Position numbers and translations under genes: made by a program
Source of the DNA: an uncultured Acetobacteraceae bacterium
GTDB taxonomy: Bacteria; Pseudomonadota; Alphaproteobacteria; Acetobacterales; Acetobacteraceae
Direction of reading: 5' to 3'
NCBI GenBank assembly: GCA_964249255.1
Contig: CAXUBN010000001.1
Span: 1-53,154, forward strand
DNA: 53,154 bases
Notes under the pieces: generated by a model
Told to the model about the DNA's origin: nothing
Seen by the model: only the letters and a program-made list of their open reading frames with translations
Databases searched by the model: none
Shown here: positions 1 to 53,154 of the stretch, piece after piece
Layout of the letters: each line of letters starts with the position of its first letter
Numbering within the stretch: the first letter of the stretch is position 1

Positions 1-659
1 AGGCGGTCGCCGCGCTGCCGACCGTGCTGGCCGGCACCGCCTTCGGCCACCTGCTGCTGCTGCAGGGGGCTGGAACGGCGGCGGCGGCCGCGATGCTCGG
101 CCGAGGTGCCACCTCGTGGCGGCGCCATCTCGCCCTGGTGGCGGTCGGGGTCGTGCTGCTGCTGCAGGTCGGGCATGGCCATGCCTGGTCGATGCGTCGG
201 GAAACCGAACTGCTGCCGGTTTCGGAGGCGTTTCACCTGCTGGCCGGCGCGGTCTGGCTCGGCGGCCTGCTGCCGCTGCTGCTGGCGGTGCAGGTGGCGC
301 CCCCGCGCGCGGGCGCCACCGCCGCACGGTCGTTCTCGATCATCGGCAAGTGGTGTGTGGCCGCGATGGCGGCGACCGCCATCGTCCAGGCCACGATCCT
401 GGTGGGTGGCCCGGCCGCGCTGCTCGGCACCGCTTATGGCCGGGTGGCATGCCTCAAGCTGTCGTTGTTCGGGGTGCTGCTGGGCTTCGCCTGCGTCAAC
501 CGCTACCGTTTGGCACCGGCCCTGCTCGGCGGGGATCCCGAACCGGCACGTCGGCGCCTGGTCGGCAGCATCGCCGTGCAGACCGGCTTCGGCATGCTGA
601 TACTCCAGACCGCGGGCCTGCTTGCCAGCCTGCCCCCCACCATGCACGGTTCTTCCTGA
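1..659 (+). CDS. copD: CopD-family copper resistance inner-membrane protein (5' end outside window)
   Basis: Hydrophobic ORF with CopD-type motifs GHGHA, HLLAGAVWLGGLLPL and YGRVACLKL..NRYRLAP; reading frame is open to the window edge. Confidence 0.8.
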   Translation, partial: AVAALPTVLAGTAFGHLLLLQGAGTAAAAAMLGRGATSWRRHLALVAVGVVLLLQVGHGHAWSMRRETELLPVSEAFHLLAGAVWLGGLLPLLLAVQVAPPRAGATAARSFSIIGKWCVAAMAATAIVQATILVGGPAALLGTAYGRVACLKLSLFGVLLGFACVNRYRLAPALLGGDPEPARRRLVGSIAVQTGFGMLILQTAGLLASLPPTMHGSS

Positions 660-784
660 ACGGCACCACGCGGTTGCGATGAGCGCGCTCCCTGCCGCCA
701 GAGCATTCCCCTTACGATGCGGGGCGGGCGACGGTGTGGACGGGGCTGATGACCATTGGGAAGAACGGCGACCATCACGGAACG

Positions 785-1162
785 ATGGTGGCGAGGCGCA
801 GGTCCCGCCTCGTCGGGCTGCATGGTCTCTTGCTGCTGGCGGGGACGGACGCGCGAGCGCATCCGCCCTCGCCCAACGCCCTCGCCGCCCCGATGCGGAC
901 CGACCTTCAGGGGACCGCACCCGACCACGGCGTCGATGAACGGGTAACGGTGATCGGCCGGCGCCCGGGAATCCGGCTCGCGCCCACCGACGGCTACCGC
1001 AACGACCGCGCACCGTGGGAGGCCAACCGCGCCATCCGCGACACCATGACCGGCGCCGACACCGGCGCCTTCGGCAATGCCTACAACCTCGGCAGCCTGC
1101 TCGGCAGCGATGAACGGAACAACGAGACCGGCGGCCCCTACGTGGCGCCGCCCCACGGCTAA
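785..1162 (+). CDS. Small hypothetical exported protein (start uncertain, 734-785)
   Basis: Basic N-terminus, hydrophobic stretch and ARA cleavage-like site; G/C-rich third codon positions; contains [10 protein letters not shown]. Confidence 0.5.
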
Positions 1163-1938
1163 CCGGGCGACGCAGCCGATCCCGCCAGCAGGCCGCCATC
1201 GATGGTGAACTCGGCGCCGGTGATGTAGCCGGCCTCGTCCGATGCCAGCATGGCGACGGCCGCGGCGACCTCCTCCGGCAGGCCGAAGCGCCGCAGCGGC
1301 GTATCCATGACGAACGCCCGCATCCGCGCCGCGCGATCCGGGCCGGTGCCCAGCATCGGCTCCCACATCGGCGTCAGGATCGCGGCCGGATGGACCGAGT
1401 TGCAGCGGATGCGCCAGCCCTGCCCGGCGCAGTACAGCGCCACCGTCTTGGTGTGGTTGCGGATCGCCGCCTTCGAGGACGCGTAGGCGGCGGCCATCGG
1501 GATGCCGACCAGGCCCGACCGCGACGAGATGTTGACGATCGAGCCGGTGCCGCGGACCTTCATGGCGCCGATCGCGTAGCGGCAGCCGAGGAACGTCCCG
1601 TCGAGATTTACCCGGTGGACGGCGCGCCAGTCCTCCAGGCTCGCATGCTCCGGATCGTGCGCCGCCGCCCCCTCCTCGAACCCGGTCACGCCCGCGTTGT
1701 TGACCACGACGTCCGCCACCGGGACGCGTTCGGCCAGACGCTGCCAATCCGCCTCCTCCCGCACGTCGAGCGGCTCGAAGCGGCAGCCGATCTCGCCGGC
1801 CGCCGCGGCGCCGGCCCCTGCGTCGCGGTCGGTGAGGACGACGATCCCACCCTCGTCATGGAAGCGGTGCGCGATCGCTCGGCCGATGCCGCGCGCGGCG
1901 CCGGTCACCACGCAGGTCCTGTCGTCCAGCCGCTTCAT
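1159..1938 (-). CDS. SDR-family oxidoreductase (3-beta-hydroxysteroid dehydrogenase/FabG-like)
   Basis: [17 protein letters not shown] catalytic YxxxK and IDGG C-terminus; GGAG RBS upstream. Confidence 0.93.
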
Positions 1939-1950
1939 GCCATCTCCGCC

Positions 1951-2337
1951 CTATGGCCCGGACTGGAACAGGCTCAGCAGGTTGCCGTCCCCATCGGCGA
2001 ACCACGCGACCCTGGAACCGTCCCCCGGCGCCGTCTAGATCCCCAGCGCATCCTGCCCGAGCCCGTCGAACACCCGGAACGCGATGTCGCGGCCGATCAG
2101 CTCGCGCATCGTCACCGCGATGTCGGCGACCTCCCAGCCCAGCACCGTGTGCGGCTGCGGCACGTGGTCCGGAACGGCCGAGATCCGCAGGGTGGTCCCG
2201 TTCAGGTCGAGCACCAGGGCGAACGCGTCCTCGTGCGACACCGCGAAGCCTAGGACGCCGCCATAGAACGATCGCGCCCGCTCGCGGTCCCGGGTAACGA
2301 TGAATGCCATGGTCATGGCCTTGTCCGGAAACCCCAT
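1951..2337 (-). pseudogene. VOC/glyoxalase-family gene interrupted by an in-frame TAG at 2035-2037
   Basis: ARSFYGGVLG and HTVLGWEVADI motifs; the same frame continues past the stop as TAPGDGSRVAWFADGDGNLLSLFQ, matching the VOC C-terminal WF.DPDGN motif, to a TAG at 1951. Confidence 0.8.
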
Positions 2338-2470
2338 GGCCCTTTCCCCATCCTGGAACGATCCGCTTCCCAGTCGGCAATGGCCGGCAATCGATCGTCA
2401 AGGCTGGCATCTTGCTCCGTCGCACCTGCGCGGCGACAACGGGTCGTTGCGCTTCCGGGTGATCCTCGCC

Positions 2471-3358
2471 GTGTTCGATGCCCTCCTCAGTCGTCGCCGC
2501 CTCACCTTCGGCATCACCGCGTTGCTGGCCGCGCGCATGTCGCCACTTCAGGCCGCCTCCGATGCCATCGGCGCGATCGAGCACGCCCATGGCGGCCGCC
2601 TCGGCGTGTTCGCGCTCGATACCGGCACCGGCGCGGTGCTCGCCCACCGCGCCGACGAGCGGTTCCTGCTGGCCAGCACCTTCAAGGGCAGCCTCGCCGC
2701 CATGGTGCTGTCGCGCGTCGATGCCGGCCGTGACGGGCTGGATCAACCGGTGTCGTATGGTCCTCGCGACCTGCTGCCGGTGTCGCCGGTGACGCAGGCC
2801 CACCTCGCCGCGGGCCGGCTCACGGTGGGGGCGCTGTGTCAGGCGATCCTGGTCTGGAGCGACAACACCGCCGCGAACCTGCTGTTGACGCGCGTCGGCG
2901 GCCCCGCGGCCCTGACCGGCTTCATCCGCAGTCTCGGTGACGCCGTCACGCGCTCCGACCGGTTCGAGCCGGTCGGCGGCTGGTCCGGTATGGCCGACAC
3001 CACGACCCCTCGCGCGCTCCCGGGCCTGGCCCGCGCGCAGCTGCTCGGCGACGCGCTGCGGCCTGGCTCCCGCGCGCTGCTGGAACGCTGGATGGCGATG
3101 GCGATGGTCGGCCGCGCGCGGCTGCGCGCGGTGTTTCCGGAAGACTGGACCGGCTGCGACCGCACCGGCACGGCCGGCGGCATCTGCAACGACTACGCGC
3201 TGGCGCGGCGCCCGCACGCCGCCCCGCTCCTCATGGCCGCCTATCACGATGCGCCCGGCCTGTCCGTCGCGGCTCAGGAGGCGGTGCTGCGCGAGGTGGG
3301 CGGCGCCATCGTGCGCTGGTCCGGCGCCAGGCCCAGGCAGCTACATGGCCCGGCCTGA
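2471..3358 (+). CDS. Class A beta-lactamase-like serine hydrolase (probable Tat signal; start uncertain)
   Basis: ADERFLLASTFK (SxxK), SDN, DRFEP (Glu166 equivalent), DTTTP, and DRTG in place of KTG; SRRRL leader followed by a hydrophobic segment. Confidence 0.88.
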   Translation: MFDALLSRRRLTFGITALLAARMSPLQAASDAIGAIEHAHGGRLGVFALDTGTGAVLAHRADERFLLASTFKGSLAAMVLSRVDAGRDGLDQPVSYGPRDLLPVSPVTQAHLAAGRLTVGALCQAILVWSDNTAANLLLTRVGGPAALTGFIRSLGDAVTRSDRFEPVGGWSGMADTTTPRALPGLARAQLLGDALRPGSRALLERWMAMAMVGRARLRAVFPEDWTGCDRTGTAGGICNDYALARRPHAAPLLMAAYHDAPGLSVAAQEAVLREVGGAIVRWSGARPRQLHGPA

Positions 3359-3379
3359 CGGCAAGCCAGGCCGTCCCCA

Positions 3380-4501
3380 TTAACCGCCGGGCGGCCAGCC
3401 GCTGACCGCAGCGCCCCCGAACACCGCGTGCCGGAGCAGGCTTGGGCTTGTCAGCATCGACATCATGCGCGGCTCGGCCGGGGCGCTCGCCGCATCCAGC
3501 GCCGCGCGATGCTCCGGCGCCGTCGACAGATCGAGTGCCGCGATGTTGTCGGCCAGCTGCTCGACCCGGCTCACGCCGACCAGGGTCGTGCCGACGCCCG
3601 GCCGGTTCACCACCCAGGACAATGCCAGTCGCGCCGCGCCGACACCGGCCTCGGCTGCGACGCGACGGAGCTCGTCCACGATGCGCCAGTTGCGCCCGGT
3701 GAACAGCGTGTCCCCGAATGGATTGGCGCCGTCGAGCCGCCTGTCGCCCGTCGGCCGGACGGCACCGTCGATGGCCGCGTCGCGCGGCAGCCCGCCGGCG
3801 CGTGGCGCTCCGGCCTCGACGGCCGTCCGGTCGTACTTGCCGGTGAGCAGGCCGTAGGCTAGCGGGCTCCAAGGCACGATCGACAGGCCGGCATCGAGGG
3901 CGAGCGGCACATGCTCGTCCTCGATGTCGCGGTTGACCAGGGAATAGAAGTACTGGAGCGCGATCGGGCCCGGTAGGTTACGCTCGGCGGCCAGGGTGAC
4001 GAGCCTGGCGCACCACCAAGCCGGCGCGTTCGACACTCCCCAATAGCGGATGCGGCCGCTGCGGACCAAGCCGGCCATGGCCTCCAGCACCTCGCCGGCC
4101 GGGGTGACCCCGTCCCAGATATGCAGCCAGTACAGGTCGACATGGTCGGTCCGCAGCCGGCGCAGCGATCCGTTCAGGGCGGCATGGATGTGCCGGGCAC
4201 TGGCGCCGCCGCCGTGCGGACCCGTTCCGGTCGAGAAGCCGGCCTTGGTCGACAGCACGATGCGATGGCGCAGGGCCCGGTCGGCGATGAAGCCGCCCAG
4301 CATCTCCTCCGACCGGCCGCCCGAATACACGTCGGCGGTATCCACCACGTTGCCGCCGGCCTCAACGTAGGCATCGAAGATCGCCCGGCTACTCGCCTCG
4401 TCCGTGCCCCATCGCGCGGTGCCGAAGGTCATGGTGCCCAGCGCCAGCGGGCTCACGACGAGCCCCGAACGGCCCAGGGTGCGGTAATCGGTCAACTGCA
4501 T
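3380..4501 (-). CDS. Aldo/keto reductase (NADPH-dependent, aryl-alcohol dehydrogenase-like)
   Basis: LGRSGLVVSPLALGTMTFG, DTADVY, STK, DLYWLH, WSPLAYGLLTGKY, GVSRVEQLADN. Confidence 0.93.
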   Translation of the reverse strand: MQLTDYRTLGRSGLVVSPLALGTMTFGTARWGTDEASSRAIFDAYVEAGGNVVDTADVYSGGRSEEMLGGFIADRALRHRIVLSTKAGFSTGTGPHGGGASARHIHAALNGSLRRLRTDHVDLYWLHIWDGVTPAGEVLEAMAGLVRSGRIRYWGVSNAPAWWCARLVTLAAERNLPGPIALQYFYSLVNRDIEDEHVPLALDAGLSIVPWSPLAYGLLTGKYDRTAVEAGAPRAGGLPRDAAIDGAVRPTGDRRLDGANPFGDTLFTGRNWRIVDELRRVAAEAGVGAARLALSWVVNRPGVGTTLVGVSRVEQLADNIAALDLSTAPEHRAALDAASAPAEPRMMSMLTSPSLLRHAVFGGAAVSGWPPGG

Positions 4502-4510
4502 CGACGGGTT

Positions 4511-4583
4511 CCATAGCGATCGTTACGTCACACGAGACACCGCTTGAGCCCGATCGTCAACCGTTTCATAACGACCGCTATGG
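4511..4583. promoter_or_regulatory. Pair of putative TetR operators in the divergent AKR/TetR promoter
   Basis: CCATAGCGATCGTTACG (4511-4527) and CATAACGACCGCTATGG (4567-4583) are inverted copies matching at 15/17, each quasi-palindromic. Confidence 0.65.
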
Positions 4584-5182
4584 ATAATCGGCGACCACGG
4601 GGCCGTCCGCTCTCGTTCGACCGTGAGGCGGCGCTCCATCGGGCGATGCTGCTGTTCTGGCGGCATGGCTACGAGGGCACCTCGATCGATGTCCTCACCG
4701 CCGCGATGGGCATCACGCCGCCCAGCCTCTACGCCGCGTTCGGCGACAAGCGACGTTTGTTCGACGAGGCCGTACGCCGCTACCTGTCGCGGCCCGTCGC
4801 TTCCGGGGCGACCCCCGACGAGGCTCCGATCACGCACGAGGTTGCGGCCGAGCTGCTACGGGCCGCGGCGGAACGCTTCACGGGTCCGGACACCCCGGCC
4901 GGCTGCCTGGTCGCCCACGCGGCGATCAGCTGCTCGGCCGCCGCTGCCGACGTCCAGGTCGCGCTGGCGGCGTTGCGTCGGGAGATCGAGGCGCGGTTCC
5001 GCGAACGCATCGCCGCCGCCGTCGCCACGGGCGCGTTGCCGCCGGGCACCGACGCGGGGGCGCTGGCCGGATACATGATGGCGGTGATCCAGGGCATGGC
5101 CACCCTCGCCCGCGACGGCGCCTCGCGTGACGCGCTGTTGCGGGTGGCGGAGATGGCCCTTCGAGCCTGGCCTGGCACGTGA
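4580..5182 (+). CDS. TetR/AcrR-family transcriptional regulator (ComR-like)
   Basis: RGRPLSFDREAAL..AMLLFWRHGYEGTS..GITPPSLYAAFGDK HTH; GCLV and QGM in the C-domain. Confidence 0.93.
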   Translation: MDNRRPRGRPLSFDREAALHRAMLLFWRHGYEGTSIDVLTAAMGITPPSLYAAFGDKRRLFDEAVRRYLSRPVASGATPDEAPITHEVAAELLRAAAERFTGPDTPAGCLVAHAAISCSAAAADVQVALAALRREIEARFRERIAAAVATGALPPGTDAGALAGYMMAVIQGMATLARDGASRDALLRVAEMALRAWPGT

Positions 5183-5309
5183 TCAGCCTCCGGATCGGGG
5201 CGGATCGGCCCGGTCGCGCAGATGGAGCCGGACGAAGAGAGTGCTGGCGACCCGCAGCACCGTGACCATCATGGCTGCGGCTCGGCGTCAGAAGCATCCG
5301 CCGGACAGC

Positions 5310-5868
5310 CTAGCCAGGCCCACTGAGGTTATACGGGTTCGGTTGGGCACCATCGGCACCTAGCGCCGGCCAGGAGGCACCATGCGGGTCATCGCACGAC
5401 GCGATGAAGTGCCGGAGTATGCTCGTGCCGACGCCCCCGGCGACGTCGCCACGCGCCAAGGCACCGAACCGTTGCAGCGACAACCTGGCGACTGGCGGAG
5501 GCAGCATGATCGCGCCGAGCCTGCCTGCCGTAAAGGTCCGACGACGCCACGGATCGGGCCGCTGATGTCATAGCCGGTCATGGCCGTCCACCATTCGGCC
5601 CAGGACGTGGTCGGAACCGTTCGTCCTTCAGAATGGCTCGGACAGGATCGGGCTCGAGCGGTCGCCGAAACCGATGTCGAACCGTGCCGCGATACCGTTC
5701 ATGGCGCCGGCGACGACCGGGATCGACCAGGAACGGAAACGGGCCTCGCTCACCCACGATCGCATACGCGAAGACTTGGTTGTCCACCACCGAGAGCGGC
5801 AGGATCTCGCGTCCAGGCGGCGCCGCGCCGCTCGGCAACGGAACGATCTCGGCCGGTGGCGGCGCCAA
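5310..5868 (-). pseudogene. Frameshifted and deleted relic of a retropepsin-like aspartyl protease gene
   Basis: Fragments in different frames: LPLSVVDNQVFAYAIVGERGPFPFLVDPG (DTG-like), FDIG, and PVARLSLQRFGALARGDVAGGVGTSILRHF. Confidence 0.5.
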
Positions 5869-5880
5869 GCACGCCGTCGC

Positions 5881-6408
5881 CTAGGCAAGGTCGCGTGCCA
5901 TGACGATCATGCCGTCCAGCCCCGGTCGCACCGGCTTCTCGAACCGGGTCCTGCCGATGGCGCGGAAGCCCCACGCCTCGTAGGCGCGCAGCGCCCAGTC
6001 GGCCGCCTCCATCGCCTCCAGCCATAGATGGGTGGCACCGTCGCGCCGGGCCCGCGCCGTCGCGGCCTCCAGCAGTTGCCGCCCGAGCCCGAGTACGCGG
6101 GCGGGGCCCAGCAGGTAGAGCCGGGACAGCTCGGCACCGCCGGCGCGTCGTTCCACCGGATCCAGGGCGTTCAGCAGCACGACGGCATAGCCGACCACCG
6201 TGCCGTCCACCTCGCCGACCCATACGTGCGCGTCCGGCCGGGCCATGAGATCCACGAAGTAGGCCGGCCCGAACGTCGCCAGATGCGCCGCGAACGCGCC
6301 GGGCAGCTGCCAGAAGCTGCCATACGCCTCCGCGCAGGCGGCCGGCCCGACGATGCCGAGCGGCCCTACATCGTCCGGCGTCGCGGCGCGGACATGCGCG
6401 GCCGTCAT
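5881..6408 (-). CDS. GNAT-family N-acetyltransferase
   Basis: ELSRLYLLGPARVLGLGRQLL acetyl-CoA motif A; LWLEAM..WALRAYEAWGF motif B. Confidence 0.9.
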   Translation of the reverse strand: MTAAHVRAATPDDVGPLGIVGPAACAEAYGSFWQLPGAFAAHLATFGPAYFVDLMARPDAHVWVGEVDGTVVGYAVVLLNALDPVERRAGGAELSRLYLLGPARVLGLGRQLLEAATARARRDGATHLWLEAMEAADWALRAYEAWGFRAIGRTRFEKPVRPGLDGMIVMARDLA

Positions 6409-6649
6409 CGGCGCCCGAGCAAGCGCGTCGCGGACCGGACAGCCCTCATCGCCTTCGGCATATGACCTCGTTCCTTCATGCCTCTCGTCACCATCACATC
6501 ACCGGCGGGCGCCGGTCCACGCGGGAACCGGCGCATCGGCCGATCCGCGGCTCGACGATCGAGACGGTGCGGCAATTATGACTTGACCGTTAATGTTACG
6601 GCCGCGACAGTCCGGCGGCGCCTGGCGCATCTCATGGGAGTTCGGTGAT

Positions 6650-8530
6650 TTGAAGACGCGTCGTGCCAGACAACGGCTTTTCGGTTCGGTCGCACTTGCG
6701 GCGCTTTCCTTGACCATGACCCAGGTTCCGGTGGCCCAGGCCGCCACCGCGGATGCGGACGTGTCCGTCGGCAGCGTACTGGCGCAGACGGTTTACCTGT
6801 CCCTGCGCCGCCCGGCCGCGGCCGAGGCCTACGCCAAGGCGATCCAGCAGCCCGGCGCCTCCTATCACAAGTTCCTGACCACCGCGCAGTTCGTCGCCGC
6901 CTACGCGCCGACCGATGCGCAGATCAAGCAGGTCGAGGCCACGCTGACGCAGCTGGGCTACACGATCGGCTACGTGTTCCCGAACCACCTGGCGATCCAG
7001 GTGACCAGCAGCGCCGGCACCGCCGAGGCGGCGCTCGGCATCAAGCTGCAGCGCGCCACCCGCGCCGGCCGCACCGGGATCGTGCCCAACGGCGCGCCGC
7101 GCATTCCGGCTGCCCTGCAGGGTCTGGTGCGCGGCATTGCCGGGCTCGACACGCTGAACCTGCCGCATCCGATGAAGGTGCGGGCGGCGCTGAGCGCGTC
7201 GAGCACCACCCCGCACAAGGTGACGGGCGCGCTGGTGGGGGGCACCCCCGGCAACTACCTGCCGGCCGATTTCGCTGCCCGCTACGACGTGAACCCGATC
7301 TATGGCCAGGGCATCACCGGCGCCGGCAAGACCATCGGCATCGTGACCCTCGCCAACTTCTACCCGGCCGACGCCTACAGCTTCTACCAGCAGGTCGGCC
7401 TCACCGTATCGCCGACCCGGATCACGGTGGTGAACGTGGACGGCGGCGCCGACATCGCGCCGAGCGATGCGCTGGGCGAGGGCGAGACCGATCTCGACGT
7501 CGAGCAGTCCGGTAGCCTGGCCCCGGGTGCCAACGTCCGGGTCTACATCTCCCCCAACAACACCAACGCCAACTTCATCGACGGCTTCGAGGCGATCGCG
7601 TCGGACAACATCGCCGACACGGTCTCGACCAGCTGGGGCCAGCCGGAGCTGGACTTCTTCGCCGATCCGGCGATGGGTCAGCCTGACAGCACCTTCCTGA
7701 TCGACGCGTTCCACGATGCCTTCCTGGAGATGGCGATCCAGGGCCAGTCCATGTTCGTGGCGGCCGGCGACTCCGGCGCGTTCGATACCGTGCGCGGCTG
7801 CCCCAACAGCGGCACGCCGACCGCGACCAACCCGGTCTGCAACGCGCCGTACGCGGTCGACAGCCCGTCCAACGATCCGCTGGTCACCGCGGCCGGCGGA
7901 ACCACCACCCCGTTCTCGTTCCCGCTCAGGAGCGGTGCGGTGCTGTCGGTGATGCAGGAGCAGGCCTGGAGCTGGAACTACATCGCCACGGAAACGGCGG
8001 CGCAGGGCAAGCCGATCGCGGTATCGGAGCTGTTTTCGGTCGGTGACGGCGGCGGCGTCAGCTCCTACTTCAAGAAGCCCTGGTACCAGGACAACGTGGC
8101 CGGCATCACCAAGACCAAGCCGGGCCAGAGCTTCACCGAGGATTTCGGGGCGGGTCCGGTGACGCAGGTGGTGCTGCCGTCCAACTTCGCCGGTCGCAAC
8201 ATGCCCGACCTGTCGACCGATGCCGATCCGGAGAGCGGCTACCAGCTGATCGAGGAAGGCCAGGTCGAGAACTTCTTCGGTGGCACCAGCTTCGTGGCGC
8301 CGCAGCTGAACGGCGTGACCGCGCTGTTCGACCAGGGCGTCGGCGGCCGCGTCGGGGCGCTGAATCCGCTGCTCTACGGGTTGCAGAACTACGTTTCCAC
8401 CGACATCACCGCGGGCGACAACTGGGGCTACAACGCGGTGGCCGGCTACGAGAACGCCAGCGGCAACGGGGCGCTCGACGCCACTCGGGTCGGGATCGCC
8501 TTGCTGGCGCTGAAGTACTTCAACCCGTAA
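6650..8530 (+). CDS. S53 family (sedolisin/kumamolisin-like) serine-carboxyl peptidase with signal peptide and pro-domain
   Basis: Pro-kumamolisin YHKFLT..QF..AYAP; catalytic ETDLD, AAGDSG and GGTS; RNMPDLS; TTG start with GGGAG RBS. Confidence 0.93.
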   Translation: MKTRRARQRLFGSVALAALSLTMTQVPVAQAATADADVSVGSVLAQTVYLSLRRPAAAEAYAKAIQQPGASYHKFLTTAQFVAAYAPTDAQIKQVEATLTQLGYTIGYVFPNHLAIQVTSSAGTAEAALGIKLQRATRAGRTGIVPNGAPRIPAALQGLVRGIAGLDTLNLPHPMKVRAALSASSTTPHKVTGALVGGTPGNYLPADFAARYDVNPIYGQGITGAGKTIGIVTLANFYPADAYSFYQQVGLTVSPTRITVVNVDGGADIAPSDALGEGETDLDVEQSGSLAPGANVRVYISPNNTNANFIDGFEAIASDNIADTVSTSWGQPELDFFADPAMGQPDSTFLIDAFHDAFLEMAIQGQSMFVAAGDSGAFDTVRGCPNSGTPTATNPVCNAPYAVDSPSNDPLVTAAGGTTTPFSFPLRSGAVLSVMQEQAWSWNYIATETAAQGKPIAVSELFSVGDGGGVSSYFKKPWYQDNVAGITKTKPGQSFTEDFGAGPVTQVVLPSNFAGRNMPDLSTDADPESGYQLIEEGQVENFFGGTSFVAPQLNGVTALFDQGVGGRVGALNPLLYGLQNYVSTDITAGDNWGYNAVAGYENASGNGALDATRVGIALLALKYFNP

Positions 8531-9677
8531 GCCTGACCGCGACGACCGCTTCTCCCTCCGCGGAGGGAGAAGCGGCCTCCCTCGCCCGTGCGGAGGACCG
8601 CATGGGCCGGGATCGACGTGTGCCGATCCGAAGCAGCGTCGCGAACAACCGTCGCCAGGGTTCCTTCCGTCGCTCGGTCAGCTCGGCAGCTGCCAGCACC
8701 ACCACCAGCGTCCCACCCACGATAAGGATCGCCGACTGTTGGCTGCCCAGCGGCCAGGGACTGATTGCGGCCAGGCACTGCGCTACCGGAAAGTGGAACA
8801 GGTAGAGCGTGAAGCTGGCACCCGCCGCCCAATTCACCGGACGCCGCAAGGCCCCGAGCAGTCGCGCCAACCTGGGCGCCACCGCCTGCATGCCGAGCAG
8901 GTGCGCCGCCACCGCGAGCCCGATCGCGTAGTCCAGCCCGATCTCCCGGCGATGCGCGAACAGCGGCATCGGCGGATGGCGCAGCCCGCTGCGCGTCGCC
9001 CAGCCTTCCAGCGCCACCGCCAGCATCAGCCCGCCCACGGCCAGCGCCCACCCGGCACGGGGACCGATGCGACCCTTCTCCGCCAGACGGTGCGCGCCGA
9101 GGCCAAGCAGCCAGATCGGGAACAGCAGCGTCACCCATGGTCCGGCGAACCCCAGCACCAGCGCCGTTGCCGGCAGCCGGAGGGGACCGCGGCCGAACGC
9201 CAGCACGCCGAACGCCACGTAATACCAGACCTCGTAGGCCAGCGACCAGAACGGCCCGTTCGAGCCGGGCATCGATCGCGACCACCAGATCTCGTTGACG
9301 AACAACAGCGAGCGCAGGAACTGCCGCGCGGGATGCAGCGCGGTGTAGCCCCAGGCGGAACCATACAGCGCGGGCGCCACATGGCGGCCGATCGCATCCA
9401 GGATGAAGGTGGCGACCAGCGCCGGCAGCGCCACCGAGTAGATGCGGGCGGCACGGTTGACGGCGTACGCGCCGGGCCCTCCATCCTGATGCGCGACGGT
9501 GTGGCCGATCACGAACCCGGACAGCACGAAGAACACCAGTACCGGGACCACCCAGCCATGTGCCGTGAAGGCGCCGAACCATCCCGGTGTCCAGAGCCAG
9601 CCACAATGGCCGAGAAAGACGGCCAGCGCCGCGAGCAGGCGCAGCAGGTTGAGGTAGGTCGAGAACTCTCGGGTCAT
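8520..9677 (-). CDS. Acyltransferase family 3 (OafA-like) membrane O-acyltransferase
   Basis: LNLLRLLAALAVFLGH, FFVLSGFVI, RAARIY, FWSLAYEVWYY, SFTLYLFH. Confidence 0.92.
   Translation of the reverse strand: MTREFSTYLNLLRLLAALAVFLGHCGWLWTPGWFGAFTAHGWVVPVLVFFVLSGFVIGHTVAHQDGGPGAYAVNRAARIYSVALPALVATFILDAIGRHVAPALYGSAWGYTALHPARQFLRSLLFVNEIWWSRSMPGSNGPFWSLAYEVWYYVAFGVLAFGRGPLRLPATALVLGFAGPWVTLLFPIWLLGLGAHRLAEKGRIGPRAGWALAVGGLMLAVALEGWATRSGLRHPPMPLFAHRREIGLDYAIGLAVAAHLLGMQAVAPRLARLLGALRRPVNWAAGASFTLYLFHFPVAQCLAAISPWPLGSQQSAILIVGGTLVVVLAAAELTERRKEPWRRLFATLLRIGTRRSRPMRSSARAREAASPSAEGEAVVAVRLTG
8546..8575. repeat. Perfect 30-bp palindrome (terminator or REP-like hairpin) at a convergent gene junction
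   Basis: CCGCTTCTCCCTCCG immediately followed by its reverse complement CGGAGGGAGAAGCGG. Confidence 0.8.
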
Positions 9678-9743
9678 GCCGCAGGATGGGGCTTAAAACT
9701 GAATGCCGTGATAACGGGTGGCCGGTTGATGCATTGATGAAGG

Positions 9744-9786
9744 CCAGGGGCGCCGCCCCTGGACCCCGCCAGAGGCGAGCCTCTGG
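9744..9786. repeat. Intergenic double-hairpin REP-like element
   Basis: CCAGGGGC-gcc-GCCCCTGG (9744-9762) followed by CCAGAGGC-ga-GCCTCTGG (9769-9786). Confidence 0.6.
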
Positions 9787-9815
9787 ACTCCGATCATGGT
9801 GGCCGGGCGGAGACG

Positions 9816-11249
9816 TCAGCTCACGATCCGGTATGGCACGACGCCACGTTCGCCGGAGCCTACGTCCAGGGTGTGGCCGGCGGGCGGGACCGCGCGGTGC
9901 CGGCAGTCGGCCCGCTCGCAGGCACGGCAGCCGGGGCCGATCGGCACCGCCGCCGCCGGGCTGGAAAGGTCGAGCCCCGCCGCATACACGGTGAGCGGCG
10001 CGTATTCGATCTCGCAGCCCAGCACCACCGCGATCGAGCGCGGCCGGCTGAGGTAGGCGCTGTCGCTCCGTCCCACGGTCCGGGCGATGTTGAGGTAGGT
10101 CACGTCGTCCGGGGTCCGCGCCAGCTGCACCAGCGTTTCGCCGGGACGCGCGAAGGCGGTGTAGACGTTCCACAACGGGCACGGTCCGCCGAACCGGGCG
10201 AACTGGAAGCGGGTCGCCGAGGACCGCTTCAGGATGTTGCCGGCGATGTCGGTCTTGAGAAAGAAGAACGGGAGGCCCGGGAGGCCCGGACGCTGCATGG
10301 TGCTGAGCCGGTGGCACACCTGCTCGAAGCTGGCGTCGAAGCGCCGCTGCAGCCGCGCGATGTCGTAGCTGACCGCGCGCGCCTCGGTCAGGAAGCGCCG
10401 GTAGGGCATCATCAGCGCGCCGGCGAAGTAGTTCGCGAGCCCGACCCTGGCCAGGGCGGTGGCCTGGGCGTTTGACAGCGGCGTGCGCCGCAGCACGCGG
10501 TCGATCTCCCGCCGAAAGGCGAGCTGCGCCACGATGTGGCCCATCCAGAACACGCGGCTCTCGGTCGAGGCCTCATCCGCCAGGGCCAGGCTGCGCGTGG
10601 AACGGTTCAGCTTCCAGACCGTGCCCTGTTCGAGCAGCGCGGGATCTGCGGTCACCGCGACGCCGTGGGTGTCGCGCAGGTGGCGCACGAGGTCCTCGTG
10701 CAGGCTGTTGCGGCGGAACCCGTCCCGCTCGGCCAAGGCCTCGGCCGCATGGTCCAGCGCGGTGAAATGATTGCCGTGGCCCTGCACCCAGTCGCGTACC
10801 TCCTCGTAGATGGAGTCCGCCGCGAACGCCGCCGTGGCCCCGCGGTCGGCGCCGTCGACCCGCTCGCCCTGCGCACGGAATGCCCGGTAGAGCGCCAGGA
10901 AGCGCTCGGCCACGGCCGGCACCGCCTGGATCGCCGTATGCGCCTCGGCTAGGCTGACCATACCGCCGCCGAAGATCGGATCGGCGGTCGCCTCGCGCAG
11001 GTCGTGCATCAAGCGCAGCGCCTCGCCATCCTCGAACGTGGACACCGGAACGCCCAGGTGCTCGGCCATACGGTGCAGGACCGGACGGGGTAGCGGCCGC
11101 TGGTCGCACTCGATCTGGCTCAGGTAGGAGGGCGACAGCCCGATGCCGCGGGCCAGCGCCGCCTGGCTGATGCGGCGCTGCTCGCGCAGGCGGCGCACTC
11201 GCTCGCCGACATAGAGCTTCGGCCCGGCGCCGGTCCGCAACATCCGCAT
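9816..11249 (-). CDS. prpR: XRE/ScfR-family short-chain acyl-CoA regulator of the methylcitrate cycle (PrpR/PccR/RamB type)
   Basis: N-terminal [44 protein letters not shown] and C-terminal [15 protein letters not shown]; divergent from prpDCB. Confidence 0.9.
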
Positions 11250-11264
11250 CTCCCATCACTCGTG

Positions 11265-11282
11265 TTCGCACATACTTGCAAT
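11265..11282. promoter_or_regulatory. Possible ScfR-family binding sites
   Basis: TTCGCACA and CTTGCAAT resemble the TTTGCAAA repeat bound by PccR/PrpR and lie in an AT-rich divergent spacer. Confidence 0.4.
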
Positions 11283-11369
11283 TTTGGTATTTGTGCCACC
11301 CCGCCGCGGGAGATAGTGAAGGCTGGACGGAGGCGGCCTGGCCGCGACCCATTGCCGGAAGAACCACGC

Positions 11370-12869
11370 ATGATCATCCACGACGTCCGGGTACACCCGG
11401 AAGCCGACCGCCTGCAGCGGGAGGACCAGCTCGCCTGGAAGATCGCCTCGGTCGCCGCGGACCCGGTGGCGGTCGAGTCGGACGTGGCCGACATGATCGT
11501 CAACCGGCTGATCGACAACGCCGCGGTCGCGATCGCCTCGATCAACCGCCATCCCGTGGTCACCGCCCGGGACCAGGCGCTGGCGCATGCCCGGGCGGAT
11601 GGCGCCACGCTGTTCGGACTCGGTCCAGACGTGCGGGTGCATGCCGAATGGGCGGCCTGGGCCAACGGCACGGCGGTGCGCGAGCTCGACTACCACGACA
11701 CGTTCCTGGCGGCCGAGTACTCCCACCCCGGCGACAACATCCCGCCGATCCTGGCCGTGGCGCAGCAGCGTGGGCTGGACGGTGCCGCCCTGGTGCGCGG
11801 GCTGGCCACTGGCTACGAGATCCAGGTCGACCTCGTGCGGGCGATCAGCCTGCACAAGCACAAGATCGACCACGTGGCCCACCTGGGCCCATCGGCGGCG
11901 GCCGGCATCGGAACCATGCTGGGGTTGCCGACCGAGACCATCTACCAGTCGGTGCAGCAGGCGCTGCACACCACCACCGCGACCCGGCAGTCCCGCAAGG
12001 GCGAGATTTCCTCCTGGAAAGCGTTCGCGCCCAGCCACGCCGGCAAGCTGGCGATCGAGGCGGTGGACCGCGCCATGCGCGGCGAGGGCGCGCCCAGCCC
12101 AATCTACGAGGGCGAGGACGGCGTGATCGCCTGGATGCTGGACGGGAAGGACGCGCACTACCGGGTGCCGCTGCCGGCGCCGGGCGAGAGCAAGCGCGGC
12201 ATCCTCGACACCTATACCAAGGAGCACTCGGCCGAGTATCAGAGCCAGGCGCTGATCGACCTGGCATTCCGCATGGGCCGGCGAATCTCCGATTGGGCCG
12301 ACGTCGAGAGCATCCTGATCGAGACCTCGCACCACACCCACTACGTGATCGGCACCGGCTCCAACGACCCGCAGAAGTTCGATCCGACCGCGTCGCGCGA
12401 GACGCTCGACCATTCGATCATGTACATCGTGGCCGTGGCGTTGCAGGACGGCGCCTGGCACCACGTCCGCTCCTACGAGCCCTCGCGCGCGCAGCGTCCG
12501 GACACGGTGGCGCTGTGGCGCAAGATCAGCACGGTCGAGGATCCAAAGTGGACCGCGCGCTACCATTCGGAGGACGCCGACGTGAAGGCGTTCGGCGGAC
12601 GGGTGGTCATCACGCTGAAGAACGGCGAGGTCATCGCCGATGAGCTGGCGGTGGCCAACGCGCACACGCTGGGCGCGACGCCGTGGACGCGGCCGGCCTA
12701 CGTCAACAAGTTCCGGGTGCTGACCGAGGGCATCCTGGACGAGGCCGAGGCCGAACGGTTCCTGCGCGTGGTGCAGACACTGCCGACCCTGTCGGCAGCG
12801 GATCTGCCGCAGCTGACCGTGGCGTTGCCGGCAGGCAGGCTGGACCGGGGTGCCGCCGGCATCTTCTGA
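11370..12869 (+). CDS. prpD: 2-methylcitrate dehydratase (MmgE/PrpD)
   Basis: [49 protein letters not shown]. Confidence 0.95.
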
Positions 12870-12933
12870 TCGGACGGGTGCGTACGGGATACCGGGTCCG
12901 TCCGGACCCCGGCTCCCAGGAAGGATGATCATC

Positions 12934-14082
12934 ATGAGCGAGACCCCGGGTCCGAAACCGAAGAAGTCCGTCGCCCTGTCGGGCGTGGTCGCCGGCAACA
13001 CCGCGCTGTGCAGCGTCGGCCGCTCCGGCAACGACCTGCACTACCGCGGCTACGACATCATCGACGTCGCCCGCACCTGCGCGTTCGAGGAAATCGCGCA
13101 CCTGCTGGTGCACGGGCACCTGCCGAACGAGGCCGAGCTTGCCGTCTACAGGGTGAGGCTGAAGCGCCTGCGCGGCGTGCCGGCCGCGGTGCGCGCGGTT
13201 CTGGAAACGCTGCCGGCGGCCACGCACCCGATGGACGTGATGCGCACCGGCGTATCCGCGCTGGGCTGCGTGCTGCCGGAAAAGGACGACCACAGCGCTG
13301 CCGGCGCCCGCGACATCGCCGACCGGCTGATGGCCTCGCTCGGCTCCATGCTGCTGGTCTGGTACCAGTATAGCCACAACGGCGTGACGCTGGACGTCGA
13401 GACCGACGACGACAGCATCGGCGGCCACTTCCTGCACCTGCTGCACGGCGAGCCGGCGCCGGCCTCCTGGGTGCGGGCGATGCACGCCTCGCTGGTGCTC
13501 TACGCGGAGCACGAGTTCAACGCGTCCACCTTCGCCGCCCGGGTGATCGCCGGCACCGGATCGGACATGTACTCGGCGATCGCCGGCGGCATCGGCGCGC
13601 TGCGCGGTCCCAAGCATGGCGGTGCCAACGAGGTGGCGCTGGAGATCCAGTCCCGCTACGCGACCCCGGACGCGGCCGAGGCCGACATCCGGGCACGGGT
13701 CGCGGCGCGGGAGGTGGTGATCGGCTTCGGCCACCCGGTCTACACCATCTCCGATCCGCGCAACGTGGTGATCAAGGAGATCGCCCGCGAGCTGACCGCC
13801 GAGGCCGGCTCGGCGGCGAAGTTCGCGGTGGCGGAGCGGATCGAGGGCGTGATGTGGGACGCCAAGCGGATGTTCCCCAACCTCGACTGGTTCTCCGCCG
13901 TGTCCTACGAGGCGATGGGAGTGCCCACGGCGATGTTCACCCCCCTGTTCGTGATCGCGCGCACCGCCGGCTGGGCGGCGCACGTGATCGAGCAACGGGA
14001 GGACGGCAAGATCATCCGCCCCACCGCAAACTATACCGGCCCGGAGAACCTGTCCTTCGTGCCGCTGGCCGATCGGCCCTGA
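12934..14082 (+). CDS. prpC: 2-methylcitrate synthase
   Basis: [51 protein letters not shown]; lies between prpD and prpB. Confidence 0.95.
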
Positions 14083-14113
14083 TCGGGCCGCCGTTTCCCC
14101 GGGAGAATTCGTC

Positions 14114-15037
14114 ATGCCCTACCTGACCGCCGCCGACCTGCCTGCCGAGGCCGCGGGGGTGCGCTTCCGCCGGCTGCTGGACCGGCCGGACATCCTGCAG
14201 ATCCCGGGCACCCACAACGGCCAGGCGGCGATGCAGGCCAAGGCGGCCGGGTTCGAGGCCTGCTACCTCTCCGGGGCGGCGATGACCGCCTCCATGGGGC
14301 TGCCCGACCTCGGCATCATCACCGTGGACGAGGTCGCGTTCTTCATCCGGCAGGTCGCCCGCGCGTCCGGGCTACCGGTGCTGGTGGATGGCGACACCGG
14401 CTATGGCGAGGCGCTCAACGCCATGCACATGGTGCGCACCTTCGAGGATGCGGGTGCCGCCGCGGTGCATCTCGAGGACCAGCTGCTGCCCAAGAAGTGC
14501 GGCCACCTCAACGACAAGAGGCTGGCGGCACCCGGTGACATGGCCGCAAAGGTCGCCGCCGCCGCCCGGGCGCGCCGCTCGCTGGTCGTGATCGCCCGCA
14601 CCGATGCCGCGGCCTCCGAGGGCATGGAGGGCGCCGTCGCGCGTGCGCGGCTCTACATGGAGGCGGGCGCCGATGCGATCTTCCCGGAGGCGCTGACCAC
14701 GCCGGAGATGTTCCGCGAGTTCGCGAGCCGCATGCTCGGCGTGCCGCTGCTGGCCAACATGACCGAGTTCGGCCGCACGCCGTTCTTCACCGCCGCCGAG
14801 TTCCAGGAGTTCGGCTACCGGATGGTGATCTGGCCGGTGAGCTCGCTGCGCGTCGCCAACAAGGCGCAGGCCGAGCTGTTCGAGGCGATCCGCCGCGATG
14901 GCGGCACGCATCGCATGGTGGAGCGCATGCAGACCCGCAAGGAGCTCTACGCCACCATCGGCTACCACGACTACGAGGAGCTCGACGCGTCGATCGTCCG
15001 CACGGTCGTGCCCGAGGCGATGCCGCAGATCGACTAA
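14114..15037 (+). CDS. prpB: 2-methylisocitrate lyase
   Basis: GLPDLG, VDGDTGYG, EDQ..PKKCGH, LANMTEFG. Confidence 0.95.
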   Translation: MPYLTAADLPAEAAGVRFRRLLDRPDILQIPGTHNGQAAMQAKAAGFEACYLSGAAMTASMGLPDLGIITVDEVAFFIRQVARASGLPVLVDGDTGYGEALNAMHMVRTFEDAGAAAVHLEDQLLPKKCGHLNDKRLAAPGDMAAKVAAAARARRSLVVIARTDAAASEGMEGAVARARLYMEAGADAIFPEALTTPEMFREFASRMLGVPLLANMTEFGRTPFFTAAEFQEFGYRMVIWPVSSLRVANKAQAELFEAIRRDGGTHRMVERMQTRKELYATIGYHDYEELDASIVRTVVPEAMPQID

Positions 15038-15104
15038 GACGGGAGTTGCTCCGACCGGTCACGCGTCGGACCGGGCAACAGCGGGTGGGTCGTGCGCTTC
15101 CGGA

Positions 15105-16268
15105 TCAGGGAGCGTGATCGGCATCGCGGTGGCCGCCCGCAGCGCCATCGAGCCGCCCGTCCATGAACGCCGCGATATGCCGGTTCAAGAAGGCAGCGTC
15201 TGCCGGGCTGGCGCCCGCCCCGGCCGGATGTCCCCACAGTGACGGGATCGGCATCAGGATGCACTGCCTGATGAAGCCAGCCTCTGATCGCGCGTCCCCG
15301 ACCGGGAAGTAGAGATCGGTGGCCGATGGCATGAACAGTACCGGCACCCTGATCGAGCGCAGCGCCGCCTGCAGGTTTCCCGCGAAGGGCGGGGTGTCGC
15401 CGACGTCGTTCGACTGCCACGTGCGCATCTGCAGGATCAGGTCGTTGGCATCCGCGCCGGCGAAGAACGCGGTCGTGTAGCGGTCCACCGCCTGCCGGAA
15501 CGTCGTGCCGGGCGGGTTCTCGGTGCGCCACAGCTCGCGGCGCCACCATTCCTGCGAGTAAAGCCAGCCGAGCCAGACCAGCGAGGTGGCCGCAATGCCG
15601 CGCCGCGGCTCCGTCGTGTAGTTGCCGCCGTTGAAGGCGGGGTCGGTGGTGAGCGCTGCGATTTGCCCGTCAAGCCGGACGATGCCGTGGCCATAGGTCT
15701 TGGCGGTACCGGAGGTGGCGACGATCCGGTCCATGAACCGCGGATAGCTGACCGCCCACTGCAACGCCTGCTGTGCTCCCATGGAGAAGCCGATCACCGC
15801 GCGCAGGTGCGTCACGTGCAGCTGCTCCACCAGCAGGCGGTGCACGGCGTTCACGTTGTCGCGGATCGTCATGGCGGGGAAGCGGGGCCCGTGGAACGGC
15901 TCGGGCGTGTTGCTCGGCGAGGAAGACCGCCCGTTGCCGAACAGCTCGCTGGTGACCAGGAACAGCTTGGTCGGGTCGAGCGCCTTGCCTGGCCCGATCA
16001 GCCAGTCGTAGCCATGCATGTCCGCCATGTAGTGGGACGGCAGCAGGACGGCGTTGTCACCGGCCGCATTCAGTGTTCCGGTGGTGCCATACACGACGCG
16101 GGCTTCCGGTAATACCGCCTTGCCATCGGTGCTGAAGCCGTGGATCAGGAACTCGTGCTGGACCGGCGCATCCGGCGTCGCGGCGGCGGATCGCGAGACC
16201 GCGGAACCGATCACCAGCAGGCTGGACATCGCCAGCAGCGCCGGACGGATCGGATGGCGGATCGTCAT
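15105..16268 (-). CDS. Homoserine O-acetyltransferase-like (MetX fold) alpha/beta hydrolase with signal peptide
   Basis: YGTTGTLNAAGDNAVL, SSSPSN, TIRDNV, GFSMGA nucleophile elbow, TDLYFP, WGH; N-terminal signal ending in SAAA. Confidence 0.8.
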   Translation of the reverse strand: MTIRHPIRPALLAMSSLLVIGSAVSRSAAATPDAPVQHEFLIHGFSTDGKAVLPEARVVYGTTGTLNAAGDNAVLLPSHYMADMHGYDWLIGPGKALDPTKLFLVTSELFGNGRSSSPSNTPEPFHGPRFPAMTIRDNVNAVHRLLVEQLHVTHLRAVIGFSMGAQQALQWAVSYPRFMDRIVATSGTAKTYGHGIVRLDGQIAALTTDPAFNGGNYTTEPRRGIAATSLVWLGWLYSQEWWRRELWRTENPPGTTFRQAVDRYTTAFFAGADANDLILQMRTWQSNDVGDTPPFAGNLQAALRSIRVPVLFMPSATDLYFPVGDARSEAGFIRQCILMPIPSLWGHPAGAGASPADAAFLNRHIAAFMDGRLDGAAGGHRDADHAP

Positions 16269-16609
16269 GTTCCATCACTCCGCATGGCGGTTCGCGACGA
16301 CAGATCCGATCCCGTCGCCGCCAAACCCCTGTCGTATCCCCATCCGGTCGCATCGATGCAAGCGGTCAACCTCGTCCTCGACCAAGACGGTGCTGGGCGA
16401 TGATGGCGCGGCGGGAGCATCTCGACCACCATTACGACACGTCCTCGCCCTGGACGCTCAGCATCCAGCCGACCGCATGGCCCTCGGTCGACCACCTCCG
16501 GCACACTTCACATCATGTCGATCATACGAGGCTGCCGCCTGCGGCCGCCGCGCCGATGCATCCCGGCCACCGCTGCGCCGTTGCAGGGCGTCACCCTGAG
16601 GAACTCATC

Positions 16610-17002
16610 ATGCCGATCTCGACCCGGTTGCACGGATGGATCGACTACGCGGCGGCGGTTTCGCTGGGCGGCCTCGTCCTCGCCGGCGGGCTGCGGGGCC
16701 CAGCACGGGGCGTGGCCGCGGTCGCGACGGCGGTCCCCGTCGGCGTGTTCCTGCTCACGGACTTCGAGGCCGGCCTGATCGGCCTGATCGGCGTACGCCG
16801 GCATCTGCGGTTCGACGTCACCGAGGGCCTCCTCTTGTTCGGCGCTGGAGTGGCGTTGCGACGGCAGCCGTTCGTCTCCCGTGCCATCCTCGCCTTCTAC
16901 GGCCTGTCCCAGTTCGCGCTGGGGTTGTCGACCAGCCAGGTCGCGAGGAGTGGGCCTGGCCGAAGCTCCAGCCCGATCACGCGGTTGCTCGGATCGGTAT
17001 AA
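16610..17002 (+). CDS. Small hypothetical membrane protein
   Basis: ISTRLHGWIDY..LLTDFEAG..HLRFD pattern, about four hydrophobic segments, GAGG RBS. Confidence 0.65.
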   Translation: MPISTRLHGWIDYAAAVSLGGLVLAGGLRGPARGVAAVATAVPVGVFLLTDFEAGLIGLIGVRRHLRFDVTEGLLLFGAGVALRRQPFVSRAILAFYGLSQFALGLSTSQVARSGPGRSSSPITRLLGSV

Positions 17003-17103
17003 GGTCGGATAGGCCCTTCGATCGTTGCGGCCACCACCGTGCCTGAATACCCCAGTCAGACTGACCCCTCGAGATACGCGATCCCGGCTCGGCGCCGGGG
17101 GTG

Positions 17104-18081
17104 TCAGGTCAGCACGACGATCTTTCCGTCCGCCCTGTTCTCCTCCATGCAGCGATGCGCCTCGGCGATCTCGTCCAATCGGAAGATCGGGCCGACAGGA
17201 ACGTGCAGCTCCCCGGTCGCGATCCGTCCCGCCAGCCGCTCGAGCGGCGTCAGCATGAAGTCCGCCGCGGTGCCGCCATAGGTGGTCAAGCAGACCGCGG
17301 TCGGGATTTCCGCGATCGGGCTGAAGTCCGGCAGTACCCACTGATTGCCGACGACGCCGGTCATGCACACGATGCCGCCCGGCCGCGCGCACCGGAGCGA
17401 GTCAGCCAGGGTGATGGTGCCGATCAGCTCCAGCACCTTGTCCACGCCCTCCGCCGCATCCGGCCCCATCCGCGCCGCGATGCTGCCGTCGTCGATCACC
17501 ACCTGATCGGCACCGGACCGGCGCAGCAGCGCTTCCCGCTCCGGGCGCCGCGTGGTCGACACCACGAACGCGCCCTCGTCGCGGGCCAGGGCCGCCGCGG
17601 CCAGTCCGACCGAGGTGCCGCCGCCCCGGATCAGCAGGCGTTCCCCGGCGCGCAGCCGCAGCGACTTGTGCAGCGAGCCCCAGGCCGTCTGCAGCATCTC
17701 CGGCAGCGCGCCCAGCACCTCCCAGGACAAGGGCGTGCGAACCGCCTGCACCTGCGCCGTCGGCACCAGCACGTACTCCGCGTAGCCGCCGTCGAACTGC
17801 CGCCCCATGCCGCCCATGCAGGTGGCGACCACCTCGTCCAACTGGAATTCGCCGCCCGGTGCCGCCGCCACGGTGCCCGCCGCCTCGATGCCGAGCACAC
17901 GTGGAAACGCCACGTCCGGCGAATGACCCTGGCGCGTGAACAGCTCCGACCGGTTGAGGCCGAACGCCCGCACCCGGATCAGCACCTGTCCACGCTGCGG
18001 TACCGGCACCGGCCGGGTCTCGACGCGCAGCACGTCGGCATCGCCGGGTGCGTGCATCACCACCGCCCGCATGGTGGCCAC
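17104..18081 (-). CDS. MDR-superfamily NADPH:quinone oxidoreductase-like protein
   Basis: RAFGLNRSE, VLGIEAAG, DGGYAEY, RGGGTSVG, GKIVV; no catalytic Zn Cys/His motif seen. Confidence 0.88.
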   Translation of the reverse strand: MATMRAVVMHAPGDADVLRVETRPVPVPQRGQVLIRVRAFGLNRSELFTRQGHSPDVAFPRVLGIEAAGTVAAAPGGEFQLDEVVATCMGGMGRQFDGGYAEYVLVPTAQVQAVRTPLSWEVLGALPEMLQTAWGSLHKSLRLRAGERLLIRGGGTSVGLAAAALARDEGAFVVSTTRRPEREALLRRSGADQVVIDDGSIAARMGPDAAEGVDKVLELIGTITLADSLRCARPGGIVCMTGVVGNQWVLPDFSPIAEIPTAVCLTTYGGTAADFMLTPLERLAGRIATGELHVPVGPIFRLDEIAEAHRCMEENRADGKIVVLT

Positions 18082-18107
18082 CGCTCACCCGCCCCCGGCG
18101 GCCAGGC

Positions 18108-19157
18108 TCATGCTTCGGTCAGCCATTGCGGATTATGGTTGGTGCCATCGAAGTGCTCGGTGGTCTTGTAGAGCTCGGTGCGGCCGGTCATGGCCACCGC
18201 GGCGCTCCGGGCCAGCAGCGCCTCACGCAGCTCCGGCGAAGGCGGCACGAAGGTGCGCACGGCGTCCAGCGCCTGCGCCAGGATCGGCAGGCCGTCGATC
18301 CCGGTGACCTGGATGCTGATCGGCAGGCCCATCGGATATTGCAGCATCTGCACCGGGGGCATCACCCGCGACTTCAGGATGTAGTTGTCGCCGAATGCCT
18401 TCATGCCGATGATGCCGGTCCCCCGCGCCACCGCGATCGGCACCACGGTGCGCTCGAAGCTGTCGTAGTGCGCGTCCATGATGTTGAGCGGCATCTGCAC
18501 GGTGTCGAAGTGGAACCCGTGCCGGTCGGCGGTCGCGAACATGCTGGCGTGGATCGCCGGGCTCTTGTGGCCGGTAAAGCCGATGTAGCGGATCTTGCCC
18601 TGCTCCCGCGCCCGCAGCACCGCTTCCAGCGCGCCGCCGGCCGCGAACACCCGCGCCGGGTCGTCCGGCCGGATGATCTCGTGGAACTGCAGCAGGTCGA
18701 TGTGATCCGTGCGCAGCCGCCGCAGCGAGGTCTCGATCTGGCCGGCGGCCGCCTCCGCGGTGCGCCCGTCGATCTTGGTCATCAGCAGGATCTTGCCACG
18801 GTAGCCGCCACTGCTCAGCGCCCGCCCGAGCCTGATCTCGCTTTCGCCGCCGTTGTAGTCCCAGCAATTGTCGCAAAGGTTGATGCCGGCATCGAGTCCG
18901 GCATGCACTACCCGCACCGCCTCGTCGCTGGTCATGCCGCCGGGCTTGGCCAGGTGGAACCCGCCCATGCCGACCAGCGACACCGCCTCGCCGGTGGTGC
19001 CGAGCGCCCGGTACTTCATGTCGGGATGCTGCGGGATCGCCGCGGTGACGGTGCCGGGCCTAGGCTGCACACGGTCGTCGGTGGCCGCGTATGCAGCTGC
19101 CACCGGCGTCGCGACGACGGCCGCAGCCGCCGTCCTGATGAAGTCTCGTCGATCCAT
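18108..19157 (-). CDS. Tat-exported aldo/keto reductase-fold protein, directly downstream of larB
   Basis: MDRRDFIRTAAAAVVA twin-arginine signal; DNCWDY, TK, FHE, GFTGHK, QMPLN; GGAGG RBS. Confidence 0.9.
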   Translation of the reverse strand: MDRRDFIRTAAAAVVATPVAAAYAATDDRVQPRPGTVTAAIPQHPDMKYRALGTTGEAVSLVGMGGFHLAKPGGMTSDEAVRVVHAGLDAGINLCDNCWDYNGGESEIRLGRALSSGGYRGKILLMTKIDGRTAEAAAGQIETSLRRLRTDHIDLLQFHEIIRPDDPARVFAAGGALEAVLRAREQGKIRYIGFTGHKSPAIHASMFATADRHGFHFDTVQMPLNIMDAHYDSFERTVVPIAVARGTGIIGMKAFGDNYILKSRVMPPVQMLQYPMGLPISIQVTGIDGLPILAQALDAVRTFVPPSPELREALLARSAAVAMTGRTELYKTTEHFDGTNHNPQWLTEA

Positions 19158-19192
19158 CGCGAATTCCTCCCGTCCGGTCGAAGTCGGGGTGG

Positions 19193-19837
19193 TCAGACCA
19201 TCCCCAACGCGCGCAACGCCACGCAGGCGGCGCCGTAGCCGTTGTCGATGTTCACGACCGACAATCCCGGCGCGCAGGATGCCAGCATCGCATCCAGCGC
19301 CGCGCGTCCGCCCGTCGCCACCCCGTAGCCGACGGAGGTGGGAACGCCCACCACCAGTCCCGGGGTCAGTCCGGCCACCACCGACGGCAGCGCCGCATCC
19401 ATGCCCGCCACCACGATCACGATCGGATAGCTACGCAGCTCCTCGACCCGCCGCAGCAGCCGCCACAGCCCGGCCACTCCGACATCGGCGATCTCCGCCG
19501 CGCCGTGGCCGGAAAAGCGCAGCGTGCGCGCGATCTCCCGGGCCACCGGTACGTCGGACGTTCCCGCCGTCACCACCGCCACCCGCGTCTGCGCCAGCAA
19601 CGGCGCCGGCTCGCCCTGCCACGCGGTGCGTGACACCGGGTCATAGTCGAGGCCGGTCCTGAGGCGGTCCGGCAACGCGTCGAACCGCGCCACGTCGAGC
19701 CGGGTCAACAGCAGCGGCATGTCGGCCGCCGCTTCGAGGATGTCGGCGATCTGTCTTACCGATTTCCCGGCGCAGTAGACCGCCTCGCCAAGGCCGATCC
19801 GAGTCGTGCGCTCGCGATCGAGCAGGAACTCGCTCAC
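19193..19837 (-). CDS. larB: Nickel-pincer cofactor biosynthesis carboxylase/hydrolase LarB
   Basis: EAVYCAGK, TAGTSDVPVARE, DVGVAGL, VAGMDAALPSVV, VPTSVGYG, MLASCAPGLSVVNIDNGYGAA. Confidence 0.95.
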   Translation of the reverse strand: MSEFLLDRERTTRIGLGEAVYCAGKSVRQIADILEAAADMPLLLTRLDVARFDALPDRLRTGLDYDPVSRTAWQGEPAPLLAQTRVAVVTAGTSDVPVAREIARTLRFSGHGAAEIADVGVAGLWRLLRRVEELRSYPIVIVVAGMDAALPSVVAGLTPGLVVGVPTSVGYGVATGGRAALDAMLASCAPGLSVVNIDNGYGAACVALRALGMV

Positions 19838-20691
19838 GTGCGCGCCGCCTCCAATCGGGCCACCGCCGGCTTCAGGAACGCGCTGCCGGTGCGGTAGGCC
19901 GCGAACCGCAGCGTCCGCACCGGCTCCCCGGCCGCTGCGGCAAGTTCGGCGATCCGCTCGCGCAGCGCCGCCTCGGCGCCATGGTCGAGCCGGTCAAGGG
20001 CCCCCTCGTCGAGCTCCACCACTAGGCCCTCGCGCCGTACCCGACAGCGCACCGCCATCGGCGCCAGCTCCAGGGCCGTCAGCCGCTCCACCGCATGCAC
20101 GAGCGCCAGGACCCGCGGCTCGATCGCCAGTCCGGTCTCGATCCGGCTCGACAGGCACGGCGCCGACGGCAGATCGGCCAGCTCGGCCAGCCCGACCAGC
20201 GGCGCGATCCGCCGCAACGTCGCCTTGGCGATCCCCGCCTCGACGAAGGGGTGCCGCACGCCATACTTGGCCGCCGCCCGCAGCCCCGGCCGGTAGTCGC
20301 CGAGATCGTCCGTGTTGGTGCCTGACAGCACCAAGGTGCCGCTGCCGCGCAGCCGTTCGGCGATGCTGCCGTAGAGCTTGTTCTTGCAGTGGAGGCAACG
20401 ATCGACCGGGTTGGCCCGGTAGCGCGGGTCGCCGAACTCGCCGGCATCGAACACCACCAGCGCCACGCCGAGGCGATCGGCCAGCGCCCGCGTACGCTCC
20501 GTCGCCTCCGGTGGCACCGCGGGCGAGGTCGCATGGTGCAAGGCCAGGCGGGCAGACCCCAACGTCGTCACCGCTGTGGCCGCCAGCGTCAGGCTGTCGA
20601 TGCCGCCGCTGACCGCGACCACCAAGTCCTGAGCCGGCAGCCCATGCAGTACCGCCTGCAGGCGTCGCAGCGCGGGCGCCGCGTCGCTCAT
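19834..20691 (-). CDS. larE: ATP-dependent sulfur transferase LarE
   Basis: PP-loop AVSGGIDS, NPVDRCLHCK, GTNTDDLGDYRPG, PSAPCLSSRI; 4-bp overlaps with larC and larB. Confidence 0.93.
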   Translation of the reverse strand: MSDAAPALRRLQAVLHGLPAQDLVVAVSGGIDSLTLAATAVTTLGSARLALHHATSPAVPPEATERTRALADRLGVALVVFDAGEFGDPRYRANPVDRCLHCKNKLYGSIAERLRGSGTLVLSGTNTDDLGDYRPGLRAAAKYGVRHPFVEAGIAKATLRRIAPLVGLAELADLPSAPCLSSRIETGLAIEPRVLALVHAVERLTALELAPMAVRCRVRREGLVVELDEGALDRLDHGAEAALRERIAELAAAAGEPVRTLRFAAYRTGSAFLKPAVARLEAART

Positions 20692-22016
20692 GCCCCTGCC
20701 CCCAGCGCGATCGCCTCCGCCAGCCGGCGCAGCCGGGCTCGGCCGGCGTGCCCGTCCGATGCCAGCAGGTGGTCCGACTCCGCCTTCGCCGTCTGCCCAT
20801 CCGGTCGCTGCGCCAGCTTCACGTCCACCGGCACGCCGTCCACCTCCAGGCGCGCCATCTGCCACTGCAACGCTCGGCCCTGCACCCGGTGGGTTCGCAG
20901 TCCGATCGTCGTGGTTTCGCGGAAGCAGGCGGCGACCACCTCCGCCGCCCGTTCCGGCGCCACCAGCACCTGCACGTGAACCGCGAGGCGGTTCTTCTTG
21001 CCGAAGGCCGTCATCTGCACGATGTCATGCACTCCTGGCAGCGTCCGCACCCGGTCGAGCCCGGTCGCCAGGTCCTCGCCGGACTGGTCGTCGACCTCGA
21101 ACGAGATCACCTCCAGCTCTCGGTGCGCGGCGCCCTGGCCGCCGTTGTCTTCCCTAACCTGCGGCTCCAGCACCAGCACGCGCACGCAGTTGCTGGTCCC
21201 GGGAAGCCGTCGCATGCCGTGGCCGATGCCGGTCCCGACCAGCCGGCCGGCTGGTCGGCTGCCCAGCAGGCCGGCCCGCCTCAGGTAGGCGAGGATCGCT
21301 GCCCCGGTCGGCGTCACCCGCTCGCCGCCGATGCCGTCGTCGATCGTCTCGAACCCTTGCAGCAGGAGCGTGGTCGCCGGTGCCGGGACCGGCATCAGGC
21401 CATGCGCGGTGCGGATCCGCCCCGACCCGAGCGGCAGCGCCGACACGCTCCAGCCGACCGCTCCGATCCGATCGATCAGCACCGCGGCCGCGACGATGTC
21501 GCCGATCGAGTCGGCAGCGCCGACCTCGTGGAACGTGATCGCATCCGGCTGGCAGCCGTGCACCTGTCCCTCGGCCTCGGCCAGCGTCGTGAAGATGCCG
21601 ATCGCATGCGCGTGCACGACATCCTCAAGTCCACAGTCTCCCAGGTGCGTGCGGATGTCCCGCCAGGCGCGGTGACCGTGCTCGACCCCGCTCGCGGTGT
21701 CGTCGGGATGGGGATCGAGCGTATGCTCGTGATGATGGTCGTGACCATGATCATGCTCGGCGTGCCGGGGCTCCGCATCATCGGTCGCGGCGGCGGACCG
21801 CCCATCCGCCCCCTCGATCTGGAAGCGCCATCCTGTCAGCACCCCGTCATCGTGCGCCAGCAGCCGACACCGCACCGGCGCCGCGCATGATACCGCCGCC
21901 TCGACCGCATCTCGATGCTGCGGGAACGCCCCGAGCAGGCACGCTGCGAACATGTCGCCGGCCAGGCCACCGAGCGGGTCCAGATGCAGATGGATCATGG
22001 GCATGATGATGCGCAC
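20688..22016 (-). CDS. larC: Nickel insertase LarC (single ORF, His-rich; start could be 21998)
   Basis: GLAGDMF, His-rich HDHGHDHHHEH, AEAEGQVHG, FHEVGAADSIGDIV, AHGLMPVPAPAT, ERVTPTGAAIL, EVDDQSGE, KKNR, ETTTIGLR. Confidence 0.95.
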   Translation of the reverse strand: MRIIMPMIHLHLDPLGGLAGDMFAACLLGAFPQHRDAVEAAVSCAAPVRCRLLAHDDGVLTGWRFQIEGADGRSAAATDDAEPRHAEHDHGHDHHHEHTLDPHPDDTASGVEHGHRAWRDIRTHLGDCGLEDVVHAHAIGIFTTLAEAEGQVHGCQPDAITFHEVGAADSIGDIVAAAVLIDRIGAVGWSVSALPLGSGRIRTAHGLMPVPAPATTLLLQGFETIDDGIGGERVTPTGAAILAYLRRAGLLGSRPAGRLVGTGIGHGMRRLPGTSNCVRVLVLEPQVREDNGGQGAAHRELEVISFEVDDQSGEDLATGLDRVRTLPGVHDIVQMTAFGKKNRLAVHVQVLVAPERAAEVVAACFRETTTIGLRTHRVQGRALQWQMARLEVDGVPVDVKLAQRPDGQTAKAESDHLLASDGHAGRARLRRLAEAIALGAGA

Positions 22017-22163
22017 GCCTGGAAGCCTCGTCCAAGCGGTCCCCCGCCGGGCTCACGACGTCGTGGCTTGCTTGGCCGTTCACTACCCTCACCCTCCGGT
22101 ACGGACCTCGTCTACTGCCGCGATCCATACGGCCCGCGCACCCTCGCCCTTATGGAGCATCCG

Positions 22164-23231
22164 ATGACCCCCGCCGACACCAGCGAGTCCATCCGGTTGC
22201 AGGACCCGGCCCTGCCGGTGACCCGCATCGACGATCCGGCCGCCCTGCCCCTGCTGACCGATGGTGGCGAGCGCCGCGGCGACATGCTGTACCGTCGCTT
22301 CGGCCGCACCGACGAGATGATCTCGGCGATCGGCATGGGCGGCTTCCACCTGGGCAAGAATGCCATCACCGACGAGGAGGCGGTGCGGCTGGTGCACGAG
22401 GGGGTCGATCGCGGCATCAGCTTCATCGACAACTGCTGGGACTACAACGGCGGCCGCTCCGAGTTGCGCGTGGGTGTGGCGTTGTCGCAGGGCGGTTACC
22501 GCGACCGGGTGTTCCTGATGTCCAAGATGGACGGCCGCTCCAAGGCCGAGGCGACGCGCCAGATCGACACCTCCCTGAAGCGCATGCGTACCGATCGCAT
22601 CGACCTCGTTCAGCACCACGAGATCCTGCGCTACGACGACCCCGACCGCATCTTCGGCGAGGGTGGCGCGATGGAAGCGTTCCTTGAGGCCAAACAGGCT
22701 GGCAAGATCCGCCACATCGGCTTCACCGGTCACAAGGATCCGCGCATCCATCTGCAGATGCTGGCGGTGGCCGCGGAGCGCGGGTTCCACTTCGACGCCG
22801 TGCAGATGCCGCTCAACGTGATGGACGCACATTTCCGCTCGTTCGCCCACCTGGTGCTGCCCTACCTCGTCCGGCATGGCATCGCGGTGCTGGGCATGAA
22901 GACGTTCGGTGACAGCGTCCTGCTCAAGAGCGAAGCGCCGATCACGCCGCTGGAATACCTTCACTACTCCCTTACCCTACCGACATCGGTGGTCATCACA
23001 GGCATGGAGAACCGACGGGACCTGGACCAAGCATTGGAAGCGACGCGCACCTTCGTGCCCATGGACAGGGAGACCCTGGCGGCACTTCTGCAGCGTAGCC
23101 GGCCCTATGCGCTGGAGGGCCGTTACGAGCTGTTCAAGACCAGCACCGTGTTCGATGGCACCGCCAAGAACTCGGTGTGGCTGGGGGAGGAGGCCGACAA
23201 CGTCAACGCCCTTGCCCCGGTCATGGAGTAG
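22164..23231 (+). CDS. Cytoplasmic aldo/keto reductase-fold protein, paralog of 18108-19157, divergent from larC
   Basis: GMGGFHL, DNCWDYNGG, SK, HHE, GFTGHK, QMPLNVMDAH, GMK, ELFKT..FDGT; no signal peptide. Confidence 0.9.
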   Translation: MTPADTSESIRLQDPALPVTRIDDPAALPLLTDGGERRGDMLYRRFGRTDEMISAIGMGGFHLGKNAITDEEAVRLVHEGVDRGISFIDNCWDYNGGRSELRVGVALSQGGYRDRVFLMSKMDGRSKAEATRQIDTSLKRMRTDRIDLVQHHEILRYDDPDRIFGEGGAMEAFLEAKQAGKIRHIGFTGHKDPRIHLQMLAVAAERGFHFDAVQMPLNVMDAHFRSFAHLVLPYLVRHGIAVLGMKTFGDSVLLKSEAPITPLEYLHYSLTLPTSVVITGMENRRDLDQALEATRTFVPMDRETLAALLQRSRPYALEGRYELFKTSTVFDGTAKNSVWLGEEADNVNALAPVME

Positions 23232-23261
23232 TTGCGTGTCGGCGGGGCCGCCCTGCGGTGA

Positions 23262-24293
23262 TCATGCCGCCTCGATCAGCCTCTCGATCGTGCCGCAGTA
23301 GGCATCGAGACTGAACTGTCGTTGCATTCGGAGCGCTCCGGCAGCACCCATGGCACGTGCCTGTCCGGGGTCGTTCAGCAGGGTGATGATCTTGTCGCGT
23401 AGTCCCTGGACATCCCCGGTCTGGGTGTGGAACCCGGTTTCCCCCTCGACCACAAGATCTGATGGCGCCTCGGTTTGGGTCGTAATGACTGCCTTGCCCA
23501 TCGCCATCGCCTCTGCGATGACCGCATAGCCCGAGGCGTGCCGTGCCGCATGCAGTGGCACCACGACGAACGACGCCCGGGCATAGAGCGCACGCAACCC
23601 GAGATAGTCACCGGCCGAGCTGACATCGACCGAGGGATGCAACACGGCAGGATCGACCTCCGCCGCCTTCGGCCGCCATAGGCTGTCGGCGGCGATACGC
23701 AGCGGTACGTTGAGATCCTTGGTTGCTGCGATCAGCGTGTGGTAGTCGCGGTTGGAGCTGCCGGCCGCCGCCACCAGCTGCTCCTCGGACGGAGGACCCG
23801 GCTCGAAGAACGTCGTGTCAACCCCGTAGCCGCCATTGTGGCATCGGTCTTCATCGAAGCCGTGCACTTCAACCAGGCGTCGACGCAACGACTCCGATAG
23901 GCACAGGAAATGAACGTGACGTGCCCGGCGCAACGCCGGCGCGACGACCGCAAATTTTCGGCTCTCCAGCAGGAACCCGTGCAGGATGATCCAGATCGGC
24001 GTGCGCACATGCCGCACGAGCGAGGCTAGCGCGAGCGGGATGCCGATGTCCTCCCCCGAGGCGAGCAGGACCCCGCGATTGCCTCCCTTCCGCACCAACA
24101 GTCGGGACAGTGCGATCCGCCTACGCAGCGAGGTGGGTGCTCCCGGATGCACCCGATCGGTCGCGATGACCTCCGCGCCGTTCCGCGCGGAGAAGACGTT
24201 GAACTCGGCCAGCGGCTGCTCTCCCGCCAGCTTGCGCCGCTCGATCTCCGGCTGCAGGGGGCCGCCCAGGACATAGCTGATGCAGCATGTCAT
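23262..24293 (-). CDS. GT4-family glycosyltransferase
   Basis: YGVDTTFF, NRDY, VVVPL...SG..VIAEAMAMGKAVI. Confidence 0.88.
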   Translation of the reverse strand: MTCCISYVLGGPLQPEIERRKLAGEQPLAEFNVFSARNGAEVIATDRVHPGAPTSLRRRIALSRLLVRKGGNRGVLLASGEDIGIPLALASLVRHVRTPIWIILHGFLLESRKFAVVAPALRRARHVHFLCLSESLRRRLVEVHGFDEDRCHNGGYGVDTTFFEPGPPSEEQLVAAAGSSNRDYHTLIAATKDLNVPLRIAADSLWRPKAAEVDPAVLHPSVDVSSAGDYLGLRALYARASFVVVPLHAARHASGYAVIAEAMAMGKAVITTQTEAPSDLVVEGETGFHTQTGDVQGLRDKIITLLNDPGQARAMGAAGALRMQRQFSLDAYCGTIERLIEAA

Positions 24294-24402
24294 TTCAGTT
24301 CCAAGCCCGCCACCCAGATGCCACGTCAGCCTGAGGCTGAACTCTTAATATTTCATGATCACTGCATCATGACGTCGCCTGCACCTTTGCTTAACCTTTC
24401 GC

Positions 24403-25947
24403 GTGCATGCAGGGCTCGAACTCCAGGGTCAGAAACCGTTGCACAACGTGGAACCAGGCGAGGATGTTGGCGAGCATACGGTCCGCACGCGGCCCGGTCA
24501 TGCTGGCAAAACCCCGTCCTACCTTGTTGGCGCGCTGTGGGCGGGCCTGAACGCCGGCGCCAGCGTCCTGCTGCCATTCGCGCTGTTTGTGTTCTTCGCC
24601 CGCGAGATTAGTCCGCCGCTGCTGGGCCTGGTGGCACTGGCGATGGCCTGCACCGAGATGGGCAAGGCGATCGGGCTGCCGGGCGTCTATGAGGCGCTGC
24701 TGCAGCAACGCCAGGATGTTTGGCGCTGCCACCAGGCCGCCATGGCTCTCCTGATCTGCGCGAGCGGCGTGCTGGCCCCCGCATGCCTGCTGGTGATCTA
24801 CAGCCTGGGCTTCCTGATGCCGGACCTGCATCGGCACTTCATGCTGCTGTCCGTCCTGGCGCTGCGGATCCCGCTCGATCTGCTGGTTGTCCAGCCACAG
24901 GCGGTGCTGGTCGAGAGACTGGCATTCCGCAGGCTGGCGCTTCGGACGATCGTCGCCAACGTGCTTGCCGGTACGGCGGGCGTGCTGATCGCCCTCTTGG
25001 TCGAGCCGGTCGATGGGCTGGTTGCCTATCAGCTCGTCCAGTCGATGCTGACCTTCGCTGCCACCTCGATCGGCGGAGGCCTGATGGCACGGCCCCACCT
25101 GCACCGCGACTGCATCCGCCGCCTGCGCAGCGAGATGCTGCTGTCGACCGGCAACCGATCCTTGGCGGCCACCATCAATTACCTGGATCAGATGACGATC
25201 GCCCCCCTCGCGGGCGAGGTAGGCCTTGCCTACTACAATCTCGGAAAGCGCCTCGAGAACACCTTCGTCACCGTCGCGAGCTCGTTCTCCGCCATACTGT
25301 TTCAGCCCTTATTCGCTGCCGATGGGATCCTGAGCAAGCGGAAGGCCACGTTCCGCGCACTCTTCGTGCTGACCCTGGTCTGCGGTATTCCGGCCAGCGT
25401 GGTGTTCTGCAACGGGCGGCTCGTGGTCGGCCTGTTGTTTGGACGCAACTGGCTGGGCGCCGCCCCGGTCGTCGCTTGGCTGTCACTCAACGGGTTTGTC
25501 CGCGCCGTCGGCATGGTGCCCGGCTCGTTCCTATCGGTTTCAGGACGTAACCGGGAACTCCTCATGACATCCATCGCGTCCGCCGCCGGCAGCCTTGCCT
25601 TGGTCGTTGCCCTGGCCCCGGTCAGCATCAGGCTCTGCGCCATCGGTCTGGTGATCAAGAACGCAGGCATCGTCGCTTGGATGGCCTGGCTGGTCCGCCG
25701 TGAGGTGAGTCAACCGGCGGCGACCTACCTGATCACTGTCATCATCCCCCTCGCCGTCATGATCGTTGCCGTCAGCCTGTGTAGGACCATGCTTGCTGTC
25801 GATGTCCTCCTGCCGACGCCGACGTTTGTCGTCCTGACGGTATCGGGATTGTGTGCCCTGATCGGCGGCGGCGTTTGGATTGGCCTCGCCAACATGATGT
25901 CGTACCACCTGACGCATCGCCGAATGGCGGCTGAGATTCGCGCATGA
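24403..25947 (+). CDS. Wzx/ExoT-like oligosaccharide flippase
   Basis: Many hydrophobic segments; FAREISP..LG, LAFRRLALR, GLAYYNLGKRL, LFGRNW. Confidence 0.8.
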   Translation: MHAGLELQGQKPLHNVEPGEDVGEHTVRTRPGHAGKTPSYLVGALWAGLNAGASVLLPFALFVFFAREISPPLLGLVALAMACTEMGKAIGLPGVYEALLQQRQDVWRCHQAAMALLICASGVLAPACLLVIYSLGFLMPDLHRHFMLLSVLALRIPLDLLVVQPQAVLVERLAFRRLALRTIVANVLAGTAGVLIALLVEPVDGLVAYQLVQSMLTFAATSIGGGLMARPHLHRDCIRRLRSEMLLSTGNRSLAATINYLDQMTIAPLAGEVGLAYYNLGKRLENTFVTVASSFSAILFQPLFAADGILSKRKATFRALFVLTLVCGIPASVVFCNGRLVVGLLFGRNWLGAAPVVAWLSLNGFVRAVGMVPGSFLSVSGRNRELLMTSIASAAGSLALVVALAPVSIRLCAIGLVIKNAGIVAWMAWLVRREVSQPAATYLITVIIPLAVMIVAVSLCRTMLAVDVLLPTPTFVVLTVSGLCALIGGGVWIGLANMMSYHLTHRRMAAEIRA

Positions 25948-27122
25948 GGTTGCTCTACCTCGTCCACGATCTCGGCGATGCCGCTGTCGCGCGTCGGCGA
26001 CGCTTCCTGCAGGACGGTGGTGGACATGTCGTCCTGATCGGCTTCCGTCGGCATCGTGGCAGCCGTGATCACGGCGATATGGATGGCCTGTGCATCGGCC
26101 AGACCCGGAACGGCCGCATGCTGCGCCGAACCTTATCGACCATCCGTGCCATCGCCTTCTCGCGCGGTTGGCGCGATGAGCTTCTGCAAGCCGATGCCAT
26201 CATCGCGCGCTCCCTTGAGATGCTCCTGCTCGCGGTCGCCGTGCGCCGCATGGCCAGGGTGACTGTGCCGATCGCCTACGAGTGTCTGGATGTTCACCGC
26301 CTGATGACCCGGCCGGGCCTGATCGGCAGACTGCTACGCTGGACCGAGCGGCGCCTGCTCGATTCGACCAGCCTGCTGATCGTCAGTTCGCCAAGTTTCA
26401 TCGAGTCCTACTTCTCGCCCGTCCACGGTCGTCTCCCACCCTGGCGCTTGTTGGAGAACAAGCTCCTCGCCAGCGAAATGCCGGGAAGGACTGATGTCAT
26501 CCCTCCACCATCCCTCCCAGCCGCCCTGCCATGGCGGATCGGCTGGTTCGGCATCATCCGCTGCAAACGCAGCCTGGAACTGCTTGCCGCCCTGGCCCAG
26601 GCATCGAATGGTTGCATCGAGATCGTTATTCGTGGCCGTGTTGCGTATGACGTCATCCCCGATTTTGATGCCCAGATCGCCGCCATACCCGGGCTGATCT
26701 TCGGCGGTCCCTATGATCGCACGACGCAGCTGGCCGCCATCTATGGGCAGGTACATTTCAACTGGGCTATCGACTTCTACGAGGACGGTCTCAACTCCGC
26801 TTGGCTGCTACCCAACCGACTCTACGAGGGAAGCGCCTTCGGTGCGGTGCCGATCGCGCTGCGTGCGGTCGAGACTGGCCGCTGGTTATCCTCGCATGGC
26901 TGCGGCCTTCTGCTCGACCAACCGATCGAGCAGACGCTCCCCACACTGTTCGCCGGCATGATCCCCGCTGCCTTTGAAGCGGCGCGGGATCGTGTGTTGG
27001 CGCTGGATCGCGCAGCGTTGATCGAGACCACCACCACGGCCGCTTCCTTCATCCTGACGCTCAGCAGCCTTGCCCCGACGACCGGTGCCGTCTCCTCAAG
27101 CTTCGCCAAGGTGAGCGCCTGA
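25944..27122 (+). CDS. exoL: ExoL-like succinoglycan-type glycosyltransferase
   Basis: LYLVHDLGDAAVARR, YECLDVHRL, LENK, IGWFGIIRCKRS, HFNWAIDFYEDGLNSAWLLPNRLYEG. Confidence 0.8.
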   Translation: MRLLYLVHDLGDAAVARRRRFLQDGGGHVVLIGFRRHRGSRDHGDMDGLCIGQTRNGRMLRRTLSTIRAIAFSRGWRDELLQADAIIARSLEMLLLAVAVRRMARVTVPIAYECLDVHRLMTRPGLIGRLLRWTERRLLDSTSLLIVSSPSFIESYFSPVHGRLPPWRLLENKLLASEMPGRTDVIPPPSLPAALPWRIGWFGIIRCKRSLELLAALAQASNGCIEIVIRGRVAYDVIPDFDAQIAAIPGLIFGGPYDRTTQLAAIYGQVHFNWAIDFYEDGLNSAWLLPNRLYEGSAFGAVPIALRAVETGRWLSSHGCGLLLDQPIEQTLPTLFAGMIPAAFEAARDRVLALDRAALIETTTTAASFILTLSSLAPTTGAVSSSFAKVSA

Positions 27123-28153
27123 TGACTGCTTCCCGGCCATTCTTCTCGATCGTGATACCGACCCTGAACGAGGAGAACTACATCGAGCAAGCGCTGTCGT
27201 CGCTGCTCGCTCAGATCGTCGGTGACGAAGCGGAGATCCTCGTTCTTGATGGTGGCAGTCACGACCAAACCAAGAATATCGTCTTGAGGATCGCTGATGC
27301 GTATCCGATCGTGCGCCTGATCAGCAATCCGGGTCGTACTCAATCGGCTGCATGCAACCTGGCAGCAAAGCTGGCTGATCCGCGAAGCCGGATCCTGATC
27401 CGTGCCGATGCCCACGCCGCGTATCCGCAAAGTTTTCTTAGTCACGCCATCCAGGCCTTGCTGGAGACCGGCGCCACCTCCGTTGTCGTACCGATGCGCA
27501 CGGTGGGGATTAAGCCACTTCAACGGGCGATCGCAGCGACGCAGAACAGCAGTCTCGGCAACGGCGGATCTGGTCACCGGCGGATCGGCACATCGCGCTT
27601 CGTCGATCACGGTCACCATGCTGCATTCGATCTGGCATTCTTTCGCTCTCTCGGCGGCTATGATCCTGATTTTACTCATAACGAGGATGGTGAACTTGAC
27701 GTTCGCGGCCTCAAGGCCGGTGGTCGTATTTGGCTGTGCGCAGAGGCGGTGATCGATTACTTTCCACGAGCCAATTTTTCGCAACTTGCACGTCAGTACT
27801 TCCGCCATGGCCGCGGCCGGGCAAGGACCACTGGCAAGCACAGGCTGTCCTTAAAGCTTCGGCAATACCTGCCCCTGGTCATACTGATAAGCATGTTGGC
27901 CTGCCTCTTGGCTCCTGTCCTTCCATGGATCGTTCTTCCGGCGATGCTCTACCTGACTGCCTGTCTCGCATGGGGCACGTCACCCGCCATTAGGCGACGC
28001 GATCCAGCGCTTCTGCTGATGGGTCCGGCCGCGGTCGTCATGCATCTCTCTTGGGCGACAGGTTTCGTGGCGGGTTTTGCGCGTCATCGCCTGCATAAGC
28101 CATTCCTTAACTCACTGGCCGTAGAAGAGAACCGTAGCGTCGGCGTGAACTGA
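27122..28153 (+). CDS. exoA: ExoA-like GT2 glucosyltransferase
   Basis: IPTLNE, DGGS.D, RADAHA.YP, LGNGGSGHR, VDHGHHA, FTHNEDGELD, QYFRHGRGRA. Confidence 0.85.
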   Translation: MTASRPFFSIVIPTLNEENYIEQALSSLLAQIVGDEAEILVLDGGSHDQTKNIVLRIADAYPIVRLISNPGRTQSAACNLAAKLADPRSRILIRADAHAAYPQSFLSHAIQALLETGATSVVVPMRTVGIKPLQRAIAATQNSSLGNGGSGHRRIGTSRFVDHGHHAAFDLAFFRSLGGYDPDFTHNEDGELDVRGLKAGGRIWLCAEAVIDYFPRANFSQLARQYFRHGRGRARTTGKHRLSLKLRQYLPLVILISMLACLLAPVLPWIVLPAMLYLTACLAWGTSPAIRRRDPALLLMGPAAVVMHLSWATGFVAGFARHRLHKPFLNSLAVEENRSVGVN

Positions 28154-28182
28154 TTCACGTCGATGTCGGAGATTGGCATACC

Positions 28183-29343
28183 GTGGGTTATTCTCGACGC
28201 GCTGCCTATCTTGGATCAAGTATCTTGATGATCGCATGTTTGTCTGGCTGCGGCGATTTCTTGTCTGAGAGCGGGCCTGGTCGTGCGGCTGTTGTCGTCA
28301 ACGCCACAACGGTAGCCACCGCCCCGACACCGTTTCCATATCAACTGATCACCGTTAACGCCTCGACGCTGCCGGCACTCGATGCTCCAATCGAACGATC
28401 GCGTTTCAACTCGGCGCCGTCCGAGGGAGCGATCCAGGGTGCTATCGGTATCGGCGACGATATCGGCGTCACCATCTTCGAATCCGGTCCCGGTGGCCTC
28501 TTCATCACGGATCATCCGGAAAATCAGTCCGGCAACTCCATCACCCTTCCCCCACAACAGGTCGATCAAACAGGCAACATCGTCATTCCTTACGGCGGCG
28601 TTATTTCTGTCGTTGGTCTCACCCCAGCCGGCGTGCAACGTGTCATCGAGCGCAGGCTGGCCAACCGGGCCTTGGAGCCGCAGGTCGTTGTCACCATCCT
28701 GGCGCGGCGGTCGGGTATGATCAACGTTGCCGGCGACGTTGCGGGTGCGGCACGCTTCTCACTCGATCCTGGTGGCGAAACCATGCTCGGTGCCATCTCA
28801 AGAGCTGGAGGGCCTCGTTTCCCGGACTATGAGACCACCGTCATCCTCCATCGCGGCAGCACAAGGCAGGCAGTCAGGCTGTCTACAATCGTCGATCAGC
28901 CATCCCAGAACCTGTCGCTTGAGCCGGGTGACACGATCTACCTTACACATGACCCCGACTTCTTCCTCGCTATGGGTGCAACTGGTCAGGCAACGTCGCT
29001 CGGACCACTGGATCGACGGATCGCTTTCGGAGGTGACAGGATCACGCTTGCGGACGCGCTGGCCAAGGCAGGTGGCTTGGAAGATGATCGCGCGAATGCT
29101 CGGGCCTGCTTTGTTTATCGGCTTCAGCATGGTCAGGATGAAGGACTGAAGAAAGCCCTGCCAACAATCTACCTGACTGACCTACATGATCCGGTTGGAT
29201 ACTTCTATGCGAGCAAGTTCGTGATGCATCCGGAAGATGTAATCTTTGTCTCCAATGCTCCAGAAACCGATATTGCCAAGTTCCTGAACTTGGTTCTACC
29301 CGCAGCATACTCGGCTGCAGGCTTCAGCAGTGGCTTTAGATGA
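28183..29343 (+). CDS. wza: Wza/ExoF-like outer-membrane polysaccharide export lipoprotein
   Basis: Lipobox LSGC; IGIGDDIGVTIFE, VDQTGNIVIPYGG, EPQVVV, TLADALAKAGG, DVIFVSNAP. Confidence 0.88.
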   Translation: MGYSRRAAYLGSSILMIACLSGCGDFLSESGPGRAAVVVNATTVATAPTPFPYQLITVNASTLPALDAPIERSRFNSAPSEGAIQGAIGIGDDIGVTIFESGPGGLFITDHPENQSGNSITLPPQQVDQTGNIVIPYGGVISVVGLTPAGVQRVIERRLANRALEPQVVVTILARRSGMINVAGDVAGAARFSLDPGGETMLGAISRAGGPRFPDYETTVILHRGSTRQAVRLSTIVDQPSQNLSLEPGDTIYLTHDPDFFLAMGATGQATSLGPLDRRIAFGGDRITLADALAKAGGLEDDRANARACFVYRLQHGQDEGLKKALPTIYLTDLHDPVGYFYASKFVMHPEDVIFVSNAPETDIAKFLNLVLPAAYSAAGFSSGFR

Positions 29344-29410
29344 CCAGTCTGTCAAGTAATTACTGCACGATGACGAAGCAACCACTTCATCAACAGGAAG
29401 GCTGCCTGAT

Positions 29411-29662
29411 ATGGAAGACCGTCTCAGAGACATCATTGCGAAGTTTGGACGACTGCCCATCGCGATCAATACCTTGGCACCAGACGATGACCTCTACGAG
29501 GCGGGTCTCAGCTCGCTCGCCAGTGTCAATCTGATGCTTGCGGTTGAGGACGCCTTCGATATCGAGTTTCCGGACCATTTACTGACCCGGCGGACGTTCC
29601 AAAGCATTTCATCCTTGAGCAGCGTTGTGTCCAGTCTCAAGTCGGCTGCGGTTGCGTCTTGA
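29411..29662 (+). CDS. Stand-alone carrier protein, likely cognate of the amino acid:carrier protein ligase
   Basis: DLYEAGLSSLASVNLMLAVEDAFDIEFPD phosphopantetheine-Ser motif. Confidence 0.92.
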   Translation: MEDRLRDIIAKFGRLPIAINTLAPDDDLYEAGLSSLASVNLMLAVEDAFDIEFPDHLLTRRTFQSISSLSSVVSSLKSAAVAS

Positions 29663-30822
29663 AGAGTAGCCGTCCACTGACGGACCGGGCAAACGCGGCC
29701 GCTGCCGTTGCCGCCAGGTACGCCGATGCGGTTGATACTGAAGCTCGTTACCCGCTGGAGGCCATAACCGCCTTGCGGGATCTGAACCTACTCGGCTTGC
29801 TCGTTCCCGAACGCTGCGGCGGCCCAGGTGAATCGTTGGCTGACGTCGCCTTGGTCTGTCGCTCACTTGGCCGTGCATGCGGTTCGACCGCACTTATCTT
29901 TGCCATGCATCAGATCCAGGTCGCATGTGTGATTGCAGGTGGCGGTGAAACGGCTTGGTCGGACGGCTTTCTGAGGCGTCTTGCTCAAAACCAGTTGCTT
30001 CTGGCGTCAGTCACTTCCGAAATTGGCATCGGTGGAAATATTCGCGCCAGTATCTGTGCACCTGACTATGCGGGAAGTCGGCTTACATTGGCGAAGCGGT
30101 CATCGGCCATCTCCTATGGTGATCATGCCGACGCCTTGCTCGTGACGGCGCGGAGGAACATCAATTCTGCCCCTTCGGATCAAGTCATGATTCTTGCTGA
30201 GCGACATGATACGTCGTTGGTTGAGACGGGTCGGTGGGATACGCTCGGAATGCGCGGAACTGGAAGCAAGGCGTTCGACGTGAGCTTGACGGTCTCGTCT
30301 GAACAGCTTCTGCCGATCGCGTTTGGTGATGTTGCTCAGCATACCATGTTGCCAACATCTCACCTACTGTGGGGTGCGGCCTGGTTGGGTATTGCGTCTG
30401 ATGCTGCAGAAAGGGCACGTAACTTTCTTCGACCCCAGGCGCGGGAAGAACAAGGCGCTGCATCTCCTGCTGCGTTACGTTTTGAGAAGGCCGTATCACT
30501 TATAGCTACAATTCAAGATAGACTCGATCTAGTTACCAGCCAGTACGAGCGAAAGCAACAGGACGATCGCGACGGCCTATCGTTGAGCTTTTTAACAGAG
30601 GTTAATGGTCTGAAGATCATGGTATCCGAGGCAGCGCTGGAGGTCGTTCAGCACGCGTTGATGATATGCGGGTTTGCAGGTTATCAGTATGGCACTCCCT
30701 ACAGTATTGGCCGTCATCTACGAGACCTCCAAGCAGCGCCGCTAATGGTCAACAATGATCGTATTTCAAGCAACATCGCAACTATGCTTGTTGCGCAGCG
30801 TTCGTCATTGATAAGGACTTAA
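29659..30822 (+). CDS. Acyl-CoA/acyl-carrier-protein dehydrogenase family flavoprotein
   Basis: CGSTALIFAMH, SVTSE, WDTLGMRGTGS, ICGFAGY, RHLRD. Confidence 0.88.
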   Translation: MKSSRPLTDRANAAAAVAARYADAVDTEARYPLEAITALRDLNLLGLLVPERCGGPGESLADVALVCRSLGRACGSTALIFAMHQIQVACVIAGGGETAWSDGFLRRLAQNQLLLASVTSEIGIGGNIRASICAPDYAGSRLTLAKRSSAISYGDHADALLVTARRNINSAPSDQVMILAERHDTSLVETGRWDTLGMRGTGSKAFDVSLTVSSEQLLPIAFGDVAQHTMLPTSHLLWGAAWLGIASDAAERARNFLRPQAREEQGAASPAALRFEKAVSLIATIQDRLDLVTSQYERKQQDDRDGLSLSFLTEVNGLKIMVSEAALEVVQHALMICGFAGYQYGTPYSIGRHLRDLQAAPLMVNNDRISSNIATMLVAQRSSLIRT

Positions 30823-30824
30823 CA

Positions 30825-31733
30825 ATGCAAAAAGGGACCAGCTTCCGGGACGAGTTGATTGCTCATGGCGTCCTCGTTCCAAGCGGTGTGGATGGAGTTT
30901 ATGGTCGTAACGGGCTCTTTGAATCGATCGTTAACGGGATTGAGCAACTGATTACCCAGGTAGGACAGGACTATGGAGCTGAGGTCATCCGCTTTCCTCC
31001 TGCCATGCCCAAAAGCGTCATGGAAACCAGCGGATACCTGAACGGTTTTCCACATTTAGCCGGCACTATCCACTGTTTCTGTGGTGATGATCGAGCTCAT
31101 GCACGACTACTTGACGATCTAGCGACTGGCAAGAACTGGACAGTAGATCAACAATGCATCGACTTAACTCTTACCCCTGCTGCTTGTTATCCTGTATATC
31201 CCATGGTCGCCGCCAGGGGACAGTTGACGTCTTCAAGGCACATCTTTGATGTCTCATCATACTGTTTTAGACATGAGCCGTCACTTGATCCAGCTCGTAT
31301 GCAGATGTTTCGAATGCGGGAGTTTGTCTGCCTAGGTAGGCCGAAGAATGTTCAACAATTTCGCGATGATTGGCTGGAAGGAGGGCAGCAACTTATCAGA
31401 AAGCTTGAGCTACCGTTCTCTGTCGATTTGGCAAATGATCCATTTTTTGGTCGCGGTGGTACCTTCATGGCTAAGAGCCAACGTGAACAGGCGCTAAAGT
31501 TCGAGCTCTTAGTCCCGATCGTCAATGACGATCGTCCGACAGCCTGTTTAAGCTTTAACTATCACATGGAGCATTTCAGCGAGATCTGGAGGCTGACAAC
31601 TGATGACGGCGCTATGGCGCACACTGCTTGTGTCGGATTTGGTCTTGAGCGCTTGACTTTAGCGTTGTTACGCCGCCATGGTTTTGACTTGCGGTCTTGG
31701 CCCCGCCAAGTGAGAGATGAGTTGTGGCTGTAG
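30825..31733 (+). CDS. Amino acid--[carrier protein] ligase (truncated homolog of methanogen-type SerRS)
   Basis: SGYLNGFPHL, LTPAACYPVYP, CFRHEPS, RMQMFRMREFV, ANDPFFGRGG, LKFELL, SFNYH, TACVGFGLER; lacks a tRNA-binding domain; next to a carrier protein. Confidence 0.92.
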   Translation: MQKGTSFRDELIAHGVLVPSGVDGVYGRNGLFESIVNGIEQLITQVGQDYGAEVIRFPPAMPKSVMETSGYLNGFPHLAGTIHCFCGDDRAHARLLDDLATGKNWTVDQQCIDLTLTPAACYPVYPMVAARGQLTSSRHIFDVSSYCFRHEPSLDPARMQMFRMREFVCLGRPKNVQQFRDDWLEGGQQLIRKLELPFSVDLANDPFFGRGGTFMAKSQREQALKFELLVPIVNDDRPTACLSFNYHMEHFSEIWRLTTDDGAMAHTACVGFGLERLTLALLRRHGFDLRSWPRQVRDELWL

Positions 31734-32686
31734 AGCTCTTTAACGCCAGAGCTTTCAAGCCCCATCGCTTGCACAGCGTCGATCGGTCATGGCCCGAGAC
31801 CAACTGCTATGTCGACTTATGGATCGAGATACTGGCGTCATTGGACATGATGCCAGAAGCATGTTTTGGGTTTGCGATAACGCAAGATTTTGGCGCCGAT
31901 CAGTTTACTTTTCCAAAGCCCCCTCTCCAAGATCTTGAGTTACTTTATGGCCTAAGGATAAGAGAGCTGTCTCTATATGAAAGTCTAGAACATCATGTAG
32001 TGCAGCATCTTCGGTTGACTAACTTAATACTTCTTGAGGTCGATGCATTCTATCTGCCCGACACTTTTGCAACAACTTATCAGCAGGATCATACCAAGAC
32101 GACCATCGCTATAGATTATGTGAATCTAGAGAATCATACTTGCCGCTATTTTCATAATGCAGCCCGCGCAGAACTGTCTGGGAATGATTACATTGGGATA
32201 TTTCAGCTGAATCCTGACTATACCCGTCGTCGCGACATAATGTTTCCCTATCTTGAGGTTGTTGAGCGCCCACCGACTCAGATATCAGATGATAATTTGA
32301 TGCAGGTTGCTACCGAACTCTTGAAGACACATTTCAAACGACGCCCAAAATCCAATCCTTTCGAAACTTGGCGCCGTACCTTTGATCAACATCTAGACTC
32401 CCTTCTTTCTAATCCAAATTCTCTCCATACCTATGCCTTTCACTTTCCAAGACTAGCTGGATCGAATTTTGAAACGTTCTCCAATCATATTGATTGGCTT
32501 TTCCAGGGAGAAGTTGAACAGGCCGTAGCGAGCTGTCAGGCAATTGCACGAGTCACTAAGACGCTTCAATATCGGCTAGCGCGATCAGTTGCTCGGAGAA
32601 AGATGGATCATGCTAATGATTGTTTTGATCTGCTGGAACTTAACTATTCCAAGATAGTTTTTGAGTTAGGACAACAGCTTTCCTGA
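31724..32686 (+). CDS. DUF1839-like protein
   Basis: WPETNCYVDLWIE, DQFTFPKP, EVDAFYLPDT, YQQDHTKTTI, YFHN; family typically found beside aa:CP ligases. Confidence 0.78.
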   Translation: MAVELFNARAFKPHRLHSVDRSWPETNCYVDLWIEILASLDMMPEACFGFAITQDFGADQFTFPKPPLQDLELLYGLRIRELSLYESLEHHVVQHLRLTNLILLEVDAFYLPDTFATTYQQDHTKTTIAIDYVNLENHTCRYFHNAARAELSGNDYIGIFQLNPDYTRRRDIMFPYLEVVERPPTQISDDNLMQVATELLKTHFKRRPKSNPFETWRRTFDQHLDSLLSNPNSLHTYAFHFPRLAGSNFETFSNHIDWLFQGEVEQAVASCQAIARVTKTLQYRLARSVARRKMDHANDCFDLLELNYSKIVFELGQQLS

Positions 32687-32736
32687 CGCTGATGATGAAC
32701 ATCAGCATATTTGATATCAGTTAGAATGCGTGAGAT

Positions 32737-35208
32737 ATGCCTCTTCCGGTCGAGTCCTTCTCTCAGCAGCTTGATTCATCAGCCTTGATGCTACCACAGG
32801 CTCTTGAAGCGGACTGGTCTTTAATCTTGTTGCTGCCAGATGTTGTTCTACATCCCCGTAACCTACCTCAAATAAATGACTGGAGGCCGGCAAAGGCTCC
32901 TGGGAGTGCCTTCGAGGCAATACATGGTAGAGATGTAGACTTGCGTGGTCCTCTTACTCAATTGCATGATTATGACATATGGTATCGTACGTACATCGAC
33001 TTAAAGAAGGAAGACAAGCTCAAGTTTGATGGCTTGGCTGGCCTTGCCGAACTCTGGATTGATGATCAGCTAGTAGCATCAAGTGTAAATATGTACAGAC
33101 AGCTACTGGTGAATGTTCAGAATGACGGAAGGTCAGCAATTGCCATACGCTTCCGATCGCTAAACAAGGCGCTGCAGCAGGTAAAAAGCCGACCAGCGTG
33201 GCGGACAAAGTTAGTCAATTCAAATAATATAAGAATGTATCGGCAGACTTTACTGGGTCATATGCCAGGCTGGTGTCCAAATGTACACGCGGTGGGACCC
33301 TACCGACCTATCTATCATCTTAAGGAAAATAAAGTAATCGAAACGTGCACTATAGAAACCAAAATGCAGGGATGCTATGCAATCCTATCAGTGCAATTGC
33401 AGTTTCTACGCTTGTCCAATCCGGACATTCAGTTAGATGTTCAGGTGAGTAATCATATCATTCCGCTGATACGCTTAGGCGAGAAAAGTTTCGGCGTGAA
33501 GGTGACTCTGGATGATCTGGAACCGTGGTGGCCACACACTCATGGTGATCCCAAACTTTACGATCTTTTACTCAGCGATGGTCATTCTCAAATAGTTCTT
33601 GGAAGAGTAGGGTTTAGGAGTCTCTCAACTCTTAAAGGTAGCAATGGTAATGAATTCCAGATTGAGGTGAACGGTCTATCAATATTTTGTCGTGGTGCCT
33701 GCTGGACCAGCGCTGATTTGGCTGGATTGGATGGTGATAGGTTAACTTACCGCGACTGGTTAGTTCGTGCGATGGATGCCGGTATGAATATGATCCGCAT
33801 TGGCGGGACAATGTTATATGAATCAAAGCATCTACATGATTTGTGTGATGAACTTGGGATGATGGTTTGGCAAGATCTTATGTTTGCTAGTCTCGACTAT
33901 CCAGTAGAAGATCCAGAGTTTAAGGAAGATGTCCTCACAGAAGTTGCGGAACTTCTTAAGCGAACGAGCGCAAGTCCCTCCCTGACAGTGATATGTGGTG
34001 GCTCAGAGATTGCACAGCAAGCTGCCATGTTTGGATTGCCAAGAGATCGACGGAGCATGTATTTCTTCGATACATTATTGGCTGGCTTCATATCAAGTTC
34101 TAGGTCTGACGTAATTTATGTTCCCAACTCACCATGGGGGGGCAATTTACCCTTTTGCACAGATTTCGGGCTAGCACACTATTACGGAGTGGGCGCCTTT
34201 AAAAGGCCGCTGGAGGACGCACGTCGGGCAAATGTGAGTTTTGCGGCAGAATGCCTTGCCTTCGCCAACTTAGGGGATGTCAAGGCGTTGACATGCAGTG
34301 CTCTTCTAGAGACTCCACAAGATCCTGGCACAAGTTGGAATTTTGCTGACACAAGAGATTACTACCTAAAGCAGATTTATGATGCTGATCCAATGCAACT
34401 TAGAAGTGAGGATCCAGCTCGCTATCTATATTTATCACAAGTGACAACATCTGATATCATGGAGTCGGTTTTTTCTGAGTGGCGCAGACCGAAATCGAAT
34501 TGCTCGGGAGGCTTGGTGTGGCAACTACAAGATCTTGCCGCGGGCAATGGATGGGGAGTCATCGACTGCAACGGCCAACCCAAGTCTGTATGGTATGGTC
34601 TCCGTCGCGTCCTCGCACCTATCCAGGTTCTTATATCAGATGAAGGGGGGAATGGCCTTGAGATTCATGTTCTAAATGAAAAGCCTGTAGCACTAACAGC
34701 AATTCTGCATCTGATCTGTATTAATAGGTCCTCGGCTTCGGTAATTAAGTCGGATAAGCTCGTTTCACTCCAGGCTCACAGTGATATGTCTCTATCAAGC
34801 TACAGCCTTTTGGATAACTTCTTCGATATTACGAAGTACTTTAGGTTTGGGCCATCAGAACATGAGGTAACTGTAGCCAAGCTTGTATGTAATGAAACTG
34901 GGAAAACGTTATCTCAGGCTTTTCATTTCCCGTCTCGTCGAACCCTTCCCCTCGAGGATATTGGCCTTGACCTCAAGCTCATGCATAGAGACGATACCTG
35001 GGAACTTCAAATAGAGACGAAACTTTTTGCGCAGTCTATAAAAATTGATGTAGAAGGCTATTGTCCAGAAGATAATTGGTTTCATATGATGCCTCTTGAT
35101 AAGCGCGTCATCAGGCTAATATCGATTAAAGGATCAATGTATTTACCAAGTGTAAGCCTTACAGCATTAAATAGTAGGAAAACATACTTCTTAAAAGGTG
35201 CTTTATGA
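32737..35208 (+). CDS. GH2 beta-mannosidase-like glycoside hydrolase (no signal peptide)
   Basis: FDGLA, PWWPHTHGDPKLY, GFR, IFCRGACW, GMNMIRIGG, CDELGMMVWQDLMFA, CGGSE, HYYG, FAAEC, WQLQD. Confidence 0.85.
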   Translation: MPLPVESFSQQLDSSALMLPQALEADWSLILLLPDVVLHPRNLPQINDWRPAKAPGSAFEAIHGRDVDLRGPLTQLHDYDIWYRTYIDLKKEDKLKFDGLAGLAELWIDDQLVASSVNMYRQLLVNVQNDGRSAIAIRFRSLNKALQQVKSRPAWRTKLVNSNNIRMYRQTLLGHMPGWCPNVHAVGPYRPIYHLKENKVIETCTIETKMQGCYAILSVQLQFLRLSNPDIQLDVQVSNHIIPLIRLGEKSFGVKVTLDDLEPWWPHTHGDPKLYDLLLSDGHSQIVLGRVGFRSLSTLKGSNGNEFQIEVNGLSIFCRGACWTSADLAGLDGDRLTYRDWLVRAMDAGMNMIRIGGTMLYESKHLHDLCDELGMMVWQDLMFASLDYPVEDPEFKEDVLTEVAELLKRTSASPSLTVICGGSEIAQQAAMFGLPRDRRSMYFFDTLLAGFISSSRSDVIYVPNSPWGGNLPFCTDFGLAHYYGVGAFKRPLEDARRANVSFAAECLAFANLGDVKALTCSALLETPQDPGTSWNFADTRDYYLKQIYDADPMQLRSEDPARYLYLSQVTTSDIMESVFSEWRRPKSNCSGGLVWQLQDLAAGNGWGVIDCNGQPKSVWYGLRRVLAPIQVLISDEGGNGLEIHVLNEKPVALTAILHLICINRSSASVIKSDKLVSLQAHSDMSLSSYSLLDNFFDITKYFRFGPSEHEVTVAKLVCNETGKTLSQAFHFPSRRTLPLEDIGLDLKLMHRDDTWELQIETKLFAQSIKIDVEGYCPEDNWFHMMPLDKRVIRLISIKGSMYLPSVSLTALNSRKTYFLKGAL

Positions 35209-36980
35209 TACCGACAGCGTTCGACGGTTGTTTTGGATGGTTTCATCGCGGTTGCGGGGCAACTGGTATCGTATTATGTGCCGCATTTGGTCATGAGAAC
35301 ATGACGGCTCATCATGGCTGGCGAAAGCTTGCTGAGAAGCTGGCTCTAGAAGGTCATCATGTCTTGAGATTTGACTATCTTAGCACTGGTGATTCTATCG
35401 GAGTGGAAGGTGATCCAGGTCAGTTCGAAGCATGGAAGGTAAGCATACTCTCAGCAACACGACATCTGATAAATATATCAGGCAGCAAAAAAATAGTGCT
35501 GATTGGGTTGCGGTTTGGCGCTGCATTGGCATTACTTTTATCCAAAAATATTCCAGAGGTTGTCGGAGTTGGCTGTCTTGCTCCTATTATTGTTGGTAGA
35601 ACTTATATACGTGAGTTACGACTGCGTGCTAACGGCTGGCATGAGGCAAATTTGCATAGTGTGTCCGCCGATAAGACCACGCACCTAGATGTACTTGGAG
35701 AGCGGTTGTCGGAAGAAACGACGCGGATGATCTCAAATGTTGATCTTCGTGTTTTTAAGTCATCGGTTAAGAACATTCTAATAATGTGTGCGCAAGAAGA
35801 GCCTGTTATGTTGACTCTCGTCAATAATTTAAAATTACAAGGGTGTCGAGTAGCAATTGAGAAATTTCGTGGATATGAGAAGTATCTTGAAGACTCTATT
35901 GCTAGCGTTGTTCCTTATGAGTCCTTTGAGAAAGTTATAGCTTGGTGTTGCCAAATTCTTCCGTCTGAAAAACTTTTGGATCAGCCAACCCAAGATAGAA
36001 AGTCATTAATATCTTACGCTATCGATACTGTATCTGATAACTTACATTTCAGAGAAAAAGCTGTCAGCTTCCAGTCTAAAGATAGTATATTTGGGATCTT
36101 ATGTGTACCCTGCCAATTACCTGTTGATGACCGTGCGGTTATCATGCTTAACACGGGCTTTGGCCGTCATACGGGCGACGGCCGCGTTTTTACAACGCTC
36201 GCTCGCCACTTAGCGCAAACGGGTGTCACATCATTACGTATGGATTTCGCGGGATTTGGCGATAGTGAAACTGACAACTGTGAAGTTAATCCTTATGCCT
36301 CTAGATACTCAACTGATGTCCAGGCAGCTATAACATTTATGAGAAACTTAGGCTGTATTAATATAATTCTTGTGGGTATTTGCTCGGGTGCTTTTAATGC
36401 GTTTCATGCTGCTCTTCATGATGATCGCGTGCATGGACTGATTATGGTTAATACTCAGCATTTTGCTTGGAAAACCGGTTCATCGCTGAAGGTGGAGAAC
36501 AAAAGACAACGACGTCCATTAAGTTTTTACACAAAAGCTATCAGTCAGCCTTATGCTTGGCGGCGAATCATTCGAGGCGAAGTAGCAATAGTTTCAATCG
36601 TAATCGCTCTCTGCACAAGGCCGTGGAAAAATATTCTCAATAAAGTCACGCTTTTTCTTGAAAAGGTCACAGGGTTTCAAACCTCAATTGGTCAAGTCAA
36701 TAGGTGGTTTACTGCCCTAACAGGCCGCGGTGTCCAAATAGAGCTTGTGTATAGCGCTAATGATCCAGGGTTGGAAAAGTTATATACTTATTTTGGAAGA
36801 AGAGGAAAGTCTCTTAGTAAGTTCGATGATATAAATCTTAGGGTTATTGAGAATGCAGACCATGCGTTGTTTGACTACTCTGCCCGCTCCCAATTCATCG
36901 AGATGGTAACTCAGTTCATGACGTGTCGGATAGCACAATCACCGGCAACGGATAAATTACGAGGCATAAACCTGACTTAG
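35205..36980 (+). CDS. Tandem two-domain alpha/beta hydrolase
   Basis: Domain 1: RFDYLSTGDS, GLRFGA; domain 2: RMDFAGFGDS, GICSGA, ADHAL. Confidence 0.8.
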   Translation: MIPTAFDGCFGWFHRGCGATGIVLCAAFGHENMTAHHGWRKLAEKLALEGHHVLRFDYLSTGDSIGVEGDPGQFEAWKVSILSATRHLINISGSKKIVLIGLRFGAALALLLSKNIPEVVGVGCLAPIIVGRTYIRELRLRANGWHEANLHSVSADKTTHLDVLGERLSEETTRMISNVDLRVFKSSVKNILIMCAQEEPVMLTLVNNLKLQGCRVAIEKFRGYEKYLEDSIASVVPYESFEKVIAWCCQILPSEKLLDQPTQDRKSLISYAIDTVSDNLHFREKAVSFQSKDSIFGILCVPCQLPVDDRAVIMLNTGFGRHTGDGRVFTTLARHLAQTGVTSLRMDFAGFGDSETDNCEVNPYASRYSTDVQAAITFMRNLGCINIILVGICSGAFNAFHAALHDDRVHGLIMVNTQHFAWKTGSSLKVENKRQRRPLSFYTKAISQPYAWRRIIRGEVAIVSIVIALCTRPWKNILNKVTLFLEKVTGFQTSIGQVNRWFTALTGRGVQIELVYSANDPGLEKLYTYFGRRGKSLSKFDDINLRVIENADHALFDYSARSQFIEMVTQFMTCRIAQSPATDKLRGINLT

Positions 36981-37069
36981 CGATTTACTTATATATATCT
37001 ATGGCTTAGCAATCCTGGAAACGAGTACAATGCGATTGATGGTCTATGTTTAAAGCTTATTGATTAATT

Positions 37070-37783
37070 TACAACGAGAAGATTGCGGTTAGACAAATGG
37101 CCGACATGCAAGTGTGAGCGCAGCGGTCGTGATGCACGACGATTCGTCGCCATCATTAGATCGCGACCGAACATGTTTTCGACCTTGCGGTGCTGACGGT
37201 AGAACGTGCGGCAGCATGGGCGCTGGACCTAGTGGCTCTCGCGCGGTGGGATGCAGAGCTTGAAGCGTCGGACGCGCAGAGCGTTGCAGAAGCCGTCGCT
37301 GTCGTAGCCGTAGTCGCCGATTGAAGTTCAGGCCGCCCTCGGTGCACCCGATCGGCAGGGATCAGCATAGATGTTGACTCCTCCTGGAGCGGGCCGGCGG
37401 CCGTGCGGTGGGCCTTGGGGTGGGTGCTGTCGATCATCAGCCAGTCAGGTTCGCCCGCACGGCCCGCCAGACCGGCGAAGAAGCGGTTGAACATGCTGAG
37501 GCGGCTCCAGCGGAAGTAGCGGCTGGAGAGTTTTTTGTGCGGCCTGTAGGCGACCGGGGCATCAAGCTAGCGCAGGCCGTTGCGGATGGCGTGCAGGATG
37601 TCGCTGATGACGCACTGGTGGTCGGCGCGCGGCATACCACGGAACAATGAGAAGTAGGGCTGGATCCGGCGCAACTGCGCTTGCGACAGCCAGAACAGGT
37701 CACTCATGGCAACACCTCCGATTACCAGGAGACCATGCAACCAGATCAACCGCTAGAACTCGATTAACAGATCCCGAGCCTAG
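37070..37783 (-). mobile_element. Decayed IS5-family (IS427-like) element
   Basis: MSDLFWLSQAQLRRIQPYF..NGLR*..RWSRL..MIDSTH.KAHRTAA, later RKVENMFGR and DRCAHTCMSAICL; internal stop, frameshifts and deletion; CTAG-flanked end near 37780. Confidence 0.85.
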
Positions 37784-37803
37784 GCTCAGAAGCCCTCACA
37801 CGG

Positions 37804-38220
37804 CTTAGAGTGCCTAACAGAACAGGCTGATCTGGCGAAGGCGGACGAGGGCGCAGCCAAGGGCGGTGAAGGCCTGGTAGATGTCGGCCCTGCGTTCGTG
37901 GCGCACGGCAAGGTGGCGGTGGCGGTTCAGCCAGGCGTGGGTGCGTTCGACAACCAAGCGGTAGCGGCCAAGACGCTGGCGGCTCTCGGTGTGCCTCTGG
38001 CGTCGACCGCGATAGGTCGCTCGGTGCCCGGCTTGCCACGGTCGGTCGGGTTTGGCCCCGTGGCAGATCCCCCTTTCTGGGACAGACACGCTGCCTAGCG
38101 CCACCCGGCGCTAGTCGATCTGCCGTACCGCTTGCAAATGCTCCAGGAGCACCCGGTTCAGCGCTATCCAGACCCTGGCCTCATGCCAATCCCACAAACG
38201 TTGCCAATAGCTCATACCCG
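37804..38220 (-). mobile_element. Second decayed IS5-family transposase fragment
   Basis: LGRYRLVVERTHAWLNRHRHLAVRHERRADIYQAF C-terminal motif; upstream WQRLWDWHEARVW..VLLEHL..QID* fragment; the middle of the DDE region appears deleted. Confidence 0.85.
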
Positions 38221-38699
38221 CAGCGGACATGGGCTAGTGGCATCGACGACATTGGTAGACTAGTAATTTAAAAAATATAGATATGTTTATACAGTTAGTT
38301 TATGATATTCCCATATTGTTACTGTATGTTTTAATATACTGATATAGTCATTAACACTTATATAATAATTCTTATAGTATTGAGCATCGAGTGACCGTTT
38401 GAGCACCTGCTTTCGCAGTTCTTCCATTTAGTAAAGTAACTCTATATTAACAATTTCACAATCGACTGTCAGTCGACTAGTGACAGCTCACTGATTGCTA
38501 CCATCTTGATGTAGTCAGCATCACAGTCTATCAGCCGAGTTAACATGACCACAATCGGCCACTACTTCCCTTAACGATGGCCAAGATTGTCATTTTCTTT
38601 ACTTACTAATGCAGAAATAGCTCGACCTGACTATCGCCGAGTTTTTCAAACTATCAGGTCGGAAGACAGTCAGAGCAGTCTAACAGACACCCTAACCTT

Positions 38700-38714
38700 T
38701 TAATGATGTGTTAA
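38700..38714. promoter_or_regulatory. TTAA-N7-TTAA (CtrA-box-like) site upstream of the priming glycosyltransferase
   Basis: TTAA TGATGTG TTAA, about 125 bp upstream of 38839. Confidence 0.35.
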
Positions 38715-38838
38715 GCCGAACCATGTCCCGAAGTGGCATGACGTGCGTTCACTCAAGTGAACCAGATCCTGATCATAATTTATTAAGATTGGATCAGTTA
38801 TGTGGTGACCTCTGTTTTTAGCACGTCTGGAACGTAGT

Positions 38839-40278
38839 ATGGGTGTCAACATCTCAGCACTGGGTGCCAGTCCTTTGGTGTCTGGCCGGTCCATCAAGCG
38901 ACACCGGACATTCCATCTTACCCAACTGACCCTAATCATAGCCAGTGGGATGGTTCAAGCCGTCTTAGTCATGGCTGGAGCAAATGCTGCGAAACTTATC
39001 TCACCGCACTTGGCTGAGAATTATTCTATATATGATTTTGCTTTGACATGCATAATATTACTCACTTTTTTAAGTGTTGCTAGGAACTCACTTTTCAAAT
39101 TCAAAAATTCTGTTGTAACATTAGTCTGGGCGGCCTTGCTCACCGGGTTTGCAACAACATGTCGTCATCATCTCGAAGACCTCGCGGCCTTAACTATTTG
39201 GTTTCTTGTGGTTCAGCTTCTGACGACGACAGTAAACTCTGTGACCGAAAAGCTACGAAACAGGATCCTTGACACATCATCCCGGTCTCGAACGATTGCT
39301 TTCCTTGGTAATAGCCAATCTGCAGCCATGATGCTGACACAGCTTCAGCAAGACCGTAATTCCCGTGTACACGTAATTGGTTTTTTTGACGATCGCTTGA
39401 ACCGCCCTGGGCCATTAAGTGGAGTTGTCCCATGTCTGGGAACGATCAACGATTTAGTCAGCTACATCCACGATGCTGAGTTGTCAGAGGTCTACATGGC
39501 CCTGCCATGGTCCGCTGGCGAGCGAATCTCTCATCTCCTTGAACAACTCCGGTTCCTGCCCCTAACGGTTCGGCTGGTACCTGATCATGTTCCGCCAGCA
39601 CTCCCAGGGCGAGGAGACGGTCAGCTGTATGGGGTTGTCATGCCGACGCTAATGATTCCCCCATTTTCGACCGCCAATGCCCTATTTAAACGTTCTATTG
39701 ATGTTGTTGCAGCATTGTTTCTTCTTGTCCCGCTTATTCCCTTGTTTACTGTGGTTGCAATACTCTTGAAGTTGGACAGTGCAGGACCAGTCTTCTTTCG
39801 TCAGACCAGATCAGGACAATTCGGCCGTCCATTCCGGATTTTCAAATTTCGTAGTCTTCACGTGGCCCAGGCTGATACGGCTGCCGAAACTCTAGTTGTA
39901 GCGGGTGATCGCCGGGTAACCCGCGTTGGACAGGTGATACGCAAATACTCAATCGACGAGCTACCGCAAATTTTTAACGTCTTGCTTGGTCAGATGTCTT
40001 TAGTAGGCCCTCGGCCCCATGCACCACGTGCCAAGGCGGATGGTCGGATTTATGCTGAGGTCATGCCGGAATACATGATGCGATATCGGGTCAAACCCGG
40101 AATGACCGGCTGGGCACAAGTCAATGGCTGGCGTGGCAATACAGACACTGAGGAACAGCTCCGAAAGCGAGTTGAATTTGACTTTCAGTATATTGGAAGA
40201 TGGTCTTTGAAAAAGGATTTAGAAATCATTCTGCGAACAGTCCCAGCCATGCTGCTTCCACCAGCGCAAAATGTATAG
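38839..40278 (+). CDS. wcaJ: Undecaprenyl-phosphate hexose-1-phosphate transferase (WcaJ/GumD-type priming GT)
   Basis: GFFDDR, KRSID, GPVFFRQ, FKFRS, RKYSIDELPQIFNVLLGQMSLVGPRP, VKPGMTGWAQVNGWRG. Confidence 0.92.
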   Translation: MGVNISALGASPLVSGRSIKRHRTFHLTQLTLIIASGMVQAVLVMAGANAAKLISPHLAENYSIYDFALTCIILLTFLSVARNSLFKFKNSVVTLVWAALLTGFATTCRHHLEDLAALTIWFLVVQLLTTTVNSVTEKLRNRILDTSSRSRTIAFLGNSQSAAMMLTQLQQDRNSRVHVIGFFDDRLNRPGPLSGVVPCLGTINDLVSYIHDAELSEVYMALPWSAGERISHLLEQLRFLPLTVRLVPDHVPPALPGRGDGQLYGVVMPTLMIPPFSTANALFKRSIDVVAALFLLVPLIPLFTVVAILLKLDSAGPVFFRQTRSGQFGRPFRIFKFRSLHVAQADTAAETLVVAGDRRVTRVGQVIRKYSIDELPQIFNVLLGQMSLVGPRPHAPRAKADGRIYAEVMPEYMMRYRVKPGMTGWAQVNGWRGNTDTEEQLRKRVEFDFQYIGRWSLKKDLEIILRTVPAMLLPPAQNV

Positions 40279-40374
40279 ATACTTATCATATTGAATGGTC
40301 AGTGCTTTACCTAGAGTGCAAGACGACAGGTTGTTGTCTTGCCTCCACACCATCGGAACCGGGATAAAGTTAGA

Positions 40375-42654
40375 ATGGAAGCTATTATATCAACGAAACA
40401 CGAACCGTTTGGTGACGAAGTGCCGGAACCTCACTTGACCTCGATGCCAAATAATCCTTGCCCCATTGTCAGCGTCATCATGGCTAACCATAACGGCGGC
40501 AGTTTCATCGACGATGCTCTGGCTTCATGCCGCCGACAAACTCTTAAAGACATCGAGATCATCGTCATTGATGACGCTTCGACGGACAATAGCGTTGAAC
40601 GCATCGAGTGGTTCGTCCGTCAGGATGCCAGGATAATCCTGATTCGGATGACGACACAGATGGGACCGGCAGAGGCTAGAAATCAGGGTCTCCTGACTGC
40701 CAGGGGTACATGGCTTGCAGTCATGGACAGTGATGACATCATGCATCCGCAGCGACTGTCGCAACTCGTAGCGGCTGGAATACTCTACAGCGCAGATGTC
40801 GTAGCAGACAACCAGCTGGTCTTTGACAATGATCGCTTGGCTTCTGCGCGGCCGCTTCTTCCAGACAGAACGTCCCCGTTCAATGGGCCAGTTTCTATCA
40901 CAGATTATATATATTCTAATTGTCTATCACAAAAGTCGATACCTCTTGGTTACTTAAAACCTCTTATACTTAGTTCTGTTATCAAGAAAGGTACATATCT
41001 CTACAACACTACGCTTCAGATAGCGGAAGATTACGATCTTGTAGCTCGACTTCTCTTGGATGGAGCCACCTTCCGCGTGGTTCCTCAAATGACATATTTC
41101 TATCGTCGTCATTCAAAGTCTACCTCACATCGTCTGACAAGAACGGCGCTCGTGTCGATGTTGGCAGCCAATGACATTCGTGATGATCGATATGCTATCG
41201 GCGCTCGCTCCTCGACTGCGGTTCACGATGCCCTATCATGTCGTCATAAGTCGATCCAGAAAGCCATCGCCTTTGAAGATTTGGTATCAACTATCAAGTC
41301 GGGAAGATACCTGGAGGCGTTAAGGCACTGCGTGCGGAGGCCTCACGTTGTCAGATTGCTCATGACTCCGTTGCGCGATCGTCTACGTCGATCAATCATG
41401 TCACGGAAAAGTCGATCTCTATCCCCGGAGAGGACGAAACGGATCACTCTCCTGTCTCGCCAGCGCGTGGTTGGTGTCACGAACGGTAGTTCGGTGTATC
41501 TACTTGGCCTCTGCAAGGCGTTGCGTCATGCTGGCTACGACGTCGATCTAATTTCACCCTCGCCAGCGATGTTCGGCCGCTGGCCGTTTCTCAGGCTTGA
41601 TCGTAGCATGGACGTGTTTGGATCGATCCGAATCCGAGGGTCGTTCCATGTAGGTCACATCGTTGTTGCTAGAGATCCGCGTATCGCTATGCGCGCGACG
41701 GTTGGTATGATCTCTCGCCTTCTGAGCCGACTACATATGCCGCATAAGCTTACCGAGAAGAAGGCTCCCCATGCGATCGCGGTTCCCTTGACGAATGCGG
41801 ATCGCATTTTCATTGCGAACTCGTCCCAGAAATCCACGGTGATACTCGCTGATTATGCTTTCCTTAACGAAGCTATACCGTTCATGCTTCAACCGACCGT
41901 ATCAAGTGCCGTCATTATGCACGACCTATTTTTCAAGCAGGATCAGCGTCGGACCGCTGCTCCCGTTGATCGAGATACCGAAATGGAGCTGCTCGATCTG
42001 GCAGATATGGTCATCGCAATCCAGACGGATGAGGAGCAAGTCGTCAGGCAAAATCTTCCCGAAAAACCAGTCATCCTCGTACCGATGGCGGTATCACCGG
42101 TGAGCGATGCGCAGCCAGGCAAAGATGCTACCCTGTTGTTCGTCGGAAGCAACACGACACCGAACATCGACGGCATCAACTGGTTCCTCACGGACGTATG
42201 GCCTTCAGTCCTTGAACTTCATCCGGATGCCCACCTACACATCGCCGGAACCTGCTGTGGCAGTCTGGCCCACGTACCAGCCAACGTCATTCTTCTCGGA
42301 CGAGTCGATGATCTGGAAGAAGCCTATGGTCACGCTGGCGTCGTAATCTCACCCTTGCGTTCAGGTTCCGGCCTCAAGATCAAGTTGATTGAGGCGATGG
42401 GTCGAGGTAAGGCGGCCATCGTCACCGGGACAACCCTTCAAGGGGTACACCACCTCGTCGGGCATGCTGTCATGGAAGTCAATACTGCTGAGGAGTTTGT
42501 CAGGGCTATCGGTGGCTTACTTCATGATCCTGTGGAACGAGCCCGACTTGGCGGCGAGGCCCTCGTGATCGCGACAACACATTTTTCACCATCGGCCTGC
42601 TATCGGGATCTGCTGACCTTTGTTCGCAGCGCAGACGAGTATCGATCCCGCTGA
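40375..42654 (+). CDS. Bifunctional glycosyltransferase, GT2 (ExoO/ExoU-like) fused to GT4 (start uncertain)
   Basis: N-terminal DDASTD, GPAEARN, MDSDD, GYLKP, AEDY, YRRH; C-terminal FVGSN..PNIDG..WF and SPLRSGSGLKIKLIEAM. Confidence 0.88.
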   Translation: MEAIISTKHEPFGDEVPEPHLTSMPNNPCPIVSVIMANHNGGSFIDDALASCRRQTLKDIEIIVIDDASTDNSVERIEWFVRQDARIILIRMTTQMGPAEARNQGLLTARGTWLAVMDSDDIMHPQRLSQLVAAGILYSADVVADNQLVFDNDRLASARPLLPDRTSPFNGPVSITDYIYSNCLSQKSIPLGYLKPLILSSVIKKGTYLYNTTLQIAEDYDLVARLLLDGATFRVVPQMTYFYRRHSKSTSHRLTRTALVSMLAANDIRDDRYAIGARSSTAVHDALSCRHKSIQKAIAFEDLVSTIKSGRYLEALRHCVRRPHVVRLLMTPLRDRLRRSIMSRKSRSLSPERTKRITLLSRQRVVGVTNGSSVYLLGLCKALRHAGYDVDLISPSPAMFGRWPFLRLDRSMDVFGSIRIRGSFHVGHIVVARDPRIAMRATVGMISRLLSRLHMPHKLTEKKAPHAIAVPLTNADRIFIANSSQKSTVILADYAFLNEAIPFMLQPTVSSAVIMHDLFFKQDQRRTAAPVDRDTEMELLDLADMVIAIQTDEEQVVRQNLPEKPVILVPMAVSPVSDAQPGKDATLLFVGSNTTPNIDGINWFLTDVWPSVLELHPDAHLHIAGTCCGSLAHVPANVILLGRVDDLEEAYGHAGVVISPLRSGSGLKIKLIEAMGRGKAAIVTGTTLQGVHHLVGHAVMEVNTAEEFVRAIGGLLHDPVERARLGGEALVIATTHFSPSACYRDLLTFVRSADEYRSR

Positions 42655-42702
42655 TCCCATGGATCAGTCTCACCATCTGGCCGGCTCTCGAAAGGCTCCT
42701 CG

Positions 42703-44742
42703 ATGAACACCTCGTTCCCCAACATGTCGACGTTGTTGGGCGCGGCTCGGGATCAGCCTCGCCCATTCGCCTGGATCAACGAGCTATCCGGTTTCCTCCG
42801 GAGGAACTGGCGCATCCTGGCCGTGTCGGCTGGAGTGGTGGTGGTAACAGCCTTGACCTATGTCGGCCTCTCGAAGCCGCGTTTCACAGCCAGTACAACC
42901 TTACTTATCGACGCGAAACTTTCGGAGCTGCTTCAAGAACATCCCATCACGGTCGACGCACAAGTCCAGAATGCCCAGATTGAAAGTGAAGTTGAGGTCT
43001 TGCGGTCTGCCGGGCTCGCCAGGAAGGTGCTGATCAAACTCGATCTCGTCAACGATCCGGCCTTCAGTGAACGACCATCAACCTTCAGCTTTGGTGACTG
43101 GTTCCCATCGTATCCGTTCCGATCATCTGGCGGTGAGCCGATAAGCAAAGATGTGGTGGAGGATCGCCAGGTTGCTCGCCTACTGACGATGGTCGCCCCG
43201 CATCGGATTGGCTTGACCTATGTCATTGACATCGATGCGACGGCGACAAGCCCCATCCTGGCCGCAAAGCTGGCCAATGGCTGGGCCGATGCCTACATCG
43301 CAGAGCAATCGGATGTCCGGGATACGGCCGCTCGACAGTCAGCAGGCTGGATCCAGGCCAGGCTGCTGCAACTTCAAGATCAGGCTGTCCAGGCGGATCA
43401 GGCGGCACAGCGCTTCAAGTCGAACAGTGGGATCGTCGATACAGGTCGTGGTCTTCTCAACGAACAGCAACTGGCCGAACTGAACAGCCAGCTGATCGTC
43501 GCTCGCGGAAAGACGGCTGAGGCGGTCGCTCGGCTGGATCGGGTTCGTCGGATGACCAGGTCGCAGGGCTGGGCCGACATGGCGACGTCGGACATGCTGC
43601 AGAGTCCGGTGATTAATTCCCTGCGTGAGCGATATCTGACTGACTCCCGGCATGTTGCTCAATGGTCGGTGTTGTATGGGCATGATCATGCGGCGGTCGC
43701 TCTTCTGAGACAGGAGATGGTTCAAATACAGGTGTCGATCAACAGCGAGATCCGGCGGATCGAGGCGACCACGCTGAACGATGTGGACGTCGATCGTGCC
43801 AGCGAGGCGGCGATCAATGCTCAGCTGGATGCCGTGGTCACGCAATCGCAGACGATGAACAAGGCACGCGCCACGCTCCGGTCGCTGCAGAGTTCAGCCG
43901 ATGCCTATCGCTCGCTCTATGTCGCCTTTCTTCAGCGTGCGACGCAGGCAACACAGGATGAGGCGTTCCCGGTGGCGGACGCGCGCATCGTCACGCAGGC
44001 TAGGCCGCCGCTGAAGAAGAGCAAGCCGCAAGGTAAACTGATCCTGCTCGGAGCGACCATCGTCGGGCTTGGTATTGGCACTGTCTTGGGTCTGCTGCGG
44101 GATGCCCTCGATCGACGGATCCGGGATGCCACCGACCTCACCGGTCAGACTGGTCTTTATTGCCTTGCGACATTGCCGACGATCGGATCCCCGATGGTTC
44201 GGCGCACATGGCTAGGGCGGCGAGTGAAGACGGAATCGCGGGACGCGATAGTGGAGACGTCAGTCAGGCATTATGCCGTCGATCATCCGGAGACACCCTT
44301 TGGTCTTGGCATCAGCAGGTTACAGCTTCGCCTGCGGCAGCGAACTGCTGGCACTGGGGGCAGGTTGATTGGCTTGATCGCGGCAACGCATGGCACCGGC
44401 ACGACCACCATTGCGTCGAACCTCGTCCATTCGATGTCGCATTTTGGACATGATGTAGCCCGTTTGGACTTGTCCATCACACAGGGATCACGGGAACGGA
44501 TCCGGGAGAGGATGGATCAGTTAAGACATGCTCATGACATCGTCGTGATCGACTTTCCAGCCTTATCCAGGCCGTGCGAGGCCCACGCGGTCTTCGCCGA
44601 CATCGATGACATGGCGCTCCTCGTGAATGCGGGCCGTCTCGACGGCGTCACCTTGCTGGATCGCCTCCGCGATGGTGGTCTCGATCGGCGCGGTCTATGT
44701 GGCGTGGTGCTGAACAACGTCCGTGATCAGACCATGGGATGA
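42703..44742 (+). CDS. wzc: Wzc/ExoP-like polysaccharide co-polymerase with degenerate kinase domain
   Basis: TM1, FTASTTLLID, ESEVEVLRS, long coiled-coil region, ARIVT.A.PP.KKSKP before TM2; short C-domain ending GVVLN. Confidence 0.88.
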   Translation: MNTSFPNMSTLLGAARDQPRPFAWINELSGFLRRNWRILAVSAGVVVVTALTYVGLSKPRFTASTTLLIDAKLSELLQEHPITVDAQVQNAQIESEVEVLRSAGLARKVLIKLDLVNDPAFSERPSTFSFGDWFPSYPFRSSGGEPISKDVVEDRQVARLLTMVAPHRIGLTYVIDIDATATSPILAAKLANGWADAYIAEQSDVRDTAARQSAGWIQARLLQLQDQAVQADQAAQRFKSNSGIVDTGRGLLNEQQLAELNSQLIVARGKTAEAVARLDRVRRMTRSQGWADMATSDMLQSPVINSLRERYLTDSRHVAQWSVLYGHDHAAVALLRQEMVQIQVSINSEIRRIEATTLNDVDVDRASEAAINAQLDAVVTQSQTMNKARATLRSLQSSADAYRSLYVAFLQRATQATQDEAFPVADARIVTQARPPLKKSKPQGKLILLGATIVGLGIGTVLGLLRDALDRRIRDATDLTGQTGLYCLATLPTIGSPMVRRTWLGRRVKTESRDAIVETSVRHYAVDHPETPFGLGISRLQLRLRQRTAGTGGRLIGLIAATHGTGTTTIASNLVHSMSHFGHDVARLDLSITQGSRERIRERMDQLRHAHDIVVIDFPALSRPCEAHAVFADIDDMALLVNAGRLDGVTLLDRLRDGGLDRRGLCGVVLNNVRDQTMG

Positions 44743-44802
44743 ATCAAGGCACAATATCGGGCGAATTGGCCATTCAGCTCCAGCATCGGGACGGATGACG
44801 TC

Positions 44803-46080
44803 GTGGACGCACGATTGCCCATGAAATTGACAGGATATCCGGCCGCTGACCAACCGACTCGGATCGCGGTGGCTAGCTCGTACTCCCCGGTCTGGTGGCT
44901 TTCCTTCCTATCCCTGACCGGTTTCGTGCTCGGCACCCGATTGGGATCGCTCGCCATCGCCGTGTGTCTGGGCACCTGGGGACTCTACATGGCCGCTTGG
45001 CCAGATCGATGCTGGCGATGGTTGGAAGCGTATCGTCTGCCCTTACTACTTCCCGTCTTCGCGATCGCCTCCGCCCTTTGGTCGATCGAACCGGGCGTCT
45101 CGTTCAAGCTTGGAATCGAGTTCCTAGCGTTCACCGCAATGGGCATCGTGGCGTCGCGGGCGCAGACCTTGCGGAGCCTGATCTCGTCGTTCATGTGCGC
45201 CCTGCTGGTCGGTGTCCTGTTGAGCGCGGTACTGCGCACTACGGCGGTCATCGGGACTACCGGCGAGATCGCCCTGATTGGGGTATTCGGCAGCAAGAAC
45301 AACCTCGCCAGCTTCGTGTGCCTGTCAATGATCAGCAGCATCTCGGTTCTGCTGGACAGAAAGCAGCCCCGTTCGCTTCGCGGGTTGGCGTTGGTCGGGT
45401 TGATTCTTGATCCAGTCGTGCTGATCAAGGCGCACTCGCTTGGAGCCCTGCTTGCGGGTGGCGCTGCCATCGCCACGACACTCGCCTTCATTCTACTCTC
45501 ACGAATGTCTTCTCAACAAAGAAGCCTTATCTTGCCGCTGATGGCGATCCTCACGATCGGCTTCGCAGGTTTTGTTGCACTGGCCTTCCAGCAAGGCTTT
45601 GACCTGTCCAGCATCCTGGCCGCGGCGGGCAAAGATGTCAGCCTGACCGGCCGGACGTTCCTATGGTCGAGGGCGCGTGACTACATCAGCGTCCGACCGC
45701 TCCTTGGCGTTGGTTACCAGTCATTTTGGGTACAGGGACATGTCGAGGCCGAGGCACTATGGCGGTTCGCGCAAATCCAGAGCCGCAGCGGCTTTCACTT
45801 CCACAACCTATACTACGAGACGGCGGTTGAGCTGGGTCAGCTCGGCGTCGCAATCCTGGGCTTGTCCCTGGTCTTATCGGCTGCGTCAGGTATTCGATCT
45901 GGCTTCGTGAGACCATGTTGCGAGACCGCGTTTCTCTGCGGCCTGATCGTCTTCTACGCGATCCGCCTCAGCGTCGAGCTCGACTTCCTGGATCCCTTTT
46001 CACCGGGCAGCTTCCTGCTCCCCGCCATTTGGGTTTACTCCTGCCACTGGCGTGACCCGAGGCCGGACCGGCAGTTCTGA
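44803..46080 (+). CDS. wzy: Wzy/ExoQ-like polysaccharide polymerase
   Basis: GVFGSKNNL, GKDVSLTGRTFLW, RPLLGVGYQSFW, FHFHNLY.E..VELG; multiple TM segments. Confidence 0.85.
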   Translation: MDARLPMKLTGYPAADQPTRIAVASSYSPVWWLSFLSLTGFVLGTRLGSLAIAVCLGTWGLYMAAWPDRCWRWLEAYRLPLLLPVFAIASALWSIEPGVSFKLGIEFLAFTAMGIVASRAQTLRSLISSFMCALLVGVLLSAVLRTTAVIGTTGEIALIGVFGSKNNLASFVCLSMISSISVLLDRKQPRSLRGLALVGLILDPVVLIKAHSLGALLAGGAAIATTLAFILLSRMSSQQRSLILPLMAILTIGFAGFVALAFQQGFDLSSILAAAGKDVSLTGRTFLWSRARDYISVRPLLGVGYQSFWVQGHVEAEALWRFAQIQSRSGFHFHNLYYETAVELGQLGVAILGLSLVLSAASGIRSGFVRPCCETAFLCGLIVFYAIRLSVELDFLDPFSPGSFLLPAIWVYSCHWRDPRPDRQF

Positions 46081-46410
46081 CCTGGAGGGGTGCGCTGGTT
46101 GGCTGAATCATTCCGCACCGGTCTTGCTGCGCGGGTTGCGGCAGACCAGCATCACGCCGGTAACCGGCGCCGCCCCGCCGGCATCCGGCCTGATCGTTCT
46201 CAGCCACGGGTAGGATGCGTTGACAGGATGCATGAGCCTGGGATGGATGGTCTTGGCTTGAAAAGCATCTGCATCACGGTATCACCCTCCTCGGGACGGT
46301 GACGTTCCCTTCGAATAAGCCCGCCTTGGCCTCAAACGACTTCCTCGCGACTCGTTGCGCATCACATCGTCATCAGGAGATACCGCCATGCCCTGTCTGG
46401 CCGTGGTTTC

Positions 46411-47775
46411 GTGACCGTCGAACTGCGTAGAGATCTTTCGCGGCGTCAGATCGAGTTTCTGGCCCTCGGTGGCACCATCGGCGCCGGGCTGTTCCTGGGC
46501 TCTGGCCAGGCGCTACATATGGCTGGTCCGGCACTGCTGCCGGCCTACGCCCTGTGCGGCCTAGTGGCCTACATCATCGCGCGCTGCCTTGGCGAGCTGG
46601 CGCTGGCGGATCCCGGGCAGGGCACCTTCGTCAACCATATCGGCAGCCAGCTCGGTCCGGCGGTCGCCTTCGTCAGCGGCTGGAGCTACTGGATCACGAT
46701 GATTGTGGTGTGCATGGCCGAAGTCACCGCGGTCGGCCTCCTGATGCATGCGTGGTTCCCAACGTTACCGCAATGGATACCAGCGTTGTTGGTTCTCCTG
46801 CTGCTGTTCCTCGTCAACCGAGGTGCCGTACGGGTGTTCGGCGAGACGGAGTTCTGGCTGGCGCTGCTCAAGATCGCCACCATCGTCGGCTTCATCCTGC
46901 TTGGGCTAGCCGCGGTGGTGGCACCGGCGCGTCTCGATCTGGCCGGCGCCCACGTTTCCAATCTTTGGCATCCGGGCGGCGTATTTCCGACCGGACTCCT
47001 GGGTTTCCTTGCCATCCTGCCGATCGCGCTGTTTCCCTTCGGCGGGATCGAGTTGATCAGCCTTGCCGCCGCCGAGACCGCCGACCCGCGGCGGACGTTG
47101 CCACGAGCGGTGAACGGCGTGCTGTTGCGGGTGCTGATCTTCTACCTCGGCGCGATGGCGGCCCTGCTGGTGCTTCTGCCCTGGACCGAGGTCGTTCCAG
47201 GCTCAAGCCCGTTCGTGCTGGTGCTGCGCCGGCTCGATGTGCCGTTTGCCGCCGGCTTCCTGAACGTGGTGCTGATCACCGCGGTCACCTCGTCATGTAA
47301 CTCGATCCTGTTCGGCGCCACCCGTGCGATGCGCTCGCTGGCGCTGGATGGTGGTGCACCGGCTAGCTGGGCGCAATCCAACCGCCACGGTGTCCCGGTC
47401 CGGGCCGTGCTGGTCTCGATCGCCGCGATCTCGCTCACGATCGGGCTGAACTACCTCCTTCCAACCGAGATCTTCGGCCTGCTGCTTCAGATGACGGCAC
47501 TCGTCATCACCGTGAACTGGAGCTTCATCGTCCTGGCCCATCTGCGCTATCGGCGTGGCCGGAGACGAGACAAGTTGCATTTTCCCGCGCCCTGGACGCC
47601 GTGGTCGAACTACCTGGTTCTGTTGTTCGTGCTGACGGTGCTGGCAATCCTGGCAATCGACGGCACCGCACGCGGTCCGCTGCTGTTGGCCATGCTCACC
47701 TTCGGGACGCTGACGTTGGTCGCCAGGCTGCGCCGTCGCCCACGATCCGACCCGGAGGGATCGTTCCCGTCATGA
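46411..47775 (+). CDS. APC-family amino acid permease (AroP/CycA-like)
   Basis: LSRRQIEFLALGGTIGAGLFLGSG, GWSYW, FGETEFWLALLKI, FGGIEL, SPFV. Confidence 0.92.
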   Translation: MTVELRRDLSRRQIEFLALGGTIGAGLFLGSGQALHMAGPALLPAYALCGLVAYIIARCLGELALADPGQGTFVNHIGSQLGPAVAFVSGWSYWITMIVVCMAEVTAVGLLMHAWFPTLPQWIPALLVLLLLFLVNRGAVRVFGETEFWLALLKIATIVGFILLGLAAVVAPARLDLAGAHVSNLWHPGGVFPTGLLGFLAILPIALFPFGGIELISLAAAETADPRRTLPRAVNGVLLRVLIFYLGAMAALLVLLPWTEVVPGSSPFVLVLRRLDVPFAAGFLNVVLITAVTSSCNSILFGATRAMRSLALDGGAPASWAQSNRHGVPVRAVLVSIAAISLTIGLNYLLPTEIFGLLLQMTALVITVNWSFIVLAHLRYRRGRRRDKLHFPAPWTPWSNYLVLLFVLTVLAILAIDGTARGPLLLAMLTFGTLTLVARLRRRPRSDPEGSFPS

Positions 47776-47866
47776 AATCCTTGGTCGCGATGGCACTGCC
47801 GGATGAGCTTGTCGTCGGCTCACCGACGTTCTAGGCAGGAAAAACATCAGCAAAAACGGAACGGCC

Positions 47867-48313
47867 ATGGCACGCGCGACAACTCCCCGCACTTCCGCAA
47901 GAACAACCGCGATAACGACGGCCGCCAAACGGTCCGGCCGGCCGGTGGGCTCACGGAACAAAGGGCCCACGACAGTAAAGACCAGCAAGGCGTCGACCAC
48001 CACCGGACGCGCGTCACCGAAACCATCGGCCGCCTCATCGACGCCGAAGATGAGCAAGGCAGACCTCCAACTTCACGTCGCCAAGCTGGAGCGCAGCATT
48101 GTCCGCCTCCGCAAGCAGAACGCGGAACTGAAGCAGGATGCCCATAGTCACGTCGAAAAGGCTTCCCCCAGGAAGACGGCCCCGAAGAGCGTTGTCGTCA
48201 AGCCCAAGCGAGCCGCGGCATCCAAGGGCCGCCGCCAACCGGCAAGGACATCCAATCAGGTATCTGGACCGCTGGATCATGACGATGACGTCGTCGGACG
48301 CGCTGACGCATAG
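47867..48313 (+). CDS. Hypothetical basic low-complexity protein with a short coiled coil
   Basis: K/R/T/S/A-rich; MSKADLQLHVAKLERSIVRLRKQNAELK heptad pattern; acidic tail. Confidence 0.6.
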   Translation: MARATTPRTSARTTAITTAAKRSGRPVGSRNKGPTTVKTSKASTTTGRASPKPSAASSTPKMSKADLQLHVAKLERSIVRLRKQNAELKQDAHSHVEKASPRKTAPKSVVVKPKRAAASKGRRQPARTSNQVSGPLDHDDDVVGRADA

Positions 48314-48464
48314 GTTGGCGTGGTTCGTAGTCCGGCAGGAAGTGGAACGTCATCCCGAAGTTGTTGAACGGTCCCAGATCATCGCGAGCATGATGGACCT
48401 GAGGTTAGCCGCGCACTCGTGAGCGGCCGTCCCGCAACTTGGCAAGGTCTGCGGCGTCGGACTG

Positions 48465-49376
48465 ATGACGAGTCGGAAGGCGCGCATGACCCAGCAGATC
48501 CCCCTTGGGCCCGATGCGGTAATCGGTCGCAACACCGGCAGTGGGGTGATCGAGGTCACCCCTGACCTCGCCTTTCGCCGGCTCACGCTGGTCAACGTTG
48601 CGTTCTTCGGGCCGGTTGGAGCACCGGATCGAGGTTGGGTGTTGATCGATGCCGGGCTACCCGACTCCACCGCGGAGATCATGGCGGCGGCCAGCCATCG
48701 CTTCGGCGTGTTATCGCGGCCGTCGGCGATCATCCTGACGCACGGCCACTTCGACCATGTCGGAGCCGTCGCCGAGCTCGCCACCCGTTGGGATGTGCCG
48801 GTCTTCGCACATCCGCTGGAGCGGCCCTACCTCGACGGTCGTGCCGCCTACCCGCCGCCCGATCCCCATGTCGGTGGCGGCCTGATGTCGCTGGTATCGC
48901 GGCTGTATCCCCGTGAGCCGGTCGATGTCGGCGGTCGGCTAGAAATGCTGCCGACCGACGGCAGCCTGCCCGATATGCCAGGCTGGCGTTGGATCCACAC
49001 GCCCGGCCATTCGGTCGGTCACGTGTCGTTATGGCGTGAGACCGACCGCACCTTGTTGTCCGCCGATGCCGTCATCACCACCGCCCAGGAGTCTGCCTAC
49101 GCGGTGGCGCTTGCGCGAACTGAGCTGCATGGGCCGCCGAAGTACTTCACCCAGGACTGGCCCTCGGCTCGCCGCTCGGTCGAGCGGCTGGCGTCGCTTG
49201 ATCCGGAGATCCTGCTGAGCGGTCATGGTCTGGCCGTGCACGGCCAGGCGGTGCGCGACGCCCTGCACCGGCTGGCGCGGGACTTCGACAAGGTGGCACA
49301 CCCGGCCGATGCCCACTACCAATTGCATCCCGCTCGCGCCGAGGACGGCACGGCCTACGTTCCTCCGGAGACTTGA
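48465..49376 (+). CDS. MBL-fold metallo-hydrolase
   Basis: LIDAG, THGHFDH, HTPGHSVGH, AD, SGHG. Confidence 0.92.
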   Translation: MTSRKARMTQQIPLGPDAVIGRNTGSGVIEVTPDLAFRRLTLVNVAFFGPVGAPDRGWVLIDAGLPDSTAEIMAAASHRFGVLSRPSAIILTHGHFDHVGAVAELATRWDVPVFAHPLERPYLDGRAAYPPPDPHVGGGLMSLVSRLYPREPVDVGGRLEMLPTDGSLPDMPGWRWIHTPGHSVGHVSLWRETDRTLLSADAVITTAQESAYAVALARTELHGPPKYFTQDWPSARRSVERLASLDPEILLSGHGLAVHGQAVRDALHRLARDFDKVAHPADAHYQLHPARAEDGTAYVPPET

Positions 49377-49472
49377 CCTCCTCAACGATCGGCGCTCATG
49401 GACGCCGGCTGTGGCAGGACCCAGGCACAGGGTCCATCGGTCTCAGGATGATGCGCATCGCCCTCTACAGCC

Positions 49473-50795
49473 ATGCGGTATCCCCACGTGATTGAGCGTG
49501 ACGCCGTGCTACGGCGGGAGATCGGTGTGGTGGCACTTGCCGCCGCGGTGGTGAATGGTGTGGTCGGTGCCGGTATCTTCACGCTGCCATCGGCGATGGC
49601 ACAGGCCGCCGGCGGGCGGGCACCGCTCGCCTACCTCATCTGCGCGGTGGCGGTCGGGCTGGTGGTCTTGTGCTTCGCGGAGGCCGGCAGTCGAGTGCCG
49701 ACCAGCGGCGGGGTGTACGGCACCGTCGCATATGCCTTCGGACCACTCGCCGGCTTCGTCTGCGGCATGCTCACCTGGGTGGCCAGCGTGCTGGGCTGCG
49801 GGGGCGTCATCGGCGCATTTGCCGGCATCGTCGGCAGCGTCGTGCCGGCGCTGGCCGCCGGTTGGGGCCGCGCGCTGGTGGTCCTGCTCGCGGTCGGGTC
49901 CATCACCCTGGTCAACCTGCGCGGCGTAAGGGAGGCCGCCTGGATGGTTTCGGCCGCCACGCTGGTGAAGCTGGTGCCGCTGCTGTTGTTCGTGATGGCC
50001 GGCGCGGCGGTTCTTCTGTTCGGCACGGTACCGCGTCCGCCCACCCTGCCAACCCCGTCCAGCGGGCTGGCGGAGGCCGTCATCCTGGGCGTGTTCGCGT
50101 TCGCCGGCATGGAAACGCCGCTGGCGGCGAGCGGCGAGGTGCGCGACGGCCATCGCACGGTGCCGCGCGCCCTGATCGGTGCCATGGGCTTCGTGCTGGT
50201 GCTCTACGTCGCCGTCCAGCTGATCGCGCAGTCGCTGCTGGGTGCGGGCCTTGCCGGACAGACCGCGCCCCTGGCGGCCGCGGCGGCGCGGCTGGGGCCG
50301 GTGGCCCACGCGGTGCTGGTCGCCGGCGCCGCCCTGTCGATGCTGGGGTGGATCGGCAGCGACATCCTGGGGGCACCGCGGATCCTGTTCGCGTTTGCCC
50401 GCGATGGGCTGTTGCCGGCGATGCTCGGCCATGCCGGACGGCGCTCCCAGGCACCCGACCTCGCCATCCTTACCCATGCCGGCATCGCCGCGGCGCTGGC
50501 CTTGTCCGGCAGCTTCACCGGCCTGGTGATCGCCTCCACGTTGAATACCGCAGGGCTCTACTTCCTGGGCTGCGGTGCCGCCTGGATGCTGCATCGCCGC
50601 GACGTCCGCACGGTCGGCCAGCCGGCAAGCTTTGTGTTCCTGCCTGGTATCGCTCTGTGCGGGATGATCGCGATGACGATGCTGGTTTGCGTTGCACCGC
50701 GCAACGAGATCATTGGGCTGGTGTTGGTGGTGGCCGTCAGCGTCGCGCTGTATGGCGTCATGCGTCTTCTGGGGAAGCGCCGCCTGGCCGGCTGA
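49473..50795 (+). CDS. APC-family amino acid/polyamine permease
   Basis: VVGAGIFTLP, CFAEAGSRVPTSGG.Y, FAFAGME, GEVRD..RTVPRA, PRILFAFARDG. Confidence 0.9.
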   Translation: MRYPHVIERDAVLRREIGVVALAAAVVNGVVGAGIFTLPSAMAQAAGGRAPLAYLICAVAVGLVVLCFAEAGSRVPTSGGVYGTVAYAFGPLAGFVCGMLTWVASVLGCGGVIGAFAGIVGSVVPALAAGWGRALVVLLAVGSITLVNLRGVREAAWMVSAATLVKLVPLLLFVMAGAAVLLFGTVPRPPTLPTPSSGLAEAVILGVFAFAGMETPLAASGEVRDGHRTVPRALIGAMGFVLVLYVAVQLIAQSLLGAGLAGQTAPLAAAAARLGPVAHAVLVAGAALSMLGWIGSDILGAPRILFAFARDGLLPAMLGHAGRRSQAPDLAILTHAGIAAALALSGSFTGLVIASTLNTAGLYFLGCGAAWMLHRRDVRTVGQPASFVFLPGIALCGMIAMTMLVCVAPRNEIIGLVLVVAVSVALYGVMRLLGKRRLAG

Positions 50796-53154
50796 TCCGG
50801 CGCGACCCGGATTGAGGCCGCCACAGTATCCCATCGCGCAACTCGTCCGGACCCGTGACGGTCGTGGCCGTGCGTGCGTCGTGGTCGTAGGTCCATCGGT
50901 CCGGCTCTGACGGAGGCGGCACATCATGCAGGGTCAGCACGATCTCGTGCCACCAGGGCTGGAAGTTTCCCTCGGCCGCCATCTCCCGCAGCAGGAGATC
51001 GTCACCCTGCCGTTCGCCGTCGTAGCGGCAGCGCAGGAAGCCGCCGGTGCGATGGGCATGGCTGTTGCCGTCATCGATATAGACCGATCCCCGGCAGTGG
51101 TCGGCCGGGTAGACGTGCAGCTCGAGGGGACCCTGGGGGACCTCGGCGGTGCTCTGGATCAGGGCTTGACGCGGGATGATGGCGCCGGCGCGGACGTATA
51201 CCGGCATGGTGTCGTCAGATGGTGTCACGAATAGCAGCCGCAGTCCGGAACCGTCATCTCCGCCCTCGCGCAGGCGGCCCTCGACGGTGACGCGGGCCGG
51301 TTCGGCATCCACGACCAGGCGCCCGGTCCGGTGGTCGTACCAGTCGCCGGGGGGCAGCAGCACCGCGTAGGGGGCGGGAGACTCGCCATGCGGGGCCGGC
51401 GCCACCATCAGGTGGTCGCCCCACATGAACTGGGTCGGCGCCAGGTGGTCCAGGGGCCAGCCGTTTCCGGCGTCGGGGAACTCCAGGAACAGGGGCCGCA
51501 TCATCGGCAGGCCGGTCCGGGAGGCCGCCTCCGCCGCGGTGTAGATGTAGGGCAGCAGGCGGTAGCGGTCCTCGATCGCGGCGCGGCGCAGGGCCTCGTG
51601 CTCGGGGCCGTGCACCCAGGGCTCCTGCGGCGGCGTGTTCTTGTCGGTGTGGTCGCGGCTGATCGGGTTGAACATGCCGAGCTGCAGCCAGCGCGTCAGC
51701 AGCTCGGGCGACGGGGTGCCGGAGAAGCCGCCCAGGTCGACGCCGGCGAACGGCATCCCGGACAGGCCCAGGCTCAGCAGCATCGGCGTGCTCAGCCGCA
51801 GGTGGTTCCAGGTCGAGGTGTTGTCGCCGGTCCAGGTCACGGCGTGGCGCTGGGTGCCGGCACGGCCCGCCCGCGTCATCACGAACGGGCGCTGGTCGGG
51901 GCGCAGCCGCAGCAGACCGTCGTGGGTCGCGCGCGCGTTGAGGTGTCCGTACAGGTTGTGCGCCTCGGCCTGCGTGATCCGGCGCGGCGCGTGGCCCGGC
52001 TCCTCGACCCGGCCCCAGACGCCCGGCGGGATCGTGCGGGCGGGGGTGTCGAACACCGCCGGCTCGTTCATGTCGTCCCAGAAGCCGGCGGCGCCGGCGT
52101 CGCAGAACGTCCGGTAGAGCTCGCCCCACCAGTGCCGCGTCGCCGCCCGGGTGAAGTCCGGGAACAGGCAGGGGCCCGGCCAGACCGGCCCGACATAGTG
52201 GCTGCCGTCCGGGTTGCGCAGGAAATGGTCGCCCGCGATGCCCTCGTCATAAGGGGCGTAGCCGGCATCCGGACGCACCGGGACATGCATATCTGCGATC
52301 AGCACCGTGCGGAAGTCGCGGTCGCGCAGCCAGGCCAGCAGGCCGGGCAGGTCCGGGAAGCGGCGCCCGTCCACCGTGAAGGGCCGGTTGTCGTCCTGGT
52401 AGTCGATGTCGAGCCAGAGCACGTCGGCCGGGATGCGCCGGTCGCGGAAGGCGGTCGCCACCGCGCGCACCGCGTCCTCGTCCATGTAGCTGTAGCGCGA
52501 CTGCTGGAATCCGAACGCCCAGAGCGGCGGCAGCGGCGCCGGTCCGGTCAGCCAGGCATACCGGCGCAGCACGGCCTTCGGGTCGGGGCCGTGCAGGACG
52601 TAGTAGTCGAGCGGTCCGCCGGCGGCATCGATCCGCAGCTCGTCCGGCACCGATTGGCCGACGTCGAAGGCGGTGCGCCAGGTGGTGTCGAGCAGCAGCC
52701 CGTGCGCATGGCCGCGGCGCAGGCCGAGCAGGAACGGGATCGCCTTGTAGAGCGGGTCGGTGCCCTCCTCGTAGCCGAACGCGTCGGTGTTCCACAGCGT
52801 GTAGGCGTTGCCGCGGCGGTCGATCGGGCCGGCCTTGTCGCCGAGCCCGAACACCGCCTCGCCCGGCGGCAGGCGCCGGTGCAACGCGAAGCCGCCCCCC
52901 CGGAAAAAAGGTCCGACGCCCGGCTGGTCGCCCGACACCAAGCGGCCGTCCATGTCCCGGACCGATACCGCGCCGCTGCGGCGGGCGACCCGCACCCGCA
53001 GGACGGCGGTGTCAAACCCGACGACCCGCCCCGCCTGCACCGGCGTGACCGGCACCCGCGCCGCCCGCGCCTCCGGCAGCACCGCCCAGGAGCTGTCCTC
53101 GGGGAGCGTGGCGCCGGAGCCGCCGCGCACGCGGATCACCGCGTCATCCAGGGC
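50758..53154 (-). CDS. GH31 alpha-glucosidase/alpha-xylosidase-like (5' end outside window)
   Basis: GLGDK, DPLYKAIPF, GFQQSRYSY, WLDIDY, GFWDDMNEP (nucleophile), WTGDN (acid/base), RYRLLPYIYT. Confidence 0.95.
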   Translation of the reverse strand, partial: ALDDAVIRVRGGSGATLPEDSSWAVLPEARAARVPVTPVQAGRVVGFDTAVLRVRVARRSGAVSVRDMDGRLVSGDQPGVGPFFRGGGFALHRRLPPGEAVFGLGDKAGPIDRRGNAYTLWNTDAFGYEEGTDPLYKAIPFLLGLRRGHAHGLLLDTTWRTAFDVGQSVPDELRIDAAGGPLDYYVLHGPDPKAVLRRYAWLTGPAPLPPLWAFGFQQSRYSYMDEDAVRAVATAFRDRRIPADVLWLDIDYQDDNRPFTVDGRRFPDLPGLLAWLRDRDFRTVLIADMHVPVRPDAGYAPYDEGIAGDHFLRNPDGSHYVGPVWPGPCLFPDFTRAATRHWWGELYRTFCDAGAAGFWDDMNEPAVFDTPARTIPPGVWGRVEEPGHAPRRITQAEAHNLYGHLNARATHDGLLRLRPDQRPFVMTRAGRAGTQRHAVTWTGDNTSTWNHLRLSTPMLLSLGLSGMPFAGVDLGGFSGTPSPELLTRWLQLGMFNPISRDHTDKNTPPQEPWVHGPEHEALRRAAIEDRYRLLPYIYTAAEAASRTGLPMMRPLFLEFPDAGNGWPLDHLAPTQFMWGDHLMVAPAPHGESPAPYAVLLPPGDWYDHRTGRLVVDAEPARVTVEGRLREGGDDGSGLRLLFVTPSDDTMPVYVRAGAIIPRQALIQSTAEVPQGPLELHVYPADHCRGSVYIDDGNSHAHRTGGFLRCRYDGERQGDDLLLREMAAEGNFQPWWHEIVLTLHDVPPPSEPDRWTYDHDARTATTVTGPDELRDGILWRPQSGSRRISRPGGASPEDA

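What the first reader, a model, noticed from the sequence alone, without database searches (positions are those of the whole stretch)
17104..23231. Nickel-pincer (larC-larE-larB) operon without larA, bracketed by two atypical aldo-keto reductases: candidate new NPN-dependent enzyme class
Seen: larC, larE and larB are coupled by 4-bp overlaps and followed 35 bp later by an AKR-fold gene, then a QOR-like gene; a paralogous AKR sits divergently right next to larC; no LarA/DUF2088 racemase is in the window. Established: LarB, LarE and LarC convert NaAD into the nickel-pincer nucleotide, a hydride-shuttling cofactor whose classic clients are LarA-family 2-hydroxyacid racemases/epimerases, and larBCE is known to occur in genomes lacking larA. 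Inference: these AKRs, a hydride-transfer fold, are the NPN clients and use a bound Ni-pincer instead of freely exchanging NAD(P)H, for example for sugar or aldehyde isomerisation, epimerisation or dismutation. A literature check for NPN-binding AKRs is needed before claiming novelty.
Basis: partly seen in the sequence, partly recalled or inferred. Interest (0 to 1): 0.92.

Follow-up and report, generated by a model that had tools for sequence, protein, structure and literature searches.

The report
Exported and cytoplasmic nickel-pincer reductase pair
Three genes that build a nickel cofactor sit between two related reductase-like genes that likely use it, as a kind of enzyme published in June 2026 does; one of the two carries an export signal and is predicted to work outside the cytoplasm, while its twin has none.

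Summary
NphT is the top solved-structure hit of both AKRs, and both keep its nickel histidine, tethering lysine and catalytic tetrad; none of the genome's 13 other AKR matches shows that pair. In 200 family genomes, all 24 with this AKR have larC (16 of 176 without it do), and 14 of the 24 have no larA match. A same-genus genome has the lar genes and both AKRs decayed together. No larA was found here, but the assembly is 72% complete. What differs from NphT: AKR1 has a Tat export signal; AKR2 belongs to a signal-less clade nested among Tat-bearing relatives; both lack NphT's W218/Y219 loop. The QOR gene is likely a passenger. This scan has noted Tat-bearing and signal-less versions before on other DNA. 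Verdict: a new variant of a known kind; cofactor binding, export and substrate are untested.

The parts
20688..22004 (-). larC, nickel insertase (fused LarC1-LarC2, with a His-rich insert near residues 80-110)
   Evidence: TIGR00299 and NF052512 above cut-off; PF01969 E 7e-82; only copy found in the assembly; 10 His in 30 residues
19834..20691 (-). larE, sulfur insertase, likely of the [4Fe-4S] type
   Evidence: TIGR00268 above cut-off; SGGxDS at 28 and Cys99, Cys102, Cys179, the CXXC-C motif described in PMC9283937
19193..19837 (-). larB, NaAD carboxylase/hydrolase
   Evidence: NF033503 246 bits against a cut-off of 175
18108..19157 (-). AKR1: NphT-type AKR, predicted Tat-exported; D96, Y101, K128, H159 (tetrad), T195, H197 (nickel ligand), K253 (tether)
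   Evidence: 9YEB top hit, E 1.4e-24; profile alignment reaches the lysine; AKR fold, model pLDDT 86.6, best Z 31.2
19086..19157 (-). Predicted twin-arginine signal peptide of AKR1 (residues 1-24: RR at 3-4, hydrophobic stretch, A-x-A at 22-24)
   Evidence: TIGR01409 17.8 bits against a cut-off of 16.7 on the first 60 residues; PF10518 E 9e-4, below its cut-off; RR within the first 8 residues in 114 of 120 homologues
22164..23231 (+). AKR2: NphT-type AKR without a signal peptide, divergent from larC; D89, Y94, K121, H152, T188, H190, K246
   Evidence: 9YEB top hit, E 4.6e-26; no signal model matches; 0 of 120 homologues pass my Tat rule
22005..22163 (.). 159-base spacer between the divergent starts of larC and AKR2; presumably holds both promoters
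   Evidence: sequence; the sigma-70 scan found nothing here
17104..18081 (-). QOR-type medium-chain reductase, probably co-transcribed but likely a passenger
   Evidence: PF08240, PF00107, PF13602; glycine-rich Rossmann-type motif at about residue 150; a QOR-like gene in 1 of 80 loci, at 41% identity

Best explanation
The larC-larE-larB operon likely makes the nickel-pincer mononucleotide for the two flanking aldo-keto reductases, which are predicted to bind it covalently and shuttle hydride between organic substrates, one likely in the periplasm and one likely in the cytoplasm. By analogy to NphT (inferred, not shown here): LarB, LarE and LarC turn NaAD into NPMN; it is tethered as a thioamide to K253 of AKR1 or K246 of AKR2, H197 or H190 binds the nickel, and the tetrad tyrosine is the acid/base. 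The enzyme takes a hydride from one aldose or aldehyde (giving a lactone or acid) and hands it to a second carbonyl (giving an alcohol), so it needs no NAD(P)H. AKR1 would be loaded in the cytoplasm and exported folded by Tat. AKR2 descends from a Tat-bearing lineage that lost the signal. Shown: gene identities, layout, motifs, co-occurrence, joint decay. Inferred: cofactor binding (about 0.85), export of AKR1 (about 0.8), aldose or aldehyde substrate (about 0.5).
For: (1) NphT (9YEB) is the best PDB sequence hit for both proteins and for their profile, 7 to 9 orders of magnitude ahead of the next. (2) NphT D47, Y52, K75, H106, T142, H144 and K200 align to identical residues; I199 aligns to Met (PDB numbering is the paper's plus 3). 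The histidine motif is in 240 of 240 homologues and the lysine in 240 of 240. (3) Of 15 AKR matches in this assembly only these two have the His and the Lys; one of the other 13 is cut short before the Lys column. Their match to PF00248 stops at profile position 196 or 206 of 291, against 286-290 for 12 of the other 13. (4) In 200 family genomes, 24 of 24 with this AKR have larC, against 16 of 176 without it; 14 of the 24 have no larA match, six of them closed or nearly closed. In 21 of the 24 an AKR lies within about 3 kb of larC (coordinates). (5) In same-genus genome G161 (99% complete) larB and larE are broken, larC and AKR2 have lost their 5' parts in one deletion and only about 25 codons of AKR1 remain, while five downstream genes align full length. 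(6) Tat signal on AKR1 and tatC in the assembly; a NicO-family nickel transporter is present elsewhere.
Against: No biochemical data. The W218/Y219 loop of NphT, which helps hold the cofactor, has no counterpart: the loop after the lysine is about 12 residues shorter. Identity to NphT is only about 36% over residues 45-229 (counted by eye). 10 of the 24 AKR-bearing family genomes also have a larA match (one weak), and this assembly is 72% complete, so a larA may be missing from it. 4 of 44 genomes without adjacent lar genes had no larC match; three of those AKRs lie at contig ends, L044 does not. In the Acidobacteriota sample larC is in 109 of 151 genomes, so 14 of 14 there says little. Kin are not independent, so the family tally overstates. 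The Pfam Tat model scores below its cut-off. No conserved neighbour other than the lar genes points to a substrate.
Confidence: 0.72

Rival explanations
1. The AKRs use a pincer cofactor in another way than NphT: the dinucleotide form NPAD, or NPMN held without a covalent bond, or on a non-sugar substrate.
For: The paper itself allows NPAD or non-covalent binding among homologues. The W218/Y219 loop is missing and a conserved C-terminal extension (K331, F336-T339, W345 invariant in 37 sequences) is present. NphT's own physiological substrate is unknown.
Against: The tethering lysine is kept in 240 of 240 homologues. No ornithine cyclodeaminase-family gene, the known NPAD client, was found in the assembly.
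Confidence: 0.13
2. Signal-less AKR2 is not a cytoplasmic enzyme but rides out with AKR1 as a heterodimer through Tat.
For: 9 of 10 family genomes with the signal-less type also hold a second, AKR1-like match. Co-export of a signal-less subunit is known for Tat substrates such as hydrogenases (recalled).
Against: Closed genome G123 has only the signal-less type and an intact lar operon elsewhere. NphT is a monomer. The two genes are usually unlinked in relatives.
Confidence: 0.06
3. They are ordinary NAD(P)H-dependent AKRs, and the operon serves a larA in the unassembled 28% of the genome.
For: The assembly is incomplete; 10 of 24 AKR-bearing relatives have a larA match; the fold is a standard AKR barrel.
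Against: 14 of 24 such relatives, some closed, have no larA match; the His/Lys pair is absent from the other AKRs of the genome; joint decay in G161; an exported enzyme would have no NAD(P)H pool (established knowledge).
Confidence: 0.06
4. The QOR-type protein is also a pincer client or a dedicated redox partner.
For: It lies 26-35 bases behind AKR1; a remnant of its 5' end sits at the decayed G161 locus; QOR-like genes of about 40% identity lie behind the AKR in L001 and L099; 7 of 8 close orthologues in the family sample are in larC-bearing genomes.
Against: Present in 1 of 80 loci; none of the 8 orthologues lies next to larC, and one is in a genome with no larC match; its Rossmann-type glycine motif is intact; it has no signal peptide by inspection.
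Confidence: 0.05

Closest known systems
NphT, NPMN-dependent hydride transferase of Alicyclobacillus cellulosilyticus (PDB 9YEB; Semersky et al., Nat Chem 2026, PMC13524815)
   Same: AKR barrel; encoded beside larBCE without larA; catalytic tetrad, Thr, nickel His and tethering Lys all align.
   Different: About 36% identity over the aligned N-terminal part; W218/Y219 loop absent; extra conserved C-terminal extension; Tat signal on AKR1; two paralogues at one locus; no sugar-catabolism genes as conserved neighbours.
LarA-family NPN racemases/epimerases (PF09861)
   Same: Same biosynthetic operon and, by inference, the same cofactor, held by a Lys and a His.
   Different: Different fold; intramolecular racemisation rather than transfer between molecules; not found in this assembly. 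In three AKR-negative relatives that I fetched, larA sits directly before larC.
[quoted passage not shown]
   Same: Fold and tetrad.
   Different: They lack the His/Lys pair; the C-terminal third that binds the dinucleotide in them does not match the Pfam model in AKR1 and AKR2.
NPAD-dependent ornithine cyclodeaminase (known to me only from its mention in PMC13524815)
   Same: A non-LarA client of a nickel-pincer cofactor found beside lar genes.
   Different: Different fold, non-covalent dinucleotide cofactor; no PF02423 match in this assembly.

Membership tests
NphT-type NPMN-dependent AKR | AKR (PF00248) TIM-barrel fold | tested here: met
   PF00248 for both; AKR1 model matches AKRs at Z 24-31
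NphT-type NPMN-dependent AKR | Beside larB, larC and larE with no larA nearby | tested here: met
NphT-type NPMN-dependent AKR | Nickel-binding His (H144) and tethering Lys (K200) | tested here: met
   H197/K253 in AKR1 and H190/K246 in AKR2
NphT-type NPMN-dependent AKR | Catalytic tetrad D47, Y52, K75, H106 and T142 | tested here: met
NphT-type NPMN-dependent AKR | Cofactor contacts W218 and Y219 (described for NphT; not part of the paper's family motif) | tested here: not met
   the loop that carries them is about 12 residues shorter, by a bridged alignment through L028; the C-terminal extension might stand in, untested
NphT-type NPMN-dependent AKR | Cofactor cavity capped so that the AMP half of NAD(P) does not fit | tested here: inconclusive
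   only indirect: Pfam match ends early; no docking or cavity tool; 9YEB was not among the rows of the structure searches
NphT-type NPMN-dependent AKR | Covalent NPMN adduct (+450 Da) and hydride transfer without NAD(P)H | not testable with these tools
   needs purified protein
NphT-type NPMN-dependent AKR | Listed among the paper's 427 or 798 sequences | tested here: inconclusive
   the lists were not in the supplementary files that could be read
Tat substrate (AKR1) | Twin-arginine motif, hydrophobic region, A-x-A site | tested here: met
   TIGR01409 above cut-off; PF10518 below cut-off; conserved in homologues
Tat substrate (AKR1) | Tat-dependent export | not testable with these tools
   tatC is present; export not shown
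[quoted passage not shown] | No His/Lys pair; independent of larBCE | tested here: not met
[4Fe-4S]-type LarE | SGGxDS and CXXC-C motifs | tested here: met

The most novel reading that the evidence does not exclude
A nickel-pincer enzyme is exported to the periplasm with its organometallic cofactor attached and there runs NAD(P)H-free sugar or aldehyde dismutation and transhydrogenation, while a twin that lost its signal does the same in the cytoplasm: one cofactor operon, two compartments. In lichen-dwelling Acetobacteraceae this could interconvert the pentoses and polyols of the thallus.
Probability: 0.55. Interest if true: 0.62.

Novelty: new variant of a known kind. Interest (0 to 1): 0.4.

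Why it matters
The enzyme class is known, but its physiological role is open, and I found no extracytoplasmic nickel-pincer enzyme in print. A cultured species, Lichenicoccus roseus, encodes both forms (A0A5R9JCU6 with the signal, A0A5R9J3C2 without), so localisation and substrate can be tested side by side.

Tried and rejected
Foldseek and VIA searches confirmed the AKR fold but did not list 9YEB (the Foldseek library ends in April 2026), so no residue-level superposition was possible. The paper's sequence lists could not be read: the main supplementary PDF and four spreadsheets are too large; files 1-10 were searched without finding them (file 9 is held cut), files 11 and 12 were not searched. 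All-against-all clustering of neighbours in 80 loci found only the lar genes as common partners; the next clusters were a short-chain dehydrogenase-type and a sensor-kinase-type group in 12-14 loci, none in the window. The promoter/terminator scan was at chance level. The larC test in Acidobacteriota is weak because 109 of 151 genomes have larC, which also weakens the 40 of 44. My first lysine pattern missed 87 of 120 AKR2 homologues because it demanded a Gly two residues on; the corrected pattern finds the Lys in all. The long ORF from 21915 was rejected as the AKR2 start: its upstream part is not conserved in L001. A recent tandem duplication was rejected: the two AKRs lie in distant clades. 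No complex prediction was run, as I make no binding claim.
Full report
Observation. larC, larE and larB all pass their NCBIfam cut-offs and are joined by ATGA and GTGA overlaps; AKR1 starts 35 bases after larB and a QOR-type gene follows it. AKR2 lies on the other strand, with a probable start at 22164, 159 bases from the larC start. The two AKRs are 55.6% identical. The locus has the genome's G+C content, 70%. The closest named relatives are Acetobacteraceae. No larA was found in the assembly by family model or by a relative's protein, but it is 72.3% complete.

What is already known. My first literature search returned PMC13524815. I read parts 1-5 of 10 of its text (abstract, introduction, results, discussion, part of the methods) and the extended-data legends. 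It mined larBCE clusters without larA, found AKRs beside them in 427 instances, and showed that one, NphT, binds NPMN covalently at K200 with H144 on the nickel. NphT dismutates ribose, arabinose and galactose to lactone plus alditol, transfers hydride from ribose to butanal, is inactive with NAD(P)(H) alone and does not racemise lactate. Its natural substrate is unknown. The paper counts 798 homologues with the His/Lys motif.

Membership. 9YEB is the best PDB sequence hit for AKR1 (E 1.4e-24), AKR2 (4.6e-26) and their 37-sequence profile (1.1e-33; next 2.7e-24). With the PDB numbering offset by three, D47, Y52, K75, H106, T142, H144 and K200 align to D96, Y101, K128, H159, T195, H197 and K253 of AKR1, and to D89, Y94, K121, H152, T188, H190 and K246 of AKR2. 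His and Lys are kept in all 240 homologues retrieved, the best 120 for each query. As an internal control, none of the other 13 AKR matches in the assembly has the His, and none of the 12 that reach that column has the Lys. One difference is real: bridging through a more NphT-like protein in L028, the loop carrying W218 and Y219 is about 12 residues shorter in both window proteins, which instead have a conserved C-terminal extension. The AlphaFold model of AKR1 (pLDDT 86.6, low over residues 1-22) is an AKR barrel. Cavity size could not be tested.

Genetic coupling. In 200 genomes of the window's family (at least 90% complete), 24 have this AKR subfamily, 40 larC and 23 larA. All 24 have larC, against 16 of the other 176. 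Of those 16, 12 have larA; the other four are a decayed locus (G161), a cluster cut by a contig end (G073) and two with a distant larC (34% identity over part of it; G045, G146). Fourteen of the 24 have no larA match, including G007, G008, G017, G047, G123 and G145, which have one or two contigs and are at least 98% complete. Ten have larA as well (one weak), so larA and the AKRs can share the cofactor. An AKR lies next to larC in 21 of the 24 (coordinates). Kin are not independent, so the Fisher value (about 1e-20) overstates. Among the best 80 of 596 loci from a partial scan of GTDB genomes, 36 have a lar gene in the fetched flank and 27 all three; for the 22 closest the figure is 19. Of the other 44, 40 have larC elsewhere (this tally, the 80-locus counts and the tree include one unpublished genome, G237/L072). 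That is weak evidence, because many are Acidobacteriota, where 109 of 151 sampled genomes have larC (14 of 14 among those with the AKR). L044 is a possible exception. The most telling case is G161, same genus and 99% complete: larB is in four pieces with stops, larE is broken, one deletion removes the 5' parts of larC and AKR2, and only the tail of AKR1 remains, while five downstream polysaccharide genes align full length. The other same-genus genome, G063, has neither larC nor the AKR.

AKR1 begins with a twin-arginine signal: RR at 3-4, a hydrophobic stretch and A-x-A at 22-24. It passes TIGR01409 (17.8 against 16.7 bits, first 60 residues) but not Pfam's cut-off. 114 of 120 homologues have RR in their first eight residues; the other six appear cut short, mis-started or fused. 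tatC is in the assembly. AKR2 has no such signal, nor do its 120 closest homologues by my rule. In a FastTree tree of 116 core sequences, midpoint-rooted, with signals labelled by pattern or by eye, the signal-less AKR2 clade (support 1.0) is nested among Tat-bearing lineages, and AKR1 lies in a distant clade. So export looks ancestral and AKR2 looks like a loss. Signal-less members also occur in two other places in that tree (L093/L099 and L098). In L014, L015, G069 and G168 the gene divergent from larC is a Tat-bearing relative of AKR2; in the window, L001 and apparently G161 it is the signal-less type. The paper's main text does not use the words signal peptide, periplasm, twin-arginine, Tat or secreted, and three further searches listed no paper on an exported pincer enzyme (listings only). 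Its main supplementary PDF and sequence lists could not be read and may bear on this.

How it most likely works. LarB, a LarE with the CXXC-C motif of the [4Fe-4S] type (passages of PMC9283937 only) and LarC make NPMN from NaAD, with nickel probably supplied by the NicO-family transporter encoded elsewhere. Each AKR is inferred to tether the cofactor through its Lys and to run a ping-pong hydride transfer between two organic substrates. Tat exports folded proteins with their cofactors, and the periplasm has no NAD(P)H pool (established knowledge), so a tethered self-regenerating cofactor fits an exported AKR and a free dinucleotide does not. I put cofactor binding at about 0.85, export of AKR1 at about 0.8, and an aldose or aldehyde substrate at about 0.5. 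No conserved neighbour names the substrate. Named relatives include lichen isolates, and lichens are rich in ribitol and arabitol (recalled), the products NphT makes from its best substrates. That link is speculation, and the subfamily is also common in Acidobacteriota and other phyla.

The QOR gene. It is probably co-transcribed here, but a QOR-like gene appears in only 1 of 80 loci, at 41% identity. Eight close orthologues in the family sample lie away from larC; seven of them are in larC-bearing genomes and one sits about 3.5 kb from a signal-less AKR (G189), a mild enrichment that I cannot separate from shared ancestry or habitat.

Earlier notes of this scan. After forming this reading I found 19 notes with the same words, eight shown, several describing Tat-bearing AKRs beside larBCE, and one sequence look-alike of AKR2. 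They agree but are not independent evidence, and I did not check their DNA.

Verdict. A real and well-supported system, of a kind published in June 2026. The variant features are predicted export, a signal-less twin served by the same operon, and a different lid. The joint decay in a sister genome is good new evidence for the link. Interest 0.4.

Noticed in passing
L104:3959-6500 (G161:C6, same genus): The orthologous locus is decayed as a unit: larB and larE broken, larC and AKR2 cut by one deletion, only remnants of AKR1 and the QOR gene; downstream genes align full length.
   Followed up: yes
window 23262-46000: A polysaccharide-synthesis region (glycosyltransferases, flippase-type gene) with 54% G+C against 70% for the genome, so probably acquired; its first genes are also present in G161.
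   Followed up: partly
L026:11186-12115, L028:12421-13335, L050:11104-12018, L075:7761-8675: Acidobacterial loci carry a second, more NphT-like His/Lys AKR with its own twin-arginine signal, facing the first; L024 and L026 carry three or four such AKRs.
   Followed up: partly
G245-G394 (Acidobacteriota sample): larC is in 109 of 151 genomes but this AKR subfamily in only 14, so most need another client; I did not search them for larA.
   Followed up: no
L105, L107 (G045, G146): Two small genomes with a distant larC and no larA, no AKR of this subfamily and no larB or larE match in the fetched flanks.
   Followed up: partly
window 11262-15037: prpD, citrate synthase-family and PEP-mutase/isocitrate-lyase-family genes in a row: an ordinary methylcitrate-cycle cluster.
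   Followed up: no
window 15105-16268 and 16400-17002: A MetX-like alpha/beta hydrolase with a signal-like N-terminus (just under the PRK07581 cut-off) and a small membrane-like ORF with no family match; neither is linked to the AKR in the 80 loci.
   Followed up: partly

What the first reader, a model, noticed from the sequence alone, without database searches (positions are those of the whole stretch)
29411..36980. Amino acid:carrier-protein ligase cassette embedded in an exopolysaccharide operon: candidate polysaccharide aminoacyl/acyl decoration system
Seen: one co-directional, tightly packed run (overlaps or gaps under 70 bp) of wzx-exoL-exoA-wza-carrier protein-ACAD-aa:CP ligase-DUF1839-GH2-double hydrolase. 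Established: SerRS-like aa:CP ligases of Bradyrhizobium and Agrobacterium load small amino acids (Gly/Ala/Ser) onto a cognate carrier protein; to my knowledge the downstream product is unresolved. Inference: an amino acid is activated, loaded, modified by the ACAD and transferred onto the EPS repeat unit. This would give the orphan ligase system a function as a tRNA-independent, Dlt-like glycan tailoring pathway.
Basis: partly seen in the sequence, partly recalled or inferred. Interest (0 to 1): 0.88.

Follow-up and report, generated by a model that had tools for sequence, protein, structure and literature searches.

The report
Amino-acid carrier cassette inside polysaccharide operon
Six tightly packed genes, predicted to load a small amino acid onto a carrier protein, sit in the middle of a slime-polysaccharide operon; the gene set is widespread and known but its product is not, and partner-gene patterns and predicted structures suggest it likely attaches an amino-acid-derived group to the polysaccharide.

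Summary
Observation confirmed: carrier protein, ACAD-like flavoenzyme, SerRS-like aa:CP ligase, DUF1839, GH2 and a fused double hydrolase lie inside a Wzx/Wzy operon that IS remnants split at 37-38 kb. The five-gene core is in print (2023) and nearly invariant; its product is unknown. This scan reported it at least eight times on other DNA. Results here: DUF1839 folds like carrier-dependent amide ligases (CcbD Z 19, CtaG Z 16) and is predicted to dock the carrier (0.66, best control 0.03). The fused hydrolase has an invariant Cys/His, occurs in 5 of 6 ligase genomes versus 0 of 394 others, and pairs with other carrier-loading systems, often beside wzx. The EPS link recurs but is not obligate: 27 of 80 loci. 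Best model (0.55): an oxidised Ala/Ser/Gly-derived unit is built on the carrier and esterified by the hydrolase to the lipid-linked repeat unit in the cytoplasm. The cassette has no DltB/DltD, so it is not a Dlt system. Burkholderia's Bep polymer shows no substituent, but alkali extraction would have removed esters. The GH2 role is unexplained.

The parts
24403..25947 (+). Wzx flippase, first gene of the run
   Evidence: PF13440 E 7e-22
25944..27122 (+). ExoL-like glycosyltransferase
   Evidence: 45% to annotated S. meliloti exoL
27122..28153 (+). GT2 glycosyltransferase, ExoA-like (label recalled)
   Evidence: PF00535; 41-49% hits in rhizobial records
28183..29343 (+). Wza/OPX export lipoprotein
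   Evidence: PF02563, SLBB
29411..29662 (+). Dedicated carrier protein; Ser35 is the predicted phosphopantetheine site
   Evidence: PRK07081 113 bits over cut-off 72; S35 invariant in 55 of 55
29659..30822 (+). ACAD-fold flavoenzyme without the canonical catalytic Glu; invariant His84, His235, Asp367
30825..31733 (+). SerRS-like amino acid:[carrier protein] ligase; Gly271 where Bll0957 has Ala
   Evidence: PRK07080 475 bits; PDB 3mey E 6e-88
31724..32686 (+). DUF1839, papain-like; predicted carrier-dependent amide ligase (Cys28, Thr127, His144)
32737..35208 (+). GH2 beta-mannosidase-like protein; both catalytic Glu kept, sugar-binding site altered, no membrane segment
   Evidence: PDB 5n6u E 1e-43
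35205..36980 (+). Fused double alpha/beta-hydrolase: N half GxRxG (likely inactive), C half GxCxG with Cys393 and His553; predicted carrier-to-glycan acyltransferase
   Evidence: TIGR03101/TIGR03100; invariant residues in 38 of 38
37150..38110 (-). Insertion-sequence remnants that split the operon
   Evidence: DDE_Tnp_1_2 E 7e-6 on 37814-38104; 37150-37710 read as transposase-like by eye only, no Pfam hit
38839..40278 (+). WcaJ-like priming glucose-1-phosphate transferase
   Evidence: TIGR03023 387 bits, cut-off 411; TIGR03025 over cut-off
40339..42654 (+). GT2-GT4 fusion
42703..44742 (+). Wzc-like co-polymerase
   Evidence: PF02706, PF13807
44803..46080 (+). Wzy-like polymerase
   Evidence: PF04932
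23262..24293 (-). Divergent GT4 glycosyltransferase, conserved at this place in congeners

Best explanation
The cassette likely builds a small amino-acid-derived acyl unit on its own carrier protein and likely esterifies it to the lipid-linked repeat unit of the exopolysaccharide on the cytoplasmic side, before Wzx flips it. Step 1 (strong homology): the ligase loads Ala, Ser or Gly on the carrier's Ser35 arm. Step 2 (inferred): the ACAD-fold enzyme oxidises the tethered residue to a dehydro, imino or keto acyl form, using His instead of Glu as base. Step 3 (predicted from fold and docking): DUF1839 takes an acyl group from the carrier on Cys28 and forms an amide, most simply with a second carrier-bound amino acid, so the product stays a thioester. 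Step 4 (inferred): the fused hydrolase takes the unit on Cys393 and passes it to a sugar hydroxyl. The GH2 would trim or recycle a sugar intermediate; this is the weakest step. Where the cassette stands alone, it would serve a polysaccharide locus elsewhere through the hydrolase.
For: (1) Core synteny among loci with room: carrier 74 of 74, ACAD 76 of 77, DUF1839 74 of 76, GH2 71 of 72, hydrolase 45 of 68. (2) The DUF1839 model (pLDDT 94.6) matches CcbD (Z 19.2, rmsd 3.3, 283 aligned), AziU3 (17.9, 4.1, 281) and CtaG (15.9, 3.9, 274); the next hit is 8.5. CcbD and CtaG act on carrier-bound substrates (PMC12865890 passages). (3) The carrier-DUF1839 complex scores 0.66 against a best control of 0.03; 116 of 157 solved and 2 of 215 mismatched pairs reach the mark; runs agree in at least 95% of contacts, partner pLDDT at least 87; Ser35 touches Gln282 and the interface includes residues 19-25. 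A CcbD-PCP complex is solved, so the pass may show likeness only. (4) The fused hydrolase occurs in 5 of 6 genomes with an over-cut-off ligase and in 0 of the other 394 in one 400-genome sample (only 3 candidates scored per genome). It is full length in 36 of 39 chosen ligase genomes, and in the same 11 of 21 congeners as the ligase. (5) Away from the cassette the hydrolase lies in Wzx/Wzy clusters in five of six annotated records (not). It pairs with other loaders: ACP + TIGR03098-like ligase + TIGR03099-like decarboxylase, and ligase + carrier + NRPS condensation domain, where the C domain stands in DUF1839's place. (6) Wzx/Wzy hallmarks lie within about 10 kb in 27 of 80 loci, needing 7 changes on the ligase tree, at least 4 forced. 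Independent cases: Burkholderia bep-type clusters and the actinomycete Tsukamurella. (7) All 9 of 21 congeners with the exoL-like gene have the ligase about 5 kb away. (8) In the B. pseudomallei bec cluster an insertion in the ACAD gene cut biofilm from 1.25 to 0.84, against 0.43-0.66 for six other bec genes, and made colonies smooth (PMC5507470 Table 1). That this gene is the cassette ACAD is my inference from gene order.
Against: 53 of 80 loci (32 of 55 full-length) show no hallmark; Azospirillum, Alsobacter, Hyphomicrobium, most Methylobacterium and most Caballeronia carry the cassette alone, as does congener G442. On the strict markers, without the window's lineage, enrichment is modest: 3 of 33 lineages against 2.2% background, p 0.036; 2 of 17 full-length, p 0.053. 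Of 17 detached hydrolase regions only 6 had a confirmed wzx/wzy/wzc neighbour, 3 had glycosyltransferases only and 8 had none found. Hydrolase and ligase are separable: G464 and G470 have only the hydrolase, G458 only the ligase. The Bep repeat is an unsubstituted Gal-Glc-Gal-Man tetrasaccharide with no amino sugar (PMC7084887), which argues against an amide on that backbone; an ester would have been lost in 0.3 M NaOH. Ten smooth-colony insertions in B. cenocepacia all fell in bcam1330-1341 (PMC3584217), and the B. pseudomallei screen missed becF, the likely carrier gene. The GH2 is as tightly linked as DUF1839 but has no firm place in the model.
Confidence: 0.55

Rival explanations
1. The cassette makes a soluble small molecule: DUF1839 amidates a free amino sugar or amine as CcbD, BtrH and AsbE do, the GH2 matures or releases the glycoside, and the hydrolase is a thioesterase. 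The EPS neighbourhood reflects shared biofilm regulation.
For: The nearest fold, CcbD, acylates an amino sugar, and BtrH and AsbE use free acceptors. GH2 linkage is 71 of 72, with Asn changed to Ser before the acid/base Glu in 60 of 64. Most cassettes stand alone. Crp-type regulators flank it in several lineages. The carrier-ACAD-ligase trio serves an ATP-grasp/thioesterase small-molecule cluster in Priestia.
Against: No glycosyltransferase or exporter travels with the core. The hydrolase has a Cys nucleophile and sits in Wzx/Wzy clusters with unrelated loaders. The cassette lies inside the operon with overlapping stops and starts.
Confidence: 0.25
2. The acyl unit goes on another envelope glycan or glycolipid (LPS, capsule anchor, periplasmic glucan or protein glycan), not on the neighbouring EPS.
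For: Stand-alone cassettes are the majority. One detached hydrolase abuts lpxB (L124). In Mycetohabitans the six genes follow an acyltransferase near an ArnT-like gene, with no EPS genes in 30 kb.
Against: Block co-occurrence with the exoL operon in the genus. Repeated insertion into unrelated Wzx/Wzy clusters.
Confidence: 0.12
3. The cassette is a passenger here with no functional tie to the EPS genes, or this copy is decaying.
For: GC falls from 65% (wzx) to 43% (hydrolase), while congener orthologs are mostly 57-73%; the window ligase is on a long branch; IS remnants split the operon.
Against: All six ORFs are intact with every predicted catalytic residue. The same position is held in nine related loci.
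Confidence: 0.08

Closest known systems
aa:CP ligase operons of Bradyrhizobium (Bll0957; PDB 3mey, 4h2w) and Agrobacterium (Atu2573, name recalled); five-gene order described by Ozhelvaci and Steczkiewicz 2023 (PMC10318531)
   Same: Ligase over family cut-off, cognate PRK07081 carrier, ACAD, DUF1839 and GH2 in the same order.
   Different: Embedded in an exo-like Wzx/Wzy operon; sixth gene fused hydrolase, not named in the 2023 text; Gly rather than Ala at the Bll0957 specificity position.
Burkholderia bep (B. cenocepacia) and bec (B. pseudomallei) biofilm EPS clusters
   Same: Cassette plus a TIGR03100-type hydrolase inside a Wzx/Wzy cluster.
   Different: Unrelated glycosyltransferase set; hydrolase lies by wzx, about 19 kb from the ligase; the papers read do not discuss the cassette and propose a quality-control role for the hydrolase.
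CtaG/CcbD/BtrH/AsbE papain-like thiotemplated amide ligases (PMC12865890)
   Same: Bipartite papain plus helical fold, N-terminal Cys, predicted carrier docking.
   Different: Triad is Cys/Thr/His rather than Cys/His/Asp; 9-10% identity; acceptor unknown.
Dlt D-alanylation (DltA/B/C/D)
   Same: Amino acid activated and carried on a dedicated carrier towards a surface polymer.
   Different: Class II aaRS-like loader, no MBOAT or DltD, an oxidation step, cytoplasmic enzymes only. A sister ligase clade does sit with a DltB-like MBOAT.
PEP-CTERM/exosortase A-associated hydrolase 1 and 2 with ACP, AMP ligase and decarboxylase (TIGR03098-03101)
   Same: Same two hydrolase families beside EPS genes and a carrier protein.
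   Different: Fused here, below both cut-offs, with a different loader.

Membership tests
aa:CP ligase (PRK07080) | Score over curated cut-off; SerRS core without tRNA-binding domain | tested here: met
   475 bits versus 357; 302 aa; matches only the core of type-2 SerRS
aa:CP ligase (PRK07080) | Cys-Glu-Cys zinc site | tested here: met
   C121, E166, C269 in 77 of 77; their role as zinc ligands is recalled
aa:CP ligase (PRK07080) | Adjacent cognate carrier protein | tested here: met
   PRK07081 over cut-off; adjacent in 74 of 74; a PPTase exists elsewhere in the genome
aa:CP ligase (PRK07080) | Aminoacylation activity and amino acid specificity | not testable with these tools
   Gly271 in 76 of 77 suggests relaxed Ala/Ser/Gly use, from a recalled mutagenesis paper that was not held
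CtaG/CcbD/BtrH-type amide ligases | Papain-like domain plus helical domain | tested here: met
   Z 19.2, 17.9, 15.9 over 274-283 residues
CtaG/CcbD/BtrH-type amide ligases | Cys-His-Asp triad in canonical order | tested here: not met
   Invariant C28, T127, H144; C(T/S)H variant described in PMC10318531. Lowers membership, not 'works like'.
CtaG/CcbD/BtrH-type amide ligases | Binds a carrier protein | tested here: inconclusive
   Model passes, 0.66 versus 0.03, but a like complex is solved
Dlt system | MBOAT (DltB) and DltD | tested here: not met
   No such gene among window ORFs 23-46 kb or recurring neighbours of 80 loci
Dlt system | Adenylation-domain loader (DltA) | tested here: not met
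   Loader is class II aaRS-like
Classical acyl-CoA dehydrogenase | Catalytic Glu in helix G or the C-terminal loop | tested here: not met
   Ser and Val/Ile at the aligned positions (position labels recalled); fold met, Z about 42, but monooxygenases tie
GH2 beta-mannosidase | Acid/base and nucleophile Glu | tested here: met
   E424 and E505 in 64 of 64
GH2 beta-mannosidase | Mannose-binding residues (NE motif Asn, WDW motif) | tested here: not met
   Ser in 60 of 64; PGW in place of WDW (residue roles recalled)
Wzx/Wzy-dependent EPS locus | Priming GT, GTs, Wzx, Wzy, Wzc, Wza | tested here: met
   All present in 23262-46080

The most novel reading that the evidence does not exclude
A tRNA-synthetase-derived mini assembly line builds an oxidised dipeptide-like unit (for example pyruvoyl- or dehydroalanyl-alanine) and esterifies it to biofilm polysaccharide. 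The Cys-type double hydrolase (TIGR03100/03101, BCAM1334) is a general plug-in carrier-to-glycan acyltransferase that accepts units from several swappable loaders. Such esters were missed because these polymers are extracted in alkali.
Probability: 0.3. Interest if true: 0.82.

Novelty: new member of a known kind. Interest (0 to 1): 0.55.

Why it matters
The role of aa:CP ligases was still called unknown in a 2022 review. This analysis names the likely transfer enzymes, their catalytic residues and an ester-versus-amide test, so the question can be settled with a few mutants and a gentle polymer preparation. If the model holds, it adds a thiotemplated route for tailoring biofilm polysaccharides in many soil, plant and lichen bacteria, and gives a function to DUF1839 and the orphan TIGR03100/03101 hydrolases. 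This copy itself is ordinary for the family.

Tried and rejected
All-against-all BLAST of raw ORFs timed out; replaced by a home-made gene caller, which missed low-GC genes, so synteny counts come from tblastn. The binomial tests printed used a wrong lineage number and are discarded; one search has the right ones. Promoter and terminator scans gave no more than shuffles (13 versus 11.0; 10 versus 12.7). No RNA holder listed. DUF1839 profile against PDB sequences found nothing. The ACAD fold search did not separate dehydrogenases from monooxygenases. ESM Atlas gave only generic hydrolase clusters. My recalled link to Agrobacterium unipolar polysaccharide was not borne out: no 'Atu257' in that preprint's main text (its supplements are closed). 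A recalled 'bepM-Q' naming found no paper. Searches that found no paper assigning a product; the library lacks most subscription journals. Mocibob 2010 and the 2014 specificity paper were not held, so I could not check an earlier scan note that the sugar-decoration idea is already in print. Supplements of PMC5507470 could not be read; they hold per-gene data for the likely ligase, DUF1839 and GH2 insertions. Rejected: catabolic role (ATP-costly loading on a private carrier, two Cys enzymes); true Dlt membership (no MBOAT); amide on the Bep backbone (no amino sugar, would survive alkali).
Full report
Observation. The ten co-directional ORFs exist as described, with gaps of -10 to 67 bp from wzx to the double hydrolase. 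Pfam and NCBIfam support each label; the ligase (475 bits, cut-off 357) and the carrier (113, cut-off 72) pass curated cut-offs. The closest ligase loci are Acetobacteraceae, including Lichenicola. The operon is larger than the finding: in congeners L002-L005 and L007 the hydrolase is followed at once by wcaJ, a GH16 and a GT2-GT4 fusion. In the window, transposase remnants fill part of an 1858-bp gap before wcaJ, GT2-GT4, wzc and wzy. The cassette is therefore in the middle of a complete Wzx/Wzy locus.

What is known. The order carrier, ACAD, ligase, DUF1839, GH2 is described in the supplement of PMC10318531, which classes DUF1839 as papain-like with a C(T/S)H site; the main text guesses it processes cell-wall glycans in an acyl-CoA-dependent way (passages and supplement 3 part 1). 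A 2022 review says the role of aa:CP ligases is unknown (PMC9437257 passages). The primary ligase papers were not held. Eight earlier notes of this scan describe the same cassette on other DNA with similar guesses; they are not independent support.

The core is one unit. In 80 loci from one genome per species (best 80 of 225), counting only loci with room, the ligase has the carrier in 74 of 74, ACAD in 76 of 77, DUF1839 in 74 of 76, GH2 in 71 of 72 and the hydrolase in 45 of 68. It is patchy: 6 of 400 sampled Alphaproteobacteria have an over-cut-off ligase, and 11 of 21 congeners.

The EPS link is real but not obligate. A wza, wzc, wzx, wzy or priming transferase lies within about 10 kb in 27 of 80 loci, 23 of 55 full-length; wza or priming transferase alone in 19 of 80. 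My seeds came from these loci and can miss distant wzx or wzy. Background for the two strict markers, from five genomes, is 0.6-4.1%, mean 2.2%. By hand-assigned lineage, leaving out the window's own, 3 of 33 are strict-positive (p 0.036) and 7 of 33 positive on five markers (p 0.001 at an assumed 5%, 0.014 at 8%). On a quick tree of 75 of the 80 ligases plus the window's, the label needs 7 changes, at least 4 forced by well-supported branches. Annotated records add Burkholderia bep-type clusters and Tsukamurella, where ligase, carrier, PPTase and a hydrolase homolog lie among glycosyltransferases, wzx and a priming transferase with no ACAD, DUF1839 or GH2 in 25 kb. Rhizobium, Phyllobacterium and Mycetohabitans records show the cassette without EPS genes. 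In the genus, all 9 genomes with the exoL-like gene have the ligase about 5 kb away, none of 10 ligase-negative genomes has it, and 2 ligase-positive genomes lack it (kin are not independent).

The double hydrolase is the likely glycan-facing part. Its N half has Arg at the nucleophile elbow; its C half has invariant Cys393, Asp552 and His553 in 38 of 38, and a basic amphipathic helix near 470-490 that could bind membrane. In the same 400 genomes the fused form occurs in 5 of the 6 ligase genomes and none of the other 394 (three candidates scored per genome). It is full length in 36 of 39 chosen ligase genomes. Exceptions exist both ways (G464, G470, G458). Of 20 regions fetched around apparently detached copies, 3 proved to adjoin cassette genes. 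Of the other 17, 6 had wzx, wzy or wzc close by, 3 glycosyltransferases only and 8 nothing found (I scanned 46 chosen neighbours, not all). In five of six annotated records it lies in a Wzx/Wzy cluster. It also pairs with other loaders: ACP, AMP ligase and PLP decarboxylase in Shinella, and a divergent SerRS-like ligase, carrier and NRPS condensation domain in Acetobacteraceae. B. cenocepacia BCAM1334 is a TIGR03100 protein in the core bep cluster (PMC3584217 passages).

DUF1839 is a predicted carrier-dependent amide ligase. Its model matches CcbD, AziU3 and CtaG at Z 19.2, 17.9 and 15.9, far above the next hit at 8.5. CtaG joins substrates on two carriers, and CcbD acylates an amino sugar (PMC12865890 passages). 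The carrier docks in the model with score 0.66 against 0.03 for the best control (116 of 157 solved and 2 of 215 mismatched pairs reach the mark); a CcbD-PCP structure exists, so this may be likeness. Its triad differs (Cys28, Thr127, His144). That a condensation domain replaces it in a sister architecture fits an amide-forming step upstream of the hydrolase (inference).

Other enzymes. The ligase has Gly271 in 76 of 77 sequences where Bll0957 has Ala; by recall this widens specificity from Gly to Ala and Ser. The ACAD lacks Glu at both canonical base positions, has invariant His84 and His235, and hits amino-sugar N-oxygenases (3m9v, DnmZ) about as well as dehydrogenases, so its reaction is open. 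The GH2 keeps both catalytic Glu but has an altered sugar site and no membrane segment; its role is unexplained.

Published phenotypes cut both ways. In B. pseudomallei 15 of 18 bec genes were hit in a biofilm screen; the ACAD insertion gave 0.84 against 1.25 for wild type and 0.43-0.66 for six other bec genes; becF, likely the carrier, was not hit (PMC5507470 passages and section 17; supplements unseen). In B. cenocepacia ten insertions all fell in bcam1330-1341. The Bep repeat is unsubstituted, but was extracted in 0.3 M NaOH and read in NaOD (PMC7084887 passages). This excludes an amide on that backbone and leaves an ester open. A mild phenotype fits decoration rather than backbone synthesis.

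Verdict. A real, ordinary copy of a known cassette of unknown product, in one of its EPS-embedded forms. Best model, 0.55: a carrier-bound, oxidised amino-acid unit is esterified to the repeat unit by the Cys hydrolase. Rivals: soluble glyco-metabolite 0.25, other envelope target 0.12, passenger or decay 0.08. It works like Dlt in logic but is not a member. Interest 0.55, because an open question since 2010 becomes directly testable, while the locus and most of the idea are not new.

Noticed in passing
L150:8064-11117; L152:7849-10530: A sister clade of SerRS-like ligases (below cut-off) lies directly behind a DltB-like MBOAT, with a carrier protein after it in L150: a closer Dlt analogue than the window's cassette.
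   Followed up: partly
L142:7930-12460; L144; L145:8883-13426: Second architecture in Acetobacteraceae: double hydrolase, divergent ligase, carrier, stand-alone NRPS condensation domain.
   Followed up: partly
L154:7217-11586; L156:7700-10575: Divergent ligases beside an AurF-like N-oxygenase, with O-methyltransferase and nitronate monooxygenase in L154: a likely nitro or azoxy small-molecule pathway.
   Followed up: no
L084:10145-18692 (Priestia plasmid): acpS, carrier, ACAD, ligase, exporter, ATP-grasp ligase, thioesterase, alanine permease and an extra alanine racemase: likely a dipeptide natural product using the same trio.
   Followed up: partly
L148:8259-11099: Over-cut-off ligase and carrier beside a divergent AlgX-like SGNH protein, without ACAD, DUF1839, GH2 or hydrolase.
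   Followed up: no
window 24403-46080: V-shaped GC profile, 65% to 43% to 60%, lowest at the IS remnants, in a roughly 70% GC contig; congener orthologs stay mostly at 57-73% and identity to the nearest locus falls from 87% (carrier) to 49% (hydrolase).
   Followed up: partly
window 19193-22016: AIR-carboxylase-like, ATP-utilising and nickel-insertion genes in a row, resembling larB, larE and larC of nickel-pincer cofactor synthesis (names recalled).
   Followed up: no
window 9816-15037: Methylcitrate cycle genes (PrpD, citrate synthase, lyase) with a short-chain fatty acyl-CoA regulator; ordinary.
   Followed up: no
window 8520-9677: An AT3-family membrane acyltransferase 15 kb upstream of the operon; no link shown.
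   Followed up: no
L123, L127, L138; L088, L090, L091: Detached hydrolase clusters often hold a WecG/TagA transferase or a polysaccharide deacetylase, so an amino-sugar acceptor is possible in those polymers.
   Followed up: no
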